A stretch of 64,000 nt of DNA from Methanomassiliicoccaceae archaeon (GCA_963751645.1 CAVVVD010000007.1:12330-76329), one strand, 5' to 3'. Numbered from the stretch's first letter, positions 1 to 64,000 are shown. Program-made: numbers and translations. The notes: generated from the sequence alone by a model not told the origin.

Positions 1-44
1 CGCGGACCTCGGAATCTTCCACCGACTCCTCGAGCGTCAAGATC

Positions 45-950
<906 letters not shown>

Positions 951-965
951 CAGGACCACGGAAGA

Positions 966-1466
966 TCATAATTCTTTTACACGTTCTAGGCGGTGTCCGC
1001 GATAATCAAGTCTGACTGACCGCTTCACTAGGCTCTTCAGCATGGTCGAGGTGAGTCCGAGGCTCTCCGCCACGTCGCCGGCGAACTTGCCGTCCTTGCC
1101 TACCTGCTCCAATATCCTCCCCTCGATATCATCGAAGTCCCCCTCGGGCATCATGGCCACCGACAGCACGTCGCTGATCTCGTAGACAGGCCAGGAGGCG
1201 TTGATGTGGAAGGAGTTGTAATAGGTATGGTAGGCCTTGACGGGCCGGTTGTCGGCTGATGGCTGCCAGCGGGTCTCCACCAGCTTCATCTTCTCGAAGA
1301 ACTTCAAGGCCTCACGGCCCTCTGGCCCGTACTTGTCCTCGATCTCCTTCAGGGTCTTCCATTCAACGGTGACCTCCTTGAGGACGTCCCTTTTTACGGG
1401 CGTATCAACGGCCCTGAGCATAGGAACTAACTCAGACGGCTCGTTGATCACTTTTATCTTGTTCAT
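966..1466 (-). CDS. hypothetical protein, possible winged-helix (ArsR/TrmB-like) DNA-binding protein
   Basis: 166-aa ORF with good coding appearance. The C-terminal 'AGDVAESLGLTSTMLKSLVKR' resembles an HTH. No firm family recognition. Confidence 0.35.
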   Translation of the reverse strand: MNKIKVINEPSELVPMLRAVDTPVKRDVLKEVTVEWKTLKEIEDKYGPEGREALKFFEKMKLVETRWQPSADNRPVKAYHTYYNSFHINASWPVYEISDVLSVAMMPEGDFDDIEGRILEQVGKDGKFAGDVAESLGLTSTMLKSLVKRSVRLDYRGHRLERVKEL

Positions 1467-1487
1467 TATCTTAGTTAATTGGTATTT

Positions 1488-1504
1488 TGAATATAAATAA
1501 ATAA
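1488..1504 (-). promoter_or_regulatory. TATA-box-like element for the 966..1466 gene
   Basis: The minus-strand 'TTATTTATTTATATTC' lies about 25-35 nt upstream of the ATG at 1466, which implies a leaderless or short-leader transcript. Confidence 0.35.
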
Positions 1505-1648
1505 GTTATTACCAATGCGCTGGTTAAAAACTTTCATCCAGGGGTCATCTGGATGCTGTTTTTCAATATTGATGTTCTAAATTGTCGATCGAAATCTCGG
1601 AGACTGACATCCACTAAAGTTAAATTCCTGTTCCTTGTTCCGGATGCG

Positions 1649-1792
1649 ATGAAGATCGCCTATCAATGCTTGACGTGCGGCAAGAAATACGACACTCAGG
1701 ACAAGGCGGAGAAGTGCCACGATAGCCCTATTCAGGCCTTCGAGCAGGGCGTCACCAGGTTCAGCAAGCGCAAGGGCCTCATCGGCAACTGA
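1649..1792 (+). CDS. small zinc-ribbon-like protein (hypothetical)
   Basis: ATG at 1649 inside ORF 1553..1792. 47 aa, 'MKIAYQCLTCGKKYDTQDKAEKCHDSP', with a CxxC...CH ligand pattern. Confidence 0.4.
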   Translation: MKIAYQCLTCGKKYDTQDKAEKCHDSPIQAFEQGVTRFSKRKGLIGN

Positions 1793-1843
1793 CCCATACT
1801 TAATATCGTTTATTTTTCGAGAGTCCCTCCACAGGGATACCTC

Positions 1844-2440
1844 TCAGAACATACCAACCAAAGTGAACCATGCCGCGATGGTCACGCAGGGCAGGACCAT
1901 CATGGTGAGGTCGTCATCCAGGCGCCACAACCTGAACCCCTCGATGAATATGGCGATGAGCGTGGCGACGATGGCCGCGAATAACACGGCCGGTGTGAGG
2001 CCCATGAAGATGGTCAGAATGATAAGCACTATGCTGAAGTATATGGTCAGGGGGAGGACCGGGTACATGGTGCTTCCGCTCCGGCGCAGTTCGCCGATGA
2101 TGGGGTCCACCCAGGCCATGCCGCACAAGGCAGGCGCGGTGTACTCGATGGGGAAGGCGAGGAAGCACATGAACATCCCAGTGAGCGCCCAGGTGGCGGC
2201 GCTGACACGACGATACTCGTAGTCGCGCAATCCTGCGATCTTGAGCTGGTCCTGAGGGCGCAGCATGCGGAAGAGCTCGTACGACCAGAAGATCAATAGA
2301 AGCCCGATGAGGGCGGTGCTCTTCTCCGGGCCCCATGACCAGAGCTTCTCCGGCAACCAATAGTAGATGAGGAAGACCGGTGCGCTCATGTGCACTATCC
2401 GTCTCAACCAATGGTCACTGATCATCCGGAAGTGGAACAC
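1844..2440 (-). CDS. polytopic membrane protein (possibly polyprenol/dolichol-kinase-like)
   Basis: 198-aa ORF with about 6 hydrophobic segments. The 'WVDPIIGELRR' loop is weakly reminiscent of the CTP-dependent polyprenol kinase family. Confidence 0.4.
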   Translation of the reverse strand: MFHFRMISDHWLRRIVHMSAPVFLIYYWLPEKLWSWGPEKSTALIGLLLIFWSYELFRMLRPQDQLKIAGLRDYEYRRVSAATWALTGMFMCFLAFPIEYTAPALCGMAWVDPIIGELRRSGSTMYPVLPLTIYFSIVLIILTIFMGLTPAVLFAAIVATLIAIFIEGFRLWRLDDDLTMMVLPCVTIAAWFTLVGMF

Positions 2441-2463
2441 AGCTCGCCGATTTTAGCCTTTGT

Positions 2464-3926
2464 CTAGGTGAAACTGTAACCGGACCACTTCCGGTTGATC
2501 CCATCGTAGAAGACCTTGGAGACGCCCAGGAGCAGGAAGCACATGATGGCGATGCCTGCCAACGCGATCAATGGCGTGGAGGACAGGCTGAACGAGAGTA
2601 TCGTAATGCCTAGGTCGGGGAGGACCGCGGCCATGGCGAACTTGCCCATGACCCCAGGGTCGAACAGGAAGGAGCTGGTCCTCAGCCCGGTAAGGTAGGC
2701 CGTCGCCACCACCATGTACACGGTGGTGATGTAGAGGACCGGAAGGGCCACCCAGAGAAGCTCCGTCTCCCCCTGGGCCATGGCTATGCCGATGACGAAG
2801 GCGGTGGAGACCAGGCTGGTGAGGATGAAGTAGGCCATCAGCTTGACCCTGATGATCATCGGTACGTCCACGGGAAGGGTCTCATAGTAATCGTTCAGGT
2901 CGGTGTTGGTGAGCCAGTTGTACATCAGCACGCCGAAGAACCCCACCATGCCCGCGTAGAAGACGGCGTTGAAGCCCACGGGTATGTCCAGGCCAGTGTT
3001 GATGTACCATGTGGACAGGCTGAGGAAGAGCAGCGGCGCGATGTACGCGAACAGCATCTTGCTCACCATGCCGGAGCGGACGACGTCCACCATCTCCTTG
3101 GCCAGCAGGGAATCGTAGTTCCGGAACAGGTGCAACCTGTCACGGAACCTGATGTACCTCTCCTCGTACCTGCTCCGTTTGGAGACGAACTCGTTCGGGA
3201 CCAGCAATAGGGCCACATAGGTGAAGAGCGCGAACCAGGCCAGACAGGCCAGGAGGTAGACGGCGCTCCCGGAGAGGTCTGTCCTGGAAGGGTGGAAAAT
3301 GCAACTGCATGCCCAGGCTGGGCACGGCGGTCCCCAGAGGGTAGAGGTCCAACATGCCCGCCCCGGCCAGGAAGGCCATCAGGCCCACCACCACAATGGC
3401 GAAGGCGGCCAGGCTCCGGGTGTAAAGGACGGATATGGCGAAGCTCAGGGATATGCCTAAGAGGAAGCTCATGAAGAGCGCCAGGAACATGAGCCCTACC
3501 GAGACCAGACTGTATGGCACGATGAGGGCGGCGATCAATAGGCCAAGGAACGCCGGGAGCAGGATGAGCACACTGTAGAACGCTATGTCCCTCAGATACA
3601 TGCCCAGGAAGGTGCGGCGGAAGGTGATGGGGATGAGGAATGGCATGGTCACGATGAAGTTTATCCTGCCATAGCGGCGCTCCACATAGGTCCGTCCCCA
3701 GGAAACCGAACGTGCCCACGCTGACACCGTAGAGGAATATCCCCAGCTGGGTCAGCGTGACCATGTCCACAAGGTCGATGGTATCGGAGAGCATCGAGAA
3801 GGTGGAGGCGAAGAAGGCGGTGATGAGGGTTATGAACAACGGCATGGTGAAGAACATCTGTCTGGACGAATAGGAGACGTGGAGGCGGTACTCCTCCTTC
3901 ATCATCAGCCTAAACAGTTCCAACAT
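2464..3926 (-). pseudogene. ABC-2-type transporter permease, split over three reading frames
   Basis: Three minus-strand ORFs (3063..3926, 3140..3727, 2464..3216) are each membrane-like over only part of their length. Joining them at about 3696-3699 (G4 run on the coding strand) and about 3290-3300 gives one continuous polytopic protein of about 485 aa. The ATG at 3926 overlaps the stop of the ATPase gene, as expected for an operon. Confidence 0.65.
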
Positions 3927-4638
3927 GGTCTCCCACCAGCCTGAGGAACACTGTCTCCAGGTCCTCCCCCCGCGCCAGCACCGCCTTGGCCTCGTCGCGC
4001 ATTACCACCTTGCCGCGGTCCAATATGATGAACTGGTCGCAGAGGCGCTGGGCCATGTCCAGGATGTGCGAGTTCAGGAAGACCGTCCTCCCTTCCCCCT
4101 TCAATCCGAGCAGATAGTCCCGCAACTTGCGCTGATAGATGGGGTCCAGGTTGATGAACGGCTCGTCAAGGAACAGGAGCTTGGGATCGTGTAGGAAGGC
4201 GGCGGAGAGCATGAGCTTCTGCCGCATCCCTTTGGATAGGTCGCGGCACAACGTCCCGGTGGCATCCTGCAGGTCAAAGAACTTCAGCCAATGGTCCACG
4301 CGCCGGTCAACGTCGTCCACCTTCCTGACATCGCCCACGAAATGCAGGAACTCCGCGGAGGTCAGGTACGAAGGGGGAGATTCCACCTCCGGGACGATGC
4401 CGATGGCCCGCTTGACCCCTAAAGGGTCCTTGGTGGGATCGATGCCGAGGACCCGGACCTGACCAGTGCTGGGCGAGGTCTGTCCAGTCATCACCTTGAG
4501 AAGAGTGCTCTTTCCCGCCCCGTTCGGTCCAAAGCATCCGAAGAAGGACCCCTCCTTAACCTCGAACGAAACATCATCGAGGGCAAGGAGGTCGCCATAA
4601 CGCTTTGAGACGCTTTGCACGGAAAGGGCTGACATCAT
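3910..4638 (-). CDS. ABC transporter ATP-binding protein
   Basis: Walker A 'GPNGAGKST', signature 'LSKGMRQKL', Walker B 'LLFLDEP'. The ATG at 4638 ('MMSALSVQSVSKRYG') is preferred over the TTG at 4695. Confidence 0.85.
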   Translation of the reverse strand: MMSALSVQSVSKRYGDLLALDDVSFEVKEGSFFGCFGPNGAGKSTLLKVMTGQTSPSTGQVRVLGIDPTKDPLGVKRAIGIVPEVESPPSYLTSAEFLHFVGDVRKVDDVDRRVDHWLKFFDLQDATGTLCRDLSKGMRQKLMLSAAFLHDPKLLFLDEPFINLDPIYQRKLRDYLLGLKGEGRTVFLNSHILDMAQRLCDQFIILDRGKVVMRDEAKAVLARGEDLETVFLRLVGDHVGTV

Positions 4639-4654
4639 TGTTCGATTCCTGACG

Positions 4655-4666
4655 TGAATATATAAG
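4655..4666 (-). promoter_or_regulatory. TATA-box-like element for the ABC operon
   Basis: Minus-strand 'CTTATATATT', about 20-25 nt upstream of the ATG at 4638 (leaderless geometry). Confidence 0.35.
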
Positions 4667-4780
4667 GGCTCGGAGCTGGTTCCCATTCCTGCCAATTGAG
4701 GTTGGTAGCTTTCAAATACGTTCGAGTGTTATCATGTGTCCACCCCAGTGATAGCACTTATCATGGTTGGAGGTCTATTT

Positions 4781-5119
4781 ATGAAAGGCAGGAGCGCCCT
4801 CACCAACAAGATCGACGCGGAGATACATCTGCTGGAAAGGCACGTCACCATGCTCAACACCATCGTCGCCCACGAGCCCATAGGCATCATTCGCCTGTCC
4901 GAGCTCCTGGGCATCCCCCAGCACAAGGTGCGCTATTCTCTGCGCATCCTGGAGCAGGAGGGGCTAATCCTCCCTTCGCCCGAGGGCGCCATCACCACCG
5001 ACAGGGTGCAAGGATTCTATCTCGAGCTCACCGAGATCCTGCAGAAGATGGACCAGACGGTGAATATCCTGCGTGACTCGCTGGAGGCGCAGAGTTCCAA
5101 GAGCGTTAAAGATAAATAA
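4781..5119 (+). CDS. winged-helix transcriptional regulator (hypothetical)
   Basis: ATG at 4781 within ORF 4736..5119. 'IGIIRLSELLGIPQHKVRYSLRILEQEGLI' is a clear HTH/wHTH segment. Confidence 0.45.
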   Translation: MKGRSALTNKIDAEIHLLERHVTMLNTIVAHEPIGIIRLSELLGIPQHKVRYSLRILEQEGLILPSPEGAITTDRVQGFYLELTEILQKMDQTVNILRDSLEAQSSKSVKDK

Positions 5120-5144
5120 GCGCGGTATGTTGTCGCAAACCTAA

Positions 5145-5217
5145 GCCGTCGTAGCTCAGTCGGTAGAGCGTGTGACTGTTAATCACAAGGTCAGCGGTTC
5201 GATCCCGCTCGACGGCG
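5145..5217 (+). tRNA. tRNA-Asn (anticodon GTT), genomically followed by CCA (5218-5220)
   Basis: Acceptor stem GCCGTCG/CGACGGC, D-arm 'TAGCTCAGTCGGTAGAGC', anticodon loop 'CTGTTAA', T-arm 'GCGGTTCGATCCCGC'. Confidence 0.9.
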
Positions 5218-5305
5218 CCACGACACTTCTCTATCATTTCTGCAAAATAGGCAAAGGTTAATCCCGTAATGTAAAATATTTCATCCCCATCACCTAGGGG
5301 AGACC

Positions 5306-8300
5306 ATGTTGACCGTCGATTCTGTGAGAGACCGGATCATCCCTGGCCGTTCGGCCAGGTTATTGTCCGGAATAGTTGTGTTGTTATTGATCACTTCGTC
5401 CCTGTTGTTCCTTCTTTCGGGGACAGTCAGTGCCGCATCCACCATCGAGGTGGACGATGATGCGGATTTGACTTGGTATAATGCCACCCATGTGAAAACC
5501 ATCACAGAGGCTGTCTTCATCGCCAACGCCGGTGACATGATCCTGGTGCATGCCGGAACCTACAACGGAGAGGTCGATGGTAGATGTCAGTGTCTCGATA
5601 TTAGGCGACGCCAGCGAACCAGGGGCCAAGATCGTCCAGGCATCCGGGTCTAATGTCATCAACGTCACCGCCAACGATGTCGTCATCACCGGCCTCACCG
5701 TCCGAAACGGAAATGCGGGCATCGCGATCACTGGTGCGGACGGTTGTCGCATCGAGGGTTGCAACCTGACCAACAACAAAGGGGCGTATCCATCACTGGT
5801 AGCATCCCCAACCTGCTGAGAACAATATCATACTCAACTGCAATATCAACGGCAACTCCATGTCGGAGACGTCATATAGTGTCCAGCCCTTCGGTCTGAG
5901 GCTGAGCCGGAACACGATCAGAAGACGTGGCTCCCCTTCAGAGATGGCGGTGTCTGTATTAACGGCGGTCAGAAGTGATCATGACCGACAATAACTCCGT
6001 GTCGGACAACTCGGACACCGGCATCAACCTATATTCCCTGAGCGGGGCTAGATTGGAGAACAACACAGTGTCCGGGAACGGTCAGGAAGGTGTACTCATA
6101 AAGAACTCACTGGACGTCGTCATGCGTGACAACGACATGACCGGAAACAAATATGATCTGAGTGTGGAAGGGCGGTATGATCATGACATCTCACAGAGCA
6201 ACACTGTGAGCGGTGGGAAGGTCTATTATTATTCGAACAAGAACAGCTTTGACAGTACCTTCAGATGCAGGATATGTCGGCCTTTACCAGTGTTCTGATA
6301 TAACGGTCGAGGACCTGACCATCTTCAACGTCGGCCAAGGGGTACTAGTGGCGGACAGCTTCGACATCCTCATCAGCCATGTGACGACCCAGGACTGTTT
6401 GGTCGGCATCGATATGTCAGGTAGCTACGGCAGCTCGGTGGAGCATTGCCTCATTGACCATTCCTATAACCATGGAATCAAGATATACCAGGTGAGCACA
6501 GGTTTCGGTGGCAATCATATAGAGAACACCACGGTGACGGGAACTTACAGCCCTGTGCTGGGAAGCAACATCTTCCTGTCCTCTTCCTCTAATAACGAGA
6601 TATTCGATTGCAATGTCAGCGGTAGTGTGGGGTCGGGGTGCATGTCACATATTCCAGCGGTTGCGCGGTGGTTCGCACCACCATATCAGGAAGCCAGCAA
6701 AGTGCCGGCATTCAGATGGACACATCACCTGATTGTATAGTGTCCAACAGCATCGTCGTCAACAACTTCAATGGTATCCAGATAATGGGGTCCACCGACG
6801 TGCTGGTAAGCGACAACCAGGTACAGGACAACGATATCGGGAGTGGCGATGGTGAGGGCATCAGCCTGGAGTCCTCCCAATCGAAGGTCCTGAACAACCT
6901 GGTCATCGGTAACAAGCGCGGGATCATCATCGAGTCTTCAAACGATTGCTATGTGGAGAACAACTCCGTTGCGAACCACGTCGAGTGGGGTGGGATCAGG
7001 ATAAGGTCATCCTCATCGGTGAATGTGATGAACAATGTACTTTCAAATAACGAATTCGGCATCGAGGTCAGCGGCTCTACAGCTGGTAGCCCCAACCTCA
7101 ACATGATCATTATGAACAATGACATGCAGGACAGCACCAAGGAGGGAATGTTCATCATCAATACGGTGACGAACGCCCAGATCCGTGGGAACACAATAAC
7201 CGATGTCGGTTTCAATTACAACTGCATATATATGGGACCGCAGACCGGCCAGAGCCTCATCTACGATAACAGCTTCATCGGTGAGAATAACGCCAAGGAC
7301 GCAGGATCGCAGAACCGCTGGAACATCACCAAGACCGCTGGAACGAACGTGCTGGGTGGGGCATGGCTCGCTGGGAATTATTATTCCAACAACACGGACG
7401 CCGTGGACATCGACTTGGACGGCATTTGTGATTCTAGCTACATGTTGGGCGGCTTTGGTAAGATCGACTATCTTCCCTTGTTCAAGATAGAACAACCATC
7501 CGCACCACGCAACCTCACCGTGAACGCGGGGGATGGCCAGGTGACCCTTAGTTGGGAGGCTCCAGAGTCTGATGGTGGCAGGCCGATCATCGGCTACGAG
7601 GTGTACCGTGGGACCACCCCTTCGAACATCGTCTTTTACATGTCCTTGGCGGAGATATTAGAGTTCACCGATACCAACGTCACGAACGGGAATGCCTATT
7701 TCTACCAGGTGGCGGCGTGTCAACACAGATAGGTTGGGGGATCGGTCCAGCATAGTACCAGCATTGCCATCGGTGGCACCCTCGGCCCCCACATTGGTCG
7801 CGATGGCCGGTAATGGCTATGTCAACCTGAGCTGGTGGCCTCCGGTCAATGGAGGGAGCCCGATAAACTCCTACTATGTCTATCGAGGCGGATCCTCCAT
7901 CGCGCTATTGGTCAAGGTGCCCAACACCCAGCTATACTACAACGACACCACGGTGACCAACCGGGTCACCTATACATACCAGGTATCGGCCAATAACAGC
8001 GCTGGAGAAGGGTTGAAGAGCGTACCGATCACTGCCATGCCAAACTGGCCGGCAAGCATGCCTGTCATCAACATCACGGCACCTTCGACGCAATTCCAGA
8101 AGGAGGACATGGTGGATGTCGAGTGGGAGATGAGCGACAGCGGCTCCGGCATAGACTATTGCGAGATCCGTTTGGACGGCATGGGTTGGATCAACCTTAG
8201 CCTGGCCCAGTCCTATACCTTCAACAATCTCGAGGAGGGGGCTCATATGGTGGAGGTCCGAGCGTGGAACCTGGCTGGCTTCAACAACACGGCCATGAAG

Positions 8301-8963
8301 ACATTCGTGGTCGACAGCTTGGCACCGGTGGTCATTTCGACCTATCCCAGCGGCACGGCGGCGCCGGTCACCCAGAACGTCACGATCGAGTTCAGCGAGA
8401 ACATGGCCAATGCGACAGCTACGATCGATGGGCAGAACATGACCGTCACCATCGTGGGTAACGAGGTCCGTGGCATGATCCCGTTCAGCATAGGCCTGGA
8501 CACCACCTACATGGTGATGGTGATGGGCTCGGACCTGGCCGGGAACCAGATGGACGCACCCTTCTTCTTCAATTACACGACCACCGACATGGTCAAGGTA
8601 ACGGGCAGGGTGATAGACTCGGACGGCAAGAACGTGGCGAACGCCCAGGTCAACATAGGTGGTTTTGTTACGACCTCCGACCCGCAGGGTAACTTTACCC
8701 TCTATGCGCCCCCAGGGACATACAACATCACCATCGAGGCGGACGGATTGGACACCTTCATCGGTCAGACGACGGTCCCTGCCAACGGTGGTGGCATAGG
8801 GACGTTCCTGACGGCAGGGTCGCAGGACAAGGAGGATGACACCAACTGGCTGATGCTGATCGGTGGCCTGGCCGGCCTGATCGCCGGGATCGTGCTCCTG
8901 ATCTTCGTCCTGCGCATGAGGAAGGGCACTAAGAAGGAGGATGAAAAACCACCCGTCCAGTAA
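5306..8963 (+). pseudogene. large cell-surface protein (signal peptide, PbH1/NosD-like beta-helix repeats, 2 FN3, Ig-like domains, CarboxypepD_reg-like domain, C-terminal TM anchor), disrupted by at least 8 frame changes
   Basis: Six overlapping + strand ORFs (5306..5653, 5550..5819, 5975..6298, 6213..6740, 6638..7732, 7692..8963), plus a frame-1 stretch at 5821-5935 and a frame-0 stretch at about 5913-5975, read through as one protein. It has an N-terminal signal ('LLLITSSLLFLLSGTVSAAS'), repeated 'N.I..N...GI.L' beta-helix units, two 'LSWE/WPP...Y.VYRG' FN3 modules and the C-terminal anchor 'WLMLIGGLAGLIAGIVLLIFVLRMRKG'. The architecture mirrors the intact gene at 51568..55719. Confidence 0.7.
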
Positions 8964-9015
8964 AAAAGGGGTTGCGGCCCCCTCATTCCCTATTTTTCCA
9001 ATTTCTACGCTTTGG

Positions 9016-9372
9016 TCAGGCCCTGATCATTATCAGCATCATCTTGAACGGCGTGATCGCTCTAAGCGCATGCGGTCGGTCCGCCGGCATGATGACCATC
9101 TCCCCCGCCATGGCCCGTATCGGATCACCATCGATGGTGATCTCCGCCTCGCCATCCAGAATGAGGACCGTGGCATCAAAGGGGGCCGTGTGCTCGCTCA
9201 ACCCCTCGCCCTCGTCGAAAGAGAACACCGTTATGGTCCCCGCCTTCTTGTCGAGTATGGTGCGGGACACCACTGCCCCAGGTTGATAGGAGATGAGCTC
9301 CTGAGCGCGCATCGCCCTTGCCTTGAGGTCCTCCTTCTCTGGAACATCCGTCTTGACCATTCCCTTATTCAT
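9016..9372 (-). CDS. cupin domain protein
   Basis: ATG at 9372. The 'GEGLSEHTAPFDATVLILDGEAEITIDG...MVIMPADRPHAL' pattern matches the cupin_2 barrel. Confidence 0.6.
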   Translation of the reverse strand: MNKGMVKTDVPEKEDLKARAMRAQELISYQPGAVVSRTILDKKAGTITVFSFDEGEGLSEHTAPFDATVLILDGEAEITIDGDPIRAMAGEMVIMPADRPHALRAITPFKMMLIMIRA

Positions 9373-9481
9373 GATATCCACATTGGTCAACAAGAATCAT
9401 TAAACGTTGTCCCGAACACAGGTGGACGGATACTATGATGCCGAGAATGCCTGTACTACGGCCTTGCCGCTGAGAACCTCA

Positions 9482-10228
9482 TCAATCCACAAGCCTGGCC
9501 ACCATCTCGTTCACGGACCCCAGGGCCTTGGCGCCCTTGGGGGTCAGCGAGTACATGCGGCTCCGGCGGTCCGAGGCGACGTAACCAGCATCGCGAAGCG
9601 CCTTCATGTGGAACTGCAGGTGACCTGTCCTCATCTCCAGCCCCTTACATATCTCGGTGAGGGTCCTCTGTCCCTCTGCCAGCATGTTCATTATCGTCAG
9701 ACGGTGTCCGTTGGCCAGAGGTCCCAGCGCCCTCTCGGCCACCTCCGGGCTGACCATGCTTTTCGTTGCGATGGTCGAGATTCCCCCTGGAGAGATAGAA
9801 TCGAACTTATCCAACAGGCCTGAGTAGAGGTGCAGCATCAGTCGCGCCCGTTTGATCGTCTCCGATGCGGACCGAGAGCAGCCCTCGTCCAAGCAGGGGG
9901 AGGAGTCACCACAGAGCAGATCGCTGGTCTCGTCCAGGATCCGGTGGGCGGTATCCAGGTCGTCGTGTTCCATCGCCCCAGTGACCGCGTCTATGAGGTG
10001 GCGCAGCTTGTCCATACATGCCGAGCGCAGAGAGCACGTGGAGACGATTTGCACACTGTCCAGGTCTGACCGCATGACCAGCCTGCCCTGCTCGCCCAAA
10101 GCCTCCCGCATCTCGTCCACGAAGACGCCCTTGAGGTCCTCGTAACGCATGGAGACGAAACGCTCGTTCATTGAGCCTAGGTCCCGGCGCAATGAGCGCA
10201 GCTCGTTGAGAATAACCTCATCGCTCAT
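9482..10228 (-). CDS. ArsR-family HTH regulator with a long N-terminal Cys-containing helical domain
   Basis: The C-terminal 'LANGHRLTIMNMLAEGQRTLTEICKGLEMRTGHLQFHMKALRDAGYV' is a canonical ArsR/SmtB wHTH. The N-terminal 150 aa or so are helical, with 'STCSLRSAC' and 'LLCGDSSPCLDEGC' cysteine clusters. Confidence 0.6.
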   Translation of the reverse strand: MSDEVILNELRSLRRDLGSMNERFVSMRYEDLKGVFVDEMREALGEQGRLVMRSDLDSVQIVSTCSLRSACMDKLRHLIDAVTGAMEHDDLDTAHRILDETSDLLCGDSSPCLDEGCSRSASETIKRARLMLHLYSGLLDKFDSISPGGISTIATKSMVSPEVAERALGPLANGHRLTIMNMLAEGQRTLTEICKGLEMRTGHLQFHMKALRDAGYVASDRRSRMYSLTPKGAKALGSVNEMVARLVD

Positions 10229-10299
10229 AGTTAGTATAGAAAAGTATACTCAAGCAATATTTATGTATTGTGAATAGTAGTAGGGGCCTCAGTGATCAC

Positions 10300-10707
10300 A
10301 TGGTAAAGCTACCTGACGAAGTGTTCAACGCCATAAATGCAAAGTCATCGAAGGTCCTGGCCACCGTGAACTCGGCCGGAAACCCCCACGTCATCCAGGT
10401 AGGGAGCATCATCGCCCCCAGCCCCGAGATGATCGCCTTCGGAGCCATCCTCATGAAGGAGACCAGCAAGAACCTGGAGTCCATGAAGAAGAAGAATCAG
10501 GAGGTCGCTATCCTGGTGACCGTGGAGATGAAGTCCTACCTGGTCATGGCCAGGATAAAGGAGCATTACACCTCTGGGCCGCTCGTCGACAAGATGAACG
10601 AGGAGCTAAAGAAGATGGGGCTGAAGGCCAATGTGGTCTGGACCGTCGAGCCAGCTGAGGTCTACAACCAGAGCGCCTCCTACGAGGCCGGTAGTAAGAT
10701 GGTCTGA
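10300..10707 (+). CDS. pyridoxamine 5'-phosphate oxidase-like FMN-binding split-barrel protein
   Basis: ATG at 10300. 'VLATVNSAGNPHVIQVGS' and an overall size of about 135 aa are typical of PNPOx-like proteins. Confidence 0.5.
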   Translation: MVKLPDEVFNAINAKSSKVLATVNSAGNPHVIQVGSIIAPSPEMIAFGAILMKETSKNLESMKKKNQEVAILVTVEMKSYLVMARIKEHYTSGPLVDKMNEELKKMGLKANVVWTVEPAEVYNQSASYEAGSKMV

Positions 10708-10719
10708 ACAATGAACTCC

Positions 10720-10745
10720 GGGGCGAGGGCCCCATCCCTTTTTTT
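10720..10745 (+). terminator. GC hairpin plus T7 tract between convergent genes
   Basis: GGGGC-gagg-GCCCC (10720-10733) followed by TTTTTTT (10739-10745), 13 nt after the stop at 10707. Confidence 0.45.
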
Positions 10746-10773
10746 ATCCTCACTTATTAACGGTCATCGACGC

Positions 10774-11721
10774 TCAGCCAAAGGTGTAGGCGTAGATGTG
10801 GAATCGATCTTTGTCAGTGATGATCTTTAACTCGTGCTCACCGAATTCCTTGGACTTGATAATGTAGAACATGTCGTTACGGTCGATGCGCAACCATGAT
10901 CGGTTATCATGGAAGTAGATGTCCTGGCCAGCCTCTTCCGGCAACAACGGTCGGTCGTCCATCCGCACCTCCACCTCAATCACTTCATCCGAGGACATGA
11001 CCGCATAGACCTCCTTGGCCCGATAGCGGAGAAGGACATGGCCCGTACCGCTGCCCGCATACTGCAGGAACTGGGTATCGTGATACCATTGTCCGTGCAG
11101 GTAGATCGCTCCGGCCTCATGCTCCATCTCATCATTGTACTGGCAGACCTTCATGGCCTCGCAGTCCACGTCGTTGCCGATACCTTTGTTGCGCAAAGCC
11201 CCGGCATAGGTCTCGTGGGTGGTGCGAGGATCGAAATCCTTCGACGTCTCCCGGACCTCGGCCAGCTCCACCTCTACCCCCATCTCTTTGAGCAGACGTA
11301 CTATCCAGGCCTCGATCTCCAGCTCCCCGCCCTCACCTGCGTGGATATGTCGGATCATTCCATCCTTGTCGATGAAGTATTGCGCAGGCCAGTAGCGGTT
11401 CTCGAAGGCCGCCCAGGTGGCCATGTCGTTGTCGGCGGCTATGGGGTATTCCAATCGGTGCCTCTTGATCGCCTTCCGTAGGTTCTCGGGCTCCTTCTCG
11501 AAGTCGAACTCCGGACTGTGCACGCCGATCATGACGAAGGGATGGTCCTTGAAAGTGGACCAGACCCGACGCATGTGCGGCAATGTTCGCAGGCAGTTGA
11601 TGCAGGAGTAGGTCCAGAAGTCGATCATCACCACCTTGCCGCGCAACTGTGACATGCTCAACGGTGGCGAGTTGTACCATTCGATGGCTTCCAGCGCTGG
11701 GGCGAGGCGACGGTCGAACAT
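10774..11721 (-). CDS. thioredoxin-fold redoxin (DipZ C-terminal-like thiol:disulfide oxidoreductase)
   Basis: ATG at 11721 ('MFDRRLAPALEAIEWYNSPPLS'). CxxC active site 'FWTYSCINCLRTLP', followed by a C-terminal beta-rich domain as in DipZ-type proteins. The longer ORF extending to 11976 is Arg/Gly/Pro-rich and implausible. Confidence 0.65.
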   Translation of the reverse strand: MFDRRLAPALEAIEWYNSPPLSMSQLRGKVVMIDFWTYSCINCLRTLPHMRRVWSTFKDHPFVMIGVHSPEFDFEKEPENLRKAIKRHRLEYPIAADNDMATWAAFENRYWPAQYFIDKDGMIRHIHAGEGGELEIEAWIVRLLKEMGVEVELAEVRETSKDFDPRTTHETYAGALRNKGIGNDVDCEAMKVCQYNDEMEHEAGAIYLHGQWYHDTQFLQYAGSGTGHVLLRYRAKEVYAVMSSDEVIEVEVRMDDRPLLPEEAGQDIYFHDNRSWLRIDRNDMFYIIKSKEFGEHELKIITDKDRFHIYAYTFG

Positions 11722-11747
11722 GGGCCGAGCGAGGGAGCGGAATGTAA

Positions 11748-12206
11748 TTAATTGTTGTCCTTCACCTTGGACACCAGGTCCTTCGCCTGCTCGAGGTCGA
11801 CCACCCGGAGCGTCTTTTCCAGATCGGGCACCTTGGACAGGTTGCGCGCCTCGGGACGGCTGGTGATATAGAGGTCCACGGACCACAGGGTGGCCAAGGA
11901 CATGTGGGCCAGTTCGGGGGACGACACGAAGTTGGCACCTCCCCTCCGCAGGACCTCGTCCAGATGGGTCATGCAATCCTGCCAGCCCTTCTTGGGCTGC
12001 AGGACCTCCAGACGCAGGTCTCGGACCAGGTCCACTAGCATGTACTGGACCTCCTTCTCCCCCTCCATCATCACGGACAGCGCCTCACCGACCACCGTGG
12101 TCGACGTCACCAACTGATGGTTGCGCCGGAGGAAACGTAATTTGGCCAGGACCGATGCGTCACGTAGTGCGTCGTTGAGGACGCAATAGTCCAGGAAGAT
12201 CTGCAT
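11748..12206 (-). CDS. hypothetical protein, PIN-domain-like
   Basis: ATG at 12206. 'MQIFLDYCVLND' and 'VVGEAL' resemble PIN motifs 1-2, but the later acidic residues are not clearly conserved. Confidence 0.3.
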   Translation of the reverse strand: MQIFLDYCVLNDALRDASVLAKLRFLRRNHQLVTSTTVVGEALSVMMEGEKEVQYMLVDLVRDLRLEVLQPKKGWQDCMTHLDEVLRRGGANFVSSPELAHMSLATLWSVDLYITSRPEARNLSKVPDLEKTLRVVDLEQAKDLVSKVKDNN

Positions 12207-12216
12207 GTCCTGCCCC

Positions 12217-12840
12217 TCAGTCCACCAGCAACAACCCGGTCCAGATGGCCTTGCCCTCGGCCGGGTACTTGATCGGCACACCGGCCTTGTCTGCGGTGGC
12301 GATGACGTCTATACCAACCGCCTCCATGCTTGGCCTGGCGGTGAATGGATGACGGCAAGGGTTGCCAGGCCCGACGCAGGACTCGCAGAGCGAACAGGGT
12401 CCGGCGGCGAGGGCGGTGGCGAAGCGGTAGCCCATGCGGCAGGCCTCCCTCTCCAGCTGACCCAAGGCCTCCATCATCCTCTTGGAGGCGTCCTCCATCG
12501 TGTTCTTGTATTCACGTTGCCCCTCCAGATCCGCCAAGGAGGCTCCCTTGATGTCCTGCAGCAGCTCGTCATTGAGGACGATGTCGAACTGCACGATGAT
12601 GGCGGAATCGTACTTCTCCAGAGCCTCGACGAACTCAGCGGGTGAGATGGTGTGGGGAGGGCACATGAGGCTCCGCCCGTAGTTGGGGCAAATCGGTACC
12701 TGACACTTCAACCGGACCCTTGGGTCCGTGAAGATCAGGTCCACCGACAGCGGTACCGCCCTGGAGGCTCCGTACTCCTTAGCCTTGGCGCATAGGATAG
12801 TGAGGTCGTCGAACTTGGTGGTCATGTCGATGATGACCAT
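12217..12840 (-). CDS. DUF2284 Cys-rich metal-binding protein
   Basis: 'CQVPICPNYGRSLMCPP' and 'GPCSLCESCVGPGNPCRHP' match the DUF2284 cysteine pattern. Confidence 0.6.
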   Translation of the reverse strand: MVIIDMTTKFDDLTILCAKAKEYGASRAVPLSVDLIFTDPRVRLKCQVPICPNYGRSLMCPPHTISPAEFVEALEKYDSAIIVQFDIVLNDELLQDIKGASLADLEGQREYKNTMEDASKRMMEALGQLEREACRMGYRFATALAAGPCSLCESCVGPGNPCRHPFTARPSMEAVGIDVIATADKAGVPIKYPAEGKAIWTGLLLVD

Positions 12841-12855
12841 CGTCTTGCCCGGTAA

Positions 12856-14112
12856 TTAGCTTTCGTTCAACCCCTCGGGCGGAGGAGGTGCAACCTCCTC
12901 CTCGTATGGCTTGACGTTCCTGAAATTGAGATAGAATGCAGTGATGGCGATGATATATATCACTGCGGCCAGGAAGAACGGCAATGTAAGGAGGCCGGCC
13001 GCCAGCATCGAACCTCCGATGAAGGTCGTCACCGAGTTCGGGACACGCCACACGATGGAGTTGATGGCGCTGGCCAGGCCGCGATCGTCCTTATCGACGA
13101 TGCCCATCATGTAGGAGTCGAAGATCGGCCAGGCCATGTTCATCAATGCGGAACGGATCAGGAACATCGCACCAGCCAGGACGGCACCGGGCATGATCGG
13201 TATCGCCACCATGAAGACGGTCGACAGCGCCTGGGTGATCACTATGCCCTTCACCTGTCCGAAGCGATGGGAAAGCCGTGAGCTCAACAACGCGGCGAAC
13301 GCTATCGATAGGCTGGATAAGGCCAGCAGCGGCCCTGTGACCGAGTCGGGCAGACCATATTGCAAAAAGAACCATGTCGGTATGAGCGGAATGATGAGAC
13401 CTGCGCCAAGACCGATCAAGGTATTGTTGATCGAGAACCTCACCAACGTCTTTTTGCTCTTCTCCTTCAGCAAGGTCCCTCGACGTAGCTTCGCTCCCGG
13501 TGCCTTGTCCTTGTAGCCCTTGAGCAGGAAGAGCAGGGAGATCGGCGAGATGGCTGTGACGAACATGAGCACGACGAAGGCGCCCGAGTGCACCTGGACC
13601 GAGGACAGCCCCGTCAGGTCCTGAATGGTCGGGAAGAGTATGGGCAGGGCCAGACCGATGCCGTAGAAGCAACCGTTGACGATGAACGACATGGAGAAGG
13701 CCATGTCCCGGTTGTCGACCGTGGTCTGGTCGGCGATCATGGCATTCCAAGTGGAGAGCAGAGCCCCCTCGGCGATGCCGATCACGATGCTTGCTATCAG
13801 GAAATAGACGGGATCGAGCGACAGCGCGCATAGCAACATAGCCACGGGCACGCCCACCAGGCCGATGATGAGGATCCATTTTCGTCCGATGCGGTCCGAC
13901 AGGATGCCGAAGGGGATGGCGCAGAAGATCATGGCCAGGCCCGAGGCTCCGATGATGAGGCCGATATCGACGGAGCTCACACCCTGCTCGGGGAGGTAGG
14001 CGGTGATGGCGGTGATGATGTAACCATAGCCGATCGCGCTGAACGATGCCAGTAAAATGAGCCATTTCACATTGTTCGGGACCTTCAGCCCGGCAAGGCC
14101 TTTCCTCCTCAT
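12856..14112 (-). CDS. MFS transporter
   Basis: 418 aa, about 12 TM segments, MFS motif A 'GILSDRIGRKW'. Confidence 0.8.
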   Translation of the reverse strand: MRRKGLAGLKVPNNVKWLILLASFSAIGYGYIITAITAYLPEQGVSSVDIGLIIGASGLAMIFCAIPFGILSDRIGRKWILIIGLVGVPVAMLLCALSLDPVYFLIASIVIGIAEGALLSTWNAMIADQTTVDNRDMAFSMSFIVNGCFYGIGLALPILFPTIQDLTGLSSVQVHSGAFVVLMFVTAISPISLLFLLKGYKDKAPGAKLRRGTLLKEKSKKTLVRFSINNTLIGLGAGLIIPLIPTWFFLQYGLPDSVTGPLLALSSLSIAFAALLSSRLSHRFGQVKGIVITQALSTVFMVAIPIMPGAVLAGAMFLIRSALMNMAWPIFDSYMMGIVDKDDRGLASAINSIVWRVPNSVTTFIGGSMLAAGLLTLPFFLAAVIYIIAITAFYLNFRNVKPYEEEVAPPPPEGLNES

Positions 14113-14181
14113 CGATGTCTGCGAAATTCGTAGGCGTATTTATCAACTTGGGACCAGGTGCATGGACCTGGCATCGGACGC

Positions 14182-15210
14182 TCAGGCCCGATCGGTCTGG
14201 CCATAGTGAACGGTGGCATCGATCAAGGCCATCAGGTTCTCCAGCGGCGTGCGTGGGGCGAGACCGCATCCAGGCGCAAGGACGTCGGCACCGGCATCGA
14301 GGCACGCCCTGACCTCCTTTGCCACCTCCTGCGGGCCCTGGAACAACAAGGTGGTGGTGGGACTGACATTCCCTATCAGGGCAGACCTTCCATCCAATCT
14401 CTCTTTTACCCATCGCATGTCCATGCACTGGTCCACGCTGATCCCATGGGCCTTCGTTCGAACCATCAGGCGCATGTTCGAGGCCGTGTCCCCACAGATG
14501 TGCAGGACGGAGCGCCCTCCACGCGTCAGCACCTCGTTGACCACCTCGGCCTGATAGGGCAGCGCAAACTCGGCATATTGTGCGGGACCGAGCAGATCGC
14601 CGCTCGATGTGGCATCGATGATGGTTATGACGTCCGCCCCTGTCTGGATCGCCGTCCGGGCATAGTCCGTGGCCCATCTCGTGGTGATGCCCAACAGCCT
14701 CCTCATCCCCGCCGGGTCTTGGATTATGTCCATGAGCGAGGCCTGGAGGCCATGCAACTGGCAGGCGAGCATGAACGGGCCGACGATGCCGCAGATGAGT
14801 GGGGTGGATGCCGTACGCTTTGAGAGCGCCTCGAGGGCGGAAAGGACCACGGGGGCTCTCCCATCCCTTGTGGGCTCTGGCACCTTCATCTCGTCCAGAC
14901 CGCGCAACGTCTGCATGATGGGCGCAAGGAGGGCGGGTTGTCTATCAATGCCCTCGAGGCCGGTGAGTGCCCCGAACGCGGACGCATCGACGGTGATGTC
15001 GAACGGGACCCGGACCGCCTCCAGCCCCGCCATGGAGTGGGCGGCCCAGGCCAGGTCGGCCATCCGCACCGGATCGTGGTGGGCCTCGGGCCATCTGGCC
15101 CTGCTCAACCTCATCAGGTCGACGGTACCTGTCTGCAATGGGCTGGCGCAAGGCACCCGGTCCACCTGCTCCCGGTCCAATGTCCTTAACAACCGCTCTC
15201 GCTGGTCCAT
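14182..15210 (-). CDS. URO-D-family methyltransferase (MtaA/MtbA-like methylcobamide:CoM methyltransferase)
   Basis: 342 aa. 'RVPCASPLQTGTVDLM', 'LICGIVGPFMLA', 'ITIIDATSSGDLLGP', 'LHICGDT' and 'LAPGCGLAPRTPLENL' are typical of the uroporphyrinogen-decarboxylase-fold corrinoid methyltransferases. Confidence 0.7.
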   Translation of the reverse strand: MDQRERLLRTLDREQVDRVPCASPLQTGTVDLMRLSRARWPEAHHDPVRMADLAWAAHSMAGLEAVRVPFDITVDASAFGALTGLEGIDRQPALLAPIMQTLRGLDEMKVPEPTRDGRAPVVLSALEALSKRTASTPLICGIVGPFMLACQLHGLQASLMDIIQDPAGMRRLLGITTRWATDYARTAIQTGADVITIIDATSSGDLLGPAQYAEFALPYQAEVVNEVLTRGGRSVLHICGDTASNMRLMVRTKAHGISVDQCMDMRWVKERLDGRSALIGNVSPTTTLLFQGPQEVAKEVRACLDAGADVLAPGCGLAPRTPLENLMALIDATVHYGQTDRA

Positions 15211-15245
15211 TCGCCCGGTCTCCTTCCTATCTTGGGGACTGTGGC

Positions 15246-15752
15246 TCAGGTCTTGCGCGGGATGATCTGGTCCAAGGCATCCAGGCTCAGCGAGTCGAAG
15301 ATCTCCTGCGCCAGTCGTACGTGCTCCTCACTATCTGCCGCCACTCCGTCGCGCAACAGGTAGGGATGTATGTCGCGGTCCATGGCCCCGACGTAGGTGG
15401 CCATGATGCACCCCATGGCACTTAGGCCGGCCAGGATGACGGTGTCGCATCCGTCCATCGCCAATATCTCCTGCAGCTCGGTCTTGTTGAAGGCGTTGGG
15501 ATAGGACTTGACCAGCATCAGGTCGGTGACCTCGATCTTCACGTCCGGGTGGAACTCGAACCCATCCGAGTCCGGTACCACACCCTCCTTGGGCTCTGAG
15601 TGGTAGACCACTATCAATGGCATCCCCCTCTCACGGAAAAGCCCGATGGCCCCGTTGATGGTGCCTAAGCGCCGCTCCAGGGTGCACTTCAGTCCTTCGC
15701 TCATGTTCAGCCACGCCCTCTGTACATCGATGACCAACAATGCCGGCTTCAT
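15246..15752 (-). CDS. isochorismatase-family cysteine hydrolase
   Basis: 'PALLVIDVQRAW' and the nucleophile region 'VILAGLSAMGCIMAT'. Confidence 0.7.
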   Translation of the reverse strand: MKPALLVIDVQRAWLNMSEGLKCTLERRLGTINGAIGLFRERGMPLIVVYHSEPKEGVVPDSDGFEFHPDVKIEVTDLMLVKSYPNAFNKTELQEILAMDGCDTVILAGLSAMGCIMATYVGAMDRDIHPYLLRDGVAADSEEHVRLAQEIFDSLSLDALDQIIPRKT

Positions 15753-15941
15753 CGTCTTCCTCCCGAACGTCCCTTCATGATGCTCATCTCACGATACTAT
15801 TACATGTGTCCACCTTGGACTTTTTGATTTCGGCGAACGGATGAGGCGAGCATCTACCCCGGACGGCGTGGGGATGCCCTCGCATGGTAACATAGGTAGA
15901 TTTATATTAGGACCGACCAAATATAATCCTCGGGATGCACT

Positions 15942-17096
15942 ATGACCGATCAATCGACCACATATGGGTCAGCTAATGCCAGGGTGTCGGGCGTCCCACT
16001 GCAGTCGCCTATCGCGACGACCCCAGCGGGAAGCTCGCAGTCAGATGATGAGATAAGGAGGATCGCCGAACAGCTCTCGGTCTGCATAAAGATCGTCGGT
16101 TGCGGAGGCGCGGGATGCAATACGATAAACAGGTGCGTCGCCGCCGGGATCACCGGGGCGCAGTTCTACGCACTCAACACCGATGCCAAGCACCTGTTGT
16201 CATTACAGGTCCCGACGAAGGTCCTGATAGGCAAGGCCACGACGAGGGGGTTGGGCGCCGGGGCCATCCCTCGCGTGGGGGAGCAAGCGGCCATCGAGAG
16301 CGGACGAGAGATCGGTGACCTGCTCACTGGTGCGAACATGGTGTTCGTGACGGCGGGCATGGGTGGAGGGACCGGGACGGGGTCCGCTCACTATGTGGCG
16401 GAAGTGGCCAAGCAACAGATGCGGGCCCTCACCATCGGCGTCGTCACTCTGCCGTTCCGGGCGGAGGGCACGGTGCGCATGGAGAACGCACTGGCCGGAC
16501 TGCAGCGACTGACCGCTGTCTGCGATACCACCATCGTGATCATGAACGACAAGTTGCTGGAGCTCGTCCCCAAGTTGCCCGTGGAAGCGGCCTTCAAGGT
16601 GGCGGACGAGGTCCTGATGCAGACCATAAAGGGATTGACCGAGATCATCACCGAGCCTGGTCTGGTCAACCTGGACTATGCTGACATCCAGACCATAATG
16701 GACGAGGGTGGCATGGCCTTTGTCGGGATCGGGGAGTCCGACGCCGACGATGGTCGCGTGGAGCACGCTGTGCACGAAGCGCTGAACTCGCCCTTGCTTG
16801 GAAACATCGACATGAAGGGCTCCCGGGGCGCCATGGTGCGAGTGATCGGCGGTCCGGACATGACCGTCGATGAGGCCCAAAAGGCGGCGGAGATAGTGAC
16901 CCATAACGTCAGCCCAGGGGCCAGGATCATATGGGGGTGCTCTGTCGATCCCTCCCTGGAGAGGACGATAAAGGTGCTCCTCATCTTCACCGGGGCCCGG
17001 TCGCCCCAGCTCCTAGGCCGGGGGATCGAGACCACCCTGGACGACATAACCATCGAGGGAGCGCAAAGCACTGGGAAGAGGGCGGCGCGCACATAG
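15942..17096 (+). CDS. ftsZ: cell division GTPase FtsZ
   Basis: '[16 protein letters not shown]', '[11 protein letters not shown]' and the tubulin signature '[12 protein letters not shown]'. About 45 aa of low-complexity N-terminal extension. Confidence 0.95.
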
Positions 17097-17269
17097 GTTC
17101 ACAGAACATCTGATCGTCGCCATCGGATCTGAGCGAGCTTAAGGCCCATGGACATACAGAGGACCTCTTGACAACCTCACCGGTGCCTTTGGCCATGGAA
17201 AGGTCCGATGAAATATCTTTTAATTGCCCTGGAATGGTCGTTCTTCAACTTTCATCCGAGCTCATTTCC

Positions 17270-18916
17270 TCATTTGGGACCGAGCTGGTGATTGTTGTTC
17301 GCCCCATTCTTTCCATTTAGGTATCCCGGGTTCATCGGGTCGATGTGATTGCTCCGGGTCGACGGTAGGGTGATGAAGAACGTGGACCCTTTCCCAATCT
17401 CAGACTCCACCCAGATATTTCCCCCATAGTGCTCCACGATCTTCTTGCACAGGGCCAGACCTATCCCGGTGCCGGGATATTTCTCGGTGTTTCTGGCCTT
17501 CTTGAACAATTGGAAGATGCGCTCGTGGTCCGACGGACCAATCCCGATCCCATTGTCGCTCACACCTAACAACCATCTCCCCGCCTGTTTCCCCGTGAAG
17601 ATGTGGATACGGGGTGGTTCCTCGGAGCGGAACCGTATGGCATTGAAGAGTAGGTTCTGGATCAGCTGGAGCATCCGGGACCTCTCGGCCATGATGGTAG
17701 GCAACGGATCGGCGGTGATGACCGCTCCGGTGTCCTTTATCGCCAGGGAAAGATTCTGGGTCGCGGTCACCAGGACCTCTTGAAGGTCCACCAGGGTCTC
17801 AGGTGCATGGGAGGTCTCGACCTGGGACAAAAGTAAGATGTCGTCGATCATCGACTCCATCCTCTTAGCACCGTCCAATGCGAAACCCATGAACTCCCTG
17901 CCCTGATCGTCCAGCTTGTCCCTGTATCTCTTGTCGATGAGTTCGAGGTAGTTCATGACCATCCGTAATGGCTCGCGGAGGTCATGGGAGGCGATGGATG
18001 CGAATTGCTGCAGGTCGCTGTTGGACCTCTCCAACTTCCTTTCCATTTCCTTCATGCGCGTGATGTCCATGAAGGCCCCCACGGCACCGCCCCTTATGCC
18101 CTTCTCGAATTCGATAGGGGCGCTGGATATCATCATGGTGGTTATGCTCCCATCGGGATTCTCGATGTCCACCTCCTCCCGGTCGATCCTCTCCCCCTTA
18201 AGAGCCCTTTCCAGTGGCCAGTCCTCCGGTCTCAATTCCTCATCGGACTCGGCCCGGTACACACGGTGCTCGGAGAACGGGTTGCCCACCTCCGGATATG
18301 CCGACTCCCTCCACATCCCTTCGCTGATCTGGTTGGTATCCACCACCGCCCCATCCTTGTCCGTGACGATTATGCCGACGGGTAAGGTGTCCAGGATGCT
18401 TCGGAGCCGAGCGCTTTCCGCTTCCTTTCCGGCTAAGGCGAAGTGCTCGGTGACATCGGTGATGGTGGCACGCAATAGATAGGGCCTCTCTTTGTCCGGG
18501 ATTGTGTCCAGCTGTACCAGGCGTGAGCTGTCCCTTAGCTTGAGAACGCTGCTGTGCATGCCACCGTTATCGAAGGCACGCCTCAGGTGGTTTTCAAGCT
18601 GCCCTTGATGTTCTGGATCGATGAAATCGGACAAGTTGCGATTGGTCATCGCGCTCTTGGGCCGGTCGAGGAGGATGGTAAGGGTGCGGTTGGAGCGTCG
18701 GATGCCGCCGTCCTTGCTCATGGTCAGATAGCCCAAGGGAGCGTCCTCATAGAGGTCGAGATAACGTCTCTTCTCCCTCTCCAGGTCCTGGAGGATGCCC
18801 TTCATCTCCTTCTCGGCCTGCCCCATGGTGGCCTCCTGGGCCATGGACTCGGGGCCTTTTTCCCCCTTCCACCCTGGCTGGGGCTGAAGCATGTCGACGT
18901 CGGCCTGTTTGCGCAA
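17270..18916 (-). CDS. cytoplasmic PAS-PAS sensor histidine kinase
   Basis: H-box 'FASIASHDLREPL', N-box 'LLFNAIRF', G1 'VSDNGIGI', G2 'GTGIGLALCK'. Two PAS-like modules lie upstream. No TM segments. Confidence 0.85.
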   Translation of the reverse strand: MRKQADVDMLQPQPGWKGEKGPESMAQEATMGQAEKEMKGILQDLEREKRRYLDLYEDAPLGYLTMSKDGGIRRSNRTLTILLDRPKSAMTNRNLSDFIDPEHQGQLENHLRRAFDNGGMHSSVLKLRDSSRLVQLDTIPDKERPYLLRATITDVTEHFALAGKEAESARLRSILDTLPVGIIVTDKDGAVVDTNQISEGMWRESAYPEVGNPFSEHRVYRAESDEELRPEDWPLERALKGERIDREEVDIENPDGSITTMMISSAPIEFEKGIRGGAVGAFMDITRMKEMERKLERSNSDLQQFASIASHDLREPLRMVMNYLELIDKRYRDKLDDQGREFMGFALDGAKRMESMIDDILLLSQVETSHAPETLVDLQEVLVTATQNLSLAIKDTGAVITADPLPTIMAERSRMLQLIQNLLFNAIRFRSEEPPRIHIFTGKQAGRWLLGVSDNGIGIGPSDHERIFQLFKKARNTEKYPGTGIGLALCKKIVEHYGGNIWVESEIGKGSTFFITLPSTRSNHIDPMNPGYLNGKNGANNNHQLGPK

Positions 18917-19196
18917 CTGCCTTTCGTTGTTCTTTGGATTCCTTATACCTCACCCCTCCCTTGCGTTTTTGGCGTTTTCTTATGGTGGTCTGACAGAGGA
19001 TATATTGGAATTGTAAGTTATTCTTTTTTCGATTTGGGGTTCGGATAAGACACCCGATGAGAAGGATCCATTCGTTAACGAACTATCTGGAAATTGAACG
19101 GAATGAGCCCGTTGATAGCATTGACGGGAATGTTCTGGAAGGGTTTTATTTACCACCCTCTCCAATCATCCAGAAGGTGATGGGACGATCAGATAC

Positions 19197-19712
19197 GTGG
19201 CATTCTTACGGGGTATCAATGTCGGTGGTCACAACCAGATCGGGATGACAGACCTGGTCCGCCGTCTTTCCACGCTGGGGATGAAGGACGTGATCAGTTA
19301 CAAGCAGAGCGGGAACATCATCTTCGGAACGGACTTGGCGGCAGAGGGAGCGGTAGTGAGGATGATCGAGGACGATCTCGCATCCATTTGCAAGGATGTC
19401 ATCGTCTTCCTCAGGACGCTGTCACAGGTCGAGGGCATGGTCCGGTCAAAACCTTTCAAGGATAGGATGGTTGACGGATCGATGAGGTACGTCACCTTCC
19501 TTCCAGAAGAGACGAGGACATTGAAGACGCCCATCTGGACCACGAACAAGGACGTGGAGGTGTTCCGTGTTCAGGGGATGGAGGCCTTCAGTCTCGCCTA
19601 CAAGAAGGGTGAGCACTTCGGCCAACCGAATGCGATCCTGGAGCGCCTCCTCGAGGTGAAGGCGACGACGAGGAACTGGAACTCCATCGAGGGCATAGTG
19701 AATTCAATATAG
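19197..19712 (+). CDS. DUF1697 protein
   Basis: 'VAFLRGINVGGHNQIGMTDL' is the DUF1697 N-terminal signature. The ORF starts at a GTG, and an ATG at 19180 lies one base out of frame. Confidence 0.6.
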   Translation: MAFLRGINVGGHNQIGMTDLVRRLSTLGMKDVISYKQSGNIIFGTDLAAEGAVVRMIEDDLASICKDVIVFLRTLSQVEGMVRSKPFKDRMVDGSMRYVTFLPEETRTLKTPIWTTNKDVEVFRVQGMEAFSLAYKKGEHFGQPNAILERLLEVKATTRNWNSIEGIVNSI

Positions 19713-19759
19713 GGGTGGACATCGAAGGCTGCCCAGGGTGAGGTCTCCCATTTTGCGCT

Positions 19760-20332
19760 TCATCTCGACCGGTATTGTCTGCCCGAGTTCCAGGCCTTCC
19801 CGATCGGTTCTCCTACCGTCCAATAGCTCTTGGATCCCATTTCGAAGAGGAGGGGGTCGAGCTTGCGGATGTCTATGGCCCCGTCTGTGAGCACATTCGG
19901 GTCCACGTGGGTCATCACTATCTCCCCGATGAATATCTCGTGAGAGCCCAGCTCCAACGTCTGGTGGAGACGGCATTCCATCGATACTGGACATTCTTCG
20001 ATCAAGGGTGCCGCCTTCAGCGAGCCGAAGACGGTCTTGAACACCGTGCTCTTGTCCTCGTTCCTACCGGAGACCAGGCCGAGGTGGTCGGTGGCCTCCA
20101 TCATCGCTGCACTGGGTATGTTGACACTGAACTCCCTGCTCTCCCGGATACCTAGGTTGGTATAGTGCGAGCGGTGCATTCCCACCGATATGTATTGGGG
20201 CTTTCCGAAGTTGAGGACGCCCACGTGGGCTATCGGACAGTAGTTCGAGATTCCGGCGACCATCGATCCGACCAGGGTGACCGGCATAGGGTAGAGTGCC
20301 AGGAGTGGGCCCATCTCTTGCTTCATGATCAA
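19760..20332 (-). CDS. flavin reductase-like FMN-binding domain protein
   Basis: 'PMPVTLVGS', 'REFSVNIPS', 'VSMECRL...HEIFIGEIV' pattern of the flavin reductase-like domain. Confidence 0.65.
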   Translation of the reverse strand: MIMKQEMGPLLALYPMPVTLVGSMVAGISNYCPIAHVGVLNFGKPQYISVGMHRSHYTNLGIRESREFSVNIPSAAMMEATDHLGLVSGRNEDKSTVFKTVFGSLKAAPLIEECPVSMECRLHQTLELGSHEIFIGEIVMTHVDPNVLTDGAIDIRKLDPLLFEMGSKSYWTVGEPIGKAWNSGRQYRSR

Positions 20333-20444
20333 GAAAATTGAATGGAGGGATATTTTATGGTTGATGGTGGAAGTAAAATGGTCCCGACCTTGGAGGGTGG
20401 GATCGGGGCCAAAGAATGTTGGGCTCCTCGGTCAATGCCTAGAC

Positions 20445-21833
20445 CTATGTCACATAGAACCTGGGATTGGTCTTGTACATGTGGAAGAGATAGACCGCGA
20501 ACCCAGTGAGCTGTTCGATATACCGCTCCTCCCCCTCTACAGGACCGAGGTGAACGATGGCCTGAGCCCGGTCAGGTCCGCTCATATCCTTCACCATCAC
20601 CACTGGCCGGGAATCGTTGCCGTCCTTGTCCTTACCGAACATCAGGATATCGACACTACGGAAGTCCGACCTCATGACGCCGTAACGACCACCGTTTTGG
20701 ACCCTCGCTCCGCTGGTATAGTGAAAGATGGCCCCATCCGAGAACTTTATCGTTCCGGCCTCCTCTTTGAAAGAGCATGTCCTATCGTCAACATTCAGGC
20801 ACTCGAAGGCCATGGAGTTTAAGGAGCCCTTCTTCGTTTTGGCGCGGTACTGGAACTGCCCTTTCTGGGATAAGTAGGTCCTGGAACCCAAGGTTCGGTA
20901 GGAGTAAAGTAAGATGGCGATGAACACCACTGGCAAGAAAAGTAGCTGAAGCGGGAACGAGCCTGCCGCCGACCAAGAGAGGTACAATATGATGGAGAAC
21001 ATGAAAGCCAGGATGACCCCGGTGTAGACCAACTGACGGTTCACCCCGATGCCTTTGGCCGGGGTGAAGGTGGCCAATGTGCGACCATCCTCGTTGGAGG
21101 TCAGTTCCCAGGATGGATTCAGCCTTCCGACCTGTGACAAGTGGGCCTCGGACATGCTGGACGGGAGGTCCTTGCTTATCGTTTCGATCTGCTTGAGGGC
21201 GCGATCGCTGATGGAATCGATGCACTCGTCCTCCACCCTCTGGTCACAGATGTGCAAGGCGGACTCGATCGTTCTTTCTAGATACTGGGCATTTTCAAAG
21301 GAGTCGATGTTGTGGACGAGTTTAACTTTCTTGCCGTCCTTTAGCCGGATCAACAGGGTGTGTAGCTCGGTGATCTCACCCGAGGACGACCGCTCCTGGA
21401 CCGCCTCCTTTATGTAGACCTGGTCAACCTCGGAGGCACTGTATTCCCTTTGACCGAACCAAGGCAAAGGATGATGATAGACGATTAATTTGCCTCCTTG
21501 GATATCTAAGGTGGTCCAGTTGATCAGACCGGCCAGGCTCCAGTAGAGGATTAGAATCCCTCCCACCAAGAAGGGTATGGGGAACAGGATTGTCCAGGAA
21601 ACCTCACCCGAGGTAATGGCGTCTGACAACAGCAGGAACATGACGAACAGGAACGGCAAGGTCCAGATCAGCATGAAGACAAAGAGGAAGATATTGGAAC
21701 GGCGATACCAACGATAGGAGATATTCAGTCCGTAGGGGGAGCGGTGCAGCTCGAAGTTCTTGGACCTGATCGAGCCATCCCGCCCAAAGTCATCGCTGGT
21801 TTGCCCCTCCAATGTACTTCCCCATTCAATCAT
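20445..21833 (-). CDS. membrane protein of unknown function (two pairs of TM helices separated by soluble domains)
   Basis: 462-aa ORF with hydrophobic pairs at about aa 48-110 and about aa 265-320. No family recognised. Confidence 0.5.
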   Translation of the reverse strand: MIEWGSTLEGQTSDDFGRDGSIRSKNFELHRSPYGLNISYRWYRRSNIFLFVFMLIWTLPFLFVMFLLLSDAITSGEVSWTILFPIPFLVGGILILYWSLAGLINWTTLDIQGGKLIVYHHPLPWFGQREYSASEVDQVYIKEAVQERSSSGEITELHTLLIRLKDGKKVKLVHNIDSFENAQYLERTIESALHICDQRVEDECIDSISDRALKQIETISKDLPSSMSEAHLSQVGRLNPSWELTSNEDGRTLATFTPAKGIGVNRQLVYTGVILAFMFSIILYLSWSAAGSFPLQLLFLPVVFIAILLYSYRTLGSRTYLSQKGQFQYRAKTKKGSLNSMAFECLNVDDRTCSFKEEAGTIKFSDGAIFHYTSGARVQNGGRYGVMRSDFRSVDILMFGKDKDGNDSRPVVMVKDMSGPDRAQAIVHLGPVEGEERYIEQLTGFAVYLFHMYKTNPRFYVT

Positions 21834-21997
21834 TATCTTATGATTAATTAAAAATTATGCTGGCATGATTGACAATCGTACAAGTTCAAGGGATTGATGA
21901 CCTTATAAGGATAAGTGATAGTTCGCTCAAGAGGTCGGACGACGAAATGTAGTTTTGATATGGTTCAAGTGGACCGTCGAGGAGTCCCTTAAATATG

Positions 21998-22010
21998 GGT
22001 ATATAAATTA
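21998..22010 (+). promoter_or_regulatory. TATA box of the tbp gene
   Basis: 'GGTATATAAATTA'. The conserved TBP N-terminus opens at 22030, about 25 nt downstream. Confidence 0.5.
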
Positions 22011-22053
22011 GCCTTAGGAAGGTGTTCCTATTTCCAAATTCAAGATAGAGAAC

Positions 22054-22578
22054 GTGGTGGCCTCAACCTCATTGGGGATCGAGTTGGATTTGCCTGCATT
22101 GGCGATTTCGTTGGACGGGTCCGAATACGAGCCGGAGCAGTTCCCTGGCCTGATCTACAGGATGAAGGAACCGAAGACCGCCACCCTGCTCTTCCGCAGT
22201 GGCAAGGTCGTATGCACTGGGGCCAAGAGCTTGGACCAGGTGAAGATGGCCATCGAGAACGTGGTCAAGCAGATCGAGAAGGCCGGCATACGCATCAAGA
22301 CCGAGCCCAAGATCGAGGTGCAGAACATCGTCGCCTCCTCCGACCTGGGACAGAAGATCAACCTGAACGCCATAGCCATCACGCTCGGACTGGAGCGCGT
22401 AGAGTACGAGCCAGAGCAATTCCCTGGCCTCGTTTACCGGTTAGACGTTCCGAAGGTAGTGCTCTTGCTGTTCGGCTCGGGAAAGCTGGTCTGCACCGGC
22501 GCCAGGAAACCGCACGACGTCGAGGAGGCGGTGGACAAGATCACCGCGGAGCTCCAGGCGGCCGGACAATTGCGCTAA
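22054..22578 (+). CDS. tbp: TATA-box-binding protein
   Basis: Two direct repeats, each with 'EYEPEQFPGL(I/V)YR' and 'SGK(V/L)VCTGA'. The conserved 'KIENVVAS' begins upstream of the GTG at 22054 in an open frame (22030-22053) that has no canonical start codon. Confidence 0.9.
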   Translation: MVASTSLGIELDLPALAISLDGSEYEPEQFPGLIYRMKEPKTATLLFRSGKVVCTGAKSLDQVKMAIENVVKQIEKAGIRIKTEPKIEVQNIVASSDLGQKINLNAIAITLGLERVEYEPEQFPGLVYRLDVPKVVLLLFGSGKLVCTGARKPHDVEEAVDKITAELQAAGQLR

Positions 22579-22599
22579 GAAACATCATATGGATACACT

Positions 22600-22640
22600 G
22601 GTCGGTCTTGAATCGACCTCACCTTCTTTTCCCTTTTTTT
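22600..22640 (+). terminator. hairpin plus T-rich tract downstream of tbp
   Basis: GGTCG-N9-CGACC (22600-22618) followed by 'TTCTTTTCCCTTTTTTT' (T7 at 22634-22640). Confidence 0.45.
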
Positions 22641-22914
22641 CAATCTAAAATAAATGAATAAGAAAAAGAATATCAGGGGAAGGCGTATCTGGAACCTACC
22701 ATCGGGGGCAGCAACCCTTAGCTGGCCTCTATGTCCTTCTTATTCTCCGGTTCCTGGAGCAGCTCCTTGACGCGCAGTTTGTACCTCGCGTGCTGGGAGT
22801 ATAGACCAAGCAGAATATTCCGCAGGCGGGCAGGTCCTTAGGCAGGACGAGCTGGGTTCCTTATACTCCAGCCCATAGAAAAGCCAGGACCTCCCAGCAA
22901 CAGGTTGCCAGTCC

Positions 22915-23238
22915 CTATGAATCAGCCTCCCCGGTCCTCACTTTTATGGCCTTCATCACCGGGAGTACAAAGATCTTACCGTCCCCGACCTCTCCCGTTC
23001 TGGCGGACTTACAGATGGTCTCGATCACCTTCTCCACCATTAAGTCCTTGACCACGACCTCTATCTTCACCTTTGGAAGCATATCCACACGGTATTTGCC
23101 AGCTCTATGTGTGAACTCCAGACCTTTCTGCTCTCCCCGTCCATGGACCTCGGAGACGGTCAGGCCATGAACGCCGATCTCCTCCAGGGCGGCCTTCACG
23201 GACCCGAGGCGTTCCGGACGGATCACTGCGACTATCAT
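22915..23238 (-). CDS. glnK: nitrogen regulatory protein PII (GlnK)
   Basis: 'MIVAVIRPERL...GLTVSEVHGRGEQKG...KIEVVV...GDGKIFV'. ATG at 23238, 5 nt after the amt stop. Confidence 0.9.
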   Translation of the reverse strand: MIVAVIRPERLGSVKAALEEIGVHGLTVSEVHGRGEQKGLEFTHRAGKYRVDMLPKVKIEVVVKDLMVEKVIETICKSARTGEVGDGKIFVLPVMKAIKVRTGEADS

Positions 23239-23243
23239 CTGCA

Positions 23244-24494
23244 CTAGAACAGCCCCCCGTAGGCGGACTCGCCGTGCTGGGTGATGTCCGCGCCAATCCG
23301 TTCCTCCTCCTTTGTCATACGAATGACCATGACCTTCTTCAAGATGTACAGGATTGCGAAGCTCACCCCGAAGGCGAATGCGGCGACGACGGCCGCCGCC
23401 ACGATCTGATCGCTCAGAAGGTCGAACCCACCGCCATAGGCCAGTCCCTTTCGTGAGCTTGCGAGTGTCCCGGTGCAGAATATTCCGGTGGCGATGACCC
23501 CCCAGATGCCCCCGACCCCGTGTACGCCGAAGACGTCCAGGGTATCATCATAGTTGAACTTCTTCTTGAGCAGGATCCCACCGTAACAGAACACCCCAGC
23601 GCCAAGGCCGATGGCTATGGCGCCGGAGACGTCGACGAAGCCAGCAGCGGGCGTTATGGCGGCCAGACCGGCGATGGCCCCGGTGATGAGACCTAGCACG
23701 CCAGGTCTGCCCTGATGGAAATAGCTGATAGCCCCCCAGGTGATGGCTGCGGTGGCCGCGGACACCTGGCTGACCACCACCGCGTTGGCGGCAATTCCAT
23801 CGGCGGCGAGGGCGCTGCCTCCGTTGAAGCCGAACCAACCGATCCAGAGCAATGCACCGCCCAACACGACGAACGGGACATTATGGGGGACGTCAGGACA
23901 GCAATTGGCCAAGGATAGGCGCTTGCCGAGCACTATCACTGCAGCTAGCACCGAGACGCCCGCGGTTATATGGATGACGATGCCCCCGGCGAAATCGATG
24001 GCGCCAAGCTGGGCGAGCCAGCCGTTGCCCCATACCCAATGTGCCACCGGTAGGTAGACTACAAAGGTCCAGATGAACAGGAATATGATCAAAGCCTTCA
24101 GCTTCATCCGCTCAGCCACGCCACCGATGATCAATGCGACGGCGATGATGGCGAACATGCCCTGGAACATCATGAAGGCGAGGCCGGGAATCCCGGTGGC
24201 ACCGTAATAGCTACCGTCCGCAGTTGAGAGAGGCTCGGTACCGACCCCATTGAGCATCAGCCATTCCAGGTCCCCTATGTAGGGTTGTCCCCAACCTCCG
24301 AAGGCCAGGGAGAAGCCCACCGTAACCCATATCAGCGTAACCATCCCGATGATGATTATGCTCTGTCCCAGGACAGAGAGCATGTTCTTCTTGCCTAAAA
24401 GTCCCCCATAGAAGAAGCCGACCGCGGGGGTCATTATGAAGACCAGAGCGGTGGAGATCAATACCCAAGCTGTATTGCCATATTCGATTGCCAT
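23244..24494 (-). CDS. amt: ammonium transporter (Amt family)
   Basis: 416 aa, 11-12 TM segments. 'DFAGGIVIHITAG' and 'DVFGVHGVGGIWG' are Amt signatures. Forms an operon with glnK. Confidence 0.95.
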   Translation of the reverse strand: MAIEYGNTAWVLISTALVFIMTPAVGFFYGGLLGKKNMLSVLGQSIIIIGMVTLIWVTVGFSLAFGGWGQPYIGDLEWLMLNGVGTEPLSTADGSYYGATGIPGLAFMMFQGMFAIIAVALIIGGVAERMKLKALIIFLFIWTFVVYLPVAHWVWGNGWLAQLGAIDFAGGIVIHITAGVSVLAAVIVLGKRLSLANCCPDVPHNVPFVVLGGALLWIGWFGFNGGSALAADGIAANAVVVSQVSAATAAITWGAISYFHQGRPGVLGLITGAIAGLAAITPAAGFVDVSGAIAIGLGAGVFCYGGILLKKKFNYDDTLDVFGVHGVGGIWGVIATGIFCTGTLASSRKGLAYGGGFDLLSDQIVAAAVVAAFAFGVSFAILYILKKVMVIRMTKEEERIGADITQHGESAYGGLF

Positions 24495-24600
24495 TCTTAC
24501 ACCTCATTCCTTCATTTTTGATCGTTTTTGGAAAGGGGGCGATGCTGCGTCTCATAGAGGATAAGAACGCTTTCTCCGGCCCATCGTGCCCAATCGGTCC

Positions 24601-24630
24601 ATCGATTTCACGGTACGATGAAACATCGAT
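24601..24630. promoter_or_regulatory. imperfect inverted repeat (candidate operator) in the amt-glnK upstream region
   Basis: ATCGATTTCA (24601-24610) and TGAAACATCGAT (24619-24630). These lie immediately gene-proximal to a minus-strand TATA-like 'GTATAATTATCAT' (24641-24653). Confidence 0.25.
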
Positions 24631-24927
24631 AGACAAATGTATGATAATTATACGTTATTGATGAGACAAATACACATTTATTGATAAATTATTAGATAAA
24701 TGAATAGTAACTATCTAAGAGAGCTGAATAATTAACAAATATTCTCATCGTTTCAGACCTCGATCTTCCTTGCGAACTACCGATAGGATATCCATATGAT
24801 CATGTCGAATTATGTTAAACCCCGTTGATCTTGAGATTCATGATAAACTACCCTTCCAAATCTCCATCGGAAGTTTGGTAGAATAATTAAACATCCTCCA
24901 TCCATTAGTACCGTTAAGGTTGTCGTC

Positions 24928-25957
24928 ATGGACGAGATGGAGAGATTGATGACCGTTCTCCGGCGCGGGGAGGTCGACCGGGTGCCGGTGGTGAGTCCTC
25001 TGCAGACGGCCACCCTTGGACTGATGGAGGAGACAGGGACCTATTGGCCGGACGCGCACCTACAACCGGAGAAGATGGCCAGACTTGCCCTGGCCGCACC
25101 TAGGCTGCTGGGGTTCGAGAACGTGCGAGTGCCCTTCGAGACGTCCGGTGATGCCTCAGCTTTCGATATGGAGGTCGTGCACCGGAGCCTGAGGCGACAA
25201 CCGGGCATCATCGGGAAGAGGATCATGAGCGCCGAAGGGTTCGCCGACGTGGACATGCCCGACCCCCATAAGGACGGACTGATACCGGTCGAGCTGGAGG
25301 CCATCCGTACCATCAAACGGGAGAGGCCGGACCTCCCCCTCATCTGCGGCATTTGCTCCCCGCATATGCTGGCATTGCAATTGTTGGGCTGTCGGGAGGC
25401 CAATCGTCTGATGACCGAGGACACCATCCTCTTCTCGGCGACACTGCACAAGGCCAAGGCCTGGGTCGTCACGCATGCGCTAGCGGCCGTAGATGCGGGA
25501 GCGGACGCGATCTGCATAATCGACCCTTTGGCCTGCGAGGGGGTATGGAACACCTACCAGTACCAGGTCCACGCGTTGCCCTTCCTTCGTCACGTCTGCA
25601 ACGAGGTCGAGAAGGTCGGGACACCGGTCATCCTGCATAGTTGCGGGGACGTCACCATGAACCTGCCCCAGATGTCAAGGACCGGTGCCAACGCCATCAG
25701 CTTGGACTACGAGGTGGACATCTCCCTTGCCAAAGGGTGCGGTGGAGGGGCGGTGCGCTATAATGGGCAACCTCAGCCCTACCGCGCTACTTCTCAGGGG
25801 ACCGGTCGACGAGATAGAGCGAACGGTCCGGTCGTGCATCGACGCTGGAGTGGACGCCATCGCGCCAGGATGCGGTCTGGCCATCGAGACGCCTACCGCT
25901 CACATAAGGGCCATGGTGGAAGCTACCAAGGCATACGGAATAAAGCGTCATGGCTGA
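24928..25957 (+). pseudogene. second URO-D-family (MtaA/MtbA-like) methyltransferase, one frame break
   Basis: ORF 24928..25980 matches the family up to 'AISLDYEVDISLAKG'. The conserved C-terminus 'AVEGRCAIMGNLSPTALLLRGP...IAPGCGLAIETP' continues in ORF 25685..25957. The junction is at the GGG run 25735-25737. Confidence 0.7.
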
Positions 25958-25995
25958 GGTGGTCACATCAGCTTCCTTGAAAGGGCCAACCGCGA

Positions 25996-26769
25996 ATGCT
26001 GGGCATAATCGGCTGTCAGGTTCTTGAGGACGCCATCGTGCGGACCATCGCCGATGACGATGATGTCAGGACCGTGCTTGTAGTGAACACCGGGGTCGCC
26101 TCGAGCCTATGTGAGAAGTTGATCAAGGCGGCACCTGACAAGAAGGTCCTGATGGTAGAGAACGACCGCATCCCGAGCATCAAGGTCGAGGGGTTCGCCG
26201 TCCTGGTACGTCTCATGCCCATATCCCTTCACCAGATCCCTATAGAGCTGAGGGAGACCGTGATCGCTGAGGCATTGAAGATGGAGATGCGTTGCAAGGT
26301 CATCCTCCTCTTCTATGGGATGTGCGGGGACGCCTTCAAGAACTTCGACTTCGTGATCAACAGGTTGAACGGCCCCACGGTTATCCTTCGAGATAGGAAG
26401 GAGGAGATAGTCGACGATTGCATCGGGGCGGAGCTGGGAGGCACTGAGGAGTACCTTCGGTTCCTGCTCACGACGAAACGTGGCTTTCCGATGAACTCCA
26501 TGTGGGCGGCGAACTGGCGCCATTTCATGCAGGAGACCCAGCTGCTCGGACCGGAGAGCGACCTGGACGAAGCCAGGTTCGTGTTCACTTGCATGGACTA
26601 CGGCAATGCGGTGAAGCTGGAGAGCGGGACCGCCGATGACGAGGATTACGAGCGCGATATACGCATCTTCGCGGACGTCTTCAATTTCGTTGTGATCCGC
26701 GTCCCCGGGTCGCTGGGCGTCTTCAAGGATTCTTATCGTAAGGCGAAGGATATCATCTTCGAAAGCTGA
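25996..26769 (+). CDS. DUF1638 protein (commonly linked to corrinoid methyltransferase genes)
   Basis: 257 aa. 'ILLFYGMCGDAF' and the overall layout resemble DUF1638. It sits immediately downstream of the MtaA-like gene. Confidence 0.55.
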   Translation: MLGIIGCQVLEDAIVRTIADDDDVRTVLVVNTGVASSLCEKLIKAAPDKKVLMVENDRIPSIKVEGFAVLVRLMPISLHQIPIELRETVIAEALKMEMRCKVILLFYGMCGDAFKNFDFVINRLNGPTVILRDRKEEIVDDCIGAELGGTEEYLRFLLTTKRGFPMNSMWAANWRHFMQETQLLGPESDLDEARFVFTCMDYGNAVKLESGTADDEDYERDIRIFADVFNFVVIRVPGSLGVFKDSYRKAKDIIFES

Positions 26770-26777
26770 GTGACATC

Positions 26778-27359
26778 CTATCGTGATCGATGGGATTGGA
26801 CTTGGTCACTGACTGAGTCCCTACCGATCTCATAGGCCCGGTCCATCTGCCCCTGCTTGTCCCTGACCTCCCCCTTTCTTGTCACCCCAGGGACCAGCAA
26901 TGTAGCGAAGAGGTCCATCTCCAGGTAGCTCAAGCTCCTCTCGAACATATCCATCAGTGGGTCGGCAGTTCCCAGGTCACCGTCCTCGAAGGGAACGGCA
27001 AGTATCACGTGCTTGCCTCTGACCATTGGTCGCGTCTCGGGGCTGTTGAAGAATACGAATCGATCGATGCACCCCTTCATCATCGCGGAGGGACCGAACC
27101 AGTAAACCGGTGTTCCTAGGACAATGACGTCACTCTCGGAGATCTTGTCGTATATCTCGACCATGTCGTCCTGCCATCTGCATCTTTTTTCCTTCCAACA
27201 GCGGTGGCAACCATCGCACTGCTCGATCACAAGTTCATCTAAATGGACAAATTCGGTCTCCGCACCGACGGACCGCGCCCCCTCGAGGATCCTATTTACC
27301 AAGATATCGGTGTTGCCGTTCCGACGCGGACTGCCAATTATTCCGAAGACTTTTTTCAT
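26778..27359 (-). CDS. NADPH-dependent FMN reductase / iron-sulfur flavoprotein-like
   Basis: ATG at 27359. 'KKVFGIIGSPRRNGNT', Cys cluster 'CDGCHRCWKEKRC', 'VIVLGTPVYW'. Confidence 0.7.
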   Translation of the reverse strand: MKKVFGIIGSPRRNGNTDILVNRILEGARSVGAETEFVHLDELVIEQCDGCHRCWKEKRCRWQDDMVEIYDKISESDVIVLGTPVYWFGPSAMMKGCIDRFVFFNSPETRPMVRGKHVILAVPFEDGDLGTADPLMDMFERSLSYLEMDLFATLLVPGVTRKGEVRDKQGQMDRAYEIGRDSVSDQVQSHRSR

Positions 27360-27469
27360 GATATTCCTTCCGTTTGATGGCGGGCATTGACCGGATATCA
27401 GCCTAAGCCCGCTGGACAAATATATTTATCTTCATATGATTAAGTGTTGTTCACCATGGAGAGGGTTGA

Positions 27470-28039
27470 ATGAATCGTAATGTCCTGATGGTGGTCGTAG
27501 TGATAGTGGTGGCCGCCATCATAGGGACCGCCTACATCATCCTGGGACAGTCTGACGATGGGGGCGAGAACGGGACCTATCAGACCGGGGATTATGTTGA
27601 ATGGACCTGGTCCATGGCAACGGAAGGGAACATCTCAGTGAAAAGCATCTATTCGATCCAACGTCACACCATAGTTGAGATCGAAAATGATGTGATGACG
27701 ATAAATCAGACATTCATGAACCAGACGAGGACCGTCCAATATTATAACGAGACCTCCCTACCTTCCAACTCAACAGCCTTCGGTTCTTACACGACCCTCA
27801 GCCTTGGCATCCCGTCAGGATACAATGTGACAGCCATCGGGACAGAGTTCCTTCCCACCAAGTGGGGGAACGTCACGGTCGACCACTACCAATGGACCTA
27901 CCTTGGCGCGGAGGATCTGGTCACGATAGACGTCTGGGTCAAGGGCAACATCTTCATGAAGATGGTGCAAAACGGGACCGATTATGATATGATCATCGAG
28001 CTGACAGACAGTAACCATATGCTGGTCGCGGATGTATAG
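27470..28039 (+). CDS. N-terminally anchored extracellular protein, sequon-rich (hypothetical)
   Basis: N-terminal TM 'VLMVVVVIVVAAIIGTAYIIL' and at least 7 N-x-S/T sequons. Confidence 0.45.
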   Translation: MNRNVLMVVVVIVVAAIIGTAYIILGQSDDGGENGTYQTGDYVEWTWSMATEGNISVKSIYSIQRHTIVEIENDVMTINQTFMNQTRTVQYYNETSLPSNSTAFGSYTTLSLGIPSGYNVTAIGTEFLPTKWGNVTVDHYQWTYLGAEDLVTIDVWVKGNIFMKMVQNGTDYDMIIELTDSNHMLVADV

Positions 28040-28102
28040 GAAACTCTTCAGATCCCGTCATTTTTTCACCGTTGGCTCCCTTCGATCGGAATTGGTGATG
28101 TC

Positions 28103-29107
28103 TTAGATGTCGCTCTTCGACAAGGCCAATAGGGCTTCCAACGTGACGAACCGGCTCTCCTCCCCCTTGCGCTCCAGTTTGACCAGGTACTTATCGGAGG
28201 AACGAGAACCTCCCTGCAGCCATCTGCCATTCTCATTCCTCCTGGATCGGATGAATCGAACGGCCTCGTCCATGCGCGAGTCCCTGACCCCCGAATCCAT
28301 GAGCACCCTGACGATCTCCAGTAGGTCCGTGTCGTACATGTGGGGATAACCAAGATAGAACCATTCCTTCCTGGCGGTGCCCCTCAAACCGTTGCCATCG
28401 CCATATAGGCATTGCTCTATCAAGAACTCACTACCTCTTCGCATAGACCGTTTGACGTCCTCGGTCCGTTGATGAATCGACAGCGAGCTTAAAGCTTTGA
28501 GCGATTTCACCGCACCGGAGCGGCAATCGCGGGGACTCCAGCATCTTTCGAACCTGTACGGCCAGTCCTTGCCGGGAGGGGGTTGTGTCGCGAATCGTTG
28601 ATACTTGGCGATCCAGGACATCGCCTTCATGACCCTCTCATCATCGCCATATCCAAGACGGACCAAACAGTATGCCATGTTGGCCGTGAGGCATGGCATC
28701 ACCCCACCAGGAGTCCCCCCTTTGAACTCGTCCCCTCTATCCGAGAACCCCCCGCTCTCTCGGTGCTGAGAATTGTTTAGAATGAACTCGCACGCGTTCT
28801 TGACCCGCGGGTCCTCAGAATCGGCACGCAGCTCTGCCAACAATATGATGTTCCATACCGTTCCCTTGTACTTGAACCGATAGAATCGATCCGGCTCGCC
28901 CCAGAACCCTCCCGGTCTCTGCCTTTCCAAAATCTTGGGGACCGGGCCTGTGGATATGATGGCCTCCCTGGCGGCCTGGACCTCCCTCTCCTCTTCGCCC
29001 ATTCCGAGCAGCTCGGTCATGGTCCGGTAGCGGACGGTGGGGTTTTCTGGCGACATAAGCCATTCTAGGTCCTTCTCCTTGAACAGATGCCCAACCTCGA
29101 ACATCAT
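28103..29107 (-). CDS. prenyltransferase/squalene-cyclase-like alpha/alpha-toroid repeat protein (hypothetical)
   Basis: ATG at 29107. Repeated 'GGFW/GGFS...W.T..A' style helical hairpins ('QRPGGFWGEP', 'RESGGFSDRG', 'ENGRWLQGG'). Confidence 0.4.
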   Translation of the reverse strand: MMFEVGHLFKEKDLEWLMSPENPTVRYRTMTELLGMGEEEREVQAAREAIISTGPVPKILERQRPGGFWGEPDRFYRFKYKGTVWNIILLAELRADSEDPRVKNACEFILNNSQHRESGGFSDRGDEFKGGTPGGVMPCLTANMAYCLVRLGYGDDERVMKAMSWIAKYQRFATQPPPGKDWPYRFERCWSPRDCRSGAVKSLKALSSLSIHQRTEDVKRSMRRGSEFLIEQCLYGDGNGLRGTARKEWFYLGYPHMYDTDLLEIVRVLMDSGVRDSRMDEAVRFIRSRRNENGRWLQGGSRSSDKYLVKLERKGEESRFVTLEALLALSKSDI

Positions 29108-29251
29108 ATCTTGATGGTCGAAATAGATATTTGATTGCCATGTTCCAATGTGGGGAGGGTAGGTGTAGGCCGTAGCTGATCGGCAACCCGTTGGTCCGTA
29201 TCCGAAAAAGATATGCCTTCTGAGCCCCAAGAGCACATAGGAGTTGGGCAA

Positions 29252-29536
29252 ATGGCGAAATACGTTGTTTTGTCGAGATTGACGGCAGAGGGAAGGGAGA
29301 CCCTAAAGATCAAGCCGGAGCGCCTGAGGGAAGTGAACGAGGAGATCGAGAAGATGGGGGCGAAAGTGGTGCTCCAGTACGCCCTTCTGGGCAAGTACGA
29401 TTTCCTGAACATACTGGAGGCACCGGACAATGAGACCGTGCTGAGGGTCATGGTGGAGCTCGGGGCCAGAGGGACCTTGGAGACGGTCACCATGCCGGCG
29501 ATGCCAGTGGAGGAGTTCCTCAGTGCATTAAGATAA
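29252..29536 (+). CDS. GYD domain protein
   Basis: ATG at 29252. 'MAKYVVLSRLTAEG...LGKYDFLNILEAPDNETV...LGARGTLETVT'. Confidence 0.6.
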   Translation: MAKYVVLSRLTAEGRETLKIKPERLREVNEEIEKMGAKVVLQYALLGKYDFLNILEAPDNETVLRVMVELGARGTLETVTMPAMPVEEFLSALR

Positions 29537-29640
29537 AAGTGGATCTAACTTCGTTGGGCTACGAGCACTTGTATCAGTCTGCTAGCTGTCTCTTTCTTCG
29601 ATGCCCATGCGCTGCTCTGAATTTCAAATCGTGAAGAGCA

Positions 29641-30411
29641 TCAGGAGATGAGTCCTAGCTCCCTCGCTATCTGGACATACATCTCGCGCGAGTAGGTGTT
29701 GAACCTCTCGCAATATCTGTTGTCACATTTTGTCGAGAGGGCATATCCATCGATGGTCCGGATGTGGTCCTCGTCGTTGATGACCTTCACCTGCCATCGC
29801 CTCTCCTTAACCGCCTCTATCTTCTCCTCTATGGAAGATGTGATATCCACCAGCACATCTGGCCTGCTGACGCCTTCATACGAATAGCCATAGCACCTCA
29901 TATGATAGGGGTAGTTCTCCAGCGCCATGGCGACCATGGTGGCTGTGTGCATGTAGTCGGTGCGGGACTCCACATAGCAGGGAATGAAGATGATGTCCGG
30001 CTCGTAGGAGTGGACTATCTCTTTGACCTTGGAGCATATGACCCGGTCACAGCGCACTTCGGTGCTGTCTATGTCGACAAATTCGCAATCGTAGCACCTA
30101 AGGGCCCTCAAGGCTACCTCTACCTCGCCACGGTCCATCTTGACCACACCGTTGGTGCAGCTCGCGTTGGAACGGTGGGCGGCGCCGCACATGTGTACGA
30201 CCTTGATATGCGCCCCCTTCTTGGCTATCTCGCATATGGTCCCACCGCAGCCCATGATCTCATCGTCCACGTGGGGCACGATGACAAGGACCCTGCTATT
30301 CGATGTTACGTCGATGTTCTCGAATATCGGTCTGGTCGATGGTAGATGATCAGGATGATACCTGCATCCCTCTGGTGCTTTGGTCGCTTGTCTCGCTTGC
30401 ATGTCGTTCAT
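29641..30411 (-). CDS. PIG-L/LmbE family N-acetylglucosaminyl deacetylase
   Basis: 'VLVIVPHVDDEIMGCGGTI' (PH.DDE motif), plus later His/Asp motifs. Confidence 0.7.
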   Translation of the reverse strand: MNDMQARQATKAPEGCRYHPDHLPSTRPIFENIDVTSNSRVLVIVPHVDDEIMGCGGTICEIAKKGAHIKVVHMCGAAHRSNASCTNGVVKMDRGEVEVALRALRCYDCEFVDIDSTEVRCDRVICSKVKEIVHSYEPDIIFIPCYVESRTDYMHTATMVAMALENYPYHMRCYGYSYEGVSRPDVLVDITSSIEEKIEAVKERRWQVKVINDEDHIRTIDGYALSTKCDNRYCERFNTYSREMYVQIARELGLIS

Positions 30412-30605
30412 TCAGATCGCCCCCGGGTTTTTCTTATTTTCATTACCTCGATTTATCATTAACCCCCGTTAATATAATACCTTTGTCAAATGCCGCACAA
30501 ACATCGTCACGAGTGTAAAACGGAGGCCAATTCGAATTGATTAGGAAAACACTATTAAAATTAGATAATATTTATATATAAAACATATTAAATTTAAAGT
30601 ACCAA

Positions 30606-30794
30606 ATGAGCCAGTTTAAAGTGGTTTTCGAGCGCCCGTTCTCCCAGGCCCCTCCCGATGTCTGCCTGCAGTATGAGGCGTTCTTCCGTGGAGTGTGCGA
30701 GGCCGTCGACCCAGACTTCGAGTTCGCCTACGACCGCATGATGAGCGACGGTGACGAAACGTGCCATTGGGTCATACGCAAGAATAGGCGCTGA
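30606..30794 (+). CDS. small Cys-containing hypothetical protein
   Basis: 62-aa ORF preceded by a very AT-rich promoter region. 'DETCHWVIRK' is weakly reminiscent of the C-terminus of ATC-hydrolase-like proteins. Confidence 0.35.
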   Translation: MSQFKVVFERPFSQAPPDVCLQYEAFFRGVCEAVDPDFEFAYDRMMSDGDETCHWVIRKNRR

Positions 30795-30812
30795 AGTATA
30801 TTGGAACTGGAC

Positions 30813-31247
30813 TCACTTTCCGGTTCCCTCAGATCGTACCTTCGCCGCCGAGTTCATCAAGTCCAGGCCCTTCTGCGAGTCCCTTATCGTCCCGCCAGCG
30901 AGGGAGGACATCAGGCCCTTGAAGGTAATGCTCTGGAACAGCCTGGTCTTGTTCTCTCCCAAGGATTCGAGGGTTATCAAATGGTCACTGGTAAGGAGCC
31001 CTTTGATAATGGCGCCTTTGAACAACGCTTCCTTTTTTTCAACCATCTTCACTAACTGAGTTTTAAACTTAGTGTCCTTCCGTCCCGGGATTTTTACGAC
31101 AACGTCCAGAACGCTTCCCTCTTTCAGATCCCCGGAAAGTTGGGTCATGAACGGGTTCCACTGCGGATAGGCCTTTAAGTCTGTCAATACCCCCCACACC
31201 TTCGCGACCGGTGCATCGATGTCGATACTGCCCTTGATCTCCTTCAT
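30813..31247 (-). CDS. SRPBCC (START/polyketide-cyclase-like) ligand-binding protein
   Basis: 'IDIDAPVAKVWGVLTDLKAYPQWNPF' is the typical N-terminal SRPBCC signature. Confidence 0.65.
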   Translation of the reverse strand: MKEIKGSIDIDAPVAKVWGVLTDLKAYPQWNPFMTQLSGDLKEGSVLDVVVKIPGRKDTKFKTQLVKMVEKKEALFKGAIIKGLLTSDHLITLESLGENKTRLFQSITFKGLMSSLAGGTIRDSQKGLDLMNSAAKVRSEGTGK

Positions 31248-31509
31248 GTACGATGATACGAAAATAATGGATATTTATTGGTTAAGGATTGAAAGTTATT
31301 CAAACTATCAAGATTACGTTCGTGATGATCGGGGATGCCTCGACCAACGAAAATATTGACCATAGAACCCGGAATGAATGATCAGATGGTTTTGTGCGGC
31401 CTGATATCGAGGTACGGGATATGTTGGTGGATATCGTCAGAGATGTGTTGAGTGCCGCTCCAAAGGGACGCGCATCTTCTAATAACTAATAACGACCTTT
31501 GAAGTTCTG

Positions 31510-31752
31510 ATGCCTCGAAAGTCCAAGCCCTCCGAACGCTACAACGTGCCAGTAGGCTTCGTCCCCACCGATGAGATGGAGGACATACTCGCCTCCCACC
31601 AAGGGTCCTATCTCGAGGCGAACGCCTACAGTTGCACCGGCGAGGAGGTAGATTCGGTGGAAGAGGCGCACACGGTCGTTGTCAGGATCTACGAAGGGGA
31701 AGAACCTGCTCTTCGAGACCCAGATGGCTGGGTTGCCATGCGATGCAGATAG
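31510..31752 (+). CDS. hypothetical protein
   Basis: 80-aa acidic ORF. No family recognised. Confidence 0.3.
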   Translation: MPRKSKPSERYNVPVGFVPTDEMEDILASHQGSYLEANAYSCTGEEVDSVEEAHTVVVRIYEGEEPALRDPDGWVAMRCR

Positions 31753-31864
31753 GTAATTTTGTTAAGGATCCGTTCGTAATCAGATATGAAATATCCCGTT
31801 CCGCCTCTCGACCGTCGCCCTATCACGAGTGACGGCGGATGGGAACAATTAATATGGCCACACG

Positions 31865-32338
31865 ATGCTAGATGACCTCATGTCAAAGATAAGCATCTCC
31901 TATCTCACCAAGTATGGAAACAATAAGGAAGCGATGGAGCATCTGAACTCCCTCCTGAGGGCCAAGGGCCATGAGGTCCATCTGTTCGATGTGAGCGAGG
32001 CGGAGCCGGAGCAGGTGCCTTTGTCCGATCTGTACGTCTTCTCATCGTCAACGCACATCGGTGGGCTACCTGGCAAGATGAACAAGTTCATGAAGAAGTT
32101 CCCACACAAGAGCGGAAGGTACGCCCTATCCGTGACGCACATGGTGGAGAAGTCTGGACCTGAGAAGAACTCGGGGAAGGTCCTCATCATCATGGCCGAG
32201 GATCTGAAGGAGGTCGGGTTGACCAAGGCGGTGGACCCCCTGAGCCTAACGGTTGATGGTATGAAGGGCCCACTGGAAGAGGGCTGGCAGAAGAAGGTGG
32301 AGACGTTCGCGGTATCTATCCTGAAACTATTGGGATGA
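31865..32338 (+). CDS. flavodoxin-like fold protein
   Basis: 'ISISYLTKYGNNKEAMEHL', 'DLYVFSSSTHIGGLP' pattern. Confidence 0.45.
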   Translation: MLDDLMSKISISYLTKYGNNKEAMEHLNSLLRAKGHEVHLFDVSEAEPEQVPLSDLYVFSSSTHIGGLPGKMNKFMKKFPHKSGRYALSVTHMVEKSGPEKNSGKVLIIMAEDLKEVGLTKAVDPLSLTVDGMKGPLEEGWQKKVETFAVSILKLLG

Positions 32339-32697
32339 GGTCGTGAAACAACCGATCTTCGAACCTTTTTATTATTGGTTTATAGATGCAGAGTGGCTAT
32401 TGTGAATTGGGAACTTACCGATCCAATTGCTTTTGATAGCAACATAAGGTTATGTCGAAATTGACCCGAGCTTCGGGTGACGGCCGTCATTCAATATGGT
32501 CGCAAAGGGCACACGGATTGGTCTCTAGAAGGGAGAATGATGGATGTTCAATGGTCCTCATAATCGAGACGGGAACAATAGTAAAGATGTCCCAGGAATA
32601 TTGCCTTTTTTTGCATCAATTATTTAACTAGAGATGGGCAATGGTGCTCGGAAAAGTCTAATAATAGTGGAAGGGCATTTGAATCAGGGGGAGTCCA

Positions 32698-33225
32698 GTG
32701 ACTGGGCAAATGCAGATAGCAGGATGGTTCGACAAGCATGTTGCCAATGAGGCGTCCAAGGACAACGTCCGTCCATCTGAACGCGTGGGGCAATTGTTTG
32801 GCGTGGTCATCGCTTTCATTTGTGCAGCGTACTTCACCATCCTATTCACGTCGGACTCGGGATTCTTCACCTCGGAGTTCACCACCGCAGACGCTGCCAT
32901 GTTCTTTGGGATCGCCTACCTGGGCATCATCCCCGGACTGGTCAGGGCGATCATCGGCCGCAAGAACGTCTTAAGACCATTGGACATCATCCTATCCATC
33001 TCCATACTCATAGCCGCGGCCTGGTTTTTGTTCAGCTTCCCGTTCGATTTCTCCCATCTGGCCGATGAGCTGCCCTCATCGCTCCAGTTCCTATTGGGCT
33101 GGATCAGCGATGATATTGCCAAAGGGATGATGGTCCTCGCTATCATCGCCAACATTTTCATAATTCCATACACGACGTTCCTTTACCTGGCAGTGCGTAA
33201 GAAGCTAGCTAGTCCTGATGAGTGA
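32698..33225 (+). CDS. membrane protein (4 TM), hypothetical
   Basis: 175-aa ORF (GTG at 32698, ATG at 32710) with four hydrophobic helices. Confidence 0.45.
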   Translation: MTGQMQIAGWFDKHVANEASKDNVRPSERVGQLFGVVIAFICAAYFTILFTSDSGFFTSEFTTADAAMFFGIAYLGIIPGLVRAIIGRKNVLRPLDIILSISILIAAAWFLFSFPFDFSHLADELPSSLQFLLGWISDDIAKGMMVLAIIANIFIIPYTTFLYLAVRKKLASPDE

Positions 33226-33385
33226 GAGGGCGAACAAAGACGGTCTCATATCGATATTGGGATCTGGTCCCATTTACAACTGATGGGACAAGGTCACGGT
33301 TTTTAAACATCTACTTCCCATCCCTATCCGTATTATCATGATCCTCATTACATCCAGAATAATGTAGGAACTAGGAGGGCTTTGA

Positions 33386-34318
33386 ATGTCTAGGACCGGT
33401 GAGATCTCGTGTGAAAAAATAACCAAGGTCTACGAGGGCAGTAAGACGGCCCTATCCTCGGTGGACCTCAACATTCCCACCCATGGCATATTCGCGGTCA
33501 TCGGCCGAAATGGCGCCGGCAAGACCACCCTCGCCCGGATCCTATCCACGCTGCTCGAGCCCAGCTCGGGAAGGGCGACGATCGACGGCCTCGACGTCAT
33601 GACCGATGCTAAAAAACTCCGAGAGAGGATGGCCGTGGTCCCGCAGGAGGGGAGGACGGTAGCTTGGATGACCCCTGTCCAGACCGTCTCGGCGTACTTA
33701 ATGTGGCGGGGCATCGGCTACAAGGAGTCCCTGAAGAAGGCCGAGGAGGCTGTGGCAAGCGTTGGCATGGAGGGCCAGCGGGACCGCCTCAATCGCACTC
33801 TCTCGGGCGGCATGAAGCGCAAGGTCCTGGTGGCGATGGTCCTGGCCTCTGATGCGGAGTTCGTGTTCCTGGACGAGCCGAGCACCGGCCTCGACCCGAT
33901 ATCCAGACAGGACCTTTGGAAGCTACTCATCGAATTGGGAAAGGAACGGTTCGTATTCCTCACCACCCATTACCTCGAGGAGGCGGAGAGCGTGGCTGAC
34001 CGCATCGGCATCCTCGACGACGGGAAGTTGCTGACACTGGGCAATATGGACGAGCTCAGGGGGCGGGTCAAGCACCGATACAGCCTGAAGGTCCCGAAGG
34101 GTGTCGAACTCCCGTCAGTGCAGGGAGAGGTGTTGAACCTGAGTAATGGCCTGGTGCAGATCCTCACAACGAAGGACGAGGCCTTGGCGATATCCCATGT
34201 ACTGATAGAGCGCAAGGCTCAGTTCTCGGTCAACCCCGTCACGTTGGATGACATCTTCACCTACATGGTCGGAGCCATAGATCCGGAGGTAAGGGAGGGA
34301 TTGGAGGTCGACGGTTAA
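33386..34318 (+). CDS. ABC transporter ATP-binding protein
   Basis: Walker A 'GRNGAGKTT', signature 'LSGGMKRKV', Walker B 'FVFLDEPSTGLD'. Confidence 0.9.
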   Translation: MSRTGEISCEKITKVYEGSKTALSSVDLNIPTHGIFAVIGRNGAGKTTLARILSTLLEPSSGRATIDGLDVMTDAKKLRERMAVVPQEGRTVAWMTPVQTVSAYLMWRGIGYKESLKKAEEAVASVGMEGQRDRLNRTLSGGMKRKVLVAMVLASDAEFVFLDEPSTGLDPISRQDLWKLLIELGKERFVFLTTHYLEEAESVADRIGILDDGKLLTLGNMDELRGRVKHRYSLKVPKGVELPSVQGEVLNLSNGLVQILTTKDEALAISHVLIERKAQFSVNPVTLDDIFTYMVGAIDPEVREGLEVDG

Positions 34319-35058
34319 TGGGGCGATTGGGCAGTCAACTGCTGGCGTCCATCCTGGTGAACGCCATCTATGAGATGAAGAACTACCCGGCGGTCCTGGT
34401 GATCACAGTCCTGTCCCCGCTCTCATTCCTGACCTTGATATTCTTCATCAGTGGGGGGGCGCTGCTGGCCGTCGGTATCGTGGGCGGTCTCATCATGACC
34501 ATGTTCACCGCCGGGACCAGCCTGCAGGCGGACCTCTCCCACCTCAAGAACGACTTCAAGCTCCAGGACATGGTGGTGAGTTCCCCCACCAGCGCCCCGG
34601 TGTACGTCGCAGGCATGGCCATCTCCGAGCTGGTCTACGCCTCGCCGGCCTTGATCATCCTGGGCATCCTCTTCGCCGTGCACATACCGATCGGGGCGGT
34701 ACAAGTTCTGGGCATCATCATCGTCATGCTGCTGATGTTCCTCATGTCGATATCGTTGGGGTTCGCTTTCGCCACGCTCTCGACCGACATAGTGCAGAGC
34801 TTTGCCTTCACCCGACTGCTCTCGCTGCTGTTCACGACCTTGGCCCCGGTGTACTACCCCATAACCTACATACCACTGCCCTGGCGCTACCTGGCCTATC
34901 TTTCACCGACCACTTACGCCGCCCAGATAGGGCAGGACCTCATCGGGTTCCGAAACGTCTCGCCCACTCTCCTTGTGATCGATTGGGTGGTGCTGATAAG
35001 CGTCACCTCTTTCTTCCTGTGGATCGGAATGAAGAAGGCCAGATGGAGGGAGATATAG
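34318..35058 (+). CDS. ABC-2-type permease
   Basis: 246 aa, 6 TM segments. Its start overlaps the ATPase stop (TAATG). Confidence 0.75.
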   Translation: MGRLGSQLLASILVNAIYEMKNYPAVLVITVLSPLSFLTLIFFISGGALLAVGIVGGLIMTMFTAGTSLQADLSHLKNDFKLQDMVVSSPTSAPVYVAGMAISELVYASPALIILGILFAVHIPIGAVQVLGIIIVMLLMFLMSISLGFAFATLSTDIVQSFAFTRLLSLLFTTLAPVYYPITYIPLPWRYLAYLSPTTYAAQIGQDLIGFRNVSPTLLVIDWVVLISVTSFFLWIGMKKARWREI

Positions 35059-35085
35059 GCAATCGCGGGATCGGTCGATCCCTCC

Positions 35086-35826
35086 CTAACATATGGCCAG
35101 GCTGCTTACGTGAGAGAACCCCTTCGGGACCTTCATGTCAACTCTCTTTCCGGAAATGAATTCTACCTTCTTGCCTTCATGCTGTGCGGCCAACCAGATG
35201 TGGCACAGAGCGATGCCCAGGCTGATATGGTTCATCTTGTCCAGTAAGAAAGACTTGGAGCTGAAGGCTTCGATGGTTCCGTCATTTCTCAAGAAGAACC
35301 AGGGTTGGTTGTTCATCCCCGAGGGTGCCAGTCGCGCTGCCTCCAAATACGCGTCCGTCCTTTGCATGGAAGTTATCTTGGCCATCGGCTCCCGTTTGAA
35401 CTCTGAGGCACTGCTACGATGAAGACCCTCGGCCGGTCTACCGAACGCCATCGCGATGATGAACTCGAGACCGGATGGGCCAACGACGCCTTTGACGGGC
35501 TTGGGGCCTCCCTGCCAACAGCTGCCGACGCCGGTGGAGGAAAGGAATAGGTCGACCTGTTGGAGCATGAACCCGGCATTGGTCAGATGGCCTTCCTTCA
35601 CCTCTGAGAAGAAAGCCAGGAAGTGGGGGGCGTCGACCTTGAACAAGCCTCTGACCTTGGAATTTTCGATGATCCTGATCTCGGTCCTGATGTCGGGGTC
35701 CATCGACTTGAGTGTCTTCAGGAACGCCTCTATCCCGGACATTGTCCCTGCGTCCAGTGGACCGTTCTCGTACTTCCTTACCGACTTCCTCTTGAAAATT
35801 GCCTGATAGAGCTCTGCCTCACCCAT
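35086..35826 (-). CDS. nitroreductase-family protein
   Basis: ATG at 35826. 'LYQAIFKRKSVRKY', 'APSGMNNQPWFF'. Confidence 0.65.
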   Translation of the reverse strand: MGEAELYQAIFKRKSVRKYENGPLDAGTMSGIEAFLKTLKSMDPDIRTEIRIIENSKVRGLFKVDAPHFLAFFSEVKEGHLTNAGFMLQQVDLFLSSTGVGSCWQGGPKPVKGVVGPSGLEFIIAMAFGRPAEGLHRSSASEFKREPMAKITSMQRTDAYLEAARLAPSGMNNQPWFFLRNDGTIEAFSSKSFLLDKMNHISLGIALCHIWLAAQHEGKKVEFISGKRVDMKVPKGFSHVSSLAIC

Positions 35827-35945
35827 GGTTCGATCGGCGATGGATGATAGCCTTTGATATAAAAACCCTACCAGGTTAGAAACGGCCAAGCTGAAGCGAC
35901 TGGCCAATACGATTGAGATGTTCAAACTTCATTATGAGTAACTAT

Positions 35946-36362
35946 CTAGATCCCCAGATATCCGGCGAAGACTGCATGTTGGCACTCTGGCAGCTCATCC
36001 CTCAGGCACTTCTTCATGGCCTCCCCCACCGTCTCGGTGCATCCGCCATGGACCCTGATCCCCGCTTCCTTCAATGTATAAAGGCTCATCTTGCCGATGC
36101 TCCCGGTGATCACCACGTCCACGCCGCTGTTTATCATCGCCTCGGCGGTCATCATCCCGCCTCGGCTCCCGTGCCCCATTCCCGGGTTAATTAGAATCGT
36201 GATGTCGTCGCTCGAGCCCTCGAAGACCATGATGTAGGGGCTGCTGCCCATCGGACCGACCGGTCCATTCATCGCCTTGTCCCGAGCGGTGACGCCCAAT
36301 CGACAGCCATGCCCTACCTTGATGGCCTTCTTACCTTTACTAACCTCAGGCAATATCAGCAC
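35946..36362 (-). CDS. NifB/NifX-type (dinitrogenase FeMo-cofactor-binding fold) domain protein
   Basis: 'SSPYIMVFE', 'GHGSRGG', 'SGVDVVITGSIGKMSLYTLKEAGIRV'. Confidence 0.55.
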   Translation of the reverse strand: MLILPEVSKGKKAIKVGHGCRLGVTARDKAMNGPVGPMGSSPYIMVFEGSSDDITILINPGMGHGSRGGMMTAEAMINSGVDVVITGSIGKMSLYTLKEAGIRVHGGCTETVGEAMKKCLRDELPECQHAVFAGYLGI

Positions 36363-36518
36363 CTCCGTTGATTTCTATTTCTTAAGGGGCGTTTAATCTT
36401 TTCGCTATTCATTCGGTCAGGCACGATTGACCTTTAGACCAAGCACACGACATGTGCCGTCCACTCGGGGGGAAACCTCAATAACCTCTGTCGCACCTAG
36501 TTCATTATAGGTGGTGAT

Positions 36519-37064
36519 ATGGAAGGAAGCAACATCCTTGTGACTTTCCACGTAAATGAGAAAGAAAGAGCGAAACATGAGGCCATCAATCTCTTGGAGA
36601 GCGTAGGAAAGATAGTGCAGCGCATCGAACCGACCATAGTGGAGGGTGTCTATGCCATCCGCATAGGGGAGCAACCCAGAAGGGCGATCGCCGCGCTAAG
36701 ATCGTTGTGCAAGAACGAGCCGGGAGCGTTCGTCTTCACCTACCACTGGGTCCCTATAGAGTGTTGGGTATCGTCGGACGAGGCATGCATGGCGGATAAG
36801 GTCAGGGAGCTGGCGGAGGGCATCAAGCCGCACGACCGGTGGAAGATGCACCTGCACAAGCGGCATTGCGACATCAACTACGAGTCGCTGATCATCAGGT
36901 TGACCGACCCGGTCAACAAGGGCACGGTGGACCTGAAACATCCCAACAAGATCCTGGTGGTGGAGATCCTCGGAGACAGGGCCGGCATGGCGCTTGTCGA
37001 TCGCGAGGAGATCCTGGACGTCAACGAGATCCGCAAGGAATTGGACACGGACCGGTGGGGCTGA
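36519..37064 (+). CDS. THUMP domain protein
   Basis: 181 aa. 'ILVTFHVNEKERAKHEAINLL' ferredoxin-like N-terminus and 'VDLKHPNKILVVEILGDRAGMAL' THUMP C-terminus. Confidence 0.6.
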   Translation: MEGSNILVTFHVNEKERAKHEAINLLESVGKIVQRIEPTIVEGVYAIRIGEQPRRAIAALRSLCKNEPGAFVFTYHWVPIECWVSSDEACMADKVRELAEGIKPHDRWKMHLHKRHCDINYESLIIRLTDPVNKGTVDLKHPNKILVVEILGDRAGMALVDREEILDVNEIRKELDTDRWG

Positions 37065-37211
37065 ACCAAGCCGACCATCGGGTCCGACCTCTCTTTTTAT
37101 TACGTTATAGGGCGCCAATTCCGTAAATTTTATCACTATCGATTCTGACCAACCATCTCCAAATATATATTACGCACCTTAGATATTTTTTAAGGCCAGC
37201 TAGGACCTACC

Positions 37212-38687
37212 ATGGGCAACGGCAAGAACGGCAATGGCAACGGTAAGAACAGGAAGGAGGCGTTGGAGCAGCTCCACTACCAGGTGGGCGGTCTGCAGCG
37301 CCAGGCTCGGGCGTCCAACATCCCGGTGGTCATCGTATTCGAGGGCTGGGACATATGGGGACGAGCGGAGCACATCAACAACCTGATCCACTCCCTCGAC
37401 CCGCGGGGCTTCGACCTGCATTATATGGCCGAACCGAACAAGGACGACAAGGCCAGGCCGTTCCTGTGGCGCTACTACTGCCGCATGCCCCCTGCCGGGC
37501 GTGTTAGCATCTTCGATCGCTCCTGGTACTTCTGGACCGTCTACGAGAACTTCAAGCACCCTGACAAGGACCTCCTGGACCGGAGGCTGTGGGCCATCCG
37601 CACCATGGAGGAGCAGCATGCCCAGGACGGTACGGTCTTCCTCAAGTTCTTCCTCAACCTGGAGAAGAAGGACCTGCGCAAGGTCATCGAGAAGGAAGCG
37701 CAGGACTTCTGCAAGAAGCGCGTCGAGAATGTGAACGGAGACGAGCTGCTGGAGCACTTCGACCAGGCCCAGAACATCTGGCAGAAAGTGACCCAAGGAT
37801 CGGACTTCGGCTTCGCCCCCTGGAACGTTATACGAGCCGAGGATGAGGTGGACGTGAACCTCATGATATTGGAGACCATAAGCTCCAGCCTACAGCCCGT
37901 GGTCGAGAACCCCACCATCCGAACGACTGGTGGAGCGAGCCTGTTGTCCGATACTATGACTAACGGGACTGTCAAGCTGGAGCATTGCGATCTTGGTCGG
38001 ACCTGTCCCGTGGACGTGTACAAGGAGCAGCTGGACAGGCTGCAGGAGAGGATCCATAGGCTCCAATGTCGGTTATACAACTCCGACCGCACCCTGGTGC
38101 TGGTGATGGAGGGCTGGGACGCTTCAGGGAAGGGAGGCATCATACTCCGCCTGACCAATCCACTGAACCCTCGGGCGTATCAGGTGGCGCCAGTGGGACC
38201 ACCGAACGAGGTGGAGCGCAAGCATCATTGGCTTTGGCGCTTCTACCGGGACCTCCCGAAGAAGGGAAGGACCATTTTGTTCGACCGTTCCTGGTACGGG
38301 AGGGTGTTGGTCGAACGCGTGGAGGGCTTCGCCTCGGAACCGGAATGGAAGAGGGCCTATCATGAGATCAATGATATGGAGAAGCACCTCGCCGACGAGG
38401 GCTCCATCATCATGAAGTTCTGGTTGCACATCGACAAGGACACGCAGATGAAACGCTTCCAGGAGCGCCAGCAGAACCCTCGGAAGCAACATAAGATCAC
38501 AGAGGAGGACTGGCGCAACCGGGAGAAGTGGGAACAGTACGTGCAGGCCGTGAACGATATGCTGGTCCGTACCGACACCAAGCCCGCACCATGGTACGTA
38601 ATCCCGTCCAACGACAAGTGCTACGCCCGGGTAAAGGTCCTGGGCAGCATCGCCGACCGTTTGGAAAAGGAATTGGGCAAGACGTAA
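37212..38687 (+). CDS. ppk2: two-domain polyphosphate kinase 2 (PAP-like)
   Basis: Two PPK2 modules. The N-terminal module has a degenerate P-loop 'FEGWDIWGRAE', and the C-terminal module has the canonical 'MEGWDASGKGG'. Both carry 'FDRSWY' motifs. Confidence 0.85.
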   Translation: MGNGKNGNGNGKNRKEALEQLHYQVGGLQRQARASNIPVVIVFEGWDIWGRAEHINNLIHSLDPRGFDLHYMAEPNKDDKARPFLWRYYCRMPPAGRVSIFDRSWYFWTVYENFKHPDKDLLDRRLWAIRTMEEQHAQDGTVFLKFFLNLEKKDLRKVIEKEAQDFCKKRVENVNGDELLEHFDQAQNIWQKVTQGSDFGFAPWNVIRAEDEVDVNLMILETISSSLQPVVENPTIRTTGGASLLSDTMTNGTVKLEHCDLGRTCPVDVYKEQLDRLQERIHRLQCRLYNSDRTLVLVMEGWDASGKGGIILRLTNPLNPRAYQVAPVGPPNEVERKHHWLWRFYRDLPKKGRTILFDRSWYGRVLVERVEGFASEPEWKRAYHEINDMEKHLADEGSIIMKFWLHIDKDTQMKRFQERQQNPRKQHKITEEDWRNREKWEQYVQAVNDMLVRTDTKPAPWYVIPSNDKCYARVKVLGSIADRLEKELGKT

Positions 38688-38704
38688 TGGTATTTTCGCA
38701 CCGC

Positions 38705-39484
38705 TCAGGAGTGGGGCCTCTCCTCCCGTTCCTCCCTCTCATTGGCCTCATCAAGATGGCTTCCGTCGCAGAATGGCATCGACATCGACCGACCGCAGCG
38801 ACACAGCGTCATCCGGTTGCGGACCTCGTACTGGTACCCATCCGAGGATATGACCGGGATCCCTCCTCTGACCCACACAGGACCGGTGGTCCCGGCCAGC
38901 TCATCGTCTGTGATGGCGATGGAGGGCTCGAACTTGGGCTCGATCTGCTTGACCAGCTTGGTATCCCAGACCACCAAGCGTCCAGAGGGGCAATTGCCAG
39001 CGATCTCGATGGCCATCCTGCGCTTCTCCTTGTCGTCTGACTCTTCCGTCAGGTCCCATATGCCCTCGCCACGATGGCAGAATCTTGCATAGGAACATAG
39101 GTCCTCCGCATCGCTCAGGGCCAGGTCCGGGCCCTCCGTGGCCTCGGCCCGCTCGATGAACGGCTCCCGGCTGGCCTTCTCCTCGGAGCTCCATTCGATC
39201 GATGTGTGGGACCCATCGCAGGCAGGCTTGTTCCGGGAGGCGCCACAGCGGCAGAGCGTGTAGCTCTCCGGGGTGTCGAACAGCAGGTCCTCCTCCCAAG
39301 CATACGGCTCGCCGTCCTTGAGGATTATCCTCTGGACGGTCAACGGCACATTGCCAGATACCAGAAAAGGTCCGTCCTTGCTGACCACGATCTTGCCCTT
39401 GCTCTTTCTCGGCTTCTCCTTGACGGGTTTCTTGTCGGTCATGGTACCCTTGTCCCTGTCCATCATATGAATTGTGTCCTTCAC
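38705..39484 (-). CDS. CDGSH-type iron-sulfur protein (two CDGSH motifs flanking a Cys-rich central domain)
   Basis: 'CRCGASRNKPACDGSH' and 'CRCGRSMSMPFCDGSH'. The central 'CSYARFCHRGEG...GNCPSG' resembles a divergent 4Fe-4S mono-cluster domain. Confidence 0.7.
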   Translation of the reverse strand: MKDTIHMMDRDKGTMTDKKPVKEKPRKSKGKIVVSKDGPFLVSGNVPLTVQRIILKDGEPYAWEEDLLFDTPESYTLCRCGASRNKPACDGSHTSIEWSSEEKASREPFIERAEATEGPDLALSDAEDLCSYARFCHRGEGIWDLTEESDDKEKRRMAIEIAGNCPSGRLVVWDTKLVKQIEPKFEPSIAITDDELAGTTGPVWVRGGIPVISSDGYQYEVRNRMTLCRCGRSMSMPFCDGSHLDEANEREEREERPHS

Positions 39485-39639
39485 CTTAGAACAAGATTCG
39501 ACCTGGAATGACTCCAGGAGCCTTCGAAGCCCTTGTCAAAGGTGTTATTGGTTTACACGGACCCGACACTATATAACCACTACTGCCAGTCGTTGATCCG
39601 ATGATTATGATCGACCTTCACTTCGACCATTCCCTAAAA

Positions 39640-39651
39640 AACATTTATATC
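39640..39651 (+). promoter_or_regulatory. TATA-box-like element upstream of tRNA(CAU)
   Basis: 'AACATTTATATC', about 30 nt upstream of the tRNA 5' end. Confidence 0.4.
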
Positions 39652-39678
39652 AGGCTTAGGGATAAGGAGGCCCAACCT

Positions 39679-39752
39679 GGGTCCGTAGCTTAGTCCGGTG
39701 GAGCGTCAGGCTCATAACCCGATGGTCGTCGGTTCGAATCCGACCGGGCCCA
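39679..39752 (+). tRNA. tRNA with anticodon CAT (elongator Met or Ile2)
   Basis: Acceptor GGGTCCG/CGGGCCC (one G-U pair), D-arm 'GCTTAGTCCGGTGGAGC', anticodon loop 'CTCATAA', T-arm 'GTCGGTTCGAATCCGAC'. G1-C72 and a weak anticodon stem argue against the initiator. No encoded CCA. A T5 tract at 39755-39759 follows. Confidence 0.85.
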
Positions 39753-40026
39753 CATTTTTCAACCCATTCGAGATGCTGGAACCTCGAGGTCGATGAGGCT
39801 CTAGATATGAGCACAACCTCAGCGATTGACTGTGGAATTTCATAGTCTTTATTAGAAAGAAGCACTTGTGGTGAAAATTGATATTGAGCAAATGCTCGTA
39901 GGAAGAAAGGTAGGATTTATATGGGAGACGAAAGATGGAATTCACCATAACACGGTCCAGCTTGGGTCGTGTCGGTTCCCCCCTTGAATGCTGACCTTTA
40001 TCGAAACGTGATCGGTGACGCCCAGC

Positions 40027-41898
40027 ATGTCGTTTAAAAGAATACTTCTTGTCAAACCCTCCGGTAGACATGGTCTTTCCTATGCGTTCGACCTGATCCC
40101 TACTGGGATCGAATACATTGCCGCCATGGTGGAGGACATCGTGGAAAAAGTGACCATCTTGGACCTAGAGATGGAGCATAGGCCTTTCGAGGAGGCTTTC
40201 AAGGAGTCCTTGACGGCCCATGGACCCCGACCTTGTTGCGATAACGATGTCAGCAACGGAGCACGGCGAAGGTCTAAGGCTCGCGCAGTTGGCAAAGGAC
40301 CGGGGGGCCGTGACGGTTTTGGGTGGATACCATCCCACCGCCATCCCAGATGAACTTCTTTCACAGCCTCAGGTGGACATGGTCGTACGCGGTGAGGGTG
40401 AGCTCACCATGCGTGAGCTGATAACGAAAGGAGGGCCACAAGGCGTAGACGGCATCTCATACAAGGACGAAGGGTCGGATAGTCCATAACCCCGATAGAG
40501 AGTTCATCGAGGACCTGGACAGCATTCCTTTTCCTGCGCGGCATCTTAGGAAGTATGCCTATGGTACAAGGTTATTGCGAGACCGAGAATATGATGTGCT
40601 GACGACGTCTCGAGGGTGTTGGGGCAGATGCACCTTCTGCTGCGAACCCACCATGAGCAAGAGCCATCAACGCTACCGCTCACCCGAGAACGTGATGAAG
40701 GAGATATTGGAAATCGTCTCTTTCCACCACAACAAGCCGCTCAGTATGGATATTTCCGACCCTCATTTTATGGGGAGACCGAAGCTGGTGGAGCAGCTGT
40801 GTGACCTCTTGGCACAACATGATCTCGACATACGTTTCGGCGTCAAGGTACGGGCCGACTCGGTGGCGAAACACCCTGAGATCGTAAGGAAAATGATCGC
40901 GGTGGGCATCGAGGGTTTCGAGATGGGTATAGAAAGCCCGCATATAGAGGACATCAAGTCCACATCCAAGGGCATGAGCACAGACGTTCACGTTCAAGCG
41001 GTCAACAACATAAAACGATGGGGTGGGAATGCTGGCGGGACATTTGTCATTGGTCTCCCCGATCAGACCGAAGAACAGATCCTCCTATTCCCAGCCTACG
41101 CCAAGAAGATAGGGCTTACAAGTTCGGCCTACGGTGTCGCAACACCTTTTCCTGGCACCCAATTCTATGATGATCTGAAAGCCCAGGGATTGATCTTTGA
41201 GAACGACTGGAACCGTTATGATGAGATGCACTCCGTCTTCAGGTCCAAACACATCTCCAGCGCAAGGATCGAAGAGCTTGCCTCCATCTGCATGGCCAGA
41301 TTCTGGACCATGGACACGTTCATCGAAAAGGAACGGATGCATACTGATAAGGAGCGGGTCCAAAAGACCGCTCGCCAAATTCATCGATGATAGGGTGCAT
41401 GAGCTGGGCATCTCGGTGGATATGGGCTCGCAGCTTCAGAACAAGAACCTGGGGAAACACGTGTTGGCGGTCATAGAGGCTGCGGCGGACCCGGGTGTGG
41501 AGGAATACACGAGAAGGGTGGGGGTGCACAACGTCATCGATATGGCTTTGTTCCTAAAGGTCCTTGGCGCTCAAACGTTGCAGCTCACAATCAAGAACAA
41601 GGGCGTGGCGATAACGAGCTGGATCCTAAGACCACTAAAGACGCGGTGGAGTATATCCAGGTTATCCCAGGAAGGGCAGAGCAGAGATACCATCAACATG
41701 GAATTGGATCTTGATGATTTCGAGTTCGGTGAGGCTCGCGAACGCACCATCATCGACGACATCCGTATCGTGGGTAAAATGCTCGCCTCGAACAGAGGGA
41801 TCAAAAAGCAGCCGAACATGATGCGGTTGTTCATGGCTGGTGGCATCGAGTCGTTAGTAGGATATGTAAGAACGACCGGCCAGACGAGACAAGATTAG
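40027..41898 (+). pseudogene. B12-binding-domain radical SAM protein, three frame breaks
   Basis: ORFs 40015..40353, 40220..40489, 40575..41390 and 41197..41898 join into one protein of about 620 aa. It has an N-terminal B12-binding-like 'PDLVAITMSATEHG...VLGGYHPT', the radical SAM 'SRGCWGRCTFCCE' (CxxxCxxC), and a C-terminal extension. The junctions are at G runs 40222-40223, 40477-40478 and 41356-41358. Confidence 0.7.
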
Positions 41899-41918
41899 AT
41901 CTGCGCACCGCCCCGTCA

Positions 41919-41970
41919 GATGGTCGCTCCAGGACCGTGTTCGGATAGATTCGAATCCGACTGGCCTCCC
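41919..41970 (+). other. degenerate tRNA 3'-half-like fragment
   Basis: Shares 'GATGGTCG' (41919-41926) and 'TTCGAATCCGAC' (41950-41961) with the 3' half of the tRNA(CAU) 2.2 kb upstream. The T-stem cannot pair and there is no 5' half. Confidence 0.3.
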
Positions 41971-42097
41971 TATCATCTTACCAATTCGTTAGCCAAAGGG
42001 CTGGTACAATTTGTCTGATGATGTGTAAATTAAAGGTCGAATCATTATCTTAAGAGCAAGATTTTGGCAGGATCATGTTTTAATAGCCGTTTTTATA

Positions 42098-42538
42098 ATG
42101 AATCATATTGCGATCATTTCTGAAGGGAATGATATGGATCTATTACAATTGATCATAGCGATCATTGTTCTTCTCATCTCCTGGGCAATACTGTCCATAC
42201 CCTTGTGGCTAGCGGCAAAAGTGCTTACTGCGGGAAAAGCGACGTTGGGCGCGGCCATGATCGGCATGCTCCTGGGAGGGATCGTGTTCTTGGTGGTCTA
42301 TGCAGTCACGTACTTGCTCACAGATACCTTCACCAGTTCGAGCAATGCGATGATCGTTGCATCGATGATCAGCTTTCTGGCTTTTTTAGGGCTCTATAAG
42401 ATATTGTTCGATGTCGGTTGGCTCAAAGCATTGGCGATCGCCATCTTGGCCATAATATTCACATTGATCATGTATTTCATAATCGCAGCGATCTTGGTCG
42501 CTTTGGGATTGACGGTGTTTTCATTGTACACAAACTAA
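42098..42538 (+). CDS. small membrane protein (4 TM), hypothetical
   Basis: 146-aa hydrophobic ORF in an AT-rich stretch. Alternative ATG at 42134. Confidence 0.5.
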   Translation: MNHIAIISEGNDMDLLQLIIAIIVLLISWAILSIPLWLAAKVLTAGKATLGAAMIGMLLGGIVFLVVYAVTYLLTDTFTSSSNAMIVASMISFLAFLGLYKILFDVGWLKALAIAILAIIFTLIMYFIIAAILVALGLTVFSLYTN

Positions 42539-43086
42539 TGCCAAAGGACCGATGTGACCTGAAGCCCAAACCCTTCATTCCTTCCCTCACTTGGAGGATA
42601 TTCCAGTTCGATTCGATATATCGTTTCTTTGACCTTAAAGCTGACCGACTTTTCATAGTAGGCGTCTAAATCGTAAGAGAAGAGGTAACTCATGTTTCTT
42701 TCGACGAGCCCTCGTTTCGTTGCTCGGCGATGGTCGAATTTCTGTTACTACACCGTTCATCGGATTCCTGTTGTATTATCAAACAAACCTTCCCGTCCAT
42801 GGAAGAATGGAAGAAACCATAACGATAAGTTCTGATGATGAAGAACTTGCCATTACAATGAACGATACTGGCTAATTCTAGATGATCAAGGTTCCCAAGC
42901 CCATTGTTTTCTCCAAAATAAAGGATTTATTCAATTAGAGGGAGACATGCCCATATGATATGACGGAAAAGTCAAGGTCGGTGATCTTGGCATCTATGTG
43001 GACTTCTGAGCGATATCGATCTTTCTCAAGACCATCTGTCCGATCCTAAAAACATAATATACAGTCCTGCTCACATTCATATACAC

Positions 43087-44589
43087 GTGGCTATAGGATT
43101 TGGCGAAATATGGTCCATTGTTGAAATATACGTAGCGATTATCCTAACGTTCCTCGCCATCCTGGTGATAATCGTTGTGATATTCGTTCAGAAGAAAAGG
43201 CCCGAGGCCGTCCTTGTGTGGATCCTTGCCATCCTTTTGGCCGTATTTTTTTGGATCCTTTCCGCATTCATTTACCCGTTGATACTTTTCCTCCTATTCT
43301 ATGTCTACCTAGGGCGGGACCATCATAGAAAGAAGATGTTCCGCAACAAGGCGGAGGCTGACCGGGGCGTTTCCAACGCCCTAGGCAAGTCAATGGGTGG
43401 CCTTTTCGTCTCCGACCTGTCCAAACCTGGACTTGGGCCTAACGAATCGTTGGCGCGTATGCTGTTCACCTCCAACCAATCCTTCCTCACCAATGACAAC
43501 GAGGTGGTCTATTTCAACGAGGGGGCGCTTATTTTCGAGGACATGCTCAAGGAGATCATGGGAGCGAAGCGCTTCGTGCACATGGAGTTCTACATGATCC
43601 GCAACGATCCATTGGCCAAGGAGTTCGCCCAAGTCCTTGCGCAGAAGGCCAAGGAGGGTGTGGAGATCAAGCTTGTCATGGACGCTGCAGGGTGCCACAA
43701 GCTTCCTAGGAAGTTCTTCAAGGAGCTGACGGATGCAGGAGGCAAGACCGTCCTGTTCCTCCCATCGCTCTTCGGAGCCTTGAACATCGGCATCAACAAC
43801 CGCAACCATCGTAAGCTATTCGTCGTGGACGGGGACACCGCCTACATGGGTGGTACGAACATAGGTGTGGAATACCGCGGAGAGGGGCCGCTCGGCTATT
43901 GGCGCGATGACATGGTACGCATCCGCGGCAGTGGCGCCATCAGTGTTGAGAAGCGCTTTGTCCTAGATTGGAACTTCGCCGCCAAGGACCATTTGAAGGT
44001 TGAGGATTATGCCCCGACCAGGCGTGGCAGTGGCAAGGCCAGTTTGCAGATCGTCTCCGGGGGACCGGACAAGGTCTCTCGACAGATCGAGGAGCAATAT
44101 GTGAAGATGATCACCACCGCTGAGAAGTATGTGTACATCCAGACGCCTTACTTCGTTCCGAGCGAGGCGGTGATCGCCGCCTTGGTGGCCGCGGCCAAGT
44201 CTGGGGTGGACGTACGGGTCATGATGCCCTCCAAGCCCGATCACGTGTTCATCTACTGGGCCTCGTTGTACAATGCGGGAGACATGCTACGCAGCAACGT
44301 ACGAATCCACCAGTTCATGAAGGAAGGTTTCATCCACGCCAAGGTCCTGGTCATCGACGACCAGGTGGCATCGGTCGGTAGTGCAAACTTTGACCGCCGC
44401 AGCTTGGAACTGAACTTCGAGAGCAACGCCGTCGTCTATGACGAGGATATCGCCAAGATGGTAAAGGCCGCCTACCTTGACGATGTCGAACATCGGTGCA
44501 CTGAGCTTACCGCGGAAAAGTACTCAACGCGCTCATGGGTGGTCAAGGCCAAGGAGGACATATCCAGACTCTACGGCCCAGTCGCTTAA
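43087..44589 (+). CDS. cls: cardiolipin synthase (PLD superfamily)
   Basis: Two N-terminal TM helices and two HKD motifs, 'NHRKLFVVDG' and 'IHAKVLVIDD'. GTG start. Confidence 0.85.
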   Translation: MAIGFGEIWSIVEIYVAIILTFLAILVIIVVIFVQKKRPEAVLVWILAILLAVFFWILSAFIYPLILFLLFYVYLGRDHHRKKMFRNKAEADRGVSNALGKSMGGLFVSDLSKPGLGPNESLARMLFTSNQSFLTNDNEVVYFNEGALIFEDMLKEIMGAKRFVHMEFYMIRNDPLAKEFAQVLAQKAKEGVEIKLVMDAAGCHKLPRKFFKELTDAGGKTVLFLPSLFGALNIGINNRNHRKLFVVDGDTAYMGGTNIGVEYRGEGPLGYWRDDMVRIRGSGAISVEKRFVLDWNFAAKDHLKVEDYAPTRRGSGKASLQIVSGGPDKVSRQIEEQYVKMITTAEKYVYIQTPYFVPSEAVIAALVAAAKSGVDVRVMMPSKPDHVFIYWASLYNAGDMLRSNVRIHQFMKEGFIHAKVLVIDDQVASVGSANFDRRSLELNFESNAVVYDEDIAKMVKAAYLDDVEHRCTELTAEKYSTRSWVVKAKEDISRLYGPVA

Positions 44590-44595
44590 ATGTCC

Positions 44596-45498
44596 CTACC
44601 TTCCCTTCTCCTGGGTTCTGCGCAGCTTCCGTCTGAAATAATGCGGGATGCGCGGCAGGTTCTGCTCGAAATGCACATGCATGGACGGTAGGAAATAACG
44701 GGAGTGCCTGCCGATGAGCACCGTTCCGGTCAATGCCTTCATAAAGGGACCCTTCTCCTCACCTATAACGAAGTTCTCCCTTCGCTCTACGGCGCCCAAG
44801 AACTCCTCAATATCTGAGGCTAGGGCACAGGTGACGACGGTCCCGGTATCCTGGAGCGTATGACCGTCCGTCCCCCCTGTGAAGCACTTGCCCTTGTCGA
44901 GGGCTAGCTCTAACGCGCGAACGTTGAGGGAATGCGCCATGCCCCCACAAAGCACCTCCAAGCCCTCGAATGAGTCTAGGATGCTGGAGGGAAGATATTC
45001 GCCGTCAATGCATTTCTGTAAGCCTTTGTTGAACATGAGATAACCATAGGGATGCGCGGCGACGGTCAGGCATGAGTATGCGGACGATGCTTCGACGATC
45101 TTCGAGGTGGAGGAGCGGATGGCGAGCCAAGGACTCTTTCTCTTCTGTGGCTTGATGTGCTTGATATAGAACTCCTCCAGGTCATGGGACGAATAAAAAT
45201 AGACGAGGATGTGTGGCCCGTCCGCGGCGCTGATCTCGATCCCAGGGACAACCATGACCTGTTCTCGTTCAGCGAACGCCCTGAGGGAACCTGAGATCTC
45301 GTTGTGGTCCGTGACCGCCACCCCGAAACCCTCCTTCCTCGCTCTTCTAAGAAGGCTAGCAACGCTCAATGTCGCGTCCGAATGGTCAGTATGGAGGTGC
45401 ATGTCCACGCAGGAGAAGCCATGGTCCCTTAGATCGACCAGGTCTGGAGGCTCGAACCTCACCCTCTCCCTCACCTCATACCGCATCCGGCCATTCAT
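44596..45498 (-). CDS. PHP-domain metal-dependent phosphoesterase
   Basis: 'VDMHLHTDHSDATLS', 'VAVTDHNEISG', 'AAHPYG'. The ATG at 45498 is preferred, although the ORF is open to 45693. Confidence 0.7.
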   Translation of the reverse strand: MNGRMRYEVRERVRFEPPDLVDLRDHGFSCVDMHLHTDHSDATLSVASLLRRARKEGFGVAVTDHNEISGSLRAFAEREQVMVVPGIEISAADGPHILVYFYSSHDLEEFYIKHIKPQKRKSPWLAIRSSTSKIVEASSAYSCLTVAAHPYGYLMFNKGLQKCIDGEYLPSSILDSFEGLEVLCGGMAHSLNVRALELALDKGKCFTGGTDGHTLQDTGTVVTCALASDIEEFLGAVERRENFVIGEEKGPFMKALTGTVLIGRHSRYFLPSMHVHFEQNLPRIPHYFRRKLRRTQEKGR

Positions 45499-45893
45499 AG
45501 GGCTCTGGCATAAAAAATGCTCGCGTGGAGCGAATTCCAAAACCGCAACTACTCTATGAGGAATGCTAAGACCGAGCCGATTCCTATTGCTCCCCAATTC
45601 ATGATTATTGCCAATTGACAACACTATATGGTCTTCTCTTAAGGCCCATCGACGAACATCGATCGAAGGTCGGGTCGGTCCAATGCGCTCCATGCCCTTC
45701 CTTCGATTGAAGTCGGTCCTCAGGGCGATCGCTCACCGATGGAATGGAGATGCTATAAGCGTTCATCGGCGGTGAGAAGATCTTGAGATCTTAATCTTTA
45801 TTTTCATTAATCCGACCTTCCAGTAAATAAATGGGCGAATGCCATGTCCCTGAAACAATTAATATTCATGGGGTTCAATGATGTTGTCATCTG

Positions 45894-46169
45894 ATGAAAG
45901 GAGGAGATGCTCTGGAAACCGGCGGAGAAAGGGTGGAGAGCAAGGAGGACCTATTAAACGATCAGTGGGTCGAGGAGAACTTCGAGGACCTGATCCAGCA
46001 GTATCCACGAAAATGGATAGTAGTGATGGACCGAAAGGTGGTCACGTCGGGCGGAATCCGTTACTTCGCGGAGAGGAAGGCAAAGGGGATCGCGGGGGGC
46101 AAGGACTACTCGATATACTTCATCCCGCCGACCAATACCAGGACCGATTCGACGTACGAGACCCACTGA
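45894..46169 (+). CDS. small DUF5678-like protein
   Basis: 'WVEENFEDLIQQYPRKWIVVMDRKVVTSG' resembles the DUF5678 pattern of small archaeal proteins. Confidence 0.4.
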   Translation: MKGGDALETGGERVESKEDLLNDQWVEENFEDLIQQYPRKWIVVMDRKVVTSGGIRYFAERKAKGIAGGKDYSIYFIPPTNTRTDSTYETH

Positions 46170-46250
46170 CCTCCTTGTAACAGTTAACGTGCCATCAGAA
46201 ATGCCCTGAAATCTTGATGTCCTATCGACCGACCGATGCGGCCCCTAGAC

Positions 46251-47198
46251 TTATTTATGCGATCCCCCAATCCACGTTGCATCCTTTGAAATCCTTTTGA
46301 GTTCCTCCTCGCCTATTCTCGGAGCATAAAAACCATATTTTGTTCCGATGTTGCATTCCTCGTAGGCGATCTTGAAACATCCATTGTCCCCCCAATCGGG
46401 ACCCCAACTATTCTTGACGATCCAATACCCTCCCTCTTCAATATCGTTGAATCCGATAATACAAACCGCATGGTCATCAGGACTACTATCGATCATATAT
46501 GTGGGACCGTCCGGACCGTATACCAGAATTTTTTCTTTTGAGTGATGATAGACCCTTGTGCTCGAACTGTAATTGTCCAGGTCCGCAAAGACTTCCATTC
46601 CTGTGACAAGGGGCCCTATGCCCATCAACCAGCTCTTTGCATAGTCGGGATCGTTCGTCTTATCCCAACTCATTCTTACCGATAATCGATCGCGATTGGC
46701 ACACGGGTTTTCGAGCTCGACCTTATCTTTCCATGGGTAGCAAGATTCCAGACAGACGCCCTCCTTGGCGCTCCTTTCCATCAAGGTTGCGAAGTCCCAA
46801 CCCGTTTCCGATCTCTTCTTCTTGAGCATGCTGTCCTTTTCCCAGAACATAAGGTCCGCTTCGGAGAGATCTGTAGTACCTACCTTTTCCCTAACATCCT
46901 TCCTCATCAGAATCGTGGACTCCATTGCCGCCACCATGGCAAATGGAACGCAGGCATGATGCCCTTTCTGGTCCTTACAGGGCGTGATGATTTCGCCATC
47001 TTTCTGTCGCCAGTCCCAGAATGGCCTTGCCGCCCCAGGACTCGTTTGAGGATGAAGTGTTCGCCATTCCTTCGCCTCTTGATATTTTTTAAGATTGGCT
47101 TCCTTCTCTGAGTTACTGATAAGCAACCCGACCGTCTTACCTGGCATATTTTGGCCTCTCCCTGAAATCAACCGTTCGGGATAGGGCTTCTTCTTCAT
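46251..47198 (-). CDS. papain-family (C1A) cysteine peptidase, cytoplasmic (no signal peptide)
   Basis: 'FWDWRQKDGEIITPCKDQKGHHACVPFA' (Gln-x5-Cys oxyanion/nucleophile), 'DHAVCIIGF' (His) and 'YWIVKNSWGPDWGDNGCFKI' (Asn-Ser-Trp). The N-terminus is hydrophilic and Lys-rich. Confidence 0.85.
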   Translation of the reverse strand: MKKKPYPERLISGRGQNMPGKTVGLLISNSEKEANLKKYQEAKEWRTLHPQTSPGAARPFWDWRQKDGEIITPCKDQKGHHACVPFAMVAAMESTILMRKDVREKVGTTDLSEADLMFWEKDSMLKKKRSETGWDFATLMERSAKEGVCLESCYPWKDKVELENPCANRDRLSVRMSWDKTNDPDYAKSWLMGIGPLVTGMEVFADLDNYSSSTRVYHHSKEKILVYGPDGPTYMIDSSPDDHAVCIIGFNDIEEGGYWIVKNSWGPDWGDNGCFKIAYEECNIGTKYGFYAPRIGEEELKRISKDATWIGGSHK

Positions 47199-47219
47199 CC
47201 TATCCCGTTATTGGGTTTC

Positions 47220-47756
47220 CTATGGCAACGTCCCTGAACCAGGCGGCCCTATGTCCTCTATAACGTCCTCTTTAGGCGGTTCCTGTCTCATCACCGTGGT
47301 CAATAGTAACGATTTCCATATTTCCGTCGTCTCTGTCGGTGCGAGGTCTACTGTTTTGAAAATCGATTGGAACTTCCTCCATGTCTCTGAGTATGCGTAT
47401 TTGTCCCAATCGATATCAAGGTCATCGATGCCTTTCGTTCCAATTGCAATCAAGGCATCTGCGGTTAACCTGGTCATTCCATAAACCGTCATCAGCTCCG
47501 CAATGACTTTTTCCCTCCTGGCATCGGATTGCCTCTTGGCCATAATAGCGAGGCGAAGAGCGTTTTGAATAACATGACATTTCTCAATGTCCAGTTCCTG
47601 TCCGTCTTCGATCTTTTTGCAGATGTATTCATTGTAATATTCCAAGGCGGTCTTATCCTTCTTAATGTCGTTCAAAGATTCGATGCCCAGTCCCTTAAGG
47701 GCCTCGATGCCCTCGGGAACGAGGAACAAGATTTTGTTTAATTTAATTGTCGGCAT
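47220..47756 (-). CDS. hypothetical protein with two helix-hairpin-helix-like motifs
   Basis: 178 aa. 'EGIEALKGLGIESLNDI' and 'TADALIAIGTKGIDDLDI'. Its stop lies 21 nt upstream of the peptidase start. No family recognised. Confidence 0.4.
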   Translation of the reverse strand: MPTIKLNKILFLVPEGIEALKGLGIESLNDIKKDKTALEYYNEYICKKIEDGQELDIEKCHVIQNALRLAIMAKRQSDARREKVIAELMTVYGMTRLTADALIAIGTKGIDDLDIDWDKYAYSETWRKFQSIFKTVDLAPTETTEIWKSLLLTTVMRQEPPKEDVIEDIGPPGSGTLP

Positions 47757-47924
47757 TTCCCCACATCCTGGTCCTAATCATCAGATCAAGGACAATCCCA
47801 TGATTCCCCCCACGAATAATTAACTTTTACGACAACGATTTGATTCCCCATTTTTTATTAATGATTGTAATGAAATAATGAATAATGTTAGATATTGACG
47901 ATCGAACATTGCGAGCGAGATTTA

Positions 47925-50354
47925 CTAATTGGCCTTCATTCGATTGCGTAGATGATCGGCCCTCTCGATCTGCTCATCAGACATTGATGGTTTTCCCATC
48001 TCGTTTAGGAGCTGGCCGAACCATTTCCTCACCATGATCTCATACATCGTTCCCAGTTGTACGCCCTGCAGGGCCTCGATGGCCATATAGAACCTGATTA
48101 TCGCTGCGGTGAGGTCATCGCTCCTGGCCAGAAGCTCGGCTTCGACCGCTAAGGTCAGCCCATTGAGCGGTGTCTTCAGTAGGGCGTTCTGGACCCCGAG
48201 CCCTTCCTTGATGTTAATGAAGAGCTCCTCGGCCGCCCTCAGCTTGTCTAGTTCGATAAGATTATGGACCATGAATATCTGGATTAGATCGATAAGATTC
48301 TTGTTTTCACTCGCCATGGCCGCCTCTAATGCTGCCTCGACATACATGGACGCTCCTTCATGGTCGTCCTCTGATTCCTTAAGGAATGAAAGGTAGAGAT
48401 GGACCCAGGCAATGTAATAGCTATAGGAAAGGACCCGGGCTTTTTCGAGGCTAATCAAATAGCTTTGTTTCGCATCAGGGAGGTCGTCAAGGCAGTATTG
48501 CGCGATGCCTTTGAACATCCATGAGATCACCTCGGCCAATGGCCAGGGGTGTTCTTCGAATAGTCCCAATGCTTTGTCCAATTTCACTAGGGCTTCGTGC
48601 GGATGGCCAGTGGCCAAGCGTGTGAACCCCCCTTCCTGTAGCTCCCATGCCAGCCTCTGGGGCTCGTTCAACCGATCGAATATGGTCTCGGACCGTTCCA
48701 TCAGTTCCCCAGCTTTCTCAAAGTCCCCGATGTAGAGGCTTTGCATCGCCATTTCGTGTAGGATCTCCCCTTCATCGAACTTGTCGATGTCTGACAATGA
48801 AAGAGCTGTTCGCAAATACTCTGAATGTCTCTCGATCGAGCCCTTACCTAAACGATTTGGGACCCAACATTCGGCACATTTCCGTAAAATTCTTCCTTTT
48901 CGCTTTTCTGAACCGGCCTTTTCAATGAGCGGTTCAAAAATTGAGAAGGCGGACTCATTGTCTCCCATTTCGAAATAGGCATCCGCCAGCGATTCAAGCA
49001 AATTAAGATCCTCATCACTATTTTTCTGCAAAGGGCTTAGATGATCTATGGCCCTATGATAGAACATCACCGCCTCTGGGTAGGAAAAACGTTGAAAACA
49101 ATATTCCCCCGCCTTTGCCGAATATTCCGTGCACTTTTCAGGTATCTCTCCCCTGCAGAAGTGCAATGAGAGCTTTGAGAAATCGACCGGCGAGGCCCCC
49201 TTACGCTCAATGATGTCACCGATGGTCTGATGGAGGGATATCCTGTTCTCCTTAGTTATCGAGGAGTAGATCGACCATTGGATAAGCTCGTGGAGGAACT
49301 GATAGTGGTCCCCCATTTTCCTGATCAGCTGGTCCTCTTCGTCCATTTTGATCAGGAATCGATCGAGTTCACCCAAATCCAGGTCCAATATTTCTGACAA
49401 AACCATGATATCGAACTGATCCCCTATGACCGAGGCCGCATTGAGAATGTATCGCTCCGCCTGATCCAGTAAGATCAGACGATTCTCGATGACCTCGTTT
49501 AGGGAAGATGGGATGCCATCTTCAGTTAACATGACAAGTCCATGATGCTCCCTCTTTTCACCAGATATCGAGTCCGTTATCCATTTTGTGAGCTCGATGA
49601 CGAAGAGTGGGTTACCTCCGGTCGCTTTTATTATGGCGTCGGACGAACCCTGATTGCACTGACCTTTAGCCACATCCTCCGATAGCCTAATGACCTCTTT
49701 ATCGGAAAGATAGGGCAAGGAGACCTCCCTCAGGTTAGTGGGTTTGTTGACGTTCTTCAGAAAGGTGGTAAATGGAATGTTGCTACGGGATTTGGTAGGT
49801 CTGACCTCCTCGGGACGAAATGTCAGTAAGATTATGGTGCGCGTACGCCAGAGATGCTTTGTAAGAAAGTCCAACAATTCCACACTGGCGGAATCTGCCC
49901 AGTGGAAATCCTCAAGCCAGATCAACAATGGTACCCTCATGGACGTCGATTCTATGGCGTTGATGGTCCCCAGCATCACCATTTCCTTCAGAGCCCCTTT
50001 TTCGAAGGGGTCATCTATTTTCGATAATAGGTCTTGGAATTGCCTAGAAGTGATGTTGGATGGGCGTTCTTCCGCTTCCCTATCGTTGGTCAAATCCCCA
50101 TCCATATCGACAAGGCAATGGAATGCCTCGATGAATGAGACGAGGGGGCTTGGGTGGTTGACATGGCACGACCCTTTACAACATAGGAACCCCGACCTCT
50201 CCGCCATCTTACAATATTCCAAGCACAACCTAGTCTTACCAAGACCCGCCTCGCCTTCGATCGTCACTATGGAACCATGACCGTGGAGAGCCTCGCCAAG
50301 GTAAGATTGGAACCGTTCCAATTCCCGTCTGCGTCCGATGAACTTCGGGTCCAT
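47925..50354 (-). CDS. STAND-class P-loop NTPase (AAA_16-type) with C-terminal TPR-like repeats, no recognisable effector or HTH
   Basis: Walker A 'IEGEAGLGKTRL', Walker B 'PLLIWLEDFHWAD', 'GGNPLFVIEL' (the arm typical of AAA_16/LAL-type ATPases), then about 450 aa of TPR-like helical repeats ('LADAYFEMGDNESAFSIFEPLIEKA' and others). Confidence 0.8.
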   Translation of the reverse strand: MDPKFIGRRRELERFQSYLGEALHGHGSIVTIEGEAGLGKTRLCLEYCKMAERSGFLCCKGSCHVNHPSPLVSFIEAFHCLVDMDGDLTNDREAEERPSNITSRQFQDLLSKIDDPFEKGALKEMVMLGTINAIESTSMRVPLLIWLEDFHWADSASVELLDFLTKHLWRTRTIILLTFRPEEVRPTKSRSNIPFTTFLKNVNKPTNLREVSLPYLSDKEVIRLSEDVAKGQCNQGSSDAIIKATGGNPLFVIELTKWITDSISGEKREHHGLVMLTEDGIPSSLNEVIENRLILLDQAERYILNAASVIGDQFDIMVLSEILDLDLGELDRFLIKMDEEDQLIRKMGDHYQFLHELIQWSIYSSITKENRISLHQTIGDIIERKGASPVDFSKLSLHFCRGEIPEKCTEYSAKAGEYCFQRFSYPEAVMFYHRAIDHLSPLQKNSDEDLNLLESLADAYFEMGDNESAFSIFEPLIEKAGSEKRKGRILRKCAECWVPNRLGKGSIERHSEYLRTALSLSDIDKFDEGEILHEMAMQSLYIGDFEKAGELMERSETIFDRLNEPQRLAWELQEGGFTRLATGHPHEALVKLDKALGLFEEHPWPLAEVISWMFKGIAQYCLDDLPDAKQSYLISLEKARVLSYSYYIAWVHLYLSFLKESEDDHEGASMYVEAALEAAMASENKNLIDLIQIFMVHNLIELDKLRAAEELFINIKEGLGVQNALLKTPLNGLTLAVEAELLARSDDLTAAIIRFYMAIEALQGVQLGTMYEIMVRKWFGQLLNEMGKPSMSDEQIERADHLRNRMKAN

Positions 50355-50571
50355 AGATCCTACCTCTCCGATCTCCCTCTATCCGTATGCCCTAATAGCA
50401 CAATTGGATCGATTGACTTCAAATGGATATCTAACTTATTGGGGTCATATCTCTGGATTAGTCGACAGATGATGGGTTGAGGAAAGGCTCGACAGAGTAC
50501 CAATTTCTCCGATCTTAGGTAGGGGACTCAGAGATATCGGGGTCCCTCATGGGATCGAGGTCGTCTGGGCT

Positions 50572-51430
50572 TCATTGTTGACTATGGGCCCTCAGATTTG
50601 ACTGGAATGACCTCGCCACCAATGGTATCGGTGGTACGTTCAGCTGCATCCGATCAATGACGCGTCGGCATAAATCATCGATGGAAATCCTAGGTTCCTG
50701 GGATGCTATCTCCGCGACAGTTGTGTCAATACGTCTCAGATATTCCAGACCGCCTTCGATCATGCTACCGACCTCCTCGCCTTTCCTGGGGATATCCCAA
50801 GACCCGAGGAGGACGTCGACACCATCTATCGCCAGCAATCTTTCGAGCGACCTCATCGAGGCCTTGGCATCGTCATAGACCGGCATCTCTCCGACAAGGG
50901 GAACTGCGTCCCCGGTGATGAGCACTCCTTCCTCCCTCGACAGCAAGGAGATGGAGCCAGTCGAATGACCAGGGGTGTGGAACACCTCTAGTATCGTTCC
51001 TACCACCCAGGTCCACCTTGTCCCCTTCCTTGAGGGCACGGTCCACCTCGACCGATCCCCCCACCAGATTGTGGAACCCCGGCACTGGACGTTCTGCGAA
51101 CTGGACATCGACATCCTCGAGCCAGCCTACCTCTGCCTCATGGATCAGCACTTGGCAATGGCATTTGGCTTTTATCGCCTTCGTGGAGCCGACATGGTCC
51201 GGGTGAGCATGGGTCTGGATGATGGTGGTGATCTCCTCCGGATGGCGCCCCGCGCTCCTGATCAGATCGAATATCATGTCCTCGGTGCCGGCCACCCCGG
51301 TGTCGATCAGGCAGATCTCCTCTCCTAAGATGACATAGCAATAGACGAACCGGTCCAGGGACAGGGACGGACTCAACGGGACCTTGAATGGGACAAGTAA
51401 CGTATGGACATGATCGGTGATGTGCATCAC
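50572..51430 (-). pseudogene. MBL-fold metallo-hydrolase, one frame break
   Basis: ORF 50873..51430 has 'IQTHAHPDHVG' (HxHxDH). The continuation 'TILEVFHTPGHSTGSISLL...ITGDAV' is in ORF 50572..51114. The junction is at the 3-nt G/C run 51006-51008. Confidence 0.7.
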
Positions 51431-51567
51431 AGAGCGAACAACCAGTGTCTATTAATTTGTGAGGGTGAAGCGATCTGGGATCACAAAGCATTCACATAAT
51501 TGAACATTGAACGGCGGAAAGGGAAAAGAGGGAAGGAGTTTCAAACGATGGCTATGATCCCTCGGGC

Positions 51568-54500
51568 TCAACCTTTTCTTCGACGGATGATGATGAAGGC
51601 GGCGATCGCCACGATCGCTAGCACACCCACCGCTGCACCGATGAGCAGCCAATCGATGCCAGCGGAGGACGAGTCCATGGTCAGGTCCCCAAGGGGTAGG
51701 TCTCCGGTCACATCGATGGGCGTGTTCTTGTCATCCATTCCAGAGGCGGTGATGGTCAAGTTATATTTGCCAGGCGGCAGGGTGAGGGCGAACTCACCCT
51801 GGAAGTTGGTGTTCGCGGTATAGCTCCCCGCGCGGACGTAGGCCCCTTCTATCGGATCGCCGTCGGAATCCACCACCCTCCCGGTGACGACCCCGCTTGA
51901 TACCGTGCTGAAGGACCAGGAGAAGTTGCCAATGCGATTCCCCGCCTGGTCCAGACCACTCTGGGCCGATATCACATAGGTCTGTCCCATCGTCAACATC
52001 ATTGTGACGTTGTAGGTGCGATCAGATACAGTATATGGTCGTTCCACACCGTTGACGAGGATGACCAATGTACCCGACTGGATCGCCTCGTTGTAGGTGA
52101 TGGATATCACGTCGTTCGTATGGGCGGCGGTCCCGTTCGGACTGTAACTGGTTACCGCAGGTGCTTCGTTGTCCAACGTGAAGTTCAGCGAGGCAGTGGT
52201 CTCCCAACCCGCAAAATCTGTCGCATGTAGAATAAAATGCACCGGACCATCTGCGAGCTGCAGGGAGACGTTATCAGACGGGTAGTGGAATGTGACCCAG
52301 GCGACTCCATCCAAACTGTAATTCAACCACCTTATGCCCGAGATGTCGGTCACGTCATAGAATATCTCCACCGTGTCGTTGTTTATCGAGGAACCCTCGA
52401 TGGGGTAAACGAAGACCACCTTGGGACCTTTGAGGTCCATGCTGAAATTGACCCAGGCATGCCCTATGTTCCCTGACTTATCATAGCCCCGGACCGATAC
52501 TGAGTGCTGACCATCTGTCAGTTCGAGGACGAACCACTGCTCCAACCCTGTGCCCTGCCATGGCCCACCGTCTACCTGGACCTCGAAACGGTCCAGATCT
52601 GAGAGGAGATCATCAGTGGTCCAGGTCATGTTCAGCTCGGGCATGGTGATGATCTGATTCTCCACCGGGTCGGTGATTTCGATGGATGGCCCGGAAACGT
52701 CAACGATCACGACCACAGATGCGGTGCTGTTCCGTCCGGTGTGATCGACCGCCATGACACGGAGGGTGTGCTCCCCCGATGTGAGACCATCGATCTGCCA
52801 GGAGAGATCAGTGCCCCGATCGTTCCATGCGCCGGAGTCCAATTGGACCTCATAACGGTCTATTCCGAAGCCAGTGTCCGTTCCGGTCCATTCCAGCAGG
52901 ACCGACCCGCCTATGACATTCGTGTTATTGCCAGGGCTATCGATGACCACGGTTGGGGCGAACAGGTCCACCGCGAAGCTGATACTGTCTGAGGTTGCGT
53001 TCCCAAGCTTGTCGGTTGCTTGAACGATGACGATGTGTGCACCCTCCGTCAGACCGATGATGTCGTAACTTGTGGCAGTGCTGACATTGATCCATGGACC
53101 GCCATCGACCCTGATGTCACAGTGGTCCAGACCGACACCGTCGTCGTTGACGGTCCAGACGACCGTCACCGAGCTCGTGTCGATGAGACTGCCCGATACC
53201 GGGTCGGTGATTTCGATGGATGGCCCGGAAACGTCAACGATCACGACCACAGATGCGGTGCTGTTCCGTCCGGTGTGATCGACCGCCATGACACGGAGGG
53301 TGTGCTCCCCCGATGTGAGACCATCGATCTGCCAGGAGAGATCAGTGCCCCGATCGTTCCATGCGCCGGAGTCCAATTGGACCTCATAACGGTCTATGCC
53401 GAAGCCAGTGTCCGTTCCGGTCCATTCCAGCAGGACCGACCCGCCTATGACATTCGTGTTATTGCCAGGGCTATCGATGACCACGGTTGGGGCGAACAGG
53501 TCCACCGCGAAGCTGATACTGTCTGAGGTTGCGTTCCCAAGCTTGTCGGTTGCTTGAACGATGACGATATGTGCGCCCTCCGTCAGACCGATGATGTCGT
53601 AACTTGTGGCAGTGCTGACATTGATCCATGGACCGCCATCGACCCTGATGTCACAGTGGTCCAGACCGACACCGTCGTCGTTGACGGTCCAGACGACCGT
53701 CACCGAGCTCGTGTCGATGAGACTGCCCGATACCGGGTCGGTGATGATGACCTCGGGACCTATCGAATCGAGGAAGATGTTCATGTAATAGATGCGCCAA
53801 TTGCCAGCGGTATCCGTGGCGTTGATCCAGACCTGATTCCATCCCTGAGTCATGGCAGGGGTTGTGAATGTGGTCAGCGTCGTTGTTGTCCAGGGATGAT
53901 CGTTCAAACGGACCTTATAATCGAGCACGGAAGTGTAGGCATCGGTACCGGTCCAGCTGACCACGGCGGTGGCCTGGTCTGTTGCCGAGTTGTTTACTGG
54001 GGATTGGAAGGTAACCGATGGCGGGCTCCGATCGACCTTGAATGTATGTGAAATGACCGTGTATAGACCTACACCGTCGGTGGCATTCACCTGGATCACA
54101 TGGGTACCCTCTGAGATCGGTGTCCAATGATAGTTGGTGTCCATGCCCACGTTCAGCCAGGAGGAGCTGTCGAAGCTTAGGCTGTACCCGACTAGGCCAG
54201 AACCATTGTCCCAGCCTTCCCAGGACACATACACATCGGCAGTGTTGAGGACCTCTTGGTCATGGGGGGTCAAGAGGTGGAGGACCGGACTTTCGGAATC
54301 CGCATTTGTGAGGGGGGCCTTGTCCTCAGCCCCTCCCTCGAGGATGTAGGGGTCGTCCACGATGCCGTCGTGATCGGCATCTGGTAGGCGCCAGTCCGAC
54401 CACATATTACCGTGGTAGTTCAGGGTGCCACTGTAGTTCCAATGATTGTTGACGATCGAGGTGTCCTTTGCCTGCAGATGGAGGGGGTCATAAGTTGCAT

Positions 54501-55719
54501 CGGCGCCGTTATTGTCTGCCAGTGTGTTATCATAGACGGAGATGCCCACGCAGGTGCCCAATGATATGCCGAACAATGAGTTCCCGCCGATCTGATTTCC
54601 CGTAAGGGTCCCTCCGGTGCTGTTGAAAATGTAGATGCCGTTGTTGTTGTCAGAGATGGTGTTGTTGGAGATGGTACAATCCCCGGACGTCGTCACCCGT
54701 AACCCATCCCCCGCCACCCCGAGGATCTGATTGCCCCTGACAAGTGTCTGGGGGCTGTTCAATACGATGATACCGTGCAGGGCATTCCCATAGACAAGGT
54801 TGGTGGTGACATTTGTCGATGGGCATCCGGAAACATAGATCCCATTATTGTCATTCAGGCCCACCTCGTTGCTATCGACATTGCAACGATCCGAGCCATC
54901 ACTGATTACGATGGCGTTCTCATTGCTATAGGTGATGTTGTTCCCGGTGACATTCTCGTAATCGGAGAGCCAGAGCCAAATTCCATTATCGCACGCTGTG
55001 ATTTTATTGTCCGAGAGGACGTCAAAGGAGGATGACTGAGAATAGATTCCATAATTGAGGCAACCAGTGAACCGGTTCCCTTTCACCTCGACCTGGGAGC
55101 TGGAAGCGATCGATACCCCGTTCTCATTCCTATAGAGGTCGCAATTCGTTACCGAGCATCGATCCGAGGAGAAGAACCTGATGCCATCGATTGTGTTGTT
55201 GGAGGAGTCGGTATCCGATACCGTGATGTCCTCACAGTCGCGGGCGTACAGACCGTTCCCCCCGTTGTTATGGAGTTGATCGTTCTGGATCGTGATGTTC
55301 TTGCATTCAGTGAGCCCGATCCCATCGAATGTGTCGTAGATGTCGCAACCCTCGATCGTCGCATTCTCAACATTACCTAGGTAAATTCCATCACCTGAAT
55401 CGATGAAACTGCCGTCCCCAGTGTTGTTGACCGAGCAGTTCTTGATGACGATGTGCAGTGTTGTGTTCTTGATGTTTATGCCGTTGCTTGCCCCCAGGGC
55501 ATCGATGTCATAGTTCTCTATCAAGATGGGATCCCCTGCCGATCCAGACCCGGACCATCCTTCTATGGTGCGCATGGCCAGGAGTTCGGGGTCGCCATCG
55601 ATTATGATCGGCCCATGGGGAGCGGCCCTCACCTCCCCAGCCATCATCGCGAGGGTGAGAAATGACATTCCTAAGACGATCAAGACCAAGAACAACGCTT
55701 TGAACCGCATGGGACCCAC
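51568..55719 (-). CDS. giant cell-surface protein (signal peptide, PbH1/NosD-like beta-helix, about 9 Ig-like domains, CarboxypepD_reg-like domain, C-terminal TM anchor)
   Basis: 1383-aa intact ORF with signal 'FKALFLVLIVLGMSFLTLAMMAGEVRAA', many 'N.I..N...GI.L' repeats, repeated 90-aa or so 'W.G.D..SG...Y.V..D...W' modules, 'VVTGRVVDSDGDPIEGAYV' and the anchor 'WLLIGAAVGVLAIVAIAAFIIIRRRKG'. Confidence 0.85.
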   Translation of the reverse strand: MGPMRFKALFLVLIVLGMSFLTLAMMAGEVRAAPHGPIIIDGDPELLAMRTIEGWSGSGSAGDPILIENYDIDALGASNGINIKNTTLHIVIKNCSVNNTGDGSFIDSGDGIYLGNVENATIEGCDIYDTFDGIGLTECKNITIQNDQLHNNGGNGLYARDCEDITVSDTDSSNNTIDGIRFFSSDRCSVTNCDLYRNENGVSIASSSQVEVKGNRFTGCLNYGIYSQSSSFDVLSDNKITACDNGIWLWLSDYENVTGNNITYSNENAIVISDGSDRCNVDSNEVGLNDNNGIYVSGCPSTNVTTNLVYGNALHGIIVLNSPQTLVRGNQILGVAGDGLRVTTSGDCTISNNTISDNNNGIYIFNSTGGTLTGNQIGGNSLFGISLGTCVGISVYDNTLADNNGADATYDPLHLQAKDTSIVNNHWNYSGTLNYHGNMWSDWRLPDADHDGIVDDPYILEGGAEDKAPLTNADSESPVLHLLTPHDQEVLNTADVYVSWEGWDNGSGLVGYSLSFDSSSWLNVGMDTNYHWTPISEGTHVIQVNATDGVGLYTVISHTFKVDRSPPSVTFQSPVNNSATDQATAVVSWTGTDAYTSVLDYKVRLNDHPWTTTTLTTFTTPAMTQGWNQVWINATDTAGNWRIYYMNIFLDSIGPEVIITDPVSGSLIDTSSVTVVWTVNDDGVGLDHCDIRVDGGPWINVSTATSYDIIGLTEGAHIVIVQATDKLGNATSDSISFAVDLFAPTVVIDSPGNNTNVIGGSVLLEWTGTDTGFGIDRYEVQLDSGAWNDRGTDLSWQIDGLTSGEHTLRVMAVDHTGRNSTASVVVIVDVSGPSIEITDPVSGSLIDTSSVTVVWTVNDDGVGLDHCDIRVDGGPWINVSTATSYDIIGLTEGAHIVIVQATDKLGNATSDSISFAVDLFAPTVVIDSPGNNTNVIGGSVLLEWTGTDTGFGIDRYEVQLDSGAWNDRGTDLSWQIDGLTSGEHTLRVMAVDHTGRNSTASVVVIVDVSGPSIEITDPVENQIITMPELNMTWTTDDLLSDLDRFEVQVDGGPWQGTGLEQWFVLELTDGQHSVSVRGYDKSGNIGHAWVNFSMDLKGPKVVFVYPIEGSSINNDTVEIFYDVTDISGIRWLNYSLDGVAWVTFHYPSDNVSLQLADGPVHFILHATDFAGWETTASLNFTLDNEAPAVTSYSPNGTAAHTNDVISITYNEAIQSGTLVILVNGVERPYTVSDRTYNVTMMLTMGQTYVISAQSGLDQAGNRIGNFSWSFSTVSSGVVTGRVVDSDGDPIEGAYVRAGSYTANTNFQGEFALTLPPGKYNLTITASGMDDKNTPIDVTGDLPLGDLTMDSSSAGIDWLLIGAAVGVLAIVAIAAFIIIRRRKG
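52664..53745. repeat. 534-bp direct tandem duplication (2.03 copies) inside the giant surface-protein gene
   Basis: 52664-53197 and 53198-53731 differ at 3 of 534 positions (52864/53398, 53035/53569, 53041/53575). A 14-nt start of a third copy lies at 53732-53745. The period equals 178 codons, so the duplication is in frame. Confidence 0.95.
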
Positions 55720-55929
55720 TGCTCTAATCGAAAAAGGTCCACGTTCTATAATATTTAGTGGTTTAGGTATTTTCTAAAATCGATAAAGCCCGAGTTCCCG
55801 CCTTGGAATGACGTAAATAATGGTGCAATCGTCCTGGGACCGGTCGCTCACCTTTGCTCATTGCGTTCGGACCATCCATTTACTCAAAATCATCAAACAT
55901 ACGTTCGTCCATTAAGGGGATCGATTACG

Positions 55930-56502
55930 ATGAATGGCCGCTGCCCTTGGGGCGATGATCCGCTCATGAACGATTACCACGACAACGAATGGGGAAGGCC
56001 AGTTCATGATGACCGAACGCTATTCGAGTTCCTCATCCTTGATTGCATGCAGGCGGGACTGAGCTGGATGACCATCCTGCGCAAGCGCGAGGCTTTCCGA
56101 CGGGCGTTCGATGATTTCGTCATATGGAAGGTAGCGGCCTATGACGAGAGAAAGGTCCAGGGATTGATGGCCGATAAGGGGATCGTCCGTAACCGGAAGA
56201 AGATCGAGGCAGCCATCATCAACGCCAAGGGCATCCTGGATATCCAGCGAGAGTTCGGAAGCTTTGACGCCTACATCTGGAGATTCGTGGATGGTCGACC
56301 GATACAGAATAAATGGAGTTCCTTCTCTGATGTGCCGGCCGAGACACCGGAATCAAGACGAATGAGCGAGGAGCTGAGGAAGCGGGGTTTCAAGTTCGTG
56401 GGGCCAATCATTTGCTACGCGTTCATGCAAGCCGTGGGTATGGTGAACGACCATCTGGTTGACTGTCCCTCTCACGATGAGCTCGATGACGGTCTTCCTT
56501 GA
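55930..56502 (+). CDS. tag: DNA-3-methyladenine glycosylase I
   Basis: ATG at 55930. 'RCPWGDDPLMNDYHDNEWGRPVHDDRTLFEFL...QAGLSW' is the Tag signature. Confidence 0.85.
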   Translation: MNGRCPWGDDPLMNDYHDNEWGRPVHDDRTLFEFLILDCMQAGLSWMTILRKREAFRRAFDDFVIWKVAAYDERKVQGLMADKGIVRNRKKIEAAIINAKGILDIQREFGSFDAYIWRFVDGRPIQNKWSSFSDVPAETPESRRMSEELRKRGFKFVGPIICYAFMQAVGMVNDHLVDCPSHDELDDGLP

Positions 56503-56612
56503 TCCGATCGGACCGCCCAGCATCTTAGGCGAGTTTTTATAGGCGATGCTCCGTCGATGCTTCCGGGTGGATCGGGTCCGCCCCATGACCTACCTGTTGA
56601 GGGTGTGTTCCC

Positions 56613-57020
56613 ATGAAGACAAAGAAAGGTTTTATAGGCAACATCGAGAAGGATACGACCGCCAACACTGATTTCCGCCGTGTTCTCTACACAGGAAAGT
56701 TCAGCCAACTGGTCCTGATGAACCTTAAGCCGGGGGAGGAGATCGGCGAGGAGGTACATGACGATGTAGACCAGTTCTTCCGCTTCGAACAAGGCGAGGG
56801 CAAGGTCGTCATCGACGGCGTGGAGCACAAGGTGCATGATGGGATGGCGGCGATAGTCCCCTCCGGTGCCAGGCATAATGTGGTAAATACCTCGAAGAAG
56901 GAGGATCTGCGCCTTTACACCATCTATTCCCCACCTGAGCACCAGGACAAGGTGGTTCGCCATACCAGGGCACAGGCCATGGCGGACGAGGAGCATTACG
57001 ACGGTAAGCCGACGGAATGA
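56613..57020 (+). CDS. cupin domain protein
   Basis: 'GEEIGEEVHDDVDQFFRFEQGEGKVVIDG...IVPSGARHNV'. Confidence 0.65.
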   Translation: MKTKKGFIGNIEKDTTANTDFRRVLYTGKFSQLVLMNLKPGEEIGEEVHDDVDQFFRFEQGEGKVVIDGVEHKVHDGMAAIVPSGARHNVVNTSKKEDLRLYTIYSPPEHQDKVVRHTRAQAMADEEHYDGKPTE

Positions 57021-57257
57021 TCCCATTGAACGGTTTGTGAGGGGACCACTTCCCCTCATTTTCCCATTCCTGACCGATCGGTAATGAACCTGGCATCCAA
57101 ATATTGGCGCCTTTCGCTCGCCACTTGCAATGAGTTGTTACGACCAAGATGGATGTGGGGTCACTCTCGATTGATGATAGTAGTGAAATTGATAGTTATT
57201 TTATTAAAATTATGTTCATTGGTTTAATGATATATCGTTTCATTAGATGTTCATATG

Positions 57258-57293
57258 ACAATATTCTAATAACCTAGTGATGAAGAATATTGT
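57258..57293. promoter_or_regulatory. 10-bp perfect inverted repeat upstream of a small ORF
   Basis: ACAATATTCT (57258-57267) and AGAATATTGT (57284-57293) with a 16-nt spacer, ending 14 nt before the ATG at 57307. Confidence 0.3.
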
Positions 57294-57306
57294 TAGGTGA
57301 TCTAAA

Positions 57307-57468
57307 ATGGACCCCGATGAGAGGATACACGGTTGGACCGACAAGGAGATCATGGACCAACTGCAAAAACTGACAGGTGACACAGAGCGAGATATCGAGA
57401 GGGAAGCGTTGCGTCGGCTCATGGAGAGATTGAGCTACATTCCAACAAGGTCAAATGGACGGGTCTGA
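57307..57468 (+). CDS. 53-aa hypothetical protein, possibly ribbon-helix-helix-like
   Basis: This ORF is not in the supplied track because it is under 60 aa: 'MDPDERIHGWTDKEIMDQLQKLTGDTERDIEREALRRLMERLSYIPTRSNGRV'. It is helical and charged, and preceded by an AT-rich region and the inverted repeat. Confidence 0.3.
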   Translation: MDPDERIHGWTDKEIMDQLQKLTGDTERDIEREALRRLMERLSYIPTRSNGRV

Positions 57469-57590
57469 AAGGTACAACTGACCGAATCGTCACCGACCTA
57501 ACAGCATATCGAAGTCGGACGACGAAATTTGCAGTATTGCTTAGCCAGATTGCCAAATGGACTCATCTTTCGTTATAGAAGCCGAGGCGC

Positions 57591-57602
57591 TCTTATTTAA
57601 AG
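57591..57602 (+). promoter_or_regulatory. TATA-box-like element upstream of the thermosome gene
   Basis: 'TCTTATTTAAAG', about 50 nt upstream of the ATG at 57649. A second candidate, 'CATTATAC', lies at 57621-57628. Confidence 0.35.
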
Positions 57603-57648
57603 AACAATGATATTCTGCCTCATTATACGATTCACAGGGGAATGACAA

Positions 57649-59256
57649 ATGGCTGCAAAGAACCCAACAGTATATGTCCTCAAGGAGGGCACTAGCAGGA
57701 CAAGGGGCAAGAGCGCCCAGCACGAGAACTTCCGGGCCGCCCGGCTCATCGCATCGTTGGTGAGGACCACAATGGGCCCGAGGGGCATGGACAAGATGCT
57801 GGTCAATACCGTCGGAGACATGCAGATCACCAACGACGGGGCCACCATCCTCAGCGAGCTTGAGCTCAGCCATCCCGCCGCAAAGATGATGGTGGAGGTG
57901 GCAAAGACCATGGACACGGAGTGTGGCGACGGGACCACATCGGCCGTCGTACTGGCCGGAGAGCTACTGAAGATGGCCGACGAACTGATCGAAAAGAACG
58001 TCCACCCCACCGTCATCTCCAACGGCTACCGCATGGCCGAGGAGAAGGCGCTGGAAGATCTGGACTCACTCACGATCCCGGTCAAGTACGATGACGTCAA
58101 AACGATGACCAGGATAGCGGCCACCGCCATGATGAGCAAGGCAGTGACCGGAGACAGGCAGCACCTCGCCAACATAGCCGTCGAGGCCGTCCGCTTGATC
58201 GCGGAACAGCGCAATGGCAAACGCATAGTCAACCTCAGGGACGTCCAGATCGTGAAGCGCCAAGGGGCCACGACCTTGGAGACAGAGTTCGTCAAGGGGG
58301 TCATCATCGACCGTGAGCCGGTCTCGCGGGCCATGCCCACCAAGATCGAGGGGGCCCGTATCGCACTCATCAGTGGACCGATGGAGGTCGCCAAGACCCA
58401 AGTCGACGAGTTCGTGGAGGTCTCCGACCCAGACGAGCTGAACGCCTTCATCAGGGAGGAGGAATCCATGCTCCGCAAGCAGGTGGAGATGGTCAAGGCG
58501 TGCAAGGCCAACGTCATTTTCTGCGGCAAGGGCATCGACGACAGGATCCAGTACGACCTGGCAGTCGCCGGTGTGCTCGCCTTCCGTAAGATCAGCGAAG
58601 GGGACCTGGACATGCTGGCCAAGGCCACGGGCGCCGATATCGTCACCAAACCGGATGAGCTTGAGGCCAAGGGCTTGGGAGAGGCGGAGATGGTGGACGT
58701 GAGGGAGTACGGGGAAAAGGAGCTGGCCTTCGTGACCGGGTGCAAGAATCCCAAGGCGGTCTCCATCTTCATCAGGGGCACTACCACCCAGGTCTCCGAT
58801 GAGACCGAAAGGTCGCTCAACGATGCGCTGAGCGTTGTACGCCTGGTCATCGAGGATGGCAAGATGACCGTAGGTGGAGGGGCCACAGCGATGGAGCTGT
58901 CCATGAGGCTGCGCGATTACGCCTCGAGCGTGGGGACCAGAGAGCAGATGGCCATCAGGTTGTACGCTGATGCCCTCGAGGTCATCCCGATCGCGTTGGC
59001 GGAGAACGCCGGACGGGACCGGGTCAATGCCTTGATCGACCTGCGAAAAGCGCACAAGAACGGAGAGGTCCATGCAGGCCTGGATGTGTTCACCGGCGTG
59101 GTCGTGGACATGAAAGAGATGGAGGTCCTCGAACCTTATAAGGTCGCCAGGCAGACCCTCATATCCGCCACGGAGCTCGCTGTGATGCTGGTCCGCATAG
59201 ATAGCGTGATCGCGGCAAAGGGGGCCCCAGAGGACTCCCAACCATTGGGGCTCTGA
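57649..59256 (+). CDS. ths: thermosome subunit (group II chaperonin)
   Basis: 'GPRGMDKML', 'ITNDGATIL', '[16 protein letters not shown]', '[10 protein letters not shown]'. 535 aa. Confidence 0.95.
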
Positions 59257-59266
59257 CGAAACCTTT

Positions 59267-59740
59267 TCAACCAAGGCCTTGACAACCTCGACCGGCCGTC
59301 GAGGCCTTCGATCTTTTGATCAGAGGGTGTTCCAGATCGATGCAGTAGCCCACCCCGTCGTCCTCGTCCTGGTCTATCCAATGCCCGAAGTCCTCGAGAA
59401 GGATCAGGTCCAGGTGCGTCTCGCGACGGATCTCCTTCAGACCCTCATAGCCCTGAGGCGACCTCACGCCCCTACCGAAGTCCGACCCCAGGCGATAAGA
59501 TCCCCAAGTTGTGCGGTTGCAAGGGCAATTGGAATATAGGCAGCGGGAACCCTCCGAGCAATGGCCCCCGTCGATGAAAAGGTTGGTCCGAAGAGGTGCA
59601 TTCGACCCTGCCGAGAAGAATGCCAGTTGCTTCGTGGCCCTACATATCCCAAGGCTCACATGCCTGCTCGCCTCGCCAAGGTCTAGACCGTAGGCACCAA
59701 GGAACCAAACTATGCCATAGCCTCCATCCTTGATCTCCAT
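59267..59740 (-). CDS. hypothetical protein
   Basis: 157-aa ORF convergent with ths. No family recognised. Confidence 0.35.
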   Translation of the reverse strand: MEIKDGGYGIVWFLGAYGLDLGEASRHVSLGICRATKQLAFFSAGSNAPLRTNLFIDGGHCSEGSRCLYSNCPCNRTTWGSYRLGSDFGRGVRSPQGYEGLKEIRRETHLDLILLEDFGHWIDQDEDDGVGYCIDLEHPLIKRSKASTAGRGCQGLG

Positions 59741-59890
59741 GACCTACCTCTCACAGCGACCTTGTCTTATCAGTTATTAATGGATTTTGCGCTTTTTCGT
59801 CGGACCCCGGGAAAGACCGACATGACCGCCCGGGGAACATTCGATGACCTCTCAGGGAATAGATAATAACATTCTGTTCCGAATGATGTC

Positions 59891-60355
59891 ATGATGATCA
59901 TGACCGAAGTGAACATCATCAACACGACCGAACAGTCAGCCCTCAGCATCAGGGGGAAGGTGAAGATGGCTGATATCTCCCAGTACATGGGCAAGGTATA
60001 TGGAGAGCTCATGATGGAGATGAGGAGGAACGGTTGGCAGGGGAGCGGACCACCATTCGCCTACTATCATTCCTGGGTAGGGGATGAGATCGATGTGGAT
60101 TGCGGCATCCCGGTTAACAGTGCGACGGCTGGCTCGGGAAGGGTCCGACGTTTTACTCTGCCAGCTGTCCGAGCGGCACGAACCGTGCACATCGGGCCAT
60201 ATATGGACATAGGGAAGACCTACCAGACCTTGGAGAGGTGGATCAGGGACCATGGCCACGAACCGGCCGATAATATGTGGGAGAGCTATCTGAACGATCC
60301 TGCAGAGGTACTGCCCGAGAAGTTGATGACGGAGATCTTCTGGCCCATAAAGTGA
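59891..60355 (+). CDS. GyrI-like small-molecule-binding domain protein
   Basis: 'ALSIRGKVKMADISQYMGKVYGEL', 'GPPFAYYH', 'WESYLNDPAEV...TEIFWPI'. Confidence 0.65.
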   Translation: MMIMTEVNIINTTEQSALSIRGKVKMADISQYMGKVYGELMMEMRRNGWQGSGPPFAYYHSWVGDEIDVDCGIPVNSATAGSGRVRRFTLPAVRAARTVHIGPYMDIGKTYQTLERWIRDHGHEPADNMWESYLNDPAEVLPEKLMTEIFWPIK

Positions 60356-60467
60356 CCGTTCCATCATACGGGCTACTCTGACCGCCATTCCGGGATCATC
60401 GGTGTCTCTTAGGAAGGCCCAAAGGTTAATCTCGGATAATGTGAGATAGATACCTAGGGCGGTGGAA

Positions 60468-61232
60468 ATGAAGGCCATTTGGAATGGTGCGGTCTCCTTC
60501 GGTCTGGTCAACATACCGGTAAAGCTCTATGCGGCGGTGGAGCAGCGACCAGTGACATTCAAGCTCCTGCATGAGAAAGATGGCTCCCCTATCGAGTATC
60601 GTCGATGGTGCACCAAGGGTGAGCACGAGGTGCCTTGGAACGAGGTGGCAAAGGGGGTGGACCTAGGTGAGGGGGCGTTCTATGTGTTCTCGAAACAGGA
60701 GCTGGCTACACTCAAGCCGAAGAAGACCGATCTCATAGAGATCGTGCAGTTCGTGGACAAGGGCTCGCTCGACCGAGTGTACGTGGACGCACATTACTAT
60801 CTGGGACCGGAGAAGCCAGGGTTGAAGGCGTTCTTCCTTTTACAGGAGACGCTGACTAGGACCCAGAAGATGGCCATCGGCAGTTTCGTGATGAGAGAGC
60901 GCGAATATGTCTGTGGCATCGAGCCCTATGGGCCAGGGCTGCTTCTGACCACTCTGAACTATGTTGACGAGGTGCGTTCGATGGAGTCCATCCCTGACCT
61001 TCAGGAACGACCGGATCTCCGTACGCAGGAGATCGAGCTGGCGGAGCAGTTGATCGAGAGGCTTACTGTGAAGTCCCTTGACATGTCGCGATTCAAGGAC
61101 AGATATCACGACAACCTCAAGGAGGCCATCGAGAAGAGGGATGCGAAGCACCTTGTGACCGTGGAGGAAGAGGTAAAGGCCACGCCTGAGGCCAACCTCC
61201 TCGACGCCCTCAAGGCCAGCCTGGAGAGCTAG
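60468..61232 (+). CDS. ku: Ku protein (prokaryotic NHEJ DNA-end-binding)
   Basis: 'MKAIWNGAVSFGLVNIPVKLYAA' is the canonical bacterial-type Ku N-terminus, and the protein of about 255 aa has the Ku core length. GTG at 60462, ATG at 60468. Confidence 0.9.
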   Translation: MKAIWNGAVSFGLVNIPVKLYAAVEQRPVTFKLLHEKDGSPIEYRRWCTKGEHEVPWNEVAKGVDLGEGAFYVFSKQELATLKPKKTDLIEIVQFVDKGSLDRVYVDAHYYLGPEKPGLKAFFLLQETLTRTQKMAIGSFVMREREYVCGIEPYGPGLLLTTLNYVDEVRSMESIPDLQERPDLRTQEIELAEQLIERLTVKSLDMSRFKDRYHDNLKEAIEKRDAKHLVTVEEEVKATPEANLLDALKASLES

Positions 61233-62156
61233 ATGTTTCAGGCCATGCTTGCCTTCCCTGGTAGGAAGGAGGACCTTGACAGGGAGGGTCTCGTATACGA
61301 GCCCAAGCTCGACGGCACGAGAGCCATATGTTACAAGGAAGGGAAGGTCAGGTACATCAATCGTCGCGACAGGGATATCACTGCACGTTATCCAGAACTG
61401 CAAACATCATCGAACATTCTTGCTGAGACCTGTGTCCTGGACGGGGAGATAGTCGTTTTTGACAAGGAGGGCAACCCTTCCTTCCACCTTCTGCAGAAAC
61501 GTGAGCAGGCCTCACCATCGGTCTATCATCTCCGCAGTGGACAACATCCAGCCACCTACGTCGTGTTCGACGTCCTAAGCGTCGATGGGCGAGACCTGAC
61601 CTCGCTTGCGCTGAGCGAGCGGCGCAGAGTGCTGGAAAGAATGGTCGTCGATGGACCGTTCATTAGAAAGATCGTGCAGACCGCAGATGGAAGGAAACTC
61701 TGGGACCTCATCGTGGAACGAGGGGTGGAGGGTGTGATGGCCAAATCGACCGATGGCAGGTACGAACAAGGCGTAAGGTCGAAACTATGGCTCAAGATCA
61801 AGACCACCCTCACCGCGGACTGCGTCATCGTAGGCTATACTCACGAGAAACGGGCCCTTTCGTCATTGGCCCTCGGGCTTTACGATGGTGGTGACCTGGT
61901 CTATGTCGGGAGGGTAGGAACTGGTTTCACCGAGGAATTCCTCGATCAAATGATCAAAGTGCTGGAGCCCTTGAGGGTGGCCACTCCATCGGTGACGATC
62001 GTTCCTGAGCACGAGATCGTTTGGGTCAGACCGGAGCTGGTCTGTGCCGTGGAGTTCCTAGAGCTCACCATGCACGGACATCTACGCGCGCCCTCGTTCC
62101 GTGGGCTCCGGGATGACAAGCCACCGAATGACTGTGGTATGGACCAGGTCCTTTAG
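61233..62156 (+). CDS. ATP-dependent DNA ligase (LigD ligase-domain type)
   Basis: Adenylation motif I 'EPKLDGTRA', motif III 'VFDVL', motif IV 'EGVMAK' and motif V 'LWLKIK', with an OB domain following. The ATG directly abuts the Ku stop (TAGATG). Confidence 0.9.
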   Translation: MFQAMLAFPGRKEDLDREGLVYEPKLDGTRAICYKEGKVRYINRRDRDITARYPELQTSSNILAETCVLDGEIVVFDKEGNPSFHLLQKREQASPSVYHLRSGQHPATYVVFDVLSVDGRDLTSLALSERRRVLERMVVDGPFIRKIVQTADGRKLWDLIVERGVEGVMAKSTDGRYEQGVRSKLWLKIKTTLTADCVIVGYTHEKRALSSLALGLYDGGDLVYVGRVGTGFTEEFLDQMIKVLEPLRVATPSVTIVPEHEIVWVRPELVCAVEFLELTMHGHLRAPSFRGLRDDKPPNDCGMDQVL

Positions 62157-62191
62157 GGCATTCCCTTGAGGGGGATGTTATTCATGACCCA

Positions 62192-62572
62192 CTATGGTCT
62201 TTCCACCATCATCGCGTCTGGGAACATCTCCATCGCACCGAACATGTTACCCTCGGTGTCCAAGAAGTAGATGAGCCAGCCGATCTTGGGGACCTCCATT
62301 TTGGGCACCACCACATTTCCACCGTTCTCCATTATGGATGTTATCGTGTCATCGATGGACCTTACGCTGATCGTGTTCACCACCTTGGCGGTCGGGTCGG
62401 CCCTGGGCATGATGGCCCCATCGATGCCTGGTTCGGCCTTCTCCCCGGTCATCGCTAACCAATATTTCTGGTCGCCCCACTGCTGGAACTTCCATCCGAA
62501 GACCTCCTTGTAGAAATTCATCGCTCTCTCTGGCTCATCGGCGTTTATCTCAAAATGTGCCACCTTGGACAT
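62192..62572 (-). CDS. VOC/glyoxalase-family protein
   Basis: ATG at 62572. 'VAHFEINADEPERAMNFYKEVFGW', 'YFLDTEGNMFG'. Confidence 0.7.
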   Translation of the reverse strand: MSKVAHFEINADEPERAMNFYKEVFGWKFQQWGDQKYWLAMTGEKAEPGIDGAIMPRADPTAKVVNTISVRSIDDTITSIMENGGNVVVPKMEVPKIGWLIYFLDTEGNMFGAMEMFPDAMMVERP

Positions 62573-62645
62573 TCTTCCACCTTTTAGGGTGATAACAAGT
62601 GTCACGGAGGGGTATTAATAGATTACAAATGGAAAATGCGCCCAT

Positions 62646-63125
62646 TCATTTCGGACGTTCACAAGTCAATTCGATCGTGCCCATCTTAGAGGGTATCTTT
62701 GCGATGCCGAACCAAAATTCCTCGATCATCCGGAGCTTTCTCTCCAGTTGTTCGAGGCCGATCGGTTTGGTGACATAACAATTGGCACAAGAACTGTAAG
62801 CGTTCTTAATGTCCTCTGGAGCTTCGGATCCCGTGAAGACGATGACCGGGATCATCTTCAGGACAGGATTGCCCTTGATCTCCTTGAGGGCATCGTGCCC
62901 GCCCATTCTAGGCAGGGTCAGGTCAAGTATGATGATGTCCGGTTTGACAGAGTTATGATACTTGTTCTTCCGTCCTAGGAATTCGATCGCCTCGATACCA
63001 TCCATGACTACGTCTAGATGGGTGGAGAATCTAGAGCCCGAAAGGACCTCCTTCATCAACATGATATCCCCAGAATTATCCTCGACCAGTAATATGTTGA
63101 ACATTGCGTGGTCTTTAACGGACAT
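62646..63125 (-). CDS. single-domain response regulator (receiver)
   Basis: 'ILLVEDNSGD', phospho-acceptor 'IIILDLTLP', 'VIVFTGS', 'CYVTKP'. Confidence 0.8.
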   Translation of the reverse strand: MSVKDHAMFNILLVEDNSGDIMLMKEVLSGSRFSTHLDVVMDGIEAIEFLGRKNKYHNSVKPDIIILDLTLPRMGGHDALKEIKGNPVLKMIPVIVFTGSEAPEDIKNAYSSCANCYVTKPIGLEQLERKLRMIEEFWFGIAKIPSKMGTIELTCERPK

Positions 63126-63344
63126 TGATATCCCTCGCTTATCTGTTAGGAGTAGGATATTATGATTTGCCTTCGATCGACCCGACGGTTTTTCATCCCG
63201 ATCCCATATAGAAATTTTATCGGGGTTAATATAATAAGTTGATTTTTAGATGTACTTTAGTCATTGTTTAGATGTTATTTAGAAATGTACCTAAATGGGG
63301 CACCTCTCTGTTCTTCTTAGTTAGTTATCATAGGGGAGGAAATT

Positions 63345-63818
63345 ATGGATATCAATACAGGCAAGATGTACTTGATAGTCGAGAGGGCGCCAGTGAGCAC
63401 GCACAGGGCGTTGAGGAAGGAGATGACAAGGGGGAAGAAGGTCCTGTACATTTCCAAGGTCCCTCCGCATGTGTTGCGCAATCAATTCGATTTCGACGAG
63501 GAGAGCTTGCAGATCCGTTGGCTGAACATCCGTCCGAACGATGATTGCATCCCACCGATGAACCTTGAGAAGATGGAAAGCGAGATCGAACAGTTCCTTG
63601 CAGAGAATCACAATGGGATCATATGCTTGAACGGGATGGAGGTCCTGGAGATGTGGAACGGTTTGGCCTCGGTAGTGAACATGCTTAAGAAGGCCCAACG
63701 GTCCGTCAGGATCACAGACAACACCATAGTGGTGAGCCTAGACCCGAAGAAGCTGTTCTGGAACGACATCTCCTCCCTCAAGAGGATATCAGATGATGTG
63801 GTGATGTGCACTGGCTGA
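63345..63818 (+). CDS. DUF835-like protein
   Basis: 'MYLIVERAP...KKVLYISKVPP...IRWLN...IICLNGMEVLEMWNG' follows the DUF835 pattern. Confidence 0.5.
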   Translation: MDINTGKMYLIVERAPVSTHRALRKEMTRGKKVLYISKVPPHVLRNQFDFDEESLQIRWLNIRPNDDCIPPMNLEKMESEIEQFLAENHNGIICLNGMEVLEMWNGLASVVNMLKKAQRSVRITDNTIVVSLDPKKLFWNDISSLKRISDDVVMCTG

Positions 63819-64000
63819 GGCCATACAGGAAATGACACCCCCGAAAAGGAGACGTAGGAAAGAATTACCCACAGGACCGGTGGATCTTAGGGGAGGCACT
63901 GGTCCTGCTCATCATTCATATAATCCCATCCCGGGGCCGTTATCCCCAATAATTTTAAACGACCCCACCCTTTTTCTTTGATCGATTGAGATCGCTCGAT

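Follow-up and report, generated by a model that had tools for sequence, protein, structure and literature searches.

In the Avs2-trypsin-MBL system, the activated protease cleaves the protein of a neighboring gene. The locus described here encodes a STAND ATPase, a small protein and a papain-family (C1A) peptidase (hereafter the trio), and it resembles the Avs/bNACHT systems with protease outputs in that a protease is under the control of a STAND whose sensor is of TPR type, which for the trio is our proposal. In Avs2, however, a trypsin-fold protease is fused to the STAND N-terminus, whereas the trio has an effector-less STAND and a papain-fold C1A protease encoded separately; a novel small protein also precedes the trio protease, the host is archaeal and no defense context was seen. 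Proteins of the MalT/LAL/AfsR/PH0952 type share the NOD type and TPR sensor of the trio STAND, but carry LuxR, SARP or ArsR-type HTH domains, where the trio STAND has none and is adjoined by protease genes instead.

Sensor-activated proteases are also encoded beside a small or medium-sized substrate or pro-effector in type III-E Craspase (TPR-CHAT with Csx30) and in bacterial gasdermin cassettes. These differ from the trio in their sensors (CRISPR gRAMP or other), protease folds (caspase-like CHAT, trypsin, subtilisin) and substrates. Short C1A peptidases of other prokaryotes have the same catalytic fold and residues as the trio enzyme at 30–40% identity, and many are without an obvious signal peptide, whilst the C1 proteins of Methanothrix are 528–670 aa long with DUF4114 repeats, in contrast to the single-domain trio peptidase. 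The original prediction recognized no described system with a papain-fold effector in this arrangement, and neither PADLOC nor our literature search turned one up.

The three-gene locus and its composition

Translation of the window (the whole 64,000-nucleotide stretch of DNA that was analyzed) gave three minus-strand ORFs at the coordinates originally proposed, with the expected spacers, including 21 nt between the small-protein and peptidase genes. In public annotations the peptidase begins at Met18, which widens that gap to 72 nt; purine-rich stretches lie upstream of both candidate ATGs.

Table 1. Features of the trio locus, with positions counted from the first nucleotide of the window.
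Feature	Position	Strand	Length and remarks
STAND NTPase gene	47925-50354	minus	809 aa
Spacer between STAND gene and small-protein gene	47757-47924	minus	168 nt
Small-protein gene (new, very rare family by sequence)	47220-47756	minus	178 aa
C1A peptidase gene	46251-47198	minus	315 aa; alternative start 47147 gives 298 aa

The region had been described as a low-GC island and is indeed atypical in composition. The 4.1-kb trio has a GC content of 0.483, where the window averages 0.546 (sd 0.028), and is third lowest of 300 sliding windows, and GC3 is 0.55–0.60 in the trio genes compared with 0.64–0.83 in neighboring genes. The 168-nt spacer contains the A/T-rich boxes ATTAATAAAAAA and AAAAGTTAATTATT, 60–90 nt upstream of the small-gene ATG, which are candidate archaeal TATA elements for a separate transcript of the small-protein and peptidase genes (a sigma-70 promoter scan of the spacer was uninformative, the host being an archaeon). 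An independent promoter for these two genes is suggested because the STAND gene is convergent or divergent to them in other loci. That arrangement, together with the promoter-like boxes, means that a single operon of all three genes is not established.

Sequence features of the three proteins

Pfam matched the 809-aa protein to AAA_16 at residues 4–172 (1.8e-20) and, from about residue 416, to TPR_12 (1.2e-12), TPR_MalT and TPR_2. A helical and winged-helix region extends from the AAA_16 domain to about residue 400, and the TPR sensor from there to the C-terminus. The Walker A motif 'GEAGLGKTRL' and the 'LLIWLEDFHWAD' stretch reported earlier were both present in the translation; the Walker B is LLIWLED. 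Across eight subfamily members the invariant columns are those of Walker A at G34-K40 (G34, G37, G39, K40), Walker B D149, R180, G247-N248-P249 ('GGNPLF') and H355. We take R180 to be sensor-1 and H355 the winged-helix histidine, by position and known STAND architecture. With NTPase motifs, GxP, conserved histidine and C-terminal repeat sensor all present, the protein is, as judged from these motifs, a true STAND.

The claim that this STAND is effector-less was borne out. No enzymatic or fused effector domain was found at either end using Pfam, the eight-member alignment and comparison of the subfamily profile with solved structures. The profile matches solved TPR proteins as far as residue 807, leaving no room for a further domain; the best matches were the TPR regions of PH0952 (6mfv) and AfsR (8k60). 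Seven of the eight members, the window protein included, begin at the NOD, and P0031 is without the segment before Walker A. Neither Pfam nor NCBIfam detected an HTH family, so the cryptic DNA-binding domain that could have marked the ATPase as an ordinary regulator was looked for and is absent. We therefore rejected a transcription factor of the MalT/LAL/AfsR type, as there is no fused DNA-binding domain: AAA_16 begins as early as residue 4, and the TPR region takes up the rest of the C-terminal part. By its AAA_16-TPR type the STAND is one of the MalT/PH0952/AfsR-like group, in which most of the output domains fused to the STAND are cyclases, kinases or transcription domains. PADLOC models gave no match to the STAND at E ≤ 0.01, in a 2023 version that precedes about 90 families of a 2026 survey. 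Membership of the Avs/NACHT families was likewise not supported, there being no match in that PADLOC version, no fused cell-killing effector and no defense neighbors across five loci.

The third gene product matched Peptidase_C1 in Pfam (1.9e-25), and alignment to cathepsins C, H and L2 placed the catalytic set at Q77, C83, H243 and N263 in 315-aa numbering. In 298-aa numbering, Q60, C66 and H226 are invariant in the peptidase alignment and N246 nearly so; Q, C and H are intact in all four trio peptidases, and the Asn in the three aligned. An AF2 model (pLDDT 80, pTM 0.83) had pro-cathepsins H, X and B and cathepsin C as its best Foldseek matches (E 1e-14). No propeptide (I29-type) or other second Pfam family was detected, the N-terminus is not hydrophobic, and there is a short N-terminal helix (residues 12–31 of the 298-aa form). 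The highest Kyte-Doolittle value over 19-residue windows in all three trio proteins was 1.15, compared with 2.41 in a membrane-protein control, and no such window in any of them reached the hydrophobicity of a transmembrane segment or signal peptide. Thus the description of an unambiguous C1A enzyme with an intact Gln/Cys/His/Asn set and neither signal peptide nor transmembrane segment stood up to Pfam, cathepsin alignment and hydropathy: by its sequence features this is a single-domain C1A peptidase with intact catalytic residues and without an export signal.

C1A peptidases are usually extracellular or lysosomal, and DUF4114 repeats, typical of surface proteins, occur in the nearest unlinked relatives, those of Methanothrix, so we considered whether the enzyme is secreted or nutritional and its neighbors are there by chance. 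There is very little chance of this, given that no trio peptidase has a signal peptide or transmembrane segment, that all are single-domain enzymes without DUF4114, and that linkage to a cytoplasmic ATPase is kept in four loci. The trio peptidases are mutually best BLAST matches only in L008 and L011 of the four, and the window enzyme is closer to the Methanothrix C1+DUF4114 proteins than to the other trio peptidases. Since they are mostly not each other's best matches, either repeated recruitment of the peptidase or its fast evolution is possible.

The 178-aa protein had no match in Pfam, NCBIfam or PADLOC. A word-indexed search of 5.8e9 clusters returned the protein alone, and a full phmmer scan of 1.84e9 representatives gave four further significant matches, two of them family members (P0149 and P0150; E 1e-5) and two judged to be repeat artefacts. 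The two sub-branches of the family are joined end to end by hhalign (93% probability, E 3e-7), and on these searches the protein is a new and very rare family. Its conserved features are an 'NAL(R/Q)L' helix, an HhH-like 'LM..G(M/V)(T/S)..A..L...G' motif, a Trp helix (W147) and a disordered C-terminal tail, 'GP(P/G)..G..P'. The AF2 model is all-alpha (pLDDT 65), and Foldseek against the PDB found no fold match to it below E=2.8. XPF, RuvA, UvrC and BAF were among the non-significant matches.

The label 'HhH-like' is therefore supported at the level of the motif only, where profile comparison with the PDB gave sub-threshold matches (E 0.05–1.8) to the HhH regions of EndoIII, NusA (AR) and Hel308, but not as a significant fold match. 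The proposed adaptor role is not established, and the protein might just as well act as an inhibitor or serve as a substrate. A gasdermin or Csx30/Csx31 homolog was rejected as the identity of this protease partner, as the protein is helical and soluble and has no Pfam, PADLOC, NCBIfam or fold match to them.

Conservation of the linkage in other loci

The trio was found in four independent loci with three gene orientations, its proteins about 21–36% identical (26–29% for the STAND among aligned members). All three genes are co-directional in the window locus. The STAND gene is convergent with the cassette (small-protein gene reading into peptidase gene) in L008/L009/L010 and in L011, and divergent from it in L096 and a JGI contig, a locus that was reached independently through a context-blind phmmer match to the small protein. 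On a truncated contig, L099, a divergent pair of STAND and small-protein genes was found. In every case the small gene immediately precedes the peptidase gene on the same strand, at a distance of 21–72 nt, and it adjoins a STAND of the same subfamily in 5/5 loci. Because the loci have different flanking genes, the linkage is not accounted for by synteny inherited from a common ancestor. Conserved linkage, whose absence would have counted against the original prediction, is thus present in divergent loci and, on a sample of four or five that are all metagenomic, sequence comparison supports a conserved, functionally linked module.

The invariant order and spacing of small gene and peptidase gene, set against the variable orientation of the STAND, would also suit a self-contained pair in which the small protein is a trans propeptide or immunity protein, or a chaperone, and the STAND an unrelated or loose neighbor. 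The trio peptidases have a short N-terminal helix in place of a Pfam-detectable propeptide, and the C-terminal tail of the small protein could fill the active-site cleft. However, we consider such a pair very unlikely. The same-subfamily STAND beside every small gene is hard to explain without functional coupling, because this adjacency persists at 21–29% identity with different flanks, and STAND relatives that lack the cassette still adjoin proteases. The closest of these relatives have other signal-less proteases as neighbors: an M4 thermolysin-like protein (HEWTH) directly downstream in L007 and a retropepsin-like Asp protease divergent upstream in L013. Overall, a protease neighbor is present in six of the seven independent STAND-subfamily loci with usable flanks.

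These protease neighbors also bear on whether the trio is a split transcriptional regulator, in which the STAND would act like MalT/LAL/AfsR/PH0952, the HhH-like small protein would bind DNA as a separate subunit provided in trans, and the peptidase gene would be what is regulated. The closest solved or characterized relatives of the STAND are transcription factors (PH0952 with its N-terminal ArsR-like HTH, AfsR and MalT), the small protein has HhH-like motifs, and the STAND and small genes are divergent with a common intergenic region in L096 and L099. We nonetheless find this quite unlikely, as none of the 8/8 subfamily members has an HTH at either STAND end; HhH binds DNA without sequence specificity, and its match here is sub-threshold and has no fold support. 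A subunit co-transcribed with its target instead of with the STAND would be unusual, and three protease classes beside one subfamily are better explained by a proteolytic output.

Across 80 GTDB genome loci with related peptidases, neither the trio nor a small-protein homolog was found; in L085 alone, a distant STAND-like ORF lies some 2.7 kb away from the peptidase. The trio was absent from 80 viral loci as well. Extra STAND paralogs flank the cassette in L008 and L011. The system looks accessory, because it is rare, absent from those GTDB loci and low in GC, and has these paralogs.

A putative STAND-gated proteolytic switch

We suggest, with a probability of about one half, that the trio is a three-component, STAND-gated intracellular proteolytic switch of a few uncultured archaea. 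The sequences show directly which domains are present, that the catalytic and NTPase motifs are intact, that export signals are lacking and that the linkage is conserved; in which direction the signal passes, how the small protein acts, what is cut and to what biological end, we infer. A switch is favored because the same STAND subfamily adjoins C1A, M4 and retropepsin-like proteases, and because Avs2-trypsin-MBL provides a precedent for a STAND-driven protease that cuts a neighbor-encoded protein. Points against it are the domination of the wider AAA_16-TPR group by signaling and transcription outputs, the lack of known defense neighbors and of a PADLOC match, the trio peptidases that are mostly not each other's best BLAST matches, and the small number of loci.

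In such a switch the output of the STAND would be encoded next door, by a two-gene cassette of small helical protein and then cytoplasmic C1A peptidase. At rest, the STAND would be an ADP-bound monomer and the peptidase inactive or held from its targets. Binding of a ligand to the TPR sensor would lead to nucleotide exchange and oligomerization, and the STAND oligomer would then engage the small protein, so releasing or recruiting the peptidase. The contact would most likely be made by the conserved, disordered C-terminal tail of the small protein, docking in the TPR groove or in the peptidase cleft. The peptidase would then cut a single protein or a few proteins inside the cell, among which might be the small protein. 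Candidate purposes are antiviral defense or abortive infection, and a stress-triggered proteolytic response.

A defense role is plausible, but the conflict or abortive-infection function put forward originally is not established, given the MalT/PH0952/AfsR-like grouping of the STAND and the lack of defense neighbors. No known defense genes lie within about 10 kb of the trio in the window or near it in the other loci (five loci), and no mobile-element genes flank the trio loci. The neighbors are of housekeeping type (PLD/cardiolipin-synthase-like, PHP, MBL, thermosome, rhodanese, RNA polymerase subunit N, MoxR/DUF58). As a special case of the switch, the trio could be an antiviral NLR-like system in which the TPR senses a viral protein and cell death or arrest follows from peptidase activity. 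Defense systems in which a STAND sensor has a protease output are well established, the trio has a rare and patchy occurrence, a low GC content and extra STAND paralogs, protease classes are swapped within the STAND subfamily, and a related C1 peptidase in a virus-like contig would put host viruses in the same gene pool. We regard this as possible but doubtful: no locus has defense or mobile-element genes, PADLOC has no match to the trio, the STAND falls outside the Avs- and NACHT-like groups by sequence (nearest solved PH0952 and AfsR), and an IMG/VR search with the small protein found nothing.

A more specific and unlikely form is an archaeal apoptosome-like cascade, in which an effector-less NLR-type sensor oligomerizes and a small adaptor or pro-effector switches on a papain-fold protease, leading to arrest or death. 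Were this so, the sensor-adaptor-protease logic would have evolved independently of caspases, and the small protein would be a new fold family with a C-terminal docking tail. Whether immune or not, the linkage of the three genes points to an undescribed sensor-controlled system of protein cutting.

Linkage of the three genes

All three minus-strand open reading frames of the trio were re-found where the original prediction had placed them, with spacers of 168 nt and 21 nt. In public gene calls the peptidase starts at Met18 (47147; 298 aa), giving a second spacer of 72 nt, and purine-rich sequence lies upstream of both candidate starts. The 4.1 kb of the trio has a GC content of 0.483 against a window mean of 0.546 (sd 0.028) and ranks third lowest of 300 sliding windows, bearing out the low-GC island originally described; GC3 is 0.55–0.60 in the trio genes versus 0.64–0.83 in neighboring genes. 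The trio is flanked by MBL and beta-helix surface protein genes on one side and by PHP and PLD genes on the other. A thermosome subunit, an archaeal marker, is also encoded in the window (above the NCBIfam cut-off).

Coordinates of features in the window and in compared database loci (L handles)
Sequence	Feature	Position	Strand	Details
Window	Gene 1, STAND ATPase	47925-50354	-	809 aa; Pfam AAA_16 + TPR
Window	Gene 2, small protein	47220-47756	-	178 aa; no match in Pfam, PADLOC or NCBIfam
Window	Gene 3, Peptidase_C1	46251-47198	-	315 aa; Pfam 1.9e-25
Window	tRNA-Met	39679-39753
Window	tRNA-Met 3' T-arm	39733-39747
Window	T-arm copy	41950-41964		15 nt, 14/15 identical
Window	PLD gene	43087-44589	+	500 aa; two PLD domains
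Window	MBL-fold gene	50572-51430	-	two overlapping reading frames
Window	MBL ORF	50873-51430	-	Pfam profile positions 4-128
Window	MBL ORF	50572-51114	-	Pfam profile positions 120-191
Window	Beta-helix/NosD/Big-domain surface protein gene	51568-55719	-	1383 aa
Window	Direct repeat, first copy	52664-52963		300 nt
Window	Direct repeat, second copy	53198-53497		300 nt
L008	Short-form STAND paralogue	10413-11867		484 aa
L011	Tandem STAND copy	2-1600
L011	Rhodanese-domain gene	6007-6696
L007	DUF2769 gene	542-877		opposite strand to STAND
L012	DUF2769 gene	1391-1687		opposite strand to STAND

When the proposed linkage was checked among database loci, the complete trio was found at four independent loci, the window included, and the STAND-small protein pair at a fifth, in three relative orientations. 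The L096 group was reached solely through a context-blind sequence search with the small protein. At the fifth locus (L099, 1.1 kb) the STAND gene runs off the contig end, and the 308 nt downstream of the small gene contain no peptidase ORF. Flanking genes differ, being MoxR/DUF58 in L008, rhodanese in L011, and both rhodanese and RNA polymerase subunit N in the JGI contig. That adjacency is kept despite such divergence and rearrangement is strong evidence, at the level of sequence comparison, for functional coupling of the three genes.

Gene content and orientation at loci with the trio or part of it (the cassette is the small-protein gene followed by the peptidase gene; P handles denote homologous proteins)
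Locus	STAND ATPase	Small protein	Peptidase_C1	STAND relative to cassette
Window	809 aa	178 aa	298/315 aa	co-directional
L008/L009/L010 (P0032)	828 aa	176/189 aa, no Pfam match	346 aa	convergent
L011 (P0031)	785 aa	195 aa	370 aa	convergent
L096/L097/L098 + JGI contig (P0149/P0155)	834 aa	233/247 aa	381 aa, 35 nt downstream	divergent
L099 (P0150)	N-terminus (KPPFVGRSAELR)	174 aa		divergent

The varying orientation of the STAND gene, together with A/T-rich boxes within the 168-nt spacer between it and the small gene, suggests that the cassette has its own promoter, and the trio need not form a single operon. A scan for sigma-70 promoters and terminators returned background levels and is irrelevant for an archaeon.

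Proteases of other classes were also found beside members of the STAND subfamily. In L007 a thermolysin-like protein of 429 aa (HEWTH motif, no signal peptide) is encoded directly downstream of the STAND gene, and in L013 a 120-aa retropepsin-like protease lies upstream of it in divergent orientation; L012 has no protease neighbor of STAND, and L015 is truncated. A protease neighbor was thus present at six of the seven independent subfamily loci with usable flanks, and these proteases belong to three catalytic classes. An extra STAND paralogue of the same subfamily flanks the cassette in L008-L010 (the short form) and in L011 (the tandem copy), an arrangement reminiscent of paired sensor and helper NLRs.

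The trio proteins fall in clusters of one to three members, all from metagenomes. Scanning GTDB genomes with patterns from the peptidase turned up 80 loci encoding related C1 peptidases, and at these neither a small-protein homologue nor a complete trio was found; L085 alone among them has a distant STAND-like ORF, approximately 2.7 kb from its peptidase. C1 peptidases at 80 IMG/VR loci likewise occurred with neither STAND nor small-protein homologue. STAND TPR patterns had no match in a metagenome scan, and a scan with the small protein returned only two short contigs, both known already. IMG/VR scans found no small protein in viral contigs.

Other genes near STAND were also compared. The 225-aa genes beside it in L007 and L008 share no similarity and were rejected as a fourth conserved component. 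Rhodanese-domain genes directly adjoin the trio at two loci, L011 and the contig JGI 3300075153, with the small gene as their neighbor in one case and STAND in the other; they may be left over from shared synteny or hint at a function. In the window this position is occupied by the MBL-fold gene. A DUF2769 gene lies upstream of STAND in L007 (several genes off) and L012 (directly upstream), both of which have no C1 cassette.

Features of the three proteins

The motifs originally reported for gene 1, GEAGLGKTRL and LLIWLEDFHWAD, are present in its translation, and Pfam places AAA_16 at residues 4-172 and TPR families from approximately residue 416. The protein was aligned with the seven full-length relatives closest to it (769-838 aa, 26-29% identity). 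In all eight, Walker A, Walker B, Arg180, GGNPLF and His355 are invariant; from known STAND architecture we take Arg180 to be sensor-1 and His355 the winged-helix His. Seven of the eight, including the window protein, begin with the NOD and end with TPR repeats, and in P0031 the part preceding Walker A is missing. The STAND profile matched PH0952 (an archaeal TPR-STAND) and the AfsR TPR, as well as other TPR proteins out to residue 807. PH0952, MalT and AfsR carry DNA-binding domains, whereas the alignment, Pfam and the profile gave no HTH or other DNA-binding domain in the subfamily, in agreement with the original reading. Database relatives at greater distance carry fused adenylate cyclase, protein kinase, SARP, LuxR or GGDEF domains, and no PADLOC model (Avs, NACHT and others) matched the protein. 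Given conserved NTPase motifs and these relatives' domains, and with no output domain of its own, gene 1 is a real output-less member of the MalT/AfsR-like signaling STANDs, and its sequence indicates that it is probably functional.

Gene 2 belongs to no recognizable family, as had been claimed. In a word-indexed search of 5.8 billion clusters it matched itself only, but exhaustive phmmer against 1.84 billion representatives recovered P0149 (233 aa) and P0150 (174 aa) as real relatives, at E ~1e-5; two further matches, P0148 and P0151, were discarded as RTX/HCBP-repeat or unrelated proteins (repeat artefacts). BLASTP (1e-16) shows the small proteins of L008-L011 to be homologous among themselves, and a profile-profile comparison shows their homology to the window branch, with an end-to-end alignment (hhalign 93%, E 3e-7). 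Conserved features are a NAL(R/Q)L helix, an HhH-like LM..G(M/V)(T/S)..A..L...G, a Trp-containing helix and a C-terminal tail GP(P/G)..G..P, which is disordered in the AF2 model. This model is all-helical with moderate confidence (pLDDT 65) and had no significant fold match in the PDB, and a profile search of PDB sequences matched the HhH regions of endonuclease III, NusA and a Ski2-type helicase below threshold only. The HhH-like label of the original prediction therefore holds as a motif-level resemblance and not as a family assignment.

Gene 3 proved to be a C1A peptidase as predicted, its catalytic Gln, Cys, His and Asn aligning with those of cathepsins C, H and L2. Its AF2 model is good (pLDDT 80, pTM 0.83) and matches pro-cathepsins H, X and B and cathepsin C (Foldseek E ~1e-14). 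Pfam gave no propeptide domain; a short N-terminal helix alone precedes the catalytic domain. By hydropathy, no segment of any trio protein is sufficiently hydrophobic for a signal peptide or TM helix, again as predicted. Methanothrix/Methanotrichaceae proteins with DUF4114 repeats (528-670 aa) and P0003, a metagenomic protein of 284 aa, are the nearest relatives of the peptidase, at 30-40% identity. The trio peptidases do not form a tight clade when ranked by BLAST: those of L008 and L011 pair, that of the window falls closer to the Methanothrix group and that of L096 is very divergent, a scatter that would fit either fast evolution or repeated recruitment.

The Methanotrichaceae relatives (L016-L032) form a conserved family with a C1 domain, up to three DUF4114 repeats and no obvious signal peptide; no function for it was found in the sources searched. 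Its N-terminal 'W.AG.TS.S.L...LGL' segment is common to many bacterial C1 peptidases. Another C1 peptidase, P0004 (462 aa with a C-terminal extension, 34% identical to the window enzyme; L004-L006, L101), lies within a virus-like structural gene block including a Peptidase_S78_2 prohead protease, on a contig that IMG/VR classifies as viral (UViG 3300036884_000190).

Neighboring genes in the window

The MBL-fold gene directly upstream of STAND is split over two frames, either as a pseudogene with a frameshift or through an error in sequencing. It was rejected as a trypsin-MBL-like pro-nuclease partner, being frameshifted, B3 lactamase/lactonase-like and absent from the other trio loci. The PLD gene has many PADLOC matches to DrmC; its protein being of cardiolipin-synthase-type architecture, these were judged to be generic PLD-domain matches and not a sign of DISARM. 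Within the surface protein gene, two direct repeats 534 nt apart are 100% identical; either a domain was duplicated internally very recently or the assembly is at fault. The tRNA-Met T-arm and its copy, 2.2 kb downstream, bracket radical-SAM and unknown genes; the copy may be what is left of the attachment site of a small integrated element, or chance.

Proposed gated proteolysis and the defense question

Judged by sequence comparison, the trio is a real and conserved module, which confirms the original observation and supports its interpretation in part. The simplest model using all its parts, to which we give a probability of about one half, is a STAND-gated proteolytic switch, in which the output-less STAND sensor would gate an adjacent cytoplasmic protease. 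The small protein would accompany only the C1A form of output, would be co-transcribed with the peptidase, and may act as an adaptor, as a trans-acting inhibitor or pro-segment substitute, or as a protease substrate or pro-effector. The obvious candidate for docking is its conserved disordered tail, which might occupy either the TPR groove or the active-site cleft.

Protease activation by STAND/NLR sensors is a theme central to innate immunity in organisms as different as bacteria and animals. In the known prokaryotic examples the proteases are caspase-like, trypsin-like or subtilisin-like and mostly sensor-fused, and almost all these examples are bacterial. The trio may work like STAND/NLR systems with protease outputs, or like sensor-protease-substrate cassettes (Craspase-Csx30; gasdermin and its proteases); by the features tested it falls in none of the described Avs, NACHT and LAL families. 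In Avs2-trypsin-MBL, the activated protease cleaves the product of the neighboring gene. A recent survey of 90 STAND families makes no mention of papain, cysteine proteases or peptidases, and no paper naming both Pfam families was found in the literature searched.

The original prediction had offered a conflict or abortive-infection system beside a ligand-gated switch. An immune role would fit a trio that is rare, patchy and low in GC, with extra STAND paralogues beside the cassette and protease class swapped within the subfamily, and it has precedent in STAND-protease defense systems such as Avs2-trypsin-MBL. However, no defense or mobile-element genes flank any of the loci, a PADLOC check of the trio gave no match, and the STAND's group is dominated by signaling outputs. 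We therefore regard immunity as a tentative and rather doubtful reading, its share lying within the overall probability given to the gated-protease model.

If the gated-protease model is true, the STAND-protease repertoire would gain a protease fold and an accessory family, both new to it, from this conserved archaeal combination of an output-less STAND, a new small partner and a papain-family protease encoded separately. The trio would also give widespread, unstudied 'short' prokaryotic C1A peptidases their first functional context, in a compact three-gene system testable by heterologous expression. Should its role not be immunity, the trio would still be a rare prokaryotic case in which a C1A enzyme carries out ligand-gated, regulated proteolysis within the cell.
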